Shown piece by piece: positions 1 through 32,000 of a stretch of DNA of 32,000 bases. Within the stretch, counting starts at the first letter, position 1. Each line of letters begins with the position of its first letter. The notes beneath the pieces are model-generated. The model saw nothing but the letters and a program-made list of their open reading frames with translations. It had not been told where the DNA came from and did not search any database. The DNA is from Okeania sp. (lineage in GTDB: Bacteria; Cyanobacteriota; Cyanobacteriia; Cyanobacteriales; Microcoleaceae). Location of the stretch: NCBI RefSeq assembly GCF_035285525.1, contig NZ_JAYKGW010000104.1:31898-63897 (forward strand), written 5' to 3'. The translations under genes were made by a program, and so were the position numbers.

Positions 1-104
1 ACTAAGTTTATTGTATTTATTATTGTTTTTTAGTCTTAGTTTTATGGGAAATTTCTTTGAGTAACCTAGTTGTTTCTGTGTAAGTTCTAATTACCAAAAA
101 TTTT

Positions 105-956
105 TCAACTCAACCAGTTAGCGATCGCTTCTATTTGGTCTGTTGATAATAAAGGTGGGTTATGACCACAAGGAAAATGCTTTATAGTTATTTGAGGATG
201 AATAGATTGCATTTTCTCGATAGTTTCTGGCAATAATAGATAAGATTCTTCACCATGTAACAATAATACAGGACAATTTACTGATGACCAAGTTTCCCAA
301 AAATCAACTGGTTTAAGTTCACCTGTACTAACTCTAAAAATATCTATAATAGACAAATCATAGTGTAATTTATATTTACCTTCAGAAGTATTTTTAACAG
401 TATATTTAGCTATATGTTCCCATTCTGAATCAGTTAAAGCACCATAATCGGAATAAAATTCTCTCACATATTCTGTTACTTGATTCAAATTCTCAAAATC
501 AAAGTTTCCTTGAGTTAAATATTTTTTTGCCCAACGTTTTAAACTTTCAGAAACAATCTCAGCTCCAATATCATTCATAACTAATCTGTTAATTAGAGAA
601 TTTTTTTGGGAGGCAATAAACATTCCAATTAAACCACCCATTGATGTTCCTATCCAATCAATGTTACTGAGATTTAATTGATTAATTAAAGTCAGCATAT
701 CTGAGATATAAAGAGGTAAACCATAATCAGAAGAATTAGATAAGCGATCGCTTTTCCCTCTCCCTACTATATCCGGGCAAATAATCCGATATTTTTCTGA
801 CAAAGTAGCAGCTAAATAGTCAAAATCTCTCCCTGTACGACTAAAACCATGAACACAAATTAACACCTGATTATTCTCAGGATTACCCCATTGAGTATAA
901 GCCATTCGATGATTACCATTGGGGTTTTTACATTCTATATATTCATACTTTACCAT
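105..956 (-). CDS. alpha/beta-fold hydrolase
   Basis: 283-aa ORF with an HG oxyanion motif (CVHGFSRTG), a GxSxG nucleophile elbow (GTSMGG) and a C-terminal His context (FPCGHNPP). Confidence 0.85.
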   Translation of the reverse strand: MVKYEYIECKNPNGNHRMAYTQWGNPENNQVLICVHGFSRTGRDFDYLAATLSEKYRIICPDIVGRGKSDRLSNSSDYGLPLYISDMLTLINQLNLSNIDWIGTSMGGLIGMFIASQKNSLINRLVMNDIGAEIVSESLKRWAKKYLTQGNFDFENLNQVTEYVREFYSDYGALTDSEWEHIAKYTVKNTSEGKYKLHYDLSIIDIFRVSTGELKPVDFWETWSSVNCPVLLLHGEESYLLLPETIEKMQSIHPQITIKHFPCGHNPPLLSTDQIEAIANWLS

Positions 957-1030
957 TATAAAAATCCTATTTTATTTGTGTCTAAAAATCTTACTCCTTT
1001 TAGGGAAAACTTAACTGATAATAGTCTTAG

Positions 1031-1150
1031 TTTTTTTTATCTACTTTTTGATTTTTCGCAACCTATTTAGGGCTGGATGATTAAATATCAAAGTAGTATT
1101 TAATAAAAATTTTATCCTTTTTAGGTCGAAAAAAATACCTGCTTTTGAGC
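1031..1150 (+). repeat. dispersed intergenic repeat modules (TTTTTTATCTACTTTTTGATTT..CAACCTATTTAGGGCTGG..TTAAATAT.AAAG..TTTTAGGTCGAAAAA), copy 1
   Basis: Recognisably similar stretches occur at 3700-3830 and 18340-18432, at 15045-15105 in reverse orientation, and in part at 6380-6416(-), 28387-28423 and 30455-30491. Boundaries are approximate. Confidence 0.55.
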
Positions 1151-1210
1151 TGCTCAATTCCCCGAAATCTGCTGTCAAACTTATTCCTTCTTCTTTCTTC
1201 ATTCTTAAAA

Positions 1211-2377
1211 CTACACCAACTCCTGATAAAAACTTAATAATTGCCTAGCTAAAGCCTTATTTGTATACTGATTCATTGCCTTTTCATAACCTTTTTCCCC
1301 TAAACTTTCAGCTAATTCTTTTTGTTCCATCAACTGCATTAAACGATCTCTTAATTCCTCAACATTACCCTCTGAAAAAACCAAACCAGCATCTCCAATT
1401 ACATGAGGAATTTCCCCAGAATCAGAACCTATTACCGGAACTTTACAAGCCATTGCCTCAATTAAAACATGACCAAATTGTTCTTTCCAGCCAACAGAAG
1501 TTAAAGTTTTAAACCTATAAGTAGTTTCTGATGGTAAAACCAAAGTATTCATCAGATTAATATATTTTTGTACATGGTCGTGAGGTACACTTTCTACAAA
1601 AATTAAGCGGTCTTTAATGCCTAATTTTGTTGCAGTTTCTAACAAAGTTTCTTTTAATTCACCTCTACCCAATAATAACCATTTCCAATTTTTTTCCTGT
1701 AAAGCTGCTAAAGATTTAGTCAGAGTTAATAAACCTTTTTCCTCAACAAAACGACCCACAAAACCGACCACAAAATCATCAGGTTTAATTCCTAAATTAT
1801 CCTTTAATTCTACTTGAGGTTCTGGTTTAAATAGAGTTTCATCTACACCTAACTGAGGCATCACTTTAATCGGACCTTTGTAACCTCTATCTCTTAAAAT
1901 ATCTTCTCCATCTTTATTTCCAGCCACAATTCCATCAGTATTTTTGAGGTTATAATTTTCCAGCAAAGAAATAGGAAATTTGAGAGTATAAGGTAAATTC
2001 CACCAAGTAAAAAATAAACTTTTTGCCTTCAGTCCTAAAAGTTTCTTAAAAGTAATAAACTGAGCATAAGTTAAAGCCTTAGAACCCTGTTCTACTTGAA
2101 TAATATCTGGCTTAAATTCCCGGAGCAAACTAACTAGATCGAGACCAAAAGTTAGTAAAGCTTGATTATTTTCACTGAAATTAGAAATAGGTACTACTTT
2201 AAAAGAACCCTCATCAAGAAATTGGGTTTCAACTATTTGGCTTTGTACTCCTTTTGGATTCCAGCGACGGGGTACAACAACCGTAACTTCAATACCCGGT
2301 TCAAGTTGAGCTAAAGCCCGTAACTTTTCCCGATTAAGGTCAACAATATAAGTGTGGCTAGCTATTAATATTTTCAT
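1211..2377 (-). CDS. glycosyltransferase, GT-B fold, family 4-like
   Basis: 388-aa ORF with a C-terminal E-x7-E motif (EQFGHVLIEAMACKVPVIGSDSGEIPHVI) typical of retaining GT4 enzymes. Confidence 0.85.
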   Translation of the reverse strand: MKILIASHTYIVDLNREKLRALAQLEPGIEVTVVVPRRWNPKGVQSQIVETQFLDEGSFKVVPISNFSENNQALLTFGLDLVSLLREFKPDIIQVEQGSKALTYAQFITFKKLLGLKAKSLFFTWWNLPYTLKFPISLLENYNLKNTDGIVAGNKDGEDILRDRGYKGPIKVMPQLGVDETLFKPEPQVELKDNLGIKPDDFVVGFVGRFVEEKGLLTLTKSLAALQEKNWKWLLLGRGELKETLLETATKLGIKDRLIFVESVPHDHVQKYINLMNTLVLPSETTYRFKTLTSVGWKEQFGHVLIEAMACKVPVIGSDSGEIPHVIGDAGLVFSEGNVEELRDRLMQLMEQKELAESLGEKGYEKAMNQYTNKALARQLLSFYQELV

Positions 2378-2430
2378 AGTTATTTTTGTCTAATTCCTGA
2401 AAAAAACTAATGTGATAATACTGAAGAAAA

Positions 2431-2494
2431 AACCGGGTTTGGAGACCAAATCCAGTTAGATAAAATTTTACAACTTACTTAGGATTGCTATACA
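2431..2494 (+). repeat. about 64-bp MITE-like dispersed repeat, copy 1 (hairpin GGTTTGGAGACCAAA.CC, then TTAGATAAAATTTTACAACTT, then TAGGATTGCTATA)
   Basis: Near-identical copies lie at 2574-2636 and 30524-30584. A partial copy lies at about 26320-26360. Confidence 0.7.
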
Positions 2495-2573
2495 AAAAAA
2501 ACGGTATAGATAGTTTAATCATCTAAAGATGACTTTAGTTAAAAACCCACAGATTTTAATCCTTGGCAAACTT

Positions 2574-2636
2574 GGTTTGGGTTTGGAGACCAAACCCCGT
2601 TAGATAAAATTTTATAACTTCATTTCTTAGGGATAG
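2574..2636 (+). repeat. about 64-bp MITE-like dispersed repeat, copy 2
   Basis: GGGTTTGGAGACCAAACCCC forms an 8-bp stem. The remainder aligns with 2431-2494 and 30524-30584. Confidence 0.7.
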
Positions 2637-2668
2637 TTAATCTTTGGAAAAAATCCAATTATTAATTA

Positions 2669-3634
2669 TTAATTGTTTTTAGTTTGGTCTAACCAAGCTA
2701 ATAAATCGGATATATTTTTGAAGTTTAACATTGCCTTACTTAATTCTTCTAGTTCTAGACTTGATAATTGATGAAAAAGTTCTTTTATATTAATATCAAT
2801 CTCGCCCAATAAACGCTCTAATAAACTTATAATTAATTCCCTTTTACCTTCTTCACGACCTTCCCTTTTACCTTCTTCACGACCTTCTCTTTTACCTTCT
2901 TCACGACCTTCTCTTTTACCTTGATTACGACTAAAAGCAATCGCTCCTTTTCGGTCAAGAATAAATCGCTCTTGACCTTCTAATCGTTCTAATTCTACTG
3001 GACTTAAATTAGACTCATTAGCAATACTAAAAGCATGATTAATTTCCGGAACTATTCCCATTGATTCTGGTACTATTTCCAAATTATTAGTGTGTTTCAA
3101 AAAGTAAAGCCATTTATCCGTAAGACTTTCTAAATCTGCTAACTTTTTTTTAAACTTAGGTAACTCCACAAAAAACATTTCTAAGTAGCTATCTGGGTAA
3201 AGAAAAGAATCATCCCATTCTTTGAAGACAAAGCGGTTAATAATTTTTTCAGTATCTTCAAACATGGTAAAATCAGTAATAGTTAGAGAAATTACAGGTT
3301 GTAAATCATCATAAATTTGCCCTCTTTTAAGTTGATTAACATAAACTTTAGCTGCATAGTAAGGAATTCTTTTATTGAAACCTTCTACATTTAATACCTG
3401 CATTTCAATAATGACTATCGAACCATTATCAAGAGTAACCTTCACATCTAAAAATGAATCTTTGAAAAGAGCGATCGCTCCAGGTTCATAAGTATGACTA
3501 AATTCTAAGTCATGGATAGTATTTTCACCTTTATAGAGCATTGCATTCAGAAAACTAATCAGAATATTTTTACTTTCCTTAGAGCTAAAGATTTTTTTGA
3601 AAGCATAATCTGTTTTTGGATTAATAAATCTCAT
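2669..3634 (-). CDS. Rpn-family (YhgA-like) PD-(D/E)XK recombination-promoting nuclease / putative transposase
   Basis: N-terminus MRFINPKTDYAFKKIF is characteristic of this family. It also has the (E/K)GREEG repeat region and a C-terminal helical tail (SLLERLLGEI..LEELSKAMLNF..DLLAWL). I prefer the start at Met20 of the tracked ORF (plus-strand cat at 3632-3634), where the family-typical N-terminus begins. Confidence 0.7.
   Translation of the reverse strand: MRFINPKTDYAFKKIFSSKESKNILISFLNAMLYKGENTIHDLEFSHTYEPGAIALFKDSFLDVKVTLDNGSIVIIEMQVLNVEGFNKRIPYYAAKVYVNQLKRGQIYDDLQPVISLTITDFTMFEDTEKIINRFVFKEWDDSFLYPDSYLEMFFVELPKFKKKLADLESLTDKWLYFLKHTNNLEIVPESMGIVPEINHAFSIANESNLSPVELERLEGQERFILDRKGAIAFSRNQGKREGREEGKREGREEGKREGREEGKRELIISLLERLLGEIDINIKELFHQLSSLELEELSKAMLNFKNISDLLAWLDQTKNN
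2841..2923 (-). repeat. 24-bp in-frame tandem repeat, about 3.4 copies, encoding (GKREGREE)n inside the Rpn-like gene
   Basis: CTTTTACCTTCTTCACGACCTTC(C/T) repeats at 2841, 2865 and 2889, with a partial copy at 2913. Confidence 0.9.
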
Positions 3635-3699
3635 AATAAATAGCGTGTTAGTTCTTGATACTTTGACTTCGATACAGACATTGTAGATCAAGTTTTTAC

Positions 3700-3830
3700 C
3701 TACTGCTAATTTTTGACTTTATCTAGGGCTGGCTGATTAAATATAAAAGTCTTTATAGATAAAAGTTTTAGCAACTTGTTTGTTGGAAAAAAGTAACAGC
3801 TTTTAGGTCAAAAAGGTGAAAAAAGTTAGG
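3700..3830 (+). repeat. dispersed intergenic repeat modules, copy 2
   Basis: CTAGGGCTGGCTGATTAAATATAAAAG and CTTTTAGGTCAAAAAGGTG match 1064-1150 and 18340-18432. Confidence 0.55.
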
Positions 3831-4006
3831 ACAAAAAGCTCACCCTTAAGAGAAAAATTAAAAGACAATTTTTCTATACGGACATTGCATGCAACATCCC
3901 TACTCCTCTATAACTCCTATTTCTCCTAAGTTCTCCTTCAGGGAAGGGTTAGGGGTAGATTTACTCCTTTATTATTCGAAAGTTATCAATTATTCACCCC
4001 TGTTAT

Positions 4007-4050
4007 CTATTCCCTATTCCCTATTTCCTATTTCCTACTCCCTGTTCCCT
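4007..4050. repeat. STRR-type heptamer array (CTATTCC-like, about 6 units)
   Basis: Units read ctattcc ctattcc ctatttc ctatttc ctactcc ctgttcc. The array overlaps the stop codon and last 9 codons of the GT2 gene. Confidence 0.9.
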
Positions 4051-5004
4051 TGTATAAATTTGCCCGTCATCCCAAAGAGATTGAATTCTTGTTTGCATAG
4101 CACTAAGAAAACCAAGAGTATAGAAACTTCCACGAGTAATTATTTTAATAGGAGAACCACTTTTATAACAAGGAGGATTCCCCAAAACATGACAATCAAA
4201 TAACTTACCAAAGAAACGCAGACATTGATTAAAAGTCAGATTTTTTAATCCCATAAAAAAGTGATTGTGATAGAAAGTAACTTGATATTTGAGCGACCTT
4301 GTAGAAATATCATGGCAACCTCCACTTTCTTCACCCAAGTGAACTAAAGAAGCTTCTGGATCGAACCAAATATGATAATCAGTTTGTCGTAACCTCAAAC
4401 AAAAATCTGACTCTTCCCGTACTGCACTACCCCGAAACCGCTCATCAAAACTCAGACCATACTTAGTAAAAATTTCTCGACGATAAGACATATTACAACC
4501 TCTTGCGGAAATGACTCTTTGAGGTTTAACTGTATGCACCAAATCTATATGATACCAAGCAATACCAGGGTCAAAAGCTTCTGGAGGTAAATTCTCTATT
4601 TCCAACTCTCCACCCGAATCTCCTAATTTCATTCGGTCAAATACTCGTCCTGCTACTGCTCCTATTTCTGGGCGAACATAGTTACGAGCATGAGCAGCTA
4701 AAAATCCCTTTTCCAAGCGTACATCATCATCAATAAAAATTATTATTTCCCCACTACAATGTCTGACCGCATAATTTCTCGCTCCTGGTAAACTTGCCCA
4801 AGTCAGACCAAATAATTTAATTTTGCCAGCATTAGCTTGTTCATCCAAATAAGCTTGAGTTTCTGGTTTATGAGTCGCCGTTTGGTCAACTACCAAAACT
4901 TCAAAATTAGGGTAATCTTGTTTAATAACATCAGCGATCGTATCAACTAGAGGTTCCTCCCGATTATAGGTAGGAATAACAACAGAAATTGATGGTAAAT
5001 TCAT
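4021..5004 (-). CDS. glycosyltransferase family 2
   Basis: 327-aa ORF with an N-terminal SVVIPTYNREEPL motif, a DxD motif (IFIDDDV), and a GT-A-like length and layout. Confidence 0.85.
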   Translation of the reverse strand: MNLPSISVVIPTYNREEPLVDTIADVIKQDYPNFEVLVVDQTATHKPETQAYLDEQANAGKIKLFGLTWASLPGARNYAVRHCSGEIIIFIDDDVRLEKGFLAAHARNYVRPEIGAVAGRVFDRMKLGDSGGELEIENLPPEAFDPGIAWYHIDLVHTVKPQRVISARGCNMSYRREIFTKYGLSFDERFRGSAVREESDFCLRLRQTDYHIWFDPEASLVHLGEESGGCHDISTRSLKYQVTFYHNHFFMGLKNLTFNQCLRFFGKLFDCHVLGNPPCYKSGSPIKIITRGSFYTLGFLSAMQTRIQSLWDDGQIYTREQGVGNRK

Positions 5005-5048
5005 AGTCTACTATCCTTTGAAGTTGAGTTTAATTTGATTTATATTTG

Positions 5049-6161
5049 CTAATTTTTTTTCTCCAAAACCTGCTTCCAGAAAAAGTTTTCCAAGAATATG
5101 AAGGTAAATAAATAAAATGTTAGTAAAACCATTGTTATTATCATCACAATAACTACTTTTAAATATGGTTCAACATCAAAAGTTTTTGTTAGGGGACCGA
5201 ATAAAACAAAGTATAGAGGTTGATGTATAAGATATATTTGGTATGAGTAGATACCTAGTAATGATAGTAATTCTAAGATATAGCGTATTTTTTTTTGTTG
5301 TTTACTCAATAATTCAAAAATCAAATAACAAGCTATAAAAAAGAAGGGAGTAAACAGAATATCAAATCCTTCCATATAGATAATATCTATTTTTTGCCAT
5401 GTCATTGATAAATAAACAACTAATCCTGTAGTAAAAACTCCTGTAACTACAGTATAATCTATCTTTCTAAAAGTAGATTTTTTCCAGAAGATAATACCCC
5501 AATATAATCCTAAGCACAACTGAAAAAAATAACTACCTAAGAAATCATTTTGTAATAGATACCAATAAACTTGAGATTTATTATCTATTAAAATGCAAGC
5601 TATTTTAGTTATAACTCCGCCAATGATTCCTAACCACAGAATTTTGGCTGGCTGACTATTGCAAATAATAAATATTAGGGGAATAACCAGATAAGCTTCT
5701 AAAATAACTGTAAAAAACCAAAACCCCGGATTAATTGCCTGAAATTTATAACCTGCTAGACCAATAATACTTAATAGTAGATTAAAATTTAGCTGTATAT
5801 TTCTGTTTCCGAAAAAATAATATAGCAATAAACTTAAAACAACAGCTAATATATAGCCTGGATAAATTCGATTAATTCTTTTGAGTACCCAATCTTTCCA
5901 ATTTACTTCTAGTTGCTCAGAGTTATTTTTTTGATTTTTTAACAAGAGAATGTAGCTAGTAGTAAATCCCGCCATTACAAAGAATATATCTACAGCTGCA
6001 TATCCCACTTTAGCACCAGCTCTATCTAATATACTAATCAGATTAATTTCCTTGGGGTAGTTTTGAAAAAAATGAAATAAAATAACACCTAAAATTGCTA
6101 AACCTTTAGTATAATCGACCCAATACAATCGATTTTTATTGCTAGGATTGTTACTAGACAT
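5049..6161 (-). CDS. acyltransferase-3 family integral membrane protein (sugar O-acyltransferase-like)
   Basis: 370-aa strongly hydrophobic multi-pass ORF with a family-typical N-terminus (YWVDYTKGLAILGVILFHF). Confidence 0.8.
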   Translation of the reverse strand: MSSNNPSNKNRLYWVDYTKGLAILGVILFHFFQNYPKEINLISILDRAGAKVGYAAVDIFFVMAGFTTSYILLLKNQKNNSEQLEVNWKDWVLKRINRIYPGYILAVVLSLLLYYFFGNRNIQLNFNLLLSIIGLAGYKFQAINPGFWFFTVILEAYLVIPLIFIICNSQPAKILWLGIIGGVITKIACILIDNKSQVYWYLLQNDFLGSYFFQLCLGLYWGIIFWKKSTFRKIDYTVVTGVFTTGLVVYLSMTWQKIDIIYMEGFDILFTPFFFIACYLIFELLSKQQKKIRYILELLSLLGIYSYQIYLIHQPLYFVLFGPLTKTFDVEPYLKVVIVMIITMVLLTFYLFTFIFLENFFWKQVLEKKN

Positions 6162-6166
6162 TTTAG

Positions 6167-6355
6167 TTATATAAAATAATTAATACAAGTGTAAGCATTC
6201 AGATTTTTCTGCGGAATTAATTTGTCACCAATAGCTTTTGAAATAACCAAACAATTAAGGTTAGCTAGTGACCTTTTTATTTCCTGCGAAATGGTAGGCA
6301 AACATAAGTTTAAATTCTCCTTGTAGATTAATTGCTCTTTCAGTGTGATAATCAT
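6167..6355 (-). CDS. possible small protein (62 aa), uncertain
   Basis: The ORF ends 5 nt before the acyltransferase start. An AAGATTGCTATATC extended -10-like motif (6365-6378, minus strand) lies 9 nt upstream of its ATG. I recognise no motif in the protein. Confidence 0.25.
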   Translation of the reverse strand: MIITLKEQLIYKENLNLCLPTISQEIKRSLANLNCLVISKAIGDKLIPQKNLNAYTCINYFI

Positions 6356-6513
6356 TTAATAACTGATATAGCAATCTTAAATAGGTTGCAACAAATCAAA
6401 AAATAGATAAAAAAACTGATTTCTCAGGAACCGTAACTCTTACCAGTTAAGTGTTCCCTATTCCCTAAAAGCAATAAAATTTTATACACGAATCAAATAG
6501 TGATAGCTAAATG

Positions 6514-7449
6514 CTATAGATAATTCAGAAAGATATTAAAATGACGCCAGCCTAAAAATCTTCTTTCTTCCTTTTTGACAGAAGAAGATATTTCTGCTAT
6601 TTCTATTAATCTACTAGGTGTTGTATTTCTATCTACTTTGATCCGAGGTAATTTATAATTATTTTTCCCCCACCCTAATTTTAAAATTTGATGATTGTAT
6701 AAGTAGCCGGAAACATAGTATTTAGATGTATAATTTTCTACCTGGGAATTAGAGTCATTATAGGGATATGCTAGATGAGTAGCAATTGTTTGGTTATTAT
6801 CCAGTTCTTTTGTACATTCTCTTAAAACTTGTTGAGCAGCTTCTAATTCTATTTTTAACTCTGGGGAATTTAGTTCTGTGAGTCTTTTATGACTAAAACC
6901 ATGAGATTGAACATCATAATATCCTTTATTGATTCCTATTTTTAATTCTTCACAACTTATATATTTCTTGATTTTTTTAGGATTTTTCATCGTTTCCGGG
7001 TTAACAAACAAAACTACTTTAACTTTTTGATTATATTTTTGATCTAGATATTCTAAAATTGGTAGTACATTAGTATTAATATTTTTATATCCATCATCAA
7101 AAGTTAGCAGAATCGCCTTTTGACCTATCTTTTCAGTGGGGATAGGCTGAGAGTTAGTTAAAAAATAATTATAAAGTTGATCAGTATCTAGAAACCAGTA
7201 ATTTTCACGAACCAAGTATTCTAGAAATTCGGCTAAATCTTGTTTTTTATAATCAAGACCATAGCTACTTTTTTGATTTTGAGTGTTAATAATATTATGG
7301 AAACCAAATATAGGAATTTTATCTGCTTCAAAGTTAACAATTAACCATGTTTCCAAATCAAAAAATATGGAAATTGTTGTACATAAACCTACTAAGAATA
7401 AAAATAAAATCCGAATTATTTTTAGTTTAAATATAGAATTTATTCCCAT
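6514..7449 (-). CDS. polysaccharide deacetylase (NodB homology domain) with N-terminal membrane anchor
   Basis: 311-aa ORF with the TFDDG motif (LLTFDDGYKN), an H-x3-H motif (SHGFSH) and an N-terminal hydrophobic helix. Confidence 0.8.
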   Translation of the reverse strand: MGINSIFKLKIIRILFLFLVGLCTTISIFFDLETWLIVNFEADKIPIFGFHNIINTQNQKSSYGLDYKKQDLAEFLEYLVRENYWFLDTDQLYNYFLTNSQPIPTEKIGQKAILLTFDDGYKNINTNVLPILEYLDQKYNQKVKVVLFVNPETMKNPKKIKKYISCEELKIGINKGYYDVQSHGFSHKRLTELNSPELKIELEAAQQVLRECTKELDNNQTIATHLAYPYNDSNSQVENYTSKYYVSGYLYNHQILKLGWGKNNYKLPRIKVDRNTTPSRLIEIAEISSSVKKEERRFLGWRHFNIFLNYL

Positions 7450-7701
7450 ATCATCTTTCTAATTCTCCTCTAAAAAATGGCAAATTGCAGTTATTTATTT
7501 CTAATTTTACCAAAAAATGAGGGTATGTGTCTCCCCTTTTAACCCGCGTTCCGCACGTCAAGTTATAACACTAGAATATTTCAAGCCTCCGACTTTAGTC
7601 GAAGTTCACTCTCTACTGATAACTGATAACTGAAATAACCTATCTGCGGAAGTAAATTTAATGCCTCTAGGAAGTTGCACGCTTAATGCTTACAAATAAA
7701 C

Positions 7702-9306
7702 TCAATTTTCCTCAGCTTCTTGAAGTTTTTTCTGTTCCTGTTTATCAATTTCTGGAATCCTAAAAATCACTCCGGCAAAATACCAATAATAAACCGCAAC
7801 TGGGTCTACATCAAGAGGGTAATAATAGGTGTTATAACTAATAATTAGAACAAAAACCCAATAGCTTGCACCCAAACTGCGCAGGTTTTTATCTTTAACT
7901 GAGCGATAAGCTTTAAAACCACTAACAGTAATACTTGTTAATAGGACTAACATTGCAATTGTACCTATAGGCCCTACTTCATAGATTAATTTAGGATAAT
8001 AAGTTTCAATTAACCTAGTTTTACCAAAAGCTCGAGCTGAGTTAGTAGCTCTCCCCAAACCAGCACCAAAAATTCCGTCTTGTGCATGATTAGACTCCTC
8101 AAATTGTTGGGTAATAAAAGCAGTGGGTGGTGAAGCTTCCCAGCGACCAACAAAACTATCTATCCGTTCTTGAACAACTGCAGGATTAGATACTACTATC
8201 CCTCCCAGTAGAACACCTAGTCCAATACCAATAGGAAGAAACCGTTTGAGGTTTGTTACCTGACCTGTTAAAACTAAGAGTATTATTGTTACGGCGGGAA
8301 CCAGAGCTAGAGCAATTCTTTGACCGCTAATAGCTGCATTAACAAAAACTACTGCCATTCCAAATAAACCAGCTATTCGCCAGAGGCCAGAGGGATCGCT
8401 AAAAGCAACTGCAAAAGTAAAGGCAGCATTAGAAATCAAGAACCATGCCCATTGCCAAGGTGCAACAAAAGTACCAGGTAAACGAATCACACCCTCACTA
8501 GGGCTAAATAGTAGGGCACCTCCTACCAAGCATTTAGCTTCTAAGGTTGCTTTAAATAGGTCGTCTCCACTTTTACCCCTAGTACCGTTACACTTTCCAG
8601 AGGAAAGGAATTGATACTGCACCACACCAAGCAAACAACACACAATAGCTAGAATTACTGTCAAACGGGCAGCAAATAATAACTCTTTTTTACTTTTGAG
8701 TTTATAATAAGCCCCTGTAATTAGAGGTAAGTAGCCAATCATTGCTTTGAGTCCTAATATTCCCATAGGAATTGCTTTATCTCCTGGTATGGGAGGGTTA
8801 AGTTGTTGAGAACCATTAACTAAAAGTAGAGTGACTAGACAAAACCCCAGTAAAATATACAGGGGATTTTTCATTGCCTTGGGAATAATGAATGGATTTT
8901 TTGTATTTTTACACCACAAACCAATAGCAATAATTGCCGGAACATAAAACCCATCTTTGGCTAACTGAAATATTGGGCTTCCACCACCGATCCAATAAGT
9001 AACAGTGCCTGCAAAGGGCATATAAATCATAAATCCCCACAGCCCTAACATCGGATATTTATAGGAAAGAGCTAAAACTGCTATACCACCACCACCAGCA
9101 AGAGCTATTTTAGGTTCTGCGACGAAAAATAATACAATGCCTATCACAACTCCTATACCACCATAAGTAACCAAAGAACCAATCAATTCCTGAATTTGTT
9201 TGGCTCGTTGGCGCTTTCTGGCAGCTAGCTCTTTTTTGCTAATTTGGGGAGCCGCAGGTTTGCCTTTCTTTTTTGATTTCTTTTTAGACTTTTTTTTGGT
9301 CGGCAT
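7702..9306 (-). CDS. polytopic membrane protein, O-antigen ligase/polymerase (Wzy_C)-like
   Basis: 534-aa ORF with a Lys-rich cytoplasmic N-terminus and many hydrophobic helices. A GAGLGxxxN motif (GIFGAGLGRATNS) follows a large loop, as in Wzy/WaaL-type proteins. The function call is tentative. Confidence 0.55.
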   Translation of the reverse strand: MPTKKKSKKKSKKKGKPAAPQISKKELAARKRQRAKQIQELIGSLVTYGGIGVVIGIVLFFVAEPKIALAGGGGIAVLALSYKYPMLGLWGFMIYMPFAGTVTYWIGGGSPIFQLAKDGFYVPAIIAIGLWCKNTKNPFIIPKAMKNPLYILLGFCLVTLLLVNGSQQLNPPIPGDKAIPMGILGLKAMIGYLPLITGAYYKLKSKKELLFAARLTVILAIVCCLLGVVQYQFLSSGKCNGTRGKSGDDLFKATLEAKCLVGGALLFSPSEGVIRLPGTFVAPWQWAWFLISNAAFTFAVAFSDPSGLWRIAGLFGMAVVFVNAAISGQRIALALVPAVTIILLVLTGQVTNLKRFLPIGIGLGVLLGGIVVSNPAVVQERIDSFVGRWEASPPTAFITQQFEESNHAQDGIFGAGLGRATNSARAFGKTRLIETYYPKLIYEVGPIGTIAMLVLLTSITVSGFKAYRSVKDKNLRSLGASYWVFVLIISYNTYYYPLDVDPVAVYYWYFAGVIFRIPEIDKQEQKKLQEAEEN

Positions 9307-9565
9307 TTTTGAGTCAGTTTTAACTAGCTATTAGCATTCAGCTCTCAGCCCTCAGTTTCAGGACTTACGCAAAGAAACCGGGTTTTTAGGATAAATCCTT
9401 CGTTGTTTTTCACAATTTTTAGCTATTAGCGTTTAGCTCTGAGCTATCAACTTCAGGATTTACCGATTAGGATCAAAATTCCCTCCAACCACAAGTGCAA
9501 TATTGTTTAGGAGGGGTTAAAATCTCCTTCTAAACTTCAAAAAAATAATTTTGTTGAGCGCTTTT

Positions 9566-11023
9566 TTAAGCTAGATGTTGCTGGACTGCTAAAACTAAGT
9601 TCTCTGTCCAAGAGTCTGCTAGTTCAGCATTTATTGCCTCTACCATAACTCGAATTACTGGCTCTGTGCCAGAGGCTCGGACTAAAACCCGCCCAAAATC
9701 TGCTAAAGCTGTTTCTGCTTCTTCTATGGCTTTGACTAATGGTTCGCACTTTTGCCAGTTGACTCGGCGATCGCGGTCTTCAACTCGGACATTTTGGAGT
9801 AGTTGGGGATAGGTTTGAAAGCTTTGGTCTACTAATTCTGCTAAAGAAACTCCAGAATTTTTGACTAGGGTGGCTAAATGCAGGGCTGTCATTAGGCCAT
9901 CTCCTGTCATTCCATAATGGGGACAGAGAATATGTCCTGACTGTTCTCCGCCTAACATGGACCCTGTGCGCTGCATTTCTCTATAAACGTATTGGTCTCC
10001 TACTTTTGTCCGTAATATTTTTCCACCCTGTTTTTCCCAAGCACGTTCAAAACCTAAATTAGCCATAACTGTGGTTACTATTATGTTTTCTGGTAATAGT
10101 CCAGCTTTACTTAAACTTTGGCCCCAGAGATAGAGTATATAATCTCCATTAATGGAACGACCTTGGGAATCTACTGCTAATACTCGGTCTGCATCTCCAT
10201 CAAAGGCAAATCCTATATCAGCTTTGTTTTCTATTACTGCTTCTTGGAGAGTATGAAGATGGGTAGAACCACAGTTGACATTGATGCGCTCGCCGTCTGG
10301 TTCGTCATGCAAAGTAATAATTTCTGCCCCCATTGTCTGAAAAACTTCTGGGGCAGTATGAACTGCTGCTCCCCAAGCTAAGTCGAGAACTATTTTCATT
10401 CCCTGGAAATGCCCAGGAGTTAAAGGGGAATATAGGGATGCTTGATACTTTTTGACTAATTCGGGTCTATGGTAATATTGTCCCCAGTTACTGTGGATGG
10501 TGGGAAAATCTGCTGTGCCTCTAATTCCAGATTCTATCTGTTTCTGTAATTCTGAAGAGAGTTTTGTTCCATCAGAGCCAAAAAATTTGATTCCATTATC
10601 TTCTGGTGGGTTATGACTAGCAGAAATCATTACTCCCCCTATTGTTTCGGAAATGCCAGTCAGATAAGCAACGCAGGGGGTAGGGCATAAACCTAAATTC
10701 CAAACTTCTAAACCTGCTGCGGTTAAACCTGCTGATAGAGCCATTCCTAGCATATTGCCAGAGTTTCTGGAATCTTGACCCATAACTACTGGGCCAGGAT
10801 TTTGAGAATATTGGCGCAATACTTGTCCAGCCCAAAAACCTATTTTTAGGGCTAGAGGGGCGTTGAGTAGTTCTCCTGCTTTGCCCCGGATGCCATCTGT
10901 ACCGAATAGGGGTGTTGTGGGTAAGGATTTACTATTCCAAATTGATGTTATTTCTGTCGCTGTGGATGATAAATTCAAAGTATTTTGTTCGTAAGTTCCC
11001 TTGAATGATGGTATGCTTACCAT
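9566..11023 (-). CDS. glmM: phosphoglucosamine mutase
   Basis: Has the active-site Ser loop [19 protein letters not shown], the metal site FAFDGDADR and the sugar loop GGEQSGH. I prefer the ATG at 11023 (MVSIP..) because AGGAG (plus-strand ctcct at 11032-11036) sits 8 nt upstream. The tracked GTG at 11032 overlaps that Shine-Dalgarno site. Confidence 0.9.
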
Positions 11024-12510
11024 AATTTTCACTCCTGGTCAATATTAAGTTATTCTCACTCTCAAACAAGAGAATAACACCTTCAGACTCAATAAAAAGG
11101 CAAGGAAAGAAGATGAGTTTATAGACATTTAAGGATTTCTTGGTGGCAGTTCTATAATCTCAAGAGCTACTCTAAACTCATCCCTGGATAGGAAGTCAGG
11201 ATATCCAGAAATAGAATAGGGTTTGCTGATTAAATCCCCTCGCATTTATAAATAAATAAGAGAAAAAAGTAGAACAATAGCCCCATTATGCACCATCTCT
11301 TGATTACTACATCTCCCTACCTAATTTTATAGATACTAAGTGGTTTTTATATGGAACTATTTGTGAATTTCACTCTCATATAAACTGTTAAGATACAGAA
11401 AAAATTGTGAATGTTTATTTATTGCTAGAGAAAATTAAAATACAAATACAAAATCATTAATTATTGACTATATAGCAATTCTATTTTATTTTTGTATAAA
11501 AATCTCACTCCTTTTCGGTAGGTCGGCAATGGGCAATGGGTAATACCCTTTCTCAAAAAGAATGTTATATCTGATTGGATGGGGAAGTTTGGTTCCTGTA
11601 GTTCCTGTCGGGAGAGGAAAAGTAGAAAAAATAATTACTAACCAACTCATCATTGGTAAAAACAGACTTTTAGTCTTGGTAAATATTGACTTTTGAAGTC
11701 TAGCTCAGGTATGGCATTAATGCATGGTAATTGGTATAAGACTTTCGGAGTTTATTTCTAGTTTTTGATTACCCGCAACATATTTATTATTGCTATAATA
11801 TGAAATTTCCTGGTCAATTCTGACCATTAGTCACAAAAAGGGTGAAAAATCAGAGATAAGTAATTTTTTTACCAAAAAGTATAACAGCATAGTCTTGAAA
11901 AAATAATCAGTAATCCAATTTAAGAATAATTTATAATAAACATATATCTATTACAATAGAACCAAAAAAACTAAATAGTTTTGGCTGAAAAACATTTAAC
12001 TCAATTATTTTAAGATTATCCAATACTCAAAAAAAATCACTTTCTCACATGTAGGTAAATTTGCTATATATAAAAAAATAGGTAATCATTTCCTACGGAA
12101 TGGTGCAAAAACATCCTTCAGCTATCAGCCATCAGAAGAGTGCTTTTAGTTTTCGATAAAAGCTTTATGATACGGTTCCCGATCAATCAGAAATTTTATC
12201 TGAACTACAAAATTCAGTTTCCAAGTTTATATTCTTTTAAATCTCAACCTTAAGGAGGAGATTTTTATTTCTGAATGCTGAATGCTAATAGCTAAATGCT
12301 TACAAAAATAGTTAATACTTCTGATTTGAAATAGCAAACCCTTAACCTGTAAACCTCCATAACCATACTTGAATATCCCAAGTTGAAATTTTCTTTCGGA
12401 GGTATTAAAAGCATTCTAGGTGATGAAAAAAAACAAAAAGAGTTAGTTAAGCACTCTTATCGTCATCGACTGAAAAGTTATTACTAATAGTTAGTAGAGT
12501 AAATTTTGTT

Positions 12511-14499
12511 ATGTCATTAGAAAATTCACAACCAAAAAAGTTGGAAGTAAGTTCCAATACAACTTCTAAAAATGGAGATAACGGCCACAGTAGTAGTTCC
12601 ATAGTAGAAAGAAAAGCAGTGAATACTAATTCACAACCTTCAGAGGAAAAACCAAACAATGATTTAGAAGTTGAACCGGAAAAAAACTCCCAAAAATCAA
12701 CAGCATCTCCATCTCACAAGAAGGAGAAAAGTTATTGGGGATTTCAACTAATGTGGTGGAGTGTTGCAGCTAGTTTTGGAATTACAGGTGGTGCAGCACT
12801 TATATGGTTGCTAGTTAACCCTCCCCAACCAAACTGTGAAAATATTTCTCTATTATCACCAGATGGAAAGCGACTCTACTGCGCTAACAAAGCTGCTGAG
12901 TCACGAAATTTAGAAGAACTAGAAAAAGCCTTAAGTTTAGTCAAAGATTGGTCAGAAGAACATCCCCTCTATCAAATAGGTCAACAAATGACCGGAGAAT
13001 GGACCAAGTTAATTATCTCTGTTGCTGAGGAAAAGATTCGAGAAGGTGATTTACAGGGGGCACTAGATACAGTAGGGAAAATTCCGAAAGATAGTCCAGC
13101 TTACGTTAGGGTAGAAGAAGCAAAAGCTAATTGGAAAACACAATGGGCAGAAGGTCAATCTTTTTATGATAAAGCTATAGAAGCTATAAAAGCAATAAAT
13201 TGGGATAAAGCTTCTGATTACTCATTGGCTATGTCAAAACTGGATAACGTTTATTGGCAAACTACTAAACATAGAGAATTATTAGAGCGCATTGTCCTAG
13301 AAAAAAAGGGTTGGCAAATGCTTAAAGACGCTCGTGATTTGATATACTGGGAGACGGCAGATGAGTACGGAGAAGCGATCGCTGTAGCTAACAATATAGA
13401 CCCCAATCTCTACATTAGAAACGAAGTCGATCAAAATATTCAAAAGTGGGTTAGTACCTTAATCGAAATTGCTACGAAAAATATAGAAGAAGAAGACCTA
13501 AAGGGAGCAATATCAGCCGTTGGGTTTATTCCTTCAGAGCATAAACTGAAAAAACAAGGGGAAGATTTAATATTACTAGGTCATTCTTTAGCAGCAACTT
13601 GGAACAGTCCTGAGGAAAAGTCTAACACTGCTAATATACTAGCTTTGATGGAAGGAAAAGCAGCAGCGACTCAGATTACCTCAAATAGTCCATATTATCA
13701 ACAAGCTCAAGCTCAAATTAAGCAACTTCAACAACAGCTAGATGATTTAACTCGTATTCAGCTAGCTAAAGCGGTAGGTGGTATGGGTCAACCTTTCACA
13801 TTAAGATTGGCCATAGACCAAGCTGGAATGATTGGCCAGAAACAACCAAGGCGGATCGAAGCTCAAACTTTAATTGCGAAGTGGCGCAAAGATATTCTTA
13901 AGATAGAAGATAGACCTTATGTGGTTTTGGCTAAACAATTAGCTAAACAGGAGACTGTTGATGAGTATAATTTAGCAATTAAGCAAGCTAGTTATGTTCC
14001 TTTGGAGCATCCCCTGAGAATAGAAGCTCAAACTTTGATAGCTGAATGGATTAAACGAGTACAGATTATTGAAGATTCACCAATTATAGCAGAAGCTAGA
14101 ACTTTGGCGGAAGAAGGAAAACTGGAGAAGGCTATTGATGTAGCGTATAATATTAAAGAGGGTCGTGCTTTGTATGGCGAAGCTCAGGATGAAATTTATA
14201 AATGGAATACAGAATTACAAATTGCTCAAGATAGACCGATTCTTAATACAGCTTATAGTTTGGCTAATCAAGGTAGTCTAAGTGCTGCTATTAATAAAGC
14301 TTATCAGATTGGCTATGGACGCGCTCTTTATTATGAAGCTCAAGATGCTATATACCGCTGGGAGTCTGAATTAAATGCGATACGGGCAGCAAAACAAGCT
14401 GAGGAAGCTAGAAAACAGGAAGAATACCAACGAGCTCAAGAACAATATTATCAGCAAGATTCTAATCCTCAATATTATTCTCCAAGTCCACAAGGCTAA
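12511..14499 (+). CDS. membrane-anchored protein with a disordered N-terminus and about 7-8 helical repeats of about 52 aa; function unknown
   Basis: 662-aa ORF with one hydrophobic helix (WWSVAASFGITGGAALIWLLV). It has repeated modules such as RRIEAQTLIAKWRKDILKIEDRPYVVLAKQLA, LRIEAQTLIAEWIKRVQIIEDSPIIAEARTLA and LYGEAQDEIYKWNTELQIAQDRPILNTAYSLA, followed by a Q/E/Y-rich tail. Confidence 0.7.
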   Translation: MSLENSQPKKLEVSSNTTSKNGDNGHSSSSIVERKAVNTNSQPSEEKPNNDLEVEPEKNSQKSTASPSHKKEKSYWGFQLMWWSVAASFGITGGAALIWLLVNPPQPNCENISLLSPDGKRLYCANKAAESRNLEELEKALSLVKDWSEEHPLYQIGQQMTGEWTKLIISVAEEKIREGDLQGALDTVGKIPKDSPAYVRVEEAKANWKTQWAEGQSFYDKAIEAIKAINWDKASDYSLAMSKLDNVYWQTTKHRELLERIVLEKKGWQMLKDARDLIYWETADEYGEAIAVANNIDPNLYIRNEVDQNIQKWVSTLIEIATKNIEEEDLKGAISAVGFIPSEHKLKKQGEDLILLGHSLAATWNSPEEKSNTANILALMEGKAAATQITSNSPYYQQAQAQIKQLQQQLDDLTRIQLAKAVGGMGQPFTLRLAIDQAGMIGQKQPRRIEAQTLIAKWRKDILKIEDRPYVVLAKQLAKQETVDEYNLAIKQASYVPLEHPLRIEAQTLIAEWIKRVQIIEDSPIIAEARTLAEEGKLEKAIDVAYNIKEGRALYGEAQDEIYKWNTELQIAQDRPILNTAYSLANQGSLSAAINKAYQIGYGRALYYEAQDAIYRWESELNAIRAAKQAEEARKQEEYQRAQEQYYQQDSNPQYYSPSPQG

Positions 14500-14572
14500 T
14501 TTTAACTAACCGCGAGTCCTCAATATTATTTTGCACCTCCACAAACTTCTTAGATAAATTTGTTAATGTTAA

Positions 14573-14624
14573 AAGTTAAATTCAAAATTTCCTTAATCTT
14601 TGAATTTAACTTTTATTTTTTATT
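14573..14624 (+). terminator. intrinsic terminator candidate after the 12511-14499 gene
   Basis: A 14-bp perfect stem pairs AAGTTAAATTCAAA (14573-14586) with TTTGAATTTAACTT (14599-14612). The loop is 12 nt and TTATTTTTTATT follows. Confidence 0.65.
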
Positions 14625-15130
14625 ACCGATTAAAAATGTAGATAAAAAAAACTTAAACTTTTGTTTTCTGGTAAGCATTTCCTCCAGAATGCTGCGCAGA
14701 TAGCCGTCAGTTATTAGCTAGTTTCCTGGGTCGGAACTTTGTTAACAGCTATGAGTTATTTAGTTATTAACTCACTGTCACACCAAATGAAATTCTTGAT
14801 CGTTCAACCTTAAATTTGCTTAATTTTGGCAAAAGCTAATAGCTAATAGCTGAATACTTACCAAAGAATTAATAATTAAATAATTAGGGTTTGCGCTTCT
14901 TCAGTCTTTTAGTAGGGGGGAGGAACCAGAATCGGTGAATCCAGAATCCAGAAGGAATAGTCATTACAGAAGAGGTAGGAGGAAGAATTATTTTTTGATT
15001 TTCTATCACAATTAGCCAAAAATATTAGACTTTTTAGATTTCAAGACCTAAAATCTGGTACTTTTTCCGGACTAAAAAAGGCTGAAACCTTTATTAAATA
15101 GTGCTTTCATGCTTTTTTTCAGCAGACCTA

Positions 15131-15238
15131 ATTAAATAATTACCGCCTTGAAGCCTCCTCTTTAAAAAGGGAAAAAAATAATTTTTTTCCTTTTATTCAA
15201 TCTTCTTCCTTTTAGGGAGAGGTAATTATTAATTATCC
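15131..15238 (-). repeat. dispersed element related to 20124-20310
   Basis: The reverse complement reads GGATAATTAATAATTACCTCTCCCTAAAAGGAAGAAGATTGAATAAAAGG...TTTTCCCTTTTTAAAGAGGAGGCTTCAAGGCGGTAATTATTTAAT. It aligns with 20124-20310 except for a 69-nt block found only in the latter. Confidence 0.75.
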
Positions 15239-15297
15239 ATTATTGAAGTTCCCTGTTCCTTTAAAATAGGATTAATATATCAACCAAAAACTAATTT

Positions 15298-17211
15298 ATG
15301 AATAGTAAATCGGCATTAAAATTGCTACTCATTGATAATGACCCTATCTTTCGGATGGGGTTAAAATTTTCTTGTGAGCATTTTCCTGATTTAGAAATAG
15401 TATTTGATGCAGAAGTAGGAGCGGAAACTTTAAGCAAGATTGAAAGTTTAATTTCAGAAGAGAATAATTTTTTGGTAATTCTAGATATAGAAACTAATAA
15501 TTTACTTCCTCAAAATACAGAGGAAATGACAATTTCTGGAATTGACTTTTGCCAACAGCTTAAAACTTCTTATCCTGATTTATCAATATTATTATTGACG
15601 TCTTTACAGGATACATTATTATTAAGGTTAGCACAAAAGTTAGGTGTTAATGGTTATTGTCTCAAAGGAATTAGTATTTCTGATTTAGTAATTGTTATTA
15701 GACAAGTCGCAGATGGTCAGTTTTCTTGGCAAAATATTCCGGAAATTGAAACTATACAAAAAAAAGCTCGACCTAAAAGTTCAGGTTTAAAGGTTGAAAC
15801 CAAAAAATTTTTCAATACTCTTTTGGAGAGCTTTTGTAAGTCAGGGTTAAAACAAATAGATTCTTCTCTTTTAGAAGTAACATCTCAACTTAATGAGAGA
15901 GTAAAAAAATTAGATAGAAATGATTTAAGTTCTCTATTAAATGTAGCAATAACTTCTGGGCAGCGCCGAGAATTATTAACAGTTAGATGGATAATTAGTC
16001 AGTTGTCACCTAAGTCTGTTAATAGGGATAAGCAACAGCAAATAACAGAAATAAATAGATATAATTTTGTCGATGCAAACTGGCAAAACATGACAGAATT
16101 AAAAACAGAACAAATCGTTAATTCTGTCAATAATAATAGGAAAAATTTACTGGCAATAAATTCAGAACTTGTTTCGTCTACCACCACTGAAGCTATAAAT
16201 TTACAAACAACATTATTTGAGGCAACTATAGCTAAATTACATCCTAATTTAATTAACCTCAGTGGATTACCAATGGAAATTGATATTTTGCGAGGTTCTA
16301 AGAAGCAAGAATTAATTTATATAGCTTTATGTAAGTTTGAAGATATTCTAGATGAGCTGAGGACTACTTCTATTCGGATGGAAGAAATTCCTAAACAAAG
16401 ATATGATATTGTACATAATTTGTGGGAATTTACTAGCAATTTTTTTGTAGGTGAATATTATCAATTAGAAATTAGCAATGGTATTGGAATTGCTAATTAT
16501 TTTACGGAACCAGTTAAAGTAGAGGTAATTCCAGTTTTGTTAAATGATAGTGATAATGTGCATAAGTTTATTCTTGATAAAATTCCTTTAGTTGAAGAGT
16601 TAATTTCCTATTTATTGTTTGAAGTTCCTTTGGTAATTGATAATGTATCTTTTGAAGTGGGTACTGTTGAAGCAATGGAACGGTCTGAAGTTTTACTCCA
16701 AAATTTATTAATTTCAATTGCTAATGCTGTAATTCAACCTTTATTAAATAATTTTGCTGATGTAGAAGAAGTTAAAGAAGACTTTTATAGTCAGCAATTA
16801 TTATCAACACGAGATATTGAAAAATTTCGGAACAGCTTATCTTGGAAATATCGTATAGAACAATATATTACAGAGCCAAAAGCAATTTTTGAGAGTAAAT
16901 TTTCTTTATTTGTTTTGAATGAACTTGGGATTAAAAAAATATCTATTTATTCATCTCGTAGACATGAATTAATCAAACTTTCAGGAGTTCCATTGATAGT
17001 AACTTTACTGTTAGAAACTCGTGATGCAATAGCTCCTGGTATTAGGGCAACTGTTTCTTTTATTGGCAGTGGAGTTGTCTATTTATTGACTCAAGTAGTT
17101 GGGCGTGGTATAGGTTTAGTTGGAAGAGGTATTATTCAAGGTGTGGGTAGTTCTTTTCAAGATGTTAAATTTGGTAGAAATAATCATAAAGAAGAAGCAA
17201 GAAAAGGTTAG
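15298..17211 (+). CDS. response-regulator receiver domain fused to a large C-terminal domain (DUF3685/Ycf55-like, from memory)
   Basis: 637-aa ORF. The N-terminal receiver has LLLIDNDPIFRMGL, a putative acceptor Asp in LVILDIE, T in LLLTS and K in GYCLKG. The C-terminal half matches what I recall of cyanobacterial DUF3685 proteins and ends in a Gly-rich hydrophobic segment. Confidence 0.65.
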   Translation: MNSKSALKLLLIDNDPIFRMGLKFSCEHFPDLEIVFDAEVGAETLSKIESLISEENNFLVILDIETNNLLPQNTEEMTISGIDFCQQLKTSYPDLSILLLTSLQDTLLLRLAQKLGVNGYCLKGISISDLVIVIRQVADGQFSWQNIPEIETIQKKARPKSSGLKVETKKFFNTLLESFCKSGLKQIDSSLLEVTSQLNERVKKLDRNDLSSLLNVAITSGQRRELLTVRWIISQLSPKSVNRDKQQQITEINRYNFVDANWQNMTELKTEQIVNSVNNNRKNLLAINSELVSSTTTEAINLQTTLFEATIAKLHPNLINLSGLPMEIDILRGSKKQELIYIALCKFEDILDELRTTSIRMEEIPKQRYDIVHNLWEFTSNFFVGEYYQLEISNGIGIANYFTEPVKVEVIPVLLNDSDNVHKFILDKIPLVEELISYLLFEVPLVIDNVSFEVGTVEAMERSEVLLQNLLISIANAVIQPLLNNFADVEEVKEDFYSQQLLSTRDIEKFRNSLSWKYRIEQYITEPKAIFESKFSLFVLNELGIKKISIYSSRRHELIKLSGVPLIVTLLLETRDAIAPGIRATVSFIGSGVVYLLTQVVGRGIGLVGRGIIQGVGSSFQDVKFGRNNHKEEARKG

Positions 17212-17282
17212 CAAAAATGTTTGCTTGTTCTTTTTTCTCTGTTCTCTAACTAGAAATAAAAAACTAAAACTTTTGCTTTTTC

Positions 17283-17317
17283 CCTGTTCCCTATTCCGTG
17301 TTCCCTATTCCCTAATA
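17283..17317. repeat. STRR-type heptamer array (CCTATTC-like, 5 units)
   Basis: Units read cctgttc cctattc cgtgttc cctattc cctaata, immediately upstream of the 17327 start. Confidence 0.85.
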
Positions 17318-17326
17318 AAATAATTA

Positions 17327-18148
17327 ATGGTAAATTATAGACTCTCTCAACAACACCTAAATCTATTAACAAATTGTCCCCGAAAATTTCAATATCTCTA
17401 TCTACATAATCTTGGTGTACCGATAACATCAGCAGAACAAGAAAGACTAAATTGGGGTAGTCAATTTCACCTATTAATGCAGCAAAAAGAATTAGGATTA
17501 CCGATAGAATCTTTAATATTAGAAAATCAAGAAATGCTGCTTTGCTTTAATAATTTTTCTCAAGCTGCATCAGAAATATTAAGTTCTGAAACTCAAGATG
17601 ATATAATTTTACGTCAAGCTGAACATCATCGTAGTTTTAATTTTAAAGGTTATATTTTGACGGCTATTTATGATTTATTAATTGCTAAAAATAAACAGGC
17701 ACAAATTTTTGATTGGAAAACCTACAGGTATCCTAAAAACCAAGAAAAATTAGCTCAAAATTGGCAAACACGGTTATATCTTTACCTATTAGTTGAAACT
17801 AGCAAATATTTACCAGAAGCAGTTTCCATGACCTATTGGTTTATCCAACCGAAAAGTGAAAAGTTACCATACAAATTAACATTTTCTTATAATCAACAAG
17901 CGCACAAAAAAACTGAACAGGATTTACAAAAGATATTAGATAATTTAACTGACTGGTTAAAAAATTATCAGGAAAAAGGATTAGAATTTCCACAAGTCCA
18001 GATTCTTGATACTTGTTATACTTGTCAATTTAGTAGTCCGTGTCAAGGTTTTTCAGAAGTTTATAATAGAGAAGGAGAGGGTGTATCTACAGATATTTCT
18101 GCTGATTTAATATTCAGTTTAGATAATATTCCTGAAATAGTAATTTAG
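17327..18148 (+). CDS. PD-(D/E)XK nuclease, Cas4/RecB-like, with a 4-Cys (Fe-S type) arrangement
   Basis: 273-aa ORF with an N-terminal Cys (NCPRKFQY) plus a C-terminal C-x2-C-x5-C (DTCYTCQFSSPC). Nuclease motifs are D (AIYDLL), D-x-K (IFDWKT) and Q-x3-Y (QTRLYLY). Confidence 0.7.
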   Translation: MVNYRLSQQHLNLLTNCPRKFQYLYLHNLGVPITSAEQERLNWGSQFHLLMQQKELGLPIESLILENQEMLLCFNNFSQAASEILSSETQDDIILRQAEHHRSFNFKGYILTAIYDLLIAKNKQAQIFDWKTYRYPKNQEKLAQNWQTRLYLYLLVETSKYLPEAVSMTYWFIQPKSEKLPYKLTFSYNQQAHKKTEQDLQKILDNLTDWLKNYQEKGLEFPQVQILDTCYTCQFSSPCQGFSEVYNREGEGVSTDISADLIFSLDNIPEIVI

Positions 18149-18339
18149 CTTAAGACTATTTAATGTAAGCATTTCCTGAGTAAATTAAATTGGTCATCAG
18201 TTTACATTATAATCGGTTGATTATTGACAAAAGCTTTTTGCTGAAACTAATAGTTGTTTCGGCAGTATTTATTAGAAAATGCTTACTATTTACTTATAGG
18301 TTACTAATTAAATATTTAGTCTTTTTAGAGTTAAAAATT

Positions 18340-18432
18340 TTCATTTAATTAGGGGGGTTTACTAACTAAATATAAAAGTTTTGACAGATAAAGGTGAAAT
18401 TTTAGGTCGGGAAAAAGTATCGGCTTTTGGGT
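18340..18432 (+). repeat. dispersed intergenic repeat modules, copy 3
   Basis: ACTAACTAAATATAAAAG and TTTTAGGTCGGGAAAAAGTATCGGCTTTTGGG match 1064-1150 and 3700-3830. Confidence 0.55.
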
Positions 18433-18749
18433 TGATGGAGTAGAAAAAGTGAGTCTAAATGGGGTAACTATGACAGAAAAACTAAGGGGTTATTTTAGTT
18501 ATCAGTAGAGAATGAATCTCTGACTAAACTCGGAGGTTGGAAATACTAAAGTTAAATATTTTTATCATCCCCTTAAAAAGGGAAACTTTCAACCAATTTT
18601 TTTGGTAATTATGAATAACTACCTATGATAAAACTTGTCTAACTAAATCCTAACTATTAACTATTTCCTACTCCTGACTGCCTACTCTCAGAAAAAGACT
18701 TTTACGGTTCCCGATAAATTAGCAAACTCTAATTATTAATCAGAATATT

Positions 18750-19922
18750 ATGTCATCAAAAATACTTGTTGTAGATGATGAACCAGATTTTGAATCACTT
18801 ATCATCCGTAACTTTAGAAAACAAATAAAGCAAAAAAAACTGAATTTTATTTTTGCTAGAGATGGTCTAGAAGCACTAGAAATATTATCAGAAGAAACCA
18901 GTATAGACATCGTACTAACCGATCTTAATATGCCATTAATGGATGGATTAAATTTATTAGATAATCTACAAGTTAAATATCCAGATATCAAGGCAGTAAT
19001 TATTTCTGCTTATGATGATATGGAAAAAATTAGATCTGCAATGAATAGAGGTGCTTTTGATTTTTTGACTAAACCTATAGATTTTCAAGATTTAGAAATA
19101 ACGATTAAAAAAACATTAGCCAATGTTCAACAACTCAAAGAAAATAAACGTTTAAAGCAACAAAAAAATGAAGCAGAAGCAGCAAATAAAGCTAAAAGTA
19201 TATTTCTAGCAAATATGAGCCATGAATTACGAACACCATTAAATGCTATTATTGGTTACAGTGAAATTTTAATAGAAGATGCTAATGATTTAGGGGATGA
19301 AGGTTTTATCCGAGACCTGGAAAATATTCATACTTCTGGGAAACACTTATTAACTATAATTAATGATATTCTCGACCTTTCCAAAATTGAAGCTGGTAAA
19401 ATGGATATTCACTGGGAAAGTGTGAATATTATGGTGTTAATTGAAAATGTTTTAGCAACTATTCAACCTTTGGTTGAGCACAATAATAATAAATTAGAAA
19501 TAATCTGCGAAGATAATCAAGAACCTATTATTGCAGACTCTAATAAAATGCGACAAGTAGTTTTAAATCTTCTGAGCAATGCTGCAAAATTTACAGAAAA
19601 TGGCAAAATAGTTTTACAAGTTAAAGTTGTTAATAATGATGAGGGTTTTATTTCTCAAAATGGAAATTGTAATTCTACAAATAAGCTGTTAGTTTTAAGT
19701 GTTACTGATACTGGTATAGGTATATCAAAAGACAAAATAGATAGTTTATTTCAACCATTTACTCAAGCAGATAATTCGACAACTAGAAAATATGGAGGAA
19801 CTGGTTTAGGTTTAGCTATTAGTCAGCACTTTTGTAAAATGATGGGTGGAGATATTACTGTTGTAAGTGAAGTTAATCAAGGTTCTACATTTACTGTGAG
19901 ATTTCCTGTTTCTCAAAAGTAA
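18750..19922 (+). CDS. receiver-first hybrid histidine kinase (REC + HisKA + HATPase_c), no sensor or TM domain
   Basis: 390-aa ORF. The receiver has [12 protein letters not shown] and the H-box reads [17 protein letters not shown]. The N-box is [10 protein letters not shown]1 is DTGIGI and G2 is GGTGLGLAI. Confidence 0.9.
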
Positions 19923-20066
19923 CCAGTAAGAAGTAACCAGTAAGAAGTAACCAGTAAGAAGTAAAAAGGAAGTAAAAAGGAAGTAAAAAGGAAGGAAGAA
20001 GTAAGAAGTAACAAGTAACAAGTAAGAAGTAACAAGTAAGAAGTAACAAGTAACAAGTAACAAGTA
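19921..20066. repeat. STRR-type heptamer/14-mer array (AACCAGTAAGAAGT x3, then AAAAAGGAAGT x3, then AA(C/G)AAGT units)
   Basis: Read directly. The array overlaps the last two bases of the kinase stop codon (19920-19922). Confidence 0.9.
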
Positions 20067-20590
20067 AATTAAGTCTATAGTTTCTGGTATTTATGTAACT
20101 CTGAATAACTATTTTCAATAATGGATAATTGATAATTGATAATTGATAATTACCTCTCCCTAAAAGGAAGAGGATTGAATACAAGGAAAAAATTTATTTC
20201 TCTTGGTCGATTAGATTGACGAGGATACTTCGCCATCTCACCCTTCGGGAAGCTCCGCTGAAGACCGCTTTTTTCCCTTTAAAGGGGAGGCTTCAAGGCG
20301 TCAATTATTTAATTATTTAATTATTTAATTATTTAATTATTTAATTATTTAATTATTTAATTATTAATTATTCGGTAATTTTTCCATACCTGATTAATTT
20401 TGGTATGATATGATTCAGATCATATTATAAGTAAAGTACATCTTCCTCACACGGAAGAAAAAAAAGTAAATTAAGTCTATAGTTTCTGGTATTTCTGTAC
20501 CTTTGAATAACTAATCTAATTTTTCCATACCTGATGATTTTTACTATGAGCTGAACTGTATTCTATTATGAGTAAAGTCTATTTTTTTCA
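20064..20590 (+). repeat. diverged tandem duplication, period 402 bp (copy A 20064-20465, copy B 20466 to about 20590)
   Basis: GTAAATTAAGTCTATAGTTTCTGGTATTT(A/C)TGTA..GAATAACTA occurs at 20064 and 20466. TAATTTTTCCATACCTGAT..TATTAT(A/G)AGTAAAGT occurs at 20376 and 20517. Confidence 0.85.
20112..20375 (+). mobile_element. composite repeat insertion present in copy A only ((GATAATT)x4, a CCTCTCCCTAAAAGG..GGCTTCAAGGCG element, and (AATTATTT)x7)
   Basis: 264 nt in copy A occupy the place of 3 nt (20514-20516) in copy B. The central element has a relative at 15131-15238(-). No coding capacity. Confidence 0.6.
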
Positions 20591-20947
20591 GAGATATTTA
20601 GGAGCTGTTGAGCAAAGTATTTTTGCCAAAGTAGGTAGTAAGTAGTCAAGAATAATAGGGAATTATAGAAGAGGTACACGGTTCCCGATAAATCAGAAAA
20701 ATTATCCCTTAATTTTTTTGCCTAACTCTCACCTAAATACTAACTTTTAAAACCTTATTAGTCAAAAATATGATACTTTTTTATATTCCCTATTTCCTGT
20801 TCTTGATTTGCTGCAAACTTATACAGCAGATTCCACTTTTGTGAGGTACACCAACGCCAGCTTTCCGGCTCCCTAATTATGAAAATTTAATTATTAAATC
20901 TGTACTTCATATATTATAATATACAAATAATTTTATCTACTTAATTG

Positions 20948-20968
20948 CTGATAACTGATAACTGATAA
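20948..20968. repeat. STRR heptamer (CTGATAA)x3
   Basis: Read directly. Similar CTGATAA units occur at about 7615-7632 and 28650-28668. Confidence 0.85.
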
Positions 20969-20991
20969 CTATTCCCTACTATAAATTAAAG

Positions 20992-23928
20992 ATGTCTGAA
21001 CAAAAACTTTCTTGGCAAATTCCTGTGTATGATCATCTCCCTCATTCATTCATTGAATGTGTCAAAAATTATGCTCCAAAATTATCAGGAAAATATCTAG
21101 CACAATTATTATGGCAGCGACAAATTAAAGATACTAAAAATATCGCAGGATTCTTAGATTCAAAAAAATATAAACCAAGCAGTTCCTTTGAATTTGGTTT
21201 AGAAATTAATAAAGCTATAGAAAGAATTATCTCTGCTAGAAATAATCAAGAAAAAGTTGCTATCTGGGGAGACTTTGATGCAGATGGAATTACTTCAACA
21301 TCCGTACTTTGGGATGGACTAGGAGAATTTTTCGAGAAAAATCATCAACTAACTTATTATATTCCTAATAGATTTACAGAATCTCACGGTTTGAACTTTG
21401 ACGGAATAGAACGCTTATCTAAAACAAATTATAGTTTGATAATTACCTGTGATACAGGAAGTACAAATATTGCTGAAATAGAATATGCAAATACTTTAGG
21501 AATAGATATAATTGTCACTGATCATCACACCCTTCCCCCAGAACGTCCGCCATTATTTGCTATTATTAATCCTCGCTATTTTTCCCCCGATCATCCCCTA
21601 TATAATTTGTCAGGAGTTGGAATAGCTTATAAACTTATCGAAGCACTTTATTTAACCTATCCAGAAATACCTAAACTTCCCCTCACAGAATTATTAGATT
21701 TAGTAGCTATTGGTTTAATTGCTGACTTAGTTCAACTAACAAATGATAGTCGTTATTTAGCACAAATAGGTATTGCCAAATTAAGTACACAATTACACAC
21801 AACTACTAGACCAGGTGTTGCTAAACTATTAGAATTGTGCAAAAAAACAGGCGATCGCCCCACAGATATTTCTTTTGGTATTGGTCCAAGAATTAATGCT
21901 GTAAGTAGAATTATGGGAGATGCTAGTTTTTGTGTGGAACTTTTAACCAGTCGTGACTCTCAAAATTGTCAAAAATTAGCGTTAGAAACGGAAATAGCTA
22001 ACTCTAGGCGCAAATCTATACAAAAAGAGGTGGCTGAAGATGTTGCTAAAAAATTGACAAAATTAGACCTTTCTACTACTCATGTTATAGTTCTCACTGA
22101 TACTCAATGGCCTGTTGGTGTGTTAGGATTAGTTGCTGGCCAAATAGCTCAAGAGTATGGTCGTCCTACTATTTTATTGAATGAGGAAACGGAAGCTACT
22201 AGAACTTCTGAAACAAAATTATTAGCTCGTGGTTCTGCTCGTTCTGTTGGTACAATAGACCTCTATGAATTAGTAAAAAATCAGGCACATTTATTAGATA
22301 GATTTGGCGGTCATCCTTTTGCTGCTGGTCTGAGTTTGCCAGTAGAAAATATTCCGATATTTACAGATGCTATTAATCATTTATTAGGACAAACATTAGG
22401 GGTAAGTTTTAACCAAACCTCTATACTAGAAGTAGATTTAATTGTGACTGTATCTGAGTTAGGTAAAGATTTATTTCAAGAACTGAAACTTTTAGAACCT
22501 TGTGGTATTGGAAACCCCGTGCCTAAACTTTTGATTCAAAATTGTTGGTTTACTGATGTTTGGCATCGGAACCAAAAAGATTTATGGGGTAATAAGGTTA
22601 GATATATTAAAACAAATTTTGAGATTTGCGATGAGTCTATAGGTAAGGGTTTTCCTGGTATTTGGTGGGGTCATTATAAAGATGAAGTTCCGGAAGGAAT
22701 ATGTGATGCGTTAGTGGAATTAGATTTTAATACTTACGAGAAACGTTATGAAGTTCGACTTATTGCTGTACAGTCTAGTTGTCAAGATACTCAGGTTATT
22801 GTATCGAAACCTGTTGATTGGATATTGGACTGGCGTGGAGAAATTCAAAATTCAAAATTCAAAATTAAGAAGTATTTTCCTACTGTGGGAAGTCAAAATT
22901 CCCAATTGAATAATTCTAACTATAGTTCCACAGATTTACCTAAAGAAATGGAAAGTGGAAAGTTCCCAAAAGAAAACTATTGCGCTATAGAACACTTTCA
23001 CTCATATTTAGCAGAAAATGAAAGCTCAAAATTGAATACTTCCAACAATAGTTCCACAGATTTATCTAAAGAAATGGAAAGAGGAAAATTGCCAAAAGAA
23101 AACTATTGCGCTATAGAAAAGTCTCACTCATCTCTAGCAAAAAATGAAAGCTCAAAAATTAATCATCCTAACTATCGTTCCACAGATTTACCTCCAGAAA
23201 TAGAAAGAGGAAAATTGCCAAAAGAAAACTATTGCGCTATAGAACACTTTCACTCATATTTAGCAGAAAATGAAAGCTCAAAATTGAATACTTCCACAGA
23301 TTTATCTAAAGAAATGGAAAGTGGAAAATTGTCAAAAGAAAACTATTGCGCAACAGAAAACTATCACTCATATTTAGCAGAAAATGAAAGCTCAAAATTG
23401 AATAATTATAATTATCGTTCCATAAATAAATCCAATGAAAAAGACTTAATTATTCTCACAGAATGTCCTACAAACTGGAATGACTTACGCATCTGGTTCC
23501 GCAGAGCTATAAATCAACAAAAAAAACTAGCGATCGCCTACTCCCAACCTCCTAATACCCCCCCCGTAGACATCTGGCAAAAACTCTTAGGAATTGCCAA
23601 ATATCTCAGTCGTACTGGTCAACCTATAACTCGTTATCAACTCCTAAAAAAATTAAGTATTAGTGATGCCACTCTCAAATTAGGATTTAAAGCAATACCA
23701 CATTTTGGTTTTAATGTCAAGTCAAAAGATAGATATCTTTATATAATTCGGAATCCCACCCAAAATCAAAAATTAGAAACCTTATCCCAAAAAGTCCAAA
23801 AGTTCTTAGCAGCAGTATCAGAAGAACAATTTCGGAAAAAATACTTTTGTCAAGTCCCTCTAAAAACAATAGAAACAATTGCAGCCCAAACAATTTTAGA
23901 AGAGACTAATACCTCTATTCCCTTCTAG
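20992..23928 (+). CDS. recJ: single-stranded-DNA-specific exonuclease RecJ with an internal tandem-repeat insertion
   Basis: 978-aa ORF. DHH motifs are GDFDADGITS, DTGS and VTDHH, and the DHHA1 motif is GGHPFAAG. It has a long C-terminal extension. Confidence 0.85.
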   Translation: MSEQKLSWQIPVYDHLPHSFIECVKNYAPKLSGKYLAQLLWQRQIKDTKNIAGFLDSKKYKPSSSFEFGLEINKAIERIISARNNQEKVAIWGDFDADGITSTSVLWDGLGEFFEKNHQLTYYIPNRFTESHGLNFDGIERLSKTNYSLIITCDTGSTNIAEIEYANTLGIDIIVTDHHTLPPERPPLFAIINPRYFSPDHPLYNLSGVGIAYKLIEALYLTYPEIPKLPLTELLDLVAIGLIADLVQLTNDSRYLAQIGIAKLSTQLHTTTRPGVAKLLELCKKTGDRPTDISFGIGPRINAVSRIMGDASFCVELLTSRDSQNCQKLALETEIANSRRKSIQKEVAEDVAKKLTKLDLSTTHVIVLTDTQWPVGVLGLVAGQIAQEYGRPTILLNEETEATRTSETKLLARGSARSVGTIDLYELVKNQAHLLDRFGGHPFAAGLSLPVENIPIFTDAINHLLGQTLGVSFNQTSILEVDLIVTVSELGKDLFQELKLLEPCGIGNPVPKLLIQNCWFTDVWHRNQKDLWGNKVRYIKTNFEICDESIGKGFPGIWWGHYKDEVPEGICDALVELDFNTYEKRYEVRLIAVQSSCQDTQVIVSKPVDWILDWRGEIQNSKFKIKKYFPTVGSQNSQLNNSNYSSTDLPKEMESGKFPKENYCAIEHFHSYLAENESSKLNTSNNSSTDLSKEMERGKLPKENYCAIEKSHSSLAKNESSKINHPNYRSTDLPPEIERGKLPKENYCAIEHFHSYLAENESSKLNTSTDLSKEMESGKLSKENYCATENYHSYLAENESSKLNNYNYRSINKSNEKDLIILTECPTNWNDLRIWFRRAINQQKKLAIAYSQPPNTPPVDIWQKLLGIAKYLSRTGQPITRYQLLKKLSISDATLKLGFKAIPHFGFNVKSKDRYLYIIRNPTQNQKLETLSQKVQKFLAAVSEEQFRKKYFCQVPLKTIETIAAQTILEETNTSIPF
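22909..23424 (+). repeat. in-frame 126-bp (42-aa) tandem repeat, 4 units plus a short partial, inside recJ
   Basis: TCCACAGATTTA recurs at 22927, 23053, 23179, 23293 and (as TCCA only) 23419, giving periods of 126, 126, 114 and 126. The units encode ..STDL(P/S)KEME(S/R)GK(L/F)PKENYCAIEHFHSYLAENESSKLN.. Confidence 0.95.
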
Positions 23929-23974
23929 TTGCTTTACAATAAATTGAAGTTGTGACATAAAATTACCCATAATT

Positions 23975-26185
23975 ATGCTCATCTGTCCCCAATGTGAGTT
24001 TGAAAATCCTAACAATAATAAATACTGCCAAAAATGCGGTAAATCCTTAACCCACAAGAATTGTTATAAATGTGGGTCAAAAGTCTCCTTGACCGATCTA
24101 CAATGTCACAACTGTGGGGCCGATACGGGTCAAGTATGGAAGGCCATTATTAATAAAACTTTGTCCTTAGAGGCGAGTGCCCATCAAACAGAGATTAATC
24201 TAGAGAAACTAGACCAAGAAGAATTTGTTGTCGAAGAAATTTCCTTAACTAAAGAGTCAGCAGCAGATACCATTGATAATGAAGAAAAAGAGTCTGAAGA
24301 AATCATCAAACTCTCCGAACTTTTTGAGGAGAAAATTAGTACAGAAAAAATTATAGAACCTAGTAAGACTCTAGCTATATCACCTTCAGATATAGAATCC
24401 GTAAATCCTCCATTAGAAACAATAACTGAAGTTGATAATCAAACCCAGGATATAGAAGATTCAGATAATTCAAAATCAACAAATGTGGATATCCTCAGCC
24501 AAATTCCTGAAGTAACAACCACAGAAAATGAATCATCCCTAAATAGTACAGAAAATATTTCAAATATATCAGAAAAATACTTAGATTCTGAAGAACGCTA
24601 CCAATTATTAGAAACTATACCAATAAACAACCAAGAACAAACAATAGTTGTACAAGTATTAGATCTTTATCCACTAGAAAACACCCCAATTAGAGCTTGG
24701 TTGAAAAATAACTCTCAAAAAAGATTTAAACAAAAAACTCCCGAAATGGAAGCCTTAATTGTTCCTATGATTGCCCAACCATACATAAATTTATATAGCC
24801 AAATACCCCAATATTTGCCAGAGATTCATGATAGTTGGCGATCGCCAGATCAAGAAATATTACTTGTAACAGACTATAGCAGTTGGCCAAAATTAGTAGA
24901 TTTCTGGAAAACTGAAGATATCTCCCAACAGCAGATTTTATCATGGTTACAGCAAATTACAGAACTTTGGGTAGTCTTAGCTCCCTGCAATTCTTGTCAA
25001 AGTATAGTAGAATATGACAACCTCCTAGTGAATCAAGCTGAGAATAACTTGATTAAGTTACAACGCTTATACTTAGAACCTGATGAAGAAAAAAATGATA
25101 TTAATAACTTAATGCTATTCTGGCAAGGGCTGTTTGAAAAATCCCAACGTACACACTTTAGTTGGATAACAGATTTATTTCAAGGTTGGCAGAATGGCGA
25201 AATACAAACTATCGAAAAATTGCGATCTTATTTAATGAATACTCAAAACAGTTTACAACCTCAACCAATTTCTAAATCTTCACCGACAACTTTGCAAATA
25301 GATGATTCTGCTTCAAAAGTAGTAGATAATATTGAGACTCAAGATACTCAACTTTTACCAACACAACTAATTAGTTTAGAAAGTTCAGGTAAAACTAATG
25401 TAGGTACTCAACGTGACCATAATGAAGATGCTTTTGGGATTCAAACTCAAATAGAAAGTCAACAAACAACTACCGAAAAAATTATTCAGGCAAAAGGAAT
25501 TTATATACTTTGTGATGGTATGGGAGGGCATGCTAGTGGAGAAATAGCTAGTCAGTTAGGGGTAGACACAATTAAACAATACTTTAACACTGAAGGTAAT
25601 TGGTTCGTAGATATGCCTTCAGAGGAAACAATTCGTACAGCAATTCTCAAAGCAAATGAAGTAATTTACGATATTAACCAGCAAGAAATCCGTTCTGGTA
25701 GTAGTCGTATGGGTACTACTTTAGTTATGGCAATGATTTACGATACAAAATTAGCTGTCGCTCATGTAGGAGATAGTCGTCTGTACCGCTTTTCTCGTAA
25801 GGGAGGTTTAGAACAAATTACTTTAGATCATGAAGTAGGTCAAAGAGAAATCAATCGAGGAATTGAAGCAGAAATAGCTTATGGTCGTCCTGATGCTTAT
25901 CAATTAACTCAAGCTTTAGGACCACGAAATGAAAATTTTGTGAGACCTGATATCCAGTTTTTGAATTTAGATGAGGATAGTCTATTAATTTTAGCATCTG
26001 ATGGTTTAACAGATAATCAGCTTTTGGAAAACAATTGGCAAACTCACCTCGAACCACTTTTAGATAAAAAGGCTGATTTGGAGTTGGGTGTAAATAAGTT
26101 AATTGATTTGGCAAATCAGTATAATGGTCACGATAACATTACAGCAATTGCGATCCGTGCCTTAGTTAAACAGCAACAAGACTAG
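23975..26185 (+). CDS. zinc-ribbon / central domain / PP2C-type Ser/Thr phosphatase
   Basis: 736-aa ORF. Four N-terminal CxxC pairs are present (CPQC..CQKC..CYKC..CHNC), followed by an acidic low-complexity linker. C-terminal PP2C motifs are RDHNEDAF, LCDGMGGHASGE, VAHVGDSRLY, LASDGLTD and DNITAIAI. Confidence 0.85.
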   Translation: MLICPQCEFENPNNNKYCQKCGKSLTHKNCYKCGSKVSLTDLQCHNCGADTGQVWKAIINKTLSLEASAHQTEINLEKLDQEEFVVEEISLTKESAADTIDNEEKESEEIIKLSELFEEKISTEKIIEPSKTLAISPSDIESVNPPLETITEVDNQTQDIEDSDNSKSTNVDILSQIPEVTTTENESSLNSTENISNISEKYLDSEERYQLLETIPINNQEQTIVVQVLDLYPLENTPIRAWLKNNSQKRFKQKTPEMEALIVPMIAQPYINLYSQIPQYLPEIHDSWRSPDQEILLVTDYSSWPKLVDFWKTEDISQQQILSWLQQITELWVVLAPCNSCQSIVEYDNLLVNQAENNLIKLQRLYLEPDEEKNDINNLMLFWQGLFEKSQRTHFSWITDLFQGWQNGEIQTIEKLRSYLMNTQNSLQPQPISKSSPTTLQIDDSASKVVDNIETQDTQLLPTQLISLESSGKTNVGTQRDHNEDAFGIQTQIESQQTTTEKIIQAKGIYILCDGMGGHASGEIASQLGVDTIKQYFNTEGNWFVDMPSEETIRTAILKANEVIYDINQQEIRSGSSRMGTTLVMAMIYDTKLAVAHVGDSRLYRFSRKGGLEQITLDHEVGQREINRGIEAEIAYGRPDAYQLTQALGPRNENFVRPDIQFLNLDEDSLLILASDGLTDNQLLENNWQTHLEPLLDKKADLELGVNKLIDLANQYNGHDNITAIAIRALVKQQQD

Positions 26186-26384
26186 AGCTGCTCTACTGAT
26201 AAAAGAATCAACAGTTAATCATAGCAAGATGCAATAATTGCGTCAAGTTTTTATCACAGTTAATTTCAACTGAAAGCCCTGGAAATTATAACTTATGACT
26301 TCTAAATCCTGACTCTTAACTATCACCAAAATATTATAACTGAAATAGGATTGCTATATTAATTATTAAAACTATCTATAAACT

Positions 26385-27602
26385 GTGATTAGGTTAACCC
26401 TCCTAGACCCTCAAAAAAATACTCCTATAAAAAAATGGGACTTTCAGAGAGAATCAATCATAAAAGTTGGTCGTTCTCCTGACAATCATATTGTTTTATC
26501 TGATACTTTAGTTTCCCGATACCATCTAGAACTACATAGAGTATCAAAATCCGTAAATCTTTGGCGCATAATTAGCCAAGGTACAAATGGAACTTTTGTC
26601 AATGGAATTTTGATGTCTCAGGGAATTGTTTCTGATGGTTCCCTGATACAGTTGGCAAGAAGTGGCCCAATTATCAAATTTCAAGTCCAAACTCCTACTG
26701 CTCCCCAAAACCCCAAAAAATGTTGTCCCCGTGCCGAAGATAACCCTCCAGGAAATTTATTTTGCATCTATTGTGGTCAACCAATTCGGGTTGAACGTAG
26801 TATTCGTCAGTATCAAGTATTGCGGACATTGGGTCAAGGTGGGATGGGTACTACCTATTTAGCATGGGATCGGAAGCAACATAATTTACAGGGTATAGAT
26901 GCTTCCCCTACTGCTTCTCTAGTGGTACTCAAGGAAATGAATGCTGACATGGCTCAAATTATGAAAGCTCAAGAATTATTTGAGCGAGAAGCTAAAGCAC
27001 TAAAATCTTTGAATCATCCCGGTATTCCTAAATTCTTCGACTTTTTTGTGGAAGAAGACAAGAAATATTTGGCAATGGAAATGATTCATGGTCAAGATTT
27101 GGAGAAACGCATTGTTACTCAAGGTCCAATTTTGCCACAACAAGGAATAGAGTGGATGATTCAGACTTGCGAGATTCTAGAATACATTCATTCTCAAGAA
27201 CCTCCACTTATTCATCGGGATATTAAACCTGCTAATCTTCTAATCCGCCGCCGTGATAATCAGATCGTGGTTTTAGATTTTGGAGCAGTCAAAGAAATTG
27301 GAACACCTTTAGGTACACGAATCGGTGCAGAAGGTTATAGCGCTCCCGAACAAGACCGCGGACAACCTTTGACTCAATCTGACTTGTATGCGGTGGGTGC
27401 AACTCTGATTTTTGTGCTGACCAGTCAAAGTCCTATGAAGTTTTATGACAATCGTGGTGATGGTTATCGGTTTCATATTGAAAGCGTTCCCACCATTACA
27501 CCACAACTACGAGAGGTGATTGAAAAAGTTACACAACCACTCCCTAGCGATCGCTATCAAACTGCTCCAGAGTTAGCAGAAGCACTAAAGAATTGTCTGT
27601 AA
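26385..27602 (+). CDS. FHA domain / zinc-ribbon / Hanks-type Ser/Thr protein kinase
   Basis: 405-aa ORF with a GTG start per the track. The FHA domain reads GRSPDNHIVL..SRYHLEL..NGTFVNG. A Cys cluster reads CCPR..CIYCG. Kinase motifs are GQGGMGTTYLA, VVLKEM, HRDIKPANLL, DFGAVK and SAPE. Confidence 0.85.
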   Translation: MIRLTLLDPQKNTPIKKWDFQRESIIKVGRSPDNHIVLSDTLVSRYHLELHRVSKSVNLWRIISQGTNGTFVNGILMSQGIVSDGSLIQLARSGPIIKFQVQTPTAPQNPKKCCPRAEDNPPGNLFCIYCGQPIRVERSIRQYQVLRTLGQGGMGTTYLAWDRKQHNLQGIDASPTASLVVLKEMNADMAQIMKAQELFEREAKALKSLNHPGIPKFFDFFVEEDKKYLAMEMIHGQDLEKRIVTQGPILPQQGIEWMIQTCEILEYIHSQEPPLIHRDIKPANLLIRRRDNQIVVLDFGAVKEIGTPLGTRIGAEGYSAPEQDRGQPLTQSDLYAVGATLIFVLTSQSPMKFYDNRGDGYRFHIESVPTITPQLREVIEKVTQPLPSDRYQTAPELAEALKNCL

Positions 27603-27867
27603 CATTATAGTGTTCTACTTAACTAAAGCAATGGGGGTTTTCGGTTGGGGAAACTCCCAACTGTGATTTATATATAAGAAGATATCACCTCTTAATGTTT
27701 TGATAACAATCCTCTTTTCTGTATCAGATTTTATATTTAACAGCTCGCAGTGTTAATTTTTCTTTTTCCTATCCCGTCTTTGTTTTCTAAATTCAGCAAT
27801 ATCCTGATAAGTATGGTCTTCATTATAAAGAAGAGGTAATAATTATTAATTATTAATTATTATTCAA

Positions 27868-28086
27868 CTAATCTTCTTCCCAAGCTTCTACAGCTAACAG
27901 TTCACTAACTGGATCTTGCATAGAAAAACCAAACTCTTGTAGTTCTTTTTTCCAAAAGTGCCATTTATCACCAAAAAGTAGGGCAATTTTCCAGATACTA
28001 TCTGTTGGCTTGATTATATTAGATTTGACAAGGGAATTCACCTGACGCTGGAACTTGTCCATCGGGTGCATAACCTTTTGGTTCAT
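27868..28086 (-). CDS. small hypothetical protein (72 aa from MNQKV..)
   Basis: I prefer the ATG at 28086 because AGAGG lies about 6 nt upstream on the minus strand. I recognise no motif and coding status is uncertain. Confidence 0.35.
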   Translation of the reverse strand: MNQKVMHPMDKFQRQVNSLVKSNIIKPTDSIWKIALLFGDKWHFWKKELQEFGFSMQDPVSELLAVEAWEED

Positions 28087-28448
28087 AATACCTCTTGATT
28101 TTTTTGAAATTCTGCTTACAGCTACCCCTCTCCTTCTCACTTTTACCGATTTGAGGACTTTTCGTGGCCTTGAGAGAAGTAGTTTGTATTCTTATAATCT
28201 AGAATACTTAGTTTCTTTTGGCAAGACATTATAAGTAAAACTAAATCATTGAAAATGAATGGTGATCTTTGTTTATACTTCCTGGATTTTTATTTGTTTT
28301 GCTACTTGAATAAATTGTATTAATGTGATATACGAATCTTAATTTTGAGGGAATAGAGAATAGAGAATAGGTAAGAATTTCGGAGGTTTTCATTTGCTTT
28401 TTGATTTGTCACAATCAATTAGGAAATAGACCTCTCCAGAAAAAACGA

Positions 28449-28490
28449 AGCAGGGAGCAGGGAGCAGGGAGCAGGGAGCAGGGAGCAGGG
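28449..28490. repeat. STRR heptamer (GCAGGGA)x6
   Basis: Read directly as 42 nt of perfect heptamer repeats. Confidence 0.95.
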
Positions 28491-28726
28491 AGAAATAATT
28501 GATAACTTCTGCACGATAATTGATTTTACTTTTTATTATTGGAGATGCCTAATAGGGAATGGGGAACACTTAACTGGAAGACAGGTCGATTACTTTAACG
28601 TTGCAATGACAACTGTTCAACTGGATTCATATAATATCATGTCCGAATAAACTGATAACCGATAACTGAAATGACCCGGTACATCATTTTTCTGAAATCT
28701 GCTGTATTCAACCGCACATGATATTA

Positions 28727-29785
28727 CTAAAAGTCAGTTAATAGTCTAACCTTTCTGAGAACAAAAGTTAATACAGTTTCCTGAGAATAGATAATATCAG
28801 CTCTTCCTTCCATTCCTGGTTGAATTGGATATTGACGATCACTTTTGACTAAATAAGGTTGTTCAGGTTTTATGATCGCCTCATAATAAGCTTCTTGTAG
28901 CACTTCTGGAGTGATAGCATCTGGAGATATTGAACTGACAGTTCCTTTGAGAATACCATAATCAGGAAAAGGATAAGCTGAAACCCGAATCTGTACAGGT
29001 TGACCGACTTTTACCCTGGCGATATCTGCTGCTGTCACTCTACCTTTAAATACTAAAGGTGCGTTACTGGGAACAATTTGAGCGATCGCTGTTCCTGTTT
29101 CGACAGTTTGTCCAGGATTGCGTAAAAATAACTTAAGTATAGTACCATTTGCCGGGGCGATAATTACACTATGGTCAAGCTTGGTATTTATCTGTTCTAG
29201 TTTTGTGTCACCAACAGTCAATTCTTTAATTAGTTCGGTTCGCTTGACTATTAGATCGCGTCTATCTTTAGCAAACTGTTGAGCAAGTTGAGGTAAAGAT
29301 TGGGATAGTTTTAAAATAGCTGAATCAATAGATGAATCATCTATCTTAGTTGATGGCTGAAAATTCTGAGGTTTAGCAGTAGCTAAAATTTGCACTTCTA
29401 GAGCAGATATTTGTTGATTAATTTGCTCTAGTTCCATATTGCACTGTTTTATTTTTTCTTCCAGTTGACTTTTTTTACGGTTGAGAGTGGATTCATCTAT
29501 GCGTGCGATCGCATCTCCCATCTGAACTACTTGATTTTCACTTACTTCTATACTGTCAACTTTACCCTCTGTTAGGGCTTGAACAATTCTTATATCTCCT
29601 GTTGGTCGAGCAATAGCTTCAGTTCTGACAGTAGGATTATATTTGATTACACTCATTAGAGCAATAGCTGCACTAAATGTTCCTAGTAATAACATTCCCC
29701 CTATTTTATTCCAACGACTCATAGGAGGGAGAAATTCATCACTTTCTAGGGGTTGTAATTCTATAGAATCAGAATTATTAAACAT
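28727..29785 (-). CDS. HlyD-family periplasmic adaptor (membrane fusion protein) of a peptide/protein exporter
   Basis: 352-aa ORF with an N-terminal anchor (IGGMLLLGTFSAAIALMSVI) and a lipoyl-like half-motif (GKVDSIEVSENQVVQMGDAIARID). It also has a coiled coil (LNRKKSQLEEKIKQCNMELEQINQQISALE) and a beta-barrel region (GTILKLFLRNPGQTVETGTAIAQIVP). Confidence 0.8.
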   Translation of the reverse strand: MFNNSDSIELQPLESDEFLPPMSRWNKIGGMLLLGTFSAAIALMSVIKYNPTVRTEAIARPTGDIRIVQALTEGKVDSIEVSENQVVQMGDAIARIDESTLNRKKSQLEEKIKQCNMELEQINQQISALEVQILATAKPQNFQPSTKIDDSSIDSAILKLSQSLPQLAQQFAKDRRDLIVKRTELIKELTVGDTKLEQINTKLDHSVIIAPANGTILKLFLRNPGQTVETGTAIAQIVPSNAPLVFKGRVTAADIARVKVGQPVQIRVSAYPFPDYGILKGTVSSISPDAITPEVLQEAYYEAIIKPEQPYLVKSDRQYPIQPGMEGRADIIYSQETVLTFVLRKVRLLTDF

Positions 29786-30523
29786 AATTAATTTTTACTT
29801 ACTAAAATAATTTTTTTGAGATTAAATTGAGAAATTAATATTATTTGGATTTACGCAGAAACCTGGTTTCTTTGGAGAAATTTTGGGGTTTGAGCAACAA
29901 TATTGCAGTAATAAACCCGATTTATTGGTTGCTTTGCGTAAGTAGTAATTTTGCCTCCAAAAGCAATTTTTAACTTCAGCTTACTAAAAATAAAAGAAAT
30001 AACATAAATAATCCGGAGAAAGTTAAAACTCGTAGATATTAAGGTTAAAGTTAATACTTCACAGAAAATTATCGTGGGAGTTGACAAAAATCCGGATAGT
30101 GCAAATTATTTGGGAATATAAACTAAAATTCCTTGAGGATTTGTAGAAATCAGCAAAGATTATCAATATTTTCTCAAAATTATAGCAATCCTGTTTGAGT
30201 CGTGTATAAGATGTCATTGCTTTTGAGGAATGGTTAAGGGTTATACAAATTCTCATGTATTATTGCTATACTTGAGTAATACTTCAGTCATCAAATAATT
30301 AACACAAACCAAATTATTTTTTGCCAATTTTAGCTAAGTTAATGTGGATTTTTCTGATGTTTACTTCTCCCCCACTCCCTTACTCTCCTACTCCCCTGCT
30401 CAATCAAATGTAGAAAAATTTTTGAGAAATGGTATTAATAGGTAGGAATTTCAGTTTTTTATTTACTTTTTGATTTGTCACAACCTATAACTGTAAGAAA
30501 TGATTTGCGATCAAAAAACTATA

Positions 30524-30584
30524 GGGATTTGGAGAGCAAACCCCTACAATAAAATCTTACAACTTAATTTAGGATTGCTATATA
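30524..30584 (+). repeat. about 64-bp MITE-like dispersed repeat, copy 3, ending in AGGATTGCTATATA just upstream of the first peptide gene
   Basis: GGGATTTGGAGAGCAAACCCCTACAATAAAATCTTACAACTTAATTTAGGATTGCTATATA aligns with 2431-2494 and 2574-2636. Confidence 0.7.
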
Positions 30585-30603
30585 AACTATGAGGGAATTC
30601 ATC

Positions 30604-30819
30604 ATGCAAGAATCTCAACCAAAGCAACTTTTTACAGAATTAAATTTAGAAGAATCTACCAAAATAAATGGTGGTTATAATGAAAATAATCAATATCGCC
30701 TGAATTTTTTAGGGTTTCAACTTTGTCCTCGGAGTTATTACAAATATAACCGTTATTCTCCTGAATATAAACCTTACAGTTCTAATTATTATAAAGGAAA
30801 TATAAAAGGCTATTACTAA
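30604..30819 (+). CDS. double-glycine-leader precursor peptide 1 (24-aa leader + 47-aa Tyr/Asn/Lys/Arg-rich core)
   Basis: The leader MQESQPKQLFTELNLEESTKINGG is paralogous to those of the next two genes. GAGGGA (30591-30596) lies 7 nt upstream of the ATG at 30604. The tracked ORF starts 15 nt earlier, at 30589. Confidence 0.7.
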   Translation: MQESQPKQLFTELNLEESTKINGGYNENNQYRLNFLGFQLCPRSYYKYNRYSPEYKPYSSNYYKGNIKGYY

Positions 30820-31429
30820 AATAATTTCAGTTATTAGTTATCAGTACCTTATTCTCAAACTAAGGGCTTAAAAAACTGAATTATTTTCATCACTTTGAGA
30901 GAAGAAGTTTGAAGATTTATCTATTGGTCATATTTTCATAATTCTTATTTATTTTTATATTTTATGTAGTAGGCTTGAATGGCTATAAAACCCTGCAAAT
31001 GTTGTATAATTTCATCTTTTGGATAAGTTCTAATTTTTTAATTTTCAACAAATCAATCTGAGATTATTCTATTTAAGTAAAAATTATTTAATTCAGTATC
31101 TATCCGGATATTGCTAACTAACCAGGAAGAATAGAACGGTAAGCATTCAGCTATTAGCACCTCACCAGTCAGCTCTTAGTTTTTTTTAATGAATGAAGTA
31201 AGTCAAGCGTTCTTGCAACTTCAACTTCTACTTTTCAACTATATATCTGAGCTTTTAACCCATATAATTTATAGCTGGAAATTATAGATGTTTTTCAGAA
31301 GTGGATAGCTGTTTCGCTACGCGACATGAAAAGCGAAGCTCCTCTGTTTGCGAAGCATTCGGAAGGAAAAGAGGCTAGCTGAGTGCTGAATGCTTACATA
31401 GAATGCAATTAAGTTTGAGGAAAATATCT

Positions 31430-31642
31430 ATGGAAGAAACTCAAAATAGCGAACTATTTTCTAACCTTTCTACTGAAAAATCCGCTACTATTAATGGCGG
31501 TCATTATTACAATAATTACGGTTATGGTCGCTCCGTATATTACTATAATCGTCCTATTATTAACCATCATTATCGTAGTTACAACCACCGTTATAATCGC
31601 CCTATCAGTTATAGCTACCAACGCAATTACAATTGCTACTAA
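31430..31642 (+). CDS. double-glycine-leader precursor peptide 2 (24-aa leader + 46-aa Tyr/Asn/Arg/His-rich core)
   Basis: The leader is MEETQNSELFSNLSTEKSATINGG. GAGGA (31417-31421) lies 8 nt upstream of the ATG at 31430. The tracked ORF starts at 31403. Confidence 0.7.
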   Translation: MEETQNSELFSNLSTEKSATINGGHYYNNYGYGRSVYYYNRPIINHHYRSYNHRYNRPISYSYQRNYNCY

Positions 31643-31923
31643 AAATTAGCAAAAAATATCCTGAAACTTTAACTAAACTCAAGAATAATCTATTAAAAAT
31701 AACGAGATAGTTGAATCAATAAATCCTAAGGATTCAGCACTCAGCGAGCAGCTATTAGCTTTTGTAGTTAACCTATAATTTTCTGTCCTAAAATAATGAA
31801 AAATAGAAGTTAAAACCAAACTCAATTCATTCATTAAAAAGGGCGTTGCTAACGGCTAATTACTAATAGATGGATGCTTAGATAAACTATCTTATTCATT
31901 GAATTAAATCCCAAGCAAAAACG

Positions 31924-32000
31924 ATGCAAGAAACTCAAAATAACGAACTCTTTTCTGATATTTCTACTGAAGAATCTGCTGCTATTAATGGTGGTCATGG
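31924..32000 (+). CDS. double-glycine-leader precursor peptide 3 (5-prime part only, truncated by the window end)
   Basis: It is not in the ORF track because it is cut short. It reads MQETQNNELFSDISTEESAAINGGH.., with the same 24-aa leader pattern and the same His after GG as peptide 2. Confidence 0.6.
   Translation, partial: MQETQNNELFSDISTEESAAINGGH

What the first reader, a model, noticed from the sequence alone, without database searches (positions are those of the whole stretch)
30589..32000. Array of at least three paralogous double-glycine-leader peptide genes beside an HlyD adaptor: candidate undescribed secreted-peptide system
Seen in the sequence: three same-strand small genes (best starts 30604, 31430, 31924) share a 24-aa N-terminal segment. 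The segments read MQESQPKQLFTELNLEESTKINGG, MEETQNSELFSNLSTEKSATINGG and MQETQNNELFSDISTEESAAINGG. Two of them have Shine-Dalgarno-like sites 7-8 nt upstream. The third gene is absent from the ORF track only because the window cuts it, so the array may continue past 32000.

Established knowledge: an acidic leader ending in GG, with hydrophobic residues at -4 (I), -12 (L/I) and -15/-16 (F, L), is the signature of double-glycine leaders. These are removed by C39-peptidase ABC exporters that work with HlyD-type adaptors. An HlyD gene lies divergently 0.8 kb upstream.

Inference: these are exported precursors. The conserved leaders with diverged cores fit a multi-precursor locus. Neither the exporter nor any tailoring enzyme is in the window, so the system is only partly visible here.
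Basis: partly seen in the sequence, partly recalled or inferred. Interest (0 to 1): 0.8.

Follow-up and report, generated by a model that had tools for sequence, protein, structure and literature searches.

The report
Exported tyrosine-rich peptide gene array
Three small neighbouring genes in a marine filamentous cyanobacterium (Okeania) encode peptides with a cleavable export tag and unusually tyrosine- and arginine-rich bodies; the matching gene cluster in Trichodesmium was listed as a putative bacteriocin cluster in 2011, and nobody has tested what the peptides do.

Summary
Three same-strand small genes (pepA 30604-30819, pepB 31430-31642, pepC from 31924, cut by the window end) share a 24-residue acidic leader ending in INGG. 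They lie 0.8 kb from a divergent HlyD-family gene (28727-29785).

- About 30 related loci (Trichodesmium, Okeania, Dapis, other Microcoleaceae) keep the layout HlyD | 3-6 peptide genes | C39-peptidase ABC exporter.
- dN/dS is 0.2-0.5 in both leaders and cores, so the genes are coding.
- In the window's own assembly, full-length pepC and the exporter sit on a separate 7.6-kb contig. The exporter's residues align with the PCAT1 catalytic positions.
- No tailoring enzyme is conserved next to the array.

The system is not undescribed. Wang, Fewer and Sivonen (2011) list the four T. erythraeum orthologues (CDS31-33, Tery_0624) as group III putative bacteriocin precursors.

What has not been described is the core chemistry. 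Cores are 26-35% Tyr and rich in Arg, Gly, Ser or Asn. They are cationic and very hydrophilic, mostly end in Cys-Tyr, and match no curated family. A wider family occurs in other filamentous cyanobacteria.

Function is untested. I lean towards extracellular matrix or adhesion peptides (as for EbfG) over classical bacteriocins. Verdict: new member of a known kind, moderate interest.

The parts
28727..29785 (-). HlyD-family membrane-fusion (periplasmic adaptor) gene, 352 aa, divergent from the peptide array
   Evidence: Pfam HlyD_3, HlyD_D23 and Biotin_lipoyl_2 score above their thresholds. TIGR01843 gives 1.8e-46 but is below its cut-off. Orthologues at 74-86% identity sit in the same position in 28 loci.
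30005..30183 (+). Conserved non-coding block upstream of pepA. It holds a sigma-70-like promoter (TTGACA 30081-30086, 17 nt, AATTAT 30104-30109) and the start of the 5' leader.
   Evidence: The block is 76-83% identical across Dapis, Okeania and Trichodesmium. The promoter scan gives 10 of 12 matches. No conserved RNA structure was found.
30184..30580 (.). Insertion of about 397 bp of dispersed-repeat (MITE-like) DNA, specific to this genome, between the conserved promoter block and the pepA ribosome-binding site
   Evidence: It is absent from four relatives in three genera (alignment). Parts of it recur in other loci and at window 2437-2492.
30604..30819 (+). pepA, 71 aa. Leader 30604-30675 (MQESQPKQLFTELNLEESTKINGG); 47-aa core 30676-30816 (YNENNQY...NYYKGNIKGYY; 12 Tyr, 1 Cys, pI 9.4); SD-like GAGGGA at 30591-30596.
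   Evidence: Identical to P0001 / MEB3341039.1. Orthologues are 69-86% identical. Core dN/dS is 0.22.
31430..31642 (+). pepB, 70 aa. Leader 31430-31501 (MEETQNSELFSNLSTEKSATINGG); 46-aa core 31502-31639 (HYYNNYGYGRSVYYY...QRNYNCY; 14 Tyr, 6 Arg, C-terminal Cys-Tyr); SD-like GAGGAA at 31417-31422.
   Evidence: Identical to P0013 / MEB3341040.1. Orthologue class B has core dN/dS of 0.21.
31651..31724 (+). Conserved non-coding block after pepB. In relatives it lies just upstream of pepC; in the window it is separated from pepC by a small insertion (31725-31882).
   Evidence: The block is 86-89% identical to Dapis and Okeania loci. The inverted-repeat arm 31727-31756 pairs with 31367-31396.
31924..32000 (+). 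pepC, 5' part only. Leader 31924-31995 (MQETQNNELFSDISTEESAAINGG) plus the first core codons. The full product in the same assembly is 76 aa (core HGCGCDGYSRSVSY...RPGGCY; 3 Cys, 13 Tyr, 10 Gly).
   Evidence: P0035 / MEB3343202.1 begins with the same 26 residues and lies next to the C39-ABC exporter P0051 / MEB3343201.1 on a 7,576-bp contig. The pepB and pepC leaders form an 82-nt repeat at 84% identity.

Best explanation
This is the left part of a vertically inherited export cassette: HlyD adaptor | 3-6 precursor genes | C39-peptidase ABC exporter (PCAT).

**Proposed mechanism**
1. Each gene makes a precursor of about 70 aa. It has an acidic 24-aa leader and a basic core of 46-52 aa.
2. The C39 domain of the exporter binds the leader and cuts after Gly-Gly.
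3. The ABC pump, the HlyD adaptor and an outer-membrane channel encoded elsewhere carry the core out of the cell.
4. No enzyme-made modification is expected. At most, disulfides form through the conserved Cys residues.

**What is shown and what is inferred**
- Genes, linkage, purifying selection and conservation of the exporter's catalytic positions are shown here.
- Cleavage and export are inferred from the PCAT, microcin and EbfG literature. I put this part at about 0.9.

**Role after export**
- This is untested.
- My lean is that the Tyr/Arg/Gly-rich, very hydrophilic, cationic peptides are extracellular self-associating or adhesive matrix components. They would be shared goods of these colony- and mat-forming filaments, as shown for the GG-motif proteins EbfG1-4 and their exporter PteB in Synechococcus elongatus.
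- I favour this over membrane-active bacteriocins.
- The stated confidence refers to this full statement, including the matrix role.
For: **Architecture**
- HlyD and a 736-aa Peptidase_C39 + ABC_membrane + ABC_tran gene are the only genes found beside the arrays in 28 loci each.
- The same layout recurs in distant Leptolyngbyaceae loci L043-L045.

**Exporter**
- It is present in the same assembly, next to pepC.
- The best solved relative is PCAT1, 4RY2 (E = 3e-109). Gln30, Cys36, His112 and Asp128 align with the PCAT1 residues I recall from the literature as its catalytic positions.

**Coding status**
- dN/dS is 0.17-0.53 for leaders and cores of all four paralogue classes.

**No tailoring**
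- No enzyme family is conserved in 10-kb flanks.

**Against pore-forming toxins and for a matrix or adhesion role**
- Cores are 26-35% Tyr, 11-29% Arg and up to 29% Gly.
- Aliphatic residues make up 7% or less. GRAVY is -0.8 to -2.2. Net charge is +3 to +10.
- AlphaFold gives no confident fold for pepA (pLDDT 50).
- No conserved third gene could serve as an immunity gene. Intergenic DNA is not conserved apart from short blocks upstream of the peptide genes.
- The four paralogue classes are kept as stable orthologous sets across genera. The locus is syntenic with RecJ, PP2C and FHA-kinase genes. This looks like a core trait rather than a strain-variable weapon.

**Precedent**
- EbfG1-4 carry GG motifs, need the PteB C39 cysteine for secretion and enable biofilm formation (PMC4997328).
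- EbfG1-3 form amyloid, and EbfG4 is found on the cell surface and in the matrix (PMC9981879).
Against: - There is no expression, secretion or activity data for any member. No paper mentions Tery_0624 or its neighbours.
- Cationic, Cys-containing peptides of 5-6 kDa are also what many antimicrobial peptides look like.
- A GG-leader array beside PCAT and HlyD genes is the classical microcin / class II bacteriocin layout.
- The parallels with adhesive and phase-separating proteins rest on composition only. They come from my own knowledge of mussel foot proteins and Tyr/Arg 'sticker' sequences, and were not tested here.
- Homology to EbfG was not tested.
- Leader position -7 is Ser, not the consensus Leu/Ile.
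- No curated double-glycine-leader model matches these leaders.
Confidence: 0.4

Rival explanations
1. Classical antimicrobial peptides: unmodified microcin or class II bacteriocin-like, or broad cationic antimicrobial peptides. After the same PCAT/HlyD export, the cationic Tyr/Arg/Gly-rich cores would kill or inhibit competing bacteria, fungi or grazers.
For: - The architecture is that of microcin and bacteriocin loci.
- The T. erythraeum orthologues were filed as putative bacteriocin precursors (PMC3140520).
- Cores are small, strongly cationic and contain conserved Cys residues.
- Class C genes vary in copy number, from 1 to 3.
- Gly/Tyr/Arg-rich antimicrobial peptides exist in animals (my own knowledge).
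Against: - No conserved candidate immunity gene lies in or next to the array.
- Cores are extremely hydrophilic and have almost no aliphatic residues. Known class II bacteriocins and microcins are not like this (my own knowledge).
- Paralogue classes are under purifying selection and stable across genera, not diversifying.
- The locus is syntenic and looks vertically inherited.
Confidence: 0.3
2. Precursors of modified peptides (RiPPs) whose tailoring enzyme is encoded elsewhere or only sometimes nearby. Candidate modifications are Tyr or Ser O-sulfation by the TPR-sulfotransferase found downstream of the exporter in Trichodesmium (compare RaxX/RaxST/RaxA/RaxB), Tyr cross-linking, or hydroxylation.
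For: - A large TPR + Sulfotransfer_2 ORF lies directly downstream of the C39-ABC gene, on the same strand, in T. erythraeum (L021 13231-19410) and in Trichodesmium sp. L018. A fragment is present in L035.
- RaxX is a GG-leader peptide that is Tyr-sulfated and exported by a PCAT with an adaptor (PMC6637879; 10.1101/442517).
- Cores carry repeated R-[PS]-[VI]-x-Y motifs, 1-3 per class B or C core, and a conserved C-terminal Cys-Tyr. Either could be a recognition site.
Against: - The sulfotransferase is missing or degraded in most loci. Neighbours there are HEAT-repeat, toxin-antitoxin or ClpB-type genes.
- Its domain is the carbohydrate-type Pfam family, not the TPST/RaxST type. That family assignment is from my own knowledge; only the Pfam hit was computed here.
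- No radical SAM, P450, LanM, cyclodehydratase or similar gene was seen in any flank.
- Tyr residues are flanked by basic residues, not acidic ones.
Confidence: 0.12
3. Diffusible signals (pheromone-like, as for ComC/ComAB) or metal- or mineral-binding peptides, sensed or used by the filaments. The neighbouring FHA-Ser/Thr kinase and PP2C phosphatase might be linked to this.
For: - PCAT plus adaptor systems export peptide pheromones in Gram-positive bacteria. ComA is among the solved relatives.
- Kinase and PP2C genes are syntenic with HlyD in 10-15 loci. A kinase also sits next to HlyD in distant loci L043-L045.
- Tyr/His/Cys-rich sequences can bind metals (my own knowledge).
Against: - Cores of 46-60 aa with low-complexity composition, in four parallel classes, are unlike known pheromones.
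- The kinase has no extracellular sensor domain by Pfam.
- The kinase and PP2C linkage is lost in the split-locus Okeania genomes.
- Ser/Thr kinases are numerous in cyanobacteria, so adjacency can arise by chance.
Confidence: 0.08

Closest known systems
Group III putative bacteriocin gene cluster of Trichodesmium erythraeum IMS101 (Wang, Fewer and Sivonen 2011, PLoS One 6:e22384; precursors CDS31, CDS32, CDS33, Tery_0624)
   Same: - It is orthologous.
- HlyD is 79% identical. The exporter is about 88% identical to those of relatives.
- The order is the same: HlyD | peptide genes | short-type C39-ABC.
- The peptide coordinates in Table S3 coincide with the class A, D, B and C genes found in L021.
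   Different: - The window lacks the class D gene.
- It carries three small repeat insertions in the intergenic regions.
- Its assembly breaks inside pepC.
- The 2011 paper only catalogued the ORFs, under the family label 'Other'. It did not describe the Tyr/Arg-rich core family and tested nothing.
EbfG1-4 / PteB system of Synechococcus elongatus PCC 7942 (Parnasa et al. 2016; Frenkel et al. 2023)
   Same: - It is a tandem array of four small GG-motif proteins beside a C39-peptidase ABC transporter and an HlyD-family gene.
- There are no tailoring enzymes.
- The products are secreted.
- Mature N-termini are Tyr-rich (TTYNPPSYPYPSYPK, SGYSIPTYPK).
   Different: - Sequence relatedness was not tested here.
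- In the descriptions read here, the EbfG amyloid hotspots contain hydrophobic residues (A-Phi-N-I-Pi). The present cores are Arg/Tyr/Gly-rich and nearly free of aliphatic residues.
- A biofilm role is shown for EbfG and only inferred here.
Class II microcins and class II bacteriocins with their PCAT exporters (CvaAB-TolC for colicin V; PCAT1; ComAB)
   Same: - A double-glycine leader of about 24 aa.
- A C39-ABC exporter whose Cys/His/Asp positions match PCAT1.
- An HlyD-type adaptor.
- Several precursor genes in tandem.
   Different: - No conserved immunity gene.
- Cores are hydrophilic, low-complexity and Tyr/Arg-rich.
- The leader has Ser at -7.
- The leaders match no curated leader model.
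RaxX-RaxSTAB of Xanthomonas oryzae (sulfated-tyrosine peptide exported by a PCAT and adaptor)
   Same: - A GG-leader precursor of about 60 aa with functionally important Tyr.
- A PCAT (RaxB) and a periplasmic adaptor (RaxA).
- A sulfotransferase gene lies next to the exporter in T. erythraeum and one other Trichodesmium locus.
   Different: - The sulfotransferase is of a different Pfam family, is fused to TPR repeats, and is absent or degraded in most loci.
- No sulfotransferase gene was seen beside the exporter in the short contig recovered for this Okeania (L041).
- The system has many Tyr-rich paralogues rather than one hormone mimic.

Membership tests
Double-glycine-leader (PCAT substrate) peptides | N-terminal leader of about 15-30 aa ending in Gly-Gly (or Gly-Ala/Ser) immediately before the core | tested here: met
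   Leaders are 24 aa and end in INGG in all three window genes. The [IVL][NDS]GG ending is kept in 89 distinct homologues.
Double-glycine-leader (PCAT substrate) peptides | Consensus leader pattern: hydrophobic at -4, -7, -12 and -15, acidic at -8 or -9 | tested here: inconclusive
   Positions -4 (I), -12 (L/I), -15 (F) and -8/-9 (E/K, E) fit. Position -7 is Ser, not Leu/Ile (read from the sequence). No NCBIfam or Pfam leader model matches. The only hit is a weak one to the sublancin-family model TIGR04196, E = 0.11.
Double-glycine-leader (PCAT substrate) peptides | Genetic linkage to a C39-peptidase ABC transporter | tested here: met
   The exporter directly follows the last peptide gene in 20 or more loci. 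In the window's own assembly it is adjacent to pepC.
Double-glycine-leader (PCAT substrate) peptides | Leader removed after Gly-Gly during export | not testable with these tools
   This needs mass spectrometry of secreted peptides or an in vitro C39 assay.
Peptidase-containing ABC transporter (PCAT, MEROPS C39) | Domain order Peptidase_C39 - ABC_membrane - ABC_tran with catalytic Cys, His and Asp (not a C39-like domain lacking the Cys, as in HlyB) | tested here: met
   P0051 (from the same assembly, outside the window) carries PF03412, PF00664 and PF00005. Gln30, Cys36, His112 and Asp128 align with the PCAT1 (4RY2) active-site positions, E = 3e-109. The PCAT1 residue numbers are from my own knowledge.
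HlyD-family membrane-fusion protein | HlyD barrel-sandwich, lipoyl and beta-barrel domains with an N-terminal membrane anchor | tested here: met
   HlyD_3, HlyD_D23 and Biotin_lipoyl_2 score above Pfam thresholds. A hydrophobic stretch lies at about residues 29-49. The type I HlyD subfamily model TIGR01843 scores 159 bits, below its 208.65 cut-off. So this is a family-level member only.
Cyanobacterial group III bacteriocin-like cluster (Wang et al. 2011) | Short-type C39-ABC (no CAP_ED extension) plus HlyD plus GG precursors, without LanM and without a second peptidase-less ABC transporter | tested here: met
   The exporter is 736 aa with no extra N-terminal domain. No LanM or second ABC transporter was seen in the flanks. 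The T. erythraeum orthologues are labelled group III in Table S3. Group definitions are given.
Class II microcin / class II bacteriocin | Dedicated immunity gene in the cluster | tested here: not met
   Only HlyD and the exporter recur across loci. Spacers between peptide genes are not conserved, except for short blocks upstream of the genes.
Class II microcin / class II bacteriocin | Antibacterial activity of the mature peptide | not testable with these tools
   This needs an activity assay.
NHLP / Nif11-type leader peptide families | Match to the long NHLP or Nif11 leader domains | tested here: not met
   There are no NCBIfam or Pfam hits up to E = 10. The leaders are only 24 aa.
EbfG-type biofilm matrix proteins | Sequence homology to EbfG1-4; amyloid formation; requirement for biofilm | not tested
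Only the architecture and the GG motif are comparable.
RaxX-type sulfated peptides | Tyrosylprotein sulfotransferase encoded in the cluster | tested here: not met
   A Sulfotransfer_2 domain fused to TPR repeats occurs in L021 and L018, with a fragment in L035. It is absent from the other loci and was not seen beside the exporter in this Okeania's short contig L041.

The most novel reading that the evidence does not exclude
The peptides would be a new functional class of PCAT cargo: short, secreted 'sticker' peptides rich in Tyr and Arg.

**Composition parallels**
- They resemble mussel foot proteins 3 and 5, or Tyr/Arg phase-separating sequences.
- A conserved C-terminal Cys-Tyr and N-terminal Cys residues could provide disulfide links.

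**Proposed role**
- They would coacervate or glue filaments, sheath polysaccharide or mineral particles together.
- This would contribute to colony formation (and perhaps dust capture) in Trichodesmium, and to mat formation in Okeania and Dapis.
- A wider family with the same leader exists in other filamentous cyanobacteria (Symploca, Zarconia, Kovacikia, Leptolyngbyaceae).
Probability: 0.25. Interest if true: 0.7.

Novelty: new member of a known kind. Interest (0 to 1): 0.4.

Why it matters
Trichodesmium and its relatives are globally important nitrogen fixers and bloom or mat formers, and their colony formation has no known molecular basis.

- This cassette is conserved across the whole Trichodesmium, Okeania and Dapis group and sits in a stable chromosomal neighbourhood.
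- It exports peptides whose chemistry does not fit classical bacteriocins.
- If they are matrix or adhesion peptides, this would extend the EbfG precedent from a unicellular model to ecologically dominant filamentous cyanobacteria. It would also give a concrete genetic handle on aggregation.
- If they are antimicrobials, they would be an unusual Tyr/Arg-rich class.
- Either way, the practical result is that the locus is real, complete in this genome and catalogued since 2011 but never studied. The core family also lacks a curated model.

Tried and rejected
**Database and structure searches that found nothing useful**
- Pfam and NCBIfam scans of the peptides gave no family.
- An Rfam scan of 27600-32000 gave only a sub-threshold chance hit.
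- AlphaFold2 of pepA with 18 orthologues gave pLDDT 50 and no fold, so no fold search was run.
- A PDB sequence search with the sulfotransferase domain found no informative relative.
- Literature searches for Tery_0622-0625, for tyrosine-rich GG peptides and for Trichodesmium secreted peptides found nothing specific.

**Attempts to extend the window**
- Exact look-ups of P0001, P0013 and P0035 had no contig on record.
- The exporter look-up returned only a 2.7-kb read-assembly contig that starts in a dispersed repeat.
- Linkage of pepC and the exporter in this genome therefore rests on consecutive accessions and a shared contig length.

**Ideas tested and dropped**
- A conserved RNA structure in the pepA 5' leader: RNAalifold on 21 sequences gave -1.8 kcal/mol and no covariation. 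The conservation looks like a promoter plus a ribosome-binding site.
- A hidden immunity or tailoring gene in the spacers or flanks: none is conserved.
- The upstream ATG at 30589 as the true pepA start: rejected, because two relatives lack it.
- Chance ORFs: rejected on conservation and dN/dS.
Full report
**1. What is in the window**

- Positions 30589-32000 hold three + strand small genes:
  - pepA runs 30604-30819 (71 aa).
  - pepB runs 31430-31642 (70 aa).
  - pepC starts at 31924 and is cut by the window end.
They end in I-N-G-G, with hydrophobic residues at -4, -12 and -15/-16. Position -7 is Ser, where the classical consensus has Leu/Ile.
- Shine-Dalgarno-like GAGGGA (30591-30596) and GAGGAA (31417-31422) each lie 7 nt before their ATG. 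pepC has no such site.
- The alternative pepA start at 30589 is part of the conserved ribosome-binding region. Two relatives lack it, so 30604 is the real start.
- The pepB and pepC leaders form an 82-nt direct repeat, 84% identical.
- A divergent HlyD-family gene lies at 28727-29785. It scores above threshold for Pfam HlyD_3, HlyD_D23 and Biotin_lipoyl_2. TIGR01843 gives 1.8e-46 but is below its cut-off.
- Further left lie an FHA-Ser/Thr kinase, a PP2C phosphatase and RecJ.

**2. Source and the missing right-hand part**

- pepA and pepB are identical to MEB3341039.1 and MEB3341040.1 of an Okeania sp. metagenome-assembled genome (contig of 63,897 bp).
- The full-length third peptide is P0035 (76 aa, MEB3343202.1). 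It begins with the same 26 residues as the cut gene.
- P0035 and a 736-aa 'peptidase domain-containing ABC transporter' (P0051, MEB3343201.1) have consecutive accessions on one 7,576-bp contig of the same assembly.
- Most likely the assembly broke inside the repeated leader. This is an inference, as I could not fetch that contig.
- P0051 carries Peptidase_C39, ABC_membrane and ABC_tran domains. Its best solved relative is PCAT1 (4RY2, E = 3e-109).
- Gln30, Cys36, His112 and Asp128 of P0051 align with the PCAT1 oxyanion Gln and catalytic Cys21, His99 and Asp115. The PCAT1 residue numbers are from my own knowledge.

**3. Conservation**

- A profile of the three peptides finds 36 homologues, all annotated 'hypothetical'. 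All come from Okeania, Trichodesmium, Dapis or unnamed Microcoleaceae.
- A scan of species-representative genomes returned 34 loci.
- A motif script found about 100 leader-bearing ORFs in them, 89 of them distinct.
- They fall into four orthologous classes:

| Class | Core | Typical sequence | Notes |
|---|---|---|---|
| A | 47 aa | YNENxQYRRSFLGFQLCPRSYY...NYYKGNxxGYY | one Cys |
| D | 31-43 aa | HGYYGRR...RPVRYYSRRRYY..CY | absent from the window |
| B | about 46 aa | HYYDDCYGYGRPVRYYRRPVSYHYRSY...DCY | |
| C | 51-60 aa | HGCGCDGYGYGRSVSY...RRGGCY | 1-3 copies per locus |

- tblastn shows the common layout HlyD(-) | A, D, B, C(+) | C39-ABC(+). T. erythraeum IMS101 (L021) has it too.
- Several Okeania genomes have the cassette split between two sites. 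One holds HlyD + A + D + B, the other C + ABC.
- Pooled pairwise dN/dS is 0.17-0.53 for both leaders and cores in every class. These are genuine protein-coding genes under purifying selection.
- The only defective copy seen is a truncated chimera in L027.

**4. Nothing else belongs to the cassette**

- I clustered all ORFs of 90 aa or more from the flanks. Only HlyD and the exporter recur widely (28 loci each).
- Next come the kinase (15 loci) and PP2C (10 loci), which reflect local synteny. After that come unrelated genes: glycogen phosphorylase, a HEAT-repeat protein, toxin-antitoxin pairs, a CobN-family chelatase subunit and a Clp-type ATPase.
- No radical SAM, P450, LanM, cyclodehydratase or protease gene is conserved.
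- There is one lead. A large TPR + Sulfotransfer_2 ORF lies directly downstream of the exporter in T. erythraeum and in one other Trichodesmium locus, with a fragment in L035. It is absent or decayed elsewhere.
- Spacers between the peptide genes are not conserved apart from short blocks just upstream of each gene. No hidden immunity gene is evident.

**5. Peptide chemistry**

- Leaders are acidic (net -2 to -5) and cores are basic (+3 to +10 at pH 8).
- Cores are 26-35% Tyr, 11-29% Arg and up to 29% Gly, plus Ser, Asn and His. Aliphatic residues make up 7% or less, and GRAVY is -0.8 to -2.2.
- The window's mature peptides would be 5.9-6.1 kDa with pI 8.8-9.6.
- Classes B, C and D nearly always end in Cys-Tyr. 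Class C starts G-C-G-C, and many class B cores have a Cys near the N-terminus. Disulfide closure or disulfide-linked oligomers are therefore plausible (inference).
- The window's pepB has lost that N-terminal Cys.
- Class B and C cores carry 1-3 copies of an R-[PS]-[VI]-x-Y motif.
- AlphaFold2 with 18 orthologues gives no confident fold for pepA (pLDDT 50).
- No Pfam or NCBIfam model matches the peptides.

**6. A wider family**

- A profile search of 1.84 billion representative proteins finds 44 clusters at E <= 1e-3.
- Nearly all are 54-100-aa peptides with the leader pattern xLF(T/S)(E/D)(L/I)xxEESAx(I/V)NGG. Their cores are again Tyr/Arg/Gly/His-rich and often end in Cys-Tyr.
- Named sources are Symploca, Zarconia, Kovacikia and Leptolyngbyaceae. 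All are annotated 'hypothetical', and the genes often sit in tandem.
- One such locus set (L043-L045) shows the same HlyD | peptides | C39-ABC layout.

**7. What is already known**

- Wang, Fewer and Sivonen (2011, PMC3140520) mined 58 cyanobacterial genomes for C39-ABC/HlyD clusters and double-glycine precursors.
- Their Table S3 lists four group III precursors for T. erythraeum IMS101: CDS31 (1014731-1014961), CDS32 (1017160-1017384), CDS33 (1017591-1017803) and Tery_0624 (1017941-1018180).
- These coordinates coincide with the class A, D, B and C genes I found in L021 (NC_008312 1007591-1027722).
- Group III is defined by a short-type C39-ABC plus HlyD.
- So the orthologous cluster has been catalogued. 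It was filed under the family label 'Other' and was never characterised.
- No paper in the library mentions these locus tags or tyrosine-rich GG peptides.

**8. Mechanism**

- Shown here: genes, leaders, linkage to HlyD and to an exporter whose catalytic positions are conserved, purifying selection, and absence of conserved tailoring or immunity genes.
- Inferred from the PCAT, microcin and EbfG literature:
  1. The C39 domain binds the leader and cleaves after Gly-Gly.
  2. The ABC pump, the adaptor and an unlinked outer-membrane channel export the core.
- I hold this part at about 0.9.
- What the cores do outside the cell is open.
- I lean to extracellular matrix or adhesion peptides (0.4), for these reasons:
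  - The only functionally tested unmodified GG-motif proteins of cyanobacteria, EbfG1-4 with PteB, are biofilm matrix and cell-surface components (PMC4997328, PMC9981879).
  - The cassette behaves as a vertically inherited core locus of colony- and mat-forming filaments.
  - The four classes are kept as a set.
  - There is no immunity gene.
  - The cores are far too hydrophilic for membrane-inserting bacteriocins. Their composition recalls Tyr/Arg-rich adhesive or phase-separating sequences (my own knowledge, not tested).
- Rivals:
  - Cationic antimicrobial peptides (0.3).
  - RiPPs modified by a remote or occasional enzyme such as the Trichodesmium TPR-sulfotransferase, by analogy with RaxX/RaxSTAB (0.12; PMC6637879, 10.1101/442517).
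  - Signals or metal binders (0.08).

**9. Verdict**

- The claim of an undescribed system is not supported.
- It is a new member of a known kind (cyanobacterial group III GG-peptide export cluster). Its cargo family is uncharacterised and compositionally unusual, and that is what deserves experiments.
- Interest is 0.4.

Noticed in passing
window 30184-30580: About 397 bp is inserted between the conserved pepA promoter / 5' block (30005-30183) and the pepA ribosome-binding site. Dapis, Okeania SIO3I5 and T. erythraeum lack it. Parts of it recur at window 2437-2492 and in other loci, so it looks like a dispersed repeat or MITE. It may alter pepA expression in this genome.
   Followed up: partly
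window 31143-31401 and 31725-31882: Two further small insertions relative to Dapis L016 (about 225 bp and 150 bp). They carry mutually complementary arms (31139-31158 / 31378-31397; 31367-31396 / 31727-31756) and flank pepB. They probably belong to the same short repeat family.
   Followed up: partly
window 31070-31142 and 31402-31429, compared with L016 9460-9669: The window has no class D peptide gene. The conserved block upstream of the window's pepB matches the block upstream of class D in Dapis. This suggests class D was lost by recombination between the repeated leaders. Two Trichodesmium assemblies (L007, L009) also lack class D.
   Followed up: partly
all loci (leaders of classes B and C): Synonymous divergence is much lower in the leaders than in the cores (dS 0.18-0.25 against 0.44-0.70). 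The window's pepC leader is closer to the Dapis pepB leader than the window's pepB gene as a whole is to Dapis pepB. This points to gene conversion or nucleotide-level constraint on the leaders.
   Followed up: no
window 23975-27602; L002, L007-L011, L014, L016, L017, L021, L026, L039; L043-L045: An FHA-Ser/Thr kinase and a zinc-ribbon PP2C phosphatase (with RecJ) are syntenic with the HlyD gene in 10-15 loci. A Ser/Thr kinase also sits beside HlyD in distant Leptolyngbyaceae loci. This may be regulation or plain synteny.
   Followed up: partly
L021 13231-19410; L018 10754-13849; L035 8413-9156: A giant TPR-repeat protein with a C-terminal Sulfotransfer_2 domain lies directly downstream of the C39-ABC exporter, on the same strand, in T. 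erythraeum IMS101 and another Trichodesmium. It is fragmented in Okeania SIO2F4 and absent elsewhere.
   Followed up: partly
L001, L010, L019, L020, L022, L023 versus L025, L028-L032, L034: In several Okeania genomes the cassette is split into two distant loci. HlyD + classes A, D and B lie next to glycogen phosphorylase. Class C + the exporter lie elsewhere.
   Followed up: partly
window 28449-28497: Tandem 7-nt repeat (AGCAGGG, about 6 units) in the spacer between the kinase gene and HlyD.
   Followed up: no
L027 10001-10150: A truncated 49-aa chimera with a class D-like leader fused to the start of a class B core. It lies at a third site in Okeania SIO2C9 and is probably a pseudogene left by recombination.
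   Followed up: no
L036 (contig labelled Actinomycetota MAG): A cassette with cyanobacterial-type HlyD (58% identical), peptide and exporter (68% identical) sits on a contig binned as Actinomycetota. It is probably mis-binned cyanobacterial DNA.
   Followed up: no

What the first reader, a model, noticed from the sequence alone, without database searches (positions are those of the whole stretch)
30676..31642. Predicted mature cores are tyrosine-dominated cationic low-complexity peptides, unlike usual bacteriocin or RiPP cores
Seen in the sequence: core 1 is YNENNQYRLNFLGFQLCPRSYYKYNRYSPEYKPYSSNYYKGNIKGYY, with 12 Tyr in 47 aa. Core 2 is HYYNNYGYGRSVYYYNRPIINHHYRSYNHRYNRPISYSYQRNYNCY, with 14 Tyr in 46 aa and no acidic residue. 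Each core has exactly one Cys and ends in Tyr. Core 2 contains an internal duplication (YNRPII / YNRPIS). There is no hydrophobic or amphipathic helix as in class II bacteriocins. There is also no Ser/Thr-Cys lanthipeptide pattern.

Inference, first hypothesis: the dense aromatic-X-(Asn/Arg/His) triplets (YNR, YGR, YQR, HYR, YNH) resemble, from memory, the aromatic-X-X motifs cross-linked by radical-SAM/SPASM cyclophane-forming enzymes (triceptide-type RiPPs).

Inference, second hypothesis: the Y/N/R/K/G composition is reminiscent of Tyr-rich adhesive proteins such as mussel foot protein 3. That would suggest an extracellular matrix, sheath or adhesion role through oxidative Tyr chemistry, rather than killing activity.

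Both hypotheses are speculative.
Basis: partly seen in the sequence, partly recalled or inferred. Interest (0 to 1): 0.7.

Follow-up and report, generated by a model that had tools for sequence, protein, structure and literature searches.

The report
Secreted tyrosine-rich peptides of filamentous cyanobacteria
Two (and the start of a third) small genes next to a peptide-export system encode real, conserved, about 30% tyrosine, positively charged peptides found in Trichodesmium, Okeania and other filamentous cyanobacteria; they are probably secreted unmodified as extracellular "glue" or as antimicrobials, and no one has studied them.

Summary
Both ORFs have double-glycine leaders and cores with 12/47 and 14/46 Tyr, against 3.7% Tyr in neighbouring proteins.

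They are real genes. Twenty related loci (Okeania, Dapis, Trichodesmium) carry 3-6 paralogues of four types. Core dN/dS is 0.21-0.50, and each type has 13-14 conserved Tyr columns. The genes lie between a divergent HlyD and, in most related loci, a C39-peptidase ABC exporter.

An exhaustive profile search found about 100 cluster representatives with the same leader, mostly Tyr/Arg-rich. Those with names come from filamentous cyanobacteria. No Pfam, NCBIfam or PDB match exists.

The T. erythraeum copies were listed in 2011 as "group III bacteriocin precursors". That paper's text never mentions tyrosine.

The triceptide idea is unsupported. No radical-SAM, P450, tyrosinase or other maturase lies near any of 28 loci, and the aromatic-X-(N/R/H) motifs in the window are no denser than in shuffled sequence.

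The adhesive/matrix idea fits better but is unproven. Supporting points:
- The only studied cluster of this group, EbfG/PteB, builds biofilm matrix.
- Composition is conserved where sequence is not.
- No immunity gene is present.
- The composition resembles mussel foot protein 3.

A cationic antimicrobial role remains a serious rival.

The parts
30604..30819 (+). Precursor gene 'type A'. An alternative upstream ATG lies at 30589. Leader is 30604-30675, ending in INGG. The 47-aa core is 30676-30816: YNENNQYRLNFLGFQLCPRSYYKYNRYSPEYKPYSSNYYKGNIKGYY.
   Evidence: There are 19 orthologues with mean column identity 80% and core dN/dS 0.21. It is identical to the NCBI protein VKJ25_09730 of an Okeania sp. 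MAG.
31430..31642 (+). Precursor gene 'type B'. An alternative upstream ATG lies at 31403. Leader is 31430-31501. The 46-aa core is 31502-31639: HYYNNYGYGRSVYYYNRPIINHHYRSYNHRYNRPISYSYQRNYNCY.
   Evidence: There are 20 homologues with the conserved motifs YGYGR.V.Y, RRPVSYHYRSY, SRPV.YSY and a C-terminal CY. Core dN/dS is 0.22.
31925..32000 (+). 5' end of a third precursor gene, type D by its leader (MQETQNNELFSDISTEESAAINGGH...). It is cut by the end of the window.
   Evidence: It is 84% identical in DNA to the leader region of gene B (D1). The leader matches type D orthologues.
28727..29785 (-). HlyD-family periplasmic adaptor of the export system, transcribed divergently from the peptide genes.
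   Evidence: Pfam HlyD_3 1.4e-19 and NCBIfam type_I_hlyD 1.8e-46. It is conserved next to the peptide array in 21 loci.
29995..30180 (+). Conserved upstream control region of gene A. It holds a sigma70-like promoter, TTGACA-17-AATTAT, at 30081-30109. It also holds two ATCCGGA(T/G)A boxes at 30011-30019 and 30090-30098.
   Evidence: The region is about 82% identical across genera and directly abuts gene A in all relatives. The promoter scan is. The box lies about 115 and about 195 nt upstream of most type A genes.
31102..31110 (+). Third copy of the ATCCGGATA box, 328 nt upstream of gene B. In relatives this box lies 102-107 nt upstream of type C genes in five loci. The window has no type C gene.
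   Evidence: (D4).
30181..30582 (.). Insertion of about 400 bp, a MITE-like dispersed repeat with perfect 12-nt terminal inverted repeats. It separates the conserved promoter region from gene A. It is not part of the system but may affect its expression.
   Evidence: (I12).
23975..28140 (.). Conserved neighbours on the HlyD side: PP2C phosphatase with a double zinc ribbon (23975-26185 +), FHA-Ser/Thr kinase (26385-27602 +) and a DUF4327 protein (27868-28140 -). A functional link is not shown.
   Evidence: The same gene order lies next to HlyD, a Tyr-rich peptide and the PCAT in Lyngbya sp. CCY1209, where HlyD is only 40% identical.

Best explanation
These are genuine genes for small secreted peptides of a conserved, so far undescribed family.

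Shown or strongly inferred:
- Each precursor carries a 24-residue double-glycine leader.
- The array lies between a divergent HlyD adaptor and, in most related loci, a C39-peptidase ABC transporter (PCAT).
- That machinery cleaves after Gly-Gly and exports the 38-60-residue cores.
- No dedicated modifying enzyme is encoded nearby. The products are therefore most likely unmodified apart from disulfide or oxidative chemistry.

Inferred function: the mature peptides carry net charge 0 to +12 (mostly positive) and are 25-35% Tyr and rich in Arg, Gly, Asn and Ser. They have almost no aliphatic hydrophobic residues and usually an odd number of Cys. I propose they act outside the cell as matrix or cell-surface 'glue', not as pore-forming toxins. 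Tyr and Arg would act as multivalent stickers (pi-pi and cation-pi contacts). The positive charge would bind anionic sheath or exopolysaccharide. Unpaired Cys, and possibly Tyr, would give covalent cross-links. The result would help filaments cohere in mats, tufts and colonies.

This is functionally analogous to the EbfG1-4/PteB system of Synechococcus elongatus. It is compositionally convergent with mussel foot protein 3.
For: Real genes:
- The frame, leader and stop are conserved in 74 genes from 20 loci. Core dN/dS is 0.21-0.50, and each type has 13-14 conserved Tyr columns.
- The genes do not match dispersed non-coding DNA.

Export:
- HlyD is present in the window.
- A 736-aa PCAT with the C39 domain lies directly after the array in relatives.
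- More distant members in Leptolyngbyaceae, Kovacikia and Lyngbya also have a PCAT directly after the peptide gene(s).

No maturase.

Matrix rather than toxin:
(i) The S. elongatus ebfG1-4/pteB cluster belongs to the same 'group III' class as the T. erythraeum orthologues. It has been shown experimentally to secrete GG-motif proteins that form biofilm matrix, cell-surface material and amyloid (PMC4997328, PMC9981879).
(ii) The locus is syntenic and present in 19 of the 20 related loci that have enough sequence on that side. Type A (69-86% identity) evolves about as slowly as HlyD (76-86% identity among the 19 close loci).
(iii) Between the window and Lyngbya, HlyD is 40% identical and the Trichodesmium PCAT is 67% identical to the Lyngbya one. 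The cores cannot be aligned, yet the Lyngbya core is still 42% Tyr and cationic, with Cys near both ends. Composition is the selected trait.
(iv) No conserved extra small ORF that could be an immunity gene lies in the arrays.
(v) GRAVY is about -1.5, and AlphaFold2 gives no confident fold (pLDDT 53).
(vi) Composition cosine to mfp-3 is 0.71-0.91.
(vii) Cys counts are 1 (type A), 1 (type C), 3 (type D) and 1-2 (type B).
(viii) All named members come from filamentous cyanobacteria: Okeania, Trichodesmium, Dapis, Symploca, Lyngbya, Limnospira, Zarconia, Kovacikia and Leptolyngbyaceae.
Against: - There is no experimental evidence for secretion, localisation or function of any member.
- No sequence homology to EbfG was tested. 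The EbfG paper says mature EbfG1-4 have no homologues elsewhere.
- No tyrosinase or peroxidase that could make DOPA or dityrosine was found.
- Double-glycine leader plus PCAT plus HlyD is the classical bacteriocin/microcin export route.
- Small cationic Gly/Tyr/Arg-rich peptides are antimicrobials in nematodes (NLP/CNC; PMC6780910).
- In two distant loci an Rce1-like CPBP gene lies two genes after the PCAT. From my own knowledge, this family is often linked to bacteriocin self-immunity.
- In one Okeania clade (L009, L010, L013-L015) no PCAT is adjacent.
- The window itself ends before any PCAT.
- Conservation across genera would also fit a conserved defence peptide.
Confidence: 0.4

Rival explanations
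1. The peptides are unmodified cationic antimicrobials: a new Tyr/Arg/Gly-rich class of Gram-negative class II bacteriocin or microcin. They are exported by PCAT/HlyD and act on competitors, grazers or epibionts. They would bind anionic envelopes or intracellular polyanions rather than insert a helix into the membrane.
For: - The leader, PCAT and HlyD architecture is canonical for such peptides.
- Wang et al. 2011 listed the T. erythraeum orthologues as putative bacteriocin precursors.
- Net charge is mostly +3 to +12.
- Type D (GYGYGRGGYRGGYGYG) resembles the nematode NLP/caenacin peptides with YGGYG motifs. NLP-31 is reported to bind DNA without disrupting membranes (PMC6780910).
- Leaders of distant members weakly match NCBIfam NF038167 'CTB family bacteriocin' (12-19 bits).
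- An Rce1-like/CPBP gene lies near the PCAT in L023 and L024.
Against: - No immunity-gene candidate is conserved in 20 arrays.
- The locus is syntenic, near-universal in the clade and under purifying selection. Bacteriocin loci are usually patchy and fast-evolving.
- The NF038167 match is below the 32-bit cut-off and covers the leader only. The window peptides do not match it at all.
- The only studied cyanobacterial cluster of this group is not a bacteriocin system.
Confidence: 0.3
2. The cores are RiPP substrates whose Tyr residues are cross-linked or otherwise modified by an enzyme encoded elsewhere in the genome. Candidates are a radical-SAM triceptide cyclophane synthase, an Arg-Tyr cross-linking enzyme, a splicease acting on X-Y-G, a P450 making biaryl links, or a tyrosinase making DOPA.
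For: - Many aromatic-X-X triplets and Y-G dipeptides are present.
- Aromatic-X-(N/R/H) is enriched over shuffles in the pooled type B and D families (z=3.2 and 4.5). The sequences in each pool are related, so these values are inflated.
- Triceptide synthases are known to act on motifs such as HNR and YDR (PMC11499958).
- The R-P-V-x-Y motif and the C-terminal C-Y are strictly conserved. This could mark modification sites.
Against: - No such enzyme occurs in the window or in 27 related loci with up to 10 kb of flank on each side. These include a complete genome locus.
- The motif count in the two window cores does not exceed shuffles.
- The leader is a short 24-residue export leader.
- Known triceptide precursors are co-encoded with their maturase (PMC11499958).
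Confidence: 0.08
3. The peptides are secreted signals, either pheromones or autoinducers. They would be sensed through the neighbouring FHA-kinase/PP2C pair or another receptor to coordinate filament behaviour.
For: - From general knowledge, GG-leader peptides exported by PCATs serve as pheromones in Gram-positive bacteria.
- The order PP2C, FHA-kinase, DUF4327, HlyD, peptide, PCAT is conserved between the window and Lyngbya even though HlyD is only 40% identical.
- Type A is highly conserved, with 23 invariant positions.
- A palindromic box in the promoters suggests tight regulation.
Against: - Pheromones are normally short and specific. Here 3-6 paralogues of 38-60 low-complexity residues are kept, and the cores diverge freely in sequence while keeping their composition.
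- The kinase has no evident extracellular sensor domain in the Pfam scan.
- The synteny may simply be inherited.
Confidence: 0.07
4. The ORFs are not genes. They would be chance reading frames in AT-rich, TAT-rich repetitive non-coding DNA.
For: - The genome has about 32% G+C.
- Dispersed repeats are inserted around the genes.
- Alternative frames are also open.
Against: - Core dN/dS is 0.21-0.50.
- The leader, the GG site, the Tyr columns and the stop codons are conserved over 20 loci and in distant genera.
- The genes match only orthologous and paralogous array genes, not dispersed DNA.
- The position between HlyD and the PCAT is constant where both are present.
Confidence: 0.01

Closest known systems
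Cyanobacterial 'group III' double-glycine bacteriocin-like clusters (Wang, Fewer & Sivonen 2011, PMC3140520)
   Same: The architecture is the same: several short GG-leader precursors, a short-type C39-peptidase ABC transporter and HlyD, with no modifying enzyme. The T. erythraeum IMS101 orthologues of the window genes are listed in that paper's Table S3. They are CDS31, CDS32, CDS33 and Tery_0624 at 1,014,731-1,018,180, exactly matching the ORFs I found in L011.
   Different: That paper only catalogues them as 'other' precursors. Its main text never mentions tyrosine, defines no family, and reports no conservation analysis or function.
EbfG1-4 / PteB of Synechococcus elongatus PCC 7942 (PMC4997328, PMC9981879)
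   Same: It is a multi-gene operon of small GG-motif proteins exported by a C39 PCAT, and it is also a group III cluster in Wang et al. (Synpcc7942_1134 plus CDS28-30). The products are shown to be extracellular matrix or cell-surface proteins, not toxins.
   Different: Mature EbfG proteins are 6-7 kDa and are reported to have no homologues in other cyanobacteria. Their amyloid hotspot is A-Phi-N-I-(G/S), which is not Tyr/Arg-rich. Homology to the window peptides was not tested here and is unlikely.
Mussel foot protein 3 (Mytilus, UniProt Q9GUX8; sequence from PMC9287526)
   Same: It is a 46-residue, basic, secreted peptide with 22% Tyr, 26% Gly, 17% Arg and 9% Asn, ending in KYY. Composition cosine to the cyanobacterial peptides is 0.71-0.91. 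Size and charge are also similar.
   Different: It is a eukaryotic protein secreted via a signal peptide. From my own knowledge, its adhesion depends on enzymatic Tyr-to-DOPA and Arg hydroxylation. No such enzyme was found here. There is no homology, so the resemblance is convergent composition only.
Nematode NLP/caenacin Gly/Tyr-rich antimicrobial peptides (PMC6780910)
   Same: They are basic peptides rich in Gly and aromatic residues with YGGYG-type repeats, like the GYGYGR/GGYRGGYGYG repeats of type D.
   Different: They are animal peptides processed from signal-peptide precursors. Direct antimicrobial evidence for them is itself limited. Types A and B of the window are poor in Gly.
Triceptides (radical-SAM 3-residue cyclophane RiPPs; PMC11499958)
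   Same: The cores contain aromatic-X-X triplets, including Y-N-R and H-Y-R.
   Different: The defining co-encoded radical SAM/SPASM maturase is absent from all loci examined. The triplet density in the window equals that of shuffled sequence.
NCBIfam NF038167 'CTB family bacteriocin'
   Same: The leader region of distant family members gives weak matches to model positions 2-29.
   Different: Scores are 12-19 bits against a cut-off of 32. The window peptides give no match even at E<=1, and the cores are unrelated.

Membership tests
Double-glycine-leader peptide exported by a PCAT/HlyD system (class II bacteriocin-type export; Wang group III) | N-terminal leader of about 15-30 residues ending in Gly-Gly, with conserved hydrophobic and acidic positions | tested here: met
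   The leader pattern ..(Q/E)LF(T/S)(E/D)L..EES.(T/K)INGG occurs in all 74 genes. L9, F10, S18, N22 and G23 are invariant.
Double-glycine-leader peptide exported by a PCAT/HlyD system (class II bacteriocin-type export; Wang group III) | Adjacent ABC transporter with an N-terminal C39 peptidase domain | tested here: met
   It cannot be seen in the window, which ends at 32000. It is present directly after the array in relatives whose sequence reaches that far: a 736-aa protein with Peptidase_C39 2e-37 and the catalytic-Cys motif DCGAACL. It is also present in the distant loci L023, L026 and L027. It is absent next to the array in L009, L010 and L013-L015.
Double-glycine-leader peptide exported by a PCAT/HlyD system (class II bacteriocin-type export; Wang group III) | HlyD-type membrane fusion protein in the cluster | tested here: met
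   Window 28727-29785(-).
Bacteriocin in the functional sense | Dedicated immunity gene in the cluster | tested here: not met
   The only ORF clusters conserved in 20 arrays are the peptides themselves and their own alternative frames.
Bacteriocin in the functional sense | Antimicrobial activity of the mature peptide | not testable with these tools
   This needs synthetic or native peptide and inhibition assays.
Triceptide / radical-SAM cyclophane RiPP | Radical SAM (SPASM) 3-residue cyclophane-forming enzyme encoded with the precursor | tested here: not met
   No Radical_SAM or SPASM hit occurs among all large ORFs of the window, the flanks of 21 orthologous loci and 6 distant loci. The rest of the genome could not be searched.
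Triceptide / radical-SAM cyclophane RiPP | Conserved aromatic-X2-X3 motifs as modification sites | tested here: inconclusive
   The window cores do not exceed shuffles: 1 observed against 2.9, and 9 against 6.8 (p=0.16). The pooled types B and D exceed shuffles, but type A is depleted. The pooled sequences are not independent.
Triceptide / radical-SAM cyclophane RiPP | Aromatic-to-C-beta cross-link (-2 Da per ring) | not testable with these tools
   This needs MS/NMR.
EbfG-type secreted matrix proteins | Operon of several GG-motif small proteins with a PteB-like PCAT | tested here: met
   Both clusters are 'group III' in Wang et al. Table S3.
EbfG-type secreted matrix proteins | Sequence homology of the mature part to EbfG1-4 | not tested
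PMC4997328 states that mature EbfG1-4 have no homologues in other cyanobacteria.
EbfG-type secreted matrix proteins | Extracellular matrix or cell-surface location and a requirement for biofilm or aggregation | not testable with these tools
   This needs experiments.
Mussel-foot-protein-3-like adhesive | Small, basic, Tyr/Gly/Arg/Asn-rich secreted peptide | tested here: met
   Composition cosine is 0.71-0.91 against 0.47 for background. Size is 4-7 kDa and pI about 9-10 for most members.
Mussel-foot-protein-3-like adhesive | Enzymatic conversion of Tyr to DOPA | tested here: not met
   No tyrosinase or polyphenol-oxidase gene occurs in any locus examined (the same calls as for radical SAM). 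The chemistry itself is not testable here.
NCBIfam NF038167 CTB family bacteriocin | Score at or above the 32-bit cut-off | tested here: not met
   The window peptides give no hit at E<=1. Distant members score 12-19 bits on the leader only.

The most novel reading that the evidence does not exclude
Trichodesmium, Okeania, Dapis and other filamentous cyanobacteria use a dedicated PCAT/HlyD exporter to secrete a cocktail of 4-7 kDa Tyr/Arg/Gly-rich peptides. These work as an extracellular protein adhesive or coacervate, a bacterial convergent counterpart of mussel foot protein 3 and of the high-Gly/Tyr keratin-associated matrix proteins. They would hold trichomes together in colonies and mats and stick them to particles such as dust. 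Cross-linking would go through unpaired Cys and possibly Tyr. Secretion might be controlled by the conserved neighbouring FHA-kinase/PP2C pair and by a palindromic ATCCGGAT operator.
Probability: 0.25. Interest if true: 0.8.

Novelty: new variant of a known kind. Interest (0 to 1): 0.55.

Why it matters
The export machinery is well known, but the cargo is not. This is a conserved family with no Pfam, NCBIfam or PDB model. Its selected property appears to be composition (about 30% Tyr, cationic, Cys near the termini) rather than sequence.

The family is conserved across all the Trichodesmium, Okeania and Dapis loci examined. Trichodesmium is a globally important N2-fixing bloom former, and Okeania and Dapis are mat and bloom formers. 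How their filaments aggregate into colonies and adhere to particles is poorly understood at the molecular level.

If the peptides are matrix glue, that question becomes testable with synthetic peptides and mass spectrometry. The peptides could also serve as genetically encodable Tyr-rich adhesives. If instead they are antimicrobials, they define a new non-helical, Tyr-rich class of Gram-negative bacteriocin.

Either way, the work corrects the default label 'bacteriocin precursor / hypothetical protein'.

Tried and rejected
- Pfam and NCBIfam scans of the window peptides gave no family.
- A PDB profile search gave nothing at E<=1.
- Rfam on the whole window gave nothing.
- AlphaFold2 on the type A and type B/C/D alignments gave mean pLDDT 53.5 and 53.1, with only a short helix in the leader. 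I therefore ran no fold search, because matches to such models are meaningless.
- I tried to fetch the source contig beyond the window end by exact protein look-up. This failed for both peptides. For HlyD it returned only a 1.8-kb contig. The window's own PCAT and the rest of gene 3 were therefore not seen.
- Literature searches returned nothing for Tery_0622 to Tery_0626 or for 'tyrosine-rich' combined with double-glycine or C39 and cyanobacteria.
- The 'dispersed repeat' reading is rejected. BLASTN of the genes hits only orthologous and paralogous array genes.
- The overlapping hydrophobic alternative-frame ORFs (for example 31494-31649) were considered as possible immunity peptides. I rejected them as by-products of TAT/TAC-rich coding. 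They overlap the peptide genes themselves, and selection acts on the Tyr frame.
- Tyr spacing was checked. Types B and D avoid adjacent YY and favour Y-x-Y, while types A and C keep YY doublets. This is descriptive only, because the sequences are related.
- A spliceotide origin (X-Y-G) and MNIO or methanobactin-like Cys chemistry were considered. No enzyme is present in any locus.
Full report
**1. What is in the window**

The region 30589-32000 holds three short genes on the + strand.

- Gene A is 30604-30819, with an alternative start at 30589.
- Gene B is 31430-31642, with an alternative start at 31403.
- A third gene starts at 31925 and is cut by the window end.

Each begins with a 24-residue double-glycine leader of the form M-Q-E-x-Q-x-x-(E/Q)-L-F-(S/T)-x-(L/I)-(S/N)-x-E-(E/K)-S-x-x-I-N-G-G.

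Tyr is 12/47 and 14/46, each core has one Cys and a C-terminal Tyr, and core 2 has no acidic residue.

The 16 large ORFs of the window contain 3.7% Tyr, with at most 9 Tyr in any 46 residues. The enrichment is therefore far beyond local composition (binomial P of 1e-7 and 7e-10).

The window has about 32% G+C. Both peptides are 100% identical to 'hypothetical proteins' of an Okeania sp. metagenome-assembled genome.

Immediately upstream, on the other strand, lies a HlyD-family adaptor at 28727-29785.

**2. They are real, conserved genes**

I used the HlyD protein to fetch related loci. This gave 21 loci from Dapis, Okeania, Trichodesmium (including T. erythraeum IMS101) and other Microcoleaceae.

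Nineteen of the 20 loci with sequence on that side carry 1-6 genes of the same kind on the strand opposite HlyD. With the window this makes 74 genes in all. They fall into four types:

- A: YNEN..FLGFQLCPRSYY..NYYKGNIRGYY, 47 aa, 23 invariant positions.
- B: HYYDDCYGYGRPVRYYRRPVSYHYRSY..SRPVSYSY..DCY.
- C: HGYYGRY..YRRYYRRPVRYYSRRRYYGGCY.
- D: HGCGC..GYGRSVSYGYG..GGCY.

The window has A, B and, judging by its leader, D.

Pooled pairwise dN/dS of the cores is 0.21 (A), 0.22 (B), 0.44 (C) and 0.50 (D). Each type has 13-14 columns that are Tyr in at least half of the sequences, and many are invariant. These values come from non-independent pairs and low-complexity alignments, so they are rough. 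All are clearly below 1.

BLASTN of the two genes against the window and all loci hits only orthologous and paralogous array genes. It never hits dispersed non-coding DNA.

Tyr positions are conserved, and the ORFs are not translations of a dispersed repeat.

The 'YNRPII/YNRPIS duplication' is the window's degenerate version of a motif R-[PS]-[VI]-x-Y. This motif recurs two or three times in types B, C and D of all species.

**3. Gene context: an export system and nothing else**

In relatives whose sequence extends far enough, the array is usually followed on the same strand by a 736-residue ABC transporter. It has an N-terminal C39 peptidase domain (E=2e-37, catalytic-Cys motif DCGAACL). This is the short-type PCAT. 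The window ends before this point.

Beyond the PCAT the genes vary. They include TPR or HEAT-repeat proteins, toxin-antitoxin pairs, a patatin and transposases. In one Okeania clade there is a glycogen phosphorylase and no adjacent PCAT.

On the HlyD side the window encodes DUF4327, an FHA-Ser/Thr kinase, a PP2C phosphatase, a RecJ-like protein, regulators and polysaccharide genes including HpsL.

No radical SAM/SPASM, P450, tyrosinase/laccase, MNIO, YcaO or LanM-type enzyme occurs anywhere.

The only ORF clusters conserved inside the arrays are the peptides and their own alternative reading frames. No candidate immunity gene is present.

**4. A much wider family**

A word-indexed search of 5.8 billion protein clusters with a family alignment found 68 clusters. 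Every one that carries a name is a 'hypothetical protein'. The named ones come from Okeania, Trichodesmium, Dapis or other Microcoleaceae, plus one from 'Cyanobacteria bacterium SID2'.

An exhaustive HMM search of 1.84 billion 50%-identity representatives gave 100 hits at E<1e-3. Of these, 97 are peptides of 37-100 residues with the same leader. Among their cores:

- 77 have at least 15% Tyr.
- 46 have at least 25% Tyr, and the maximum is 48%.
- 77 contain Cys.
- Many contain Y-R-P or R-P-V motifs.
- About 20 end in a ..NVNV..D tail.

The profile included core columns, so the hit list is somewhat biased towards Tyr-rich cores.

Named members come from Symploca, Lyngbya, Limnospira, Zarconia, Kovacikia and Leptolyngbyaceae, all filamentous cyanobacteria.

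Their loci show the same pattern:

- Leptolyngbyaceae: HlyD, two peptides and a PCAT.
- Zarconia: four peptides.
- Kovacikia, from a complete genome: three peptides and a PCAT.
- Lyngbya sp. CCY1209: the order PP2C, FHA-kinase, DUF4327, HlyD, peptide, PCAT, identical to the window.

Between the window and Lyngbya, HlyD is 40% identical and the kinase 64%. The T. erythraeum PCAT is 67% identical to the Lyngbya one. The Lyngbya core (HYHPRYCYYDSYYKPTYYYHASSYKPRYCYY) cannot be aligned to the window cores. It is nevertheless 42% Tyr and cationic, with Cys near both ends. What is conserved over that distance is composition, not sequence.

**5. What is already known**

Wang, Fewer & Sivonen 2011 (PMC3140520) list, in their Table S3, four 'group III' putative bacteriocin precursors of T. 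erythraeum IMS101. They lie at 1,014,731-1,014,961, 1,017,160-1,017,384, 1,017,591-1,017,803 and 1,017,941-1,018,180 (Tery_0624). These are exactly the type A, C, B and D genes I found in L011. The locus class is therefore known from genome mining.

The main text of that paper never mentions tyrosine. I found no later paper on these genes.

The same table lists the Synechococcus elongatus cluster Synpcc7942_1134 plus CDS28-30 as group III. That cluster later became ebfG1-4/pteB. Its GG-motif proteins are secreted through the C39 transporter and are required for biofilm formation. EbfG1-3 form amyloid, and EbfG4 sits on the cell surface and in the matrix (PMC4997328, PMC9981879). This is the only cluster of this group I found to have been studied experimentally, and it is a matrix system rather than a bacteriocin system.

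**6.

*Triceptides.* By definition these carry an aromatic-to-C-beta cross-link on an aromatic-X2-X3 motif, made by a co-encoded radical-SAM enzyme (PMC11499958).

- The enzyme is absent from all 28 loci.
- In the window cores the number of aromatic-X-(N/R/H) triplets is no higher than in shuffled sequences: 1 against 2.9, and 9 against 6.8 (p=0.16).
- I rate this reading, together with any other maturase encoded elsewhere, at about 0.08.

*Adhesive or matrix role.*

- Mature mfp-3 (Q9GUX8, sequence from PMC9287526) is 46 residues, with 22% Tyr, 26% Gly, 17% Arg and 9% Asn.
- Composition cosines to types D, C, A and B are 0.91, 0.80, 0.79 and 0.73, against 0.47 for background proteins.
- The peptides are very hydrophilic (GRAVY about -1.5) and mostly basic, with pI about 9-10 in types A, C and D.
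- AlphaFold2 gives no confident structure (pLDDT 53).
- Cys counts are odd in types A, C and D (1, 1 and 3) and in the window's B (1). Outside the cell this would leave a thiol free for intermolecular links.

This evidence comes on top of the syntenic, near-universal and slowly evolving locus, the lack of an immunity gene, the restriction to filamentous forms and the EbfG precedent. On balance it favours a structural or adhesive extracellular role. None of it is direct, and no Tyr-oxidising enzyme was found.

*The main rival* is a cationic, non-helical antimicrobial peptide. The export route is the classical one. Nematode NLP/caenacin peptides have similar YGGYG-rich basic sequences (PMC6780910). 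Two distant loci have an Rce1-like CPBP gene near the PCAT.

**7. Proposed mechanism, with status of each step**

(a) Transcription starts from a conserved promoter region, 29995-30180 for gene A. It contains a sigma70-like promoter with an ATCCGGAT palindrome in its spacer. The sequence conservation is shown. The function is inferred.

(b) The 62-85-residue precursors are translated. This is inferred from conservation.

(c) The C39 domain of the PCAT recognises the leader and cleaves after Gly-Gly. The peptide is then exported with HlyD and an outer-membrane partner. This is inferred from the established function of these families. The genes are shown.

(d) No further enzymatic tailoring takes place. 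This is inferred from the absence of such genes nearby.

(e) Extracellular action follows. My best estimate is 0.4 for matrix or adhesion by Tyr/Arg sticker interactions, charge binding to anionic polysaccharide and Cys cross-links. I give 0.3 for an antimicrobial role.

**8. Verdict**

This is a real, widespread, unannotated family of Tyr-rich secreted peptides with a known type of exporter.

It is a new variant of a known kind, not a new kind of system. Its orthologues were already catalogued, without comment, in 2011.

Interest is moderate to fairly high. The reasons are the unusual cargo, the ecological importance of the hosts and the ease of decisive experiments.

Noticed in passing
window 30181-30582: An insertion of about 400 bp is absent from all relatives. 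It is bounded by perfect 12-nt inverted repeats (TATAGCAATCCT / AGGATTGCTATA). It sits between the conserved promoter region and gene A. Internal segments recur elsewhere in the window (1033-1066, 2435-2496, 6381-6419, 28366-28414) and in related loci. It looks like a MITE-type dispersed element and might uncouple gene A from its promoter.
   Followed up: partly
window 30011-30019, 30090-30098, 31102-31110; related loci L001-L021: A palindromic box, ATCCGGAT(A), lies about 115 and about 195 nt upstream of most type A genes, and 102-107 nt upstream of the type C gene in five loci. It falls inside the spacer of a sigma70-like promoter. The window has 2 exact matches to a 12-mer, against 0.24 expected. 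It is a candidate operator for an unknown regulator.
   Followed up: partly
window 31102-31430: The window lacks a type C gene but keeps a type-C-like promoter box upstream of gene B. The upstream in-frame extension of gene B (MQLSLRKIS) resembles the extension of type C genes in L009, L017 and L020 (MSLSLRKI..). Gene B may be a C/B recombinant formed by a deletion between homologous leaders.
   Followed up: no
window 31139-31158 / 31378-31397 and 31367-31396 / 31727-31756: Inverted-repeat pairs (GTAAGCATTCAGC... / ...GCTGAATGCTTAC) flank gene B. They may be further small mobile or repeat elements.
   Followed up: no
window 23975-28140; L027 4330-8205: The gene order PP2C phosphatase with double zinc ribbon, FHA-Ser/Thr kinase, DUF4327, then HlyD is conserved between the window and Lyngbya sp. 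CCY1209, even though HlyD is only 40% identical. This could be inherited synteny. It could also be a kinase/phosphatase switch controlling secretion, as the FHA/PpkA/PppA module does for type VI secretion (the analogy is from my own knowledge).
   Followed up: partly
window 31494-31649 (+) and equivalents in 19 loci: Hydrophobic alternative-frame ORFs (for example MAVIITIITVMVAPYITIIV...) stay open across species. TAT/TAC-rich coding gives ATT/ACN codons in the +1 frame, so these are most likely a by-product and not genes.
   Followed up: partly
window 105-11032: There is a block of polysaccharide genes: GT1, GT2, acyltransferase 3, polysaccharide deacetylase, HpsL (hormogonium polysaccharide, NCBIfam 1.3e-256) and a phosphoglucomutase. 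It lies about 20 kb from the peptide locus. No link was tested.
   Followed up: no
L009, L010, L013, L014, L015 (Okeania clade): These loci keep HlyD and three peptide genes (A, C, B). A glycogen phosphorylase gene follows the array instead of the PCAT. L014 also has an IS66-family transposase between gene A and HlyD. The exporter must be encoded elsewhere or has been lost.
   Followed up: no
L023 13985-14581, L024 11664-12260: In Leptolyngbyaceae loci of the wider family, an Rce1-like CPBP membrane protease gene (PF02517) lies two genes after the PCAT. From my own knowledge, this family is often tied to bacteriocin self-immunity.
   Followed up: no
proteins P0085, P0091, P0094, P0099, P0106, P0116, P0119, P0121 and others: In a sub-family of the wider group the Tyr-rich core is followed by a conserved tail ..(T/Q)(T/V)NVNV..(D/N)D. 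About 20 of the 97 representatives have it. Its meaning is unknown.
   Followed up: no
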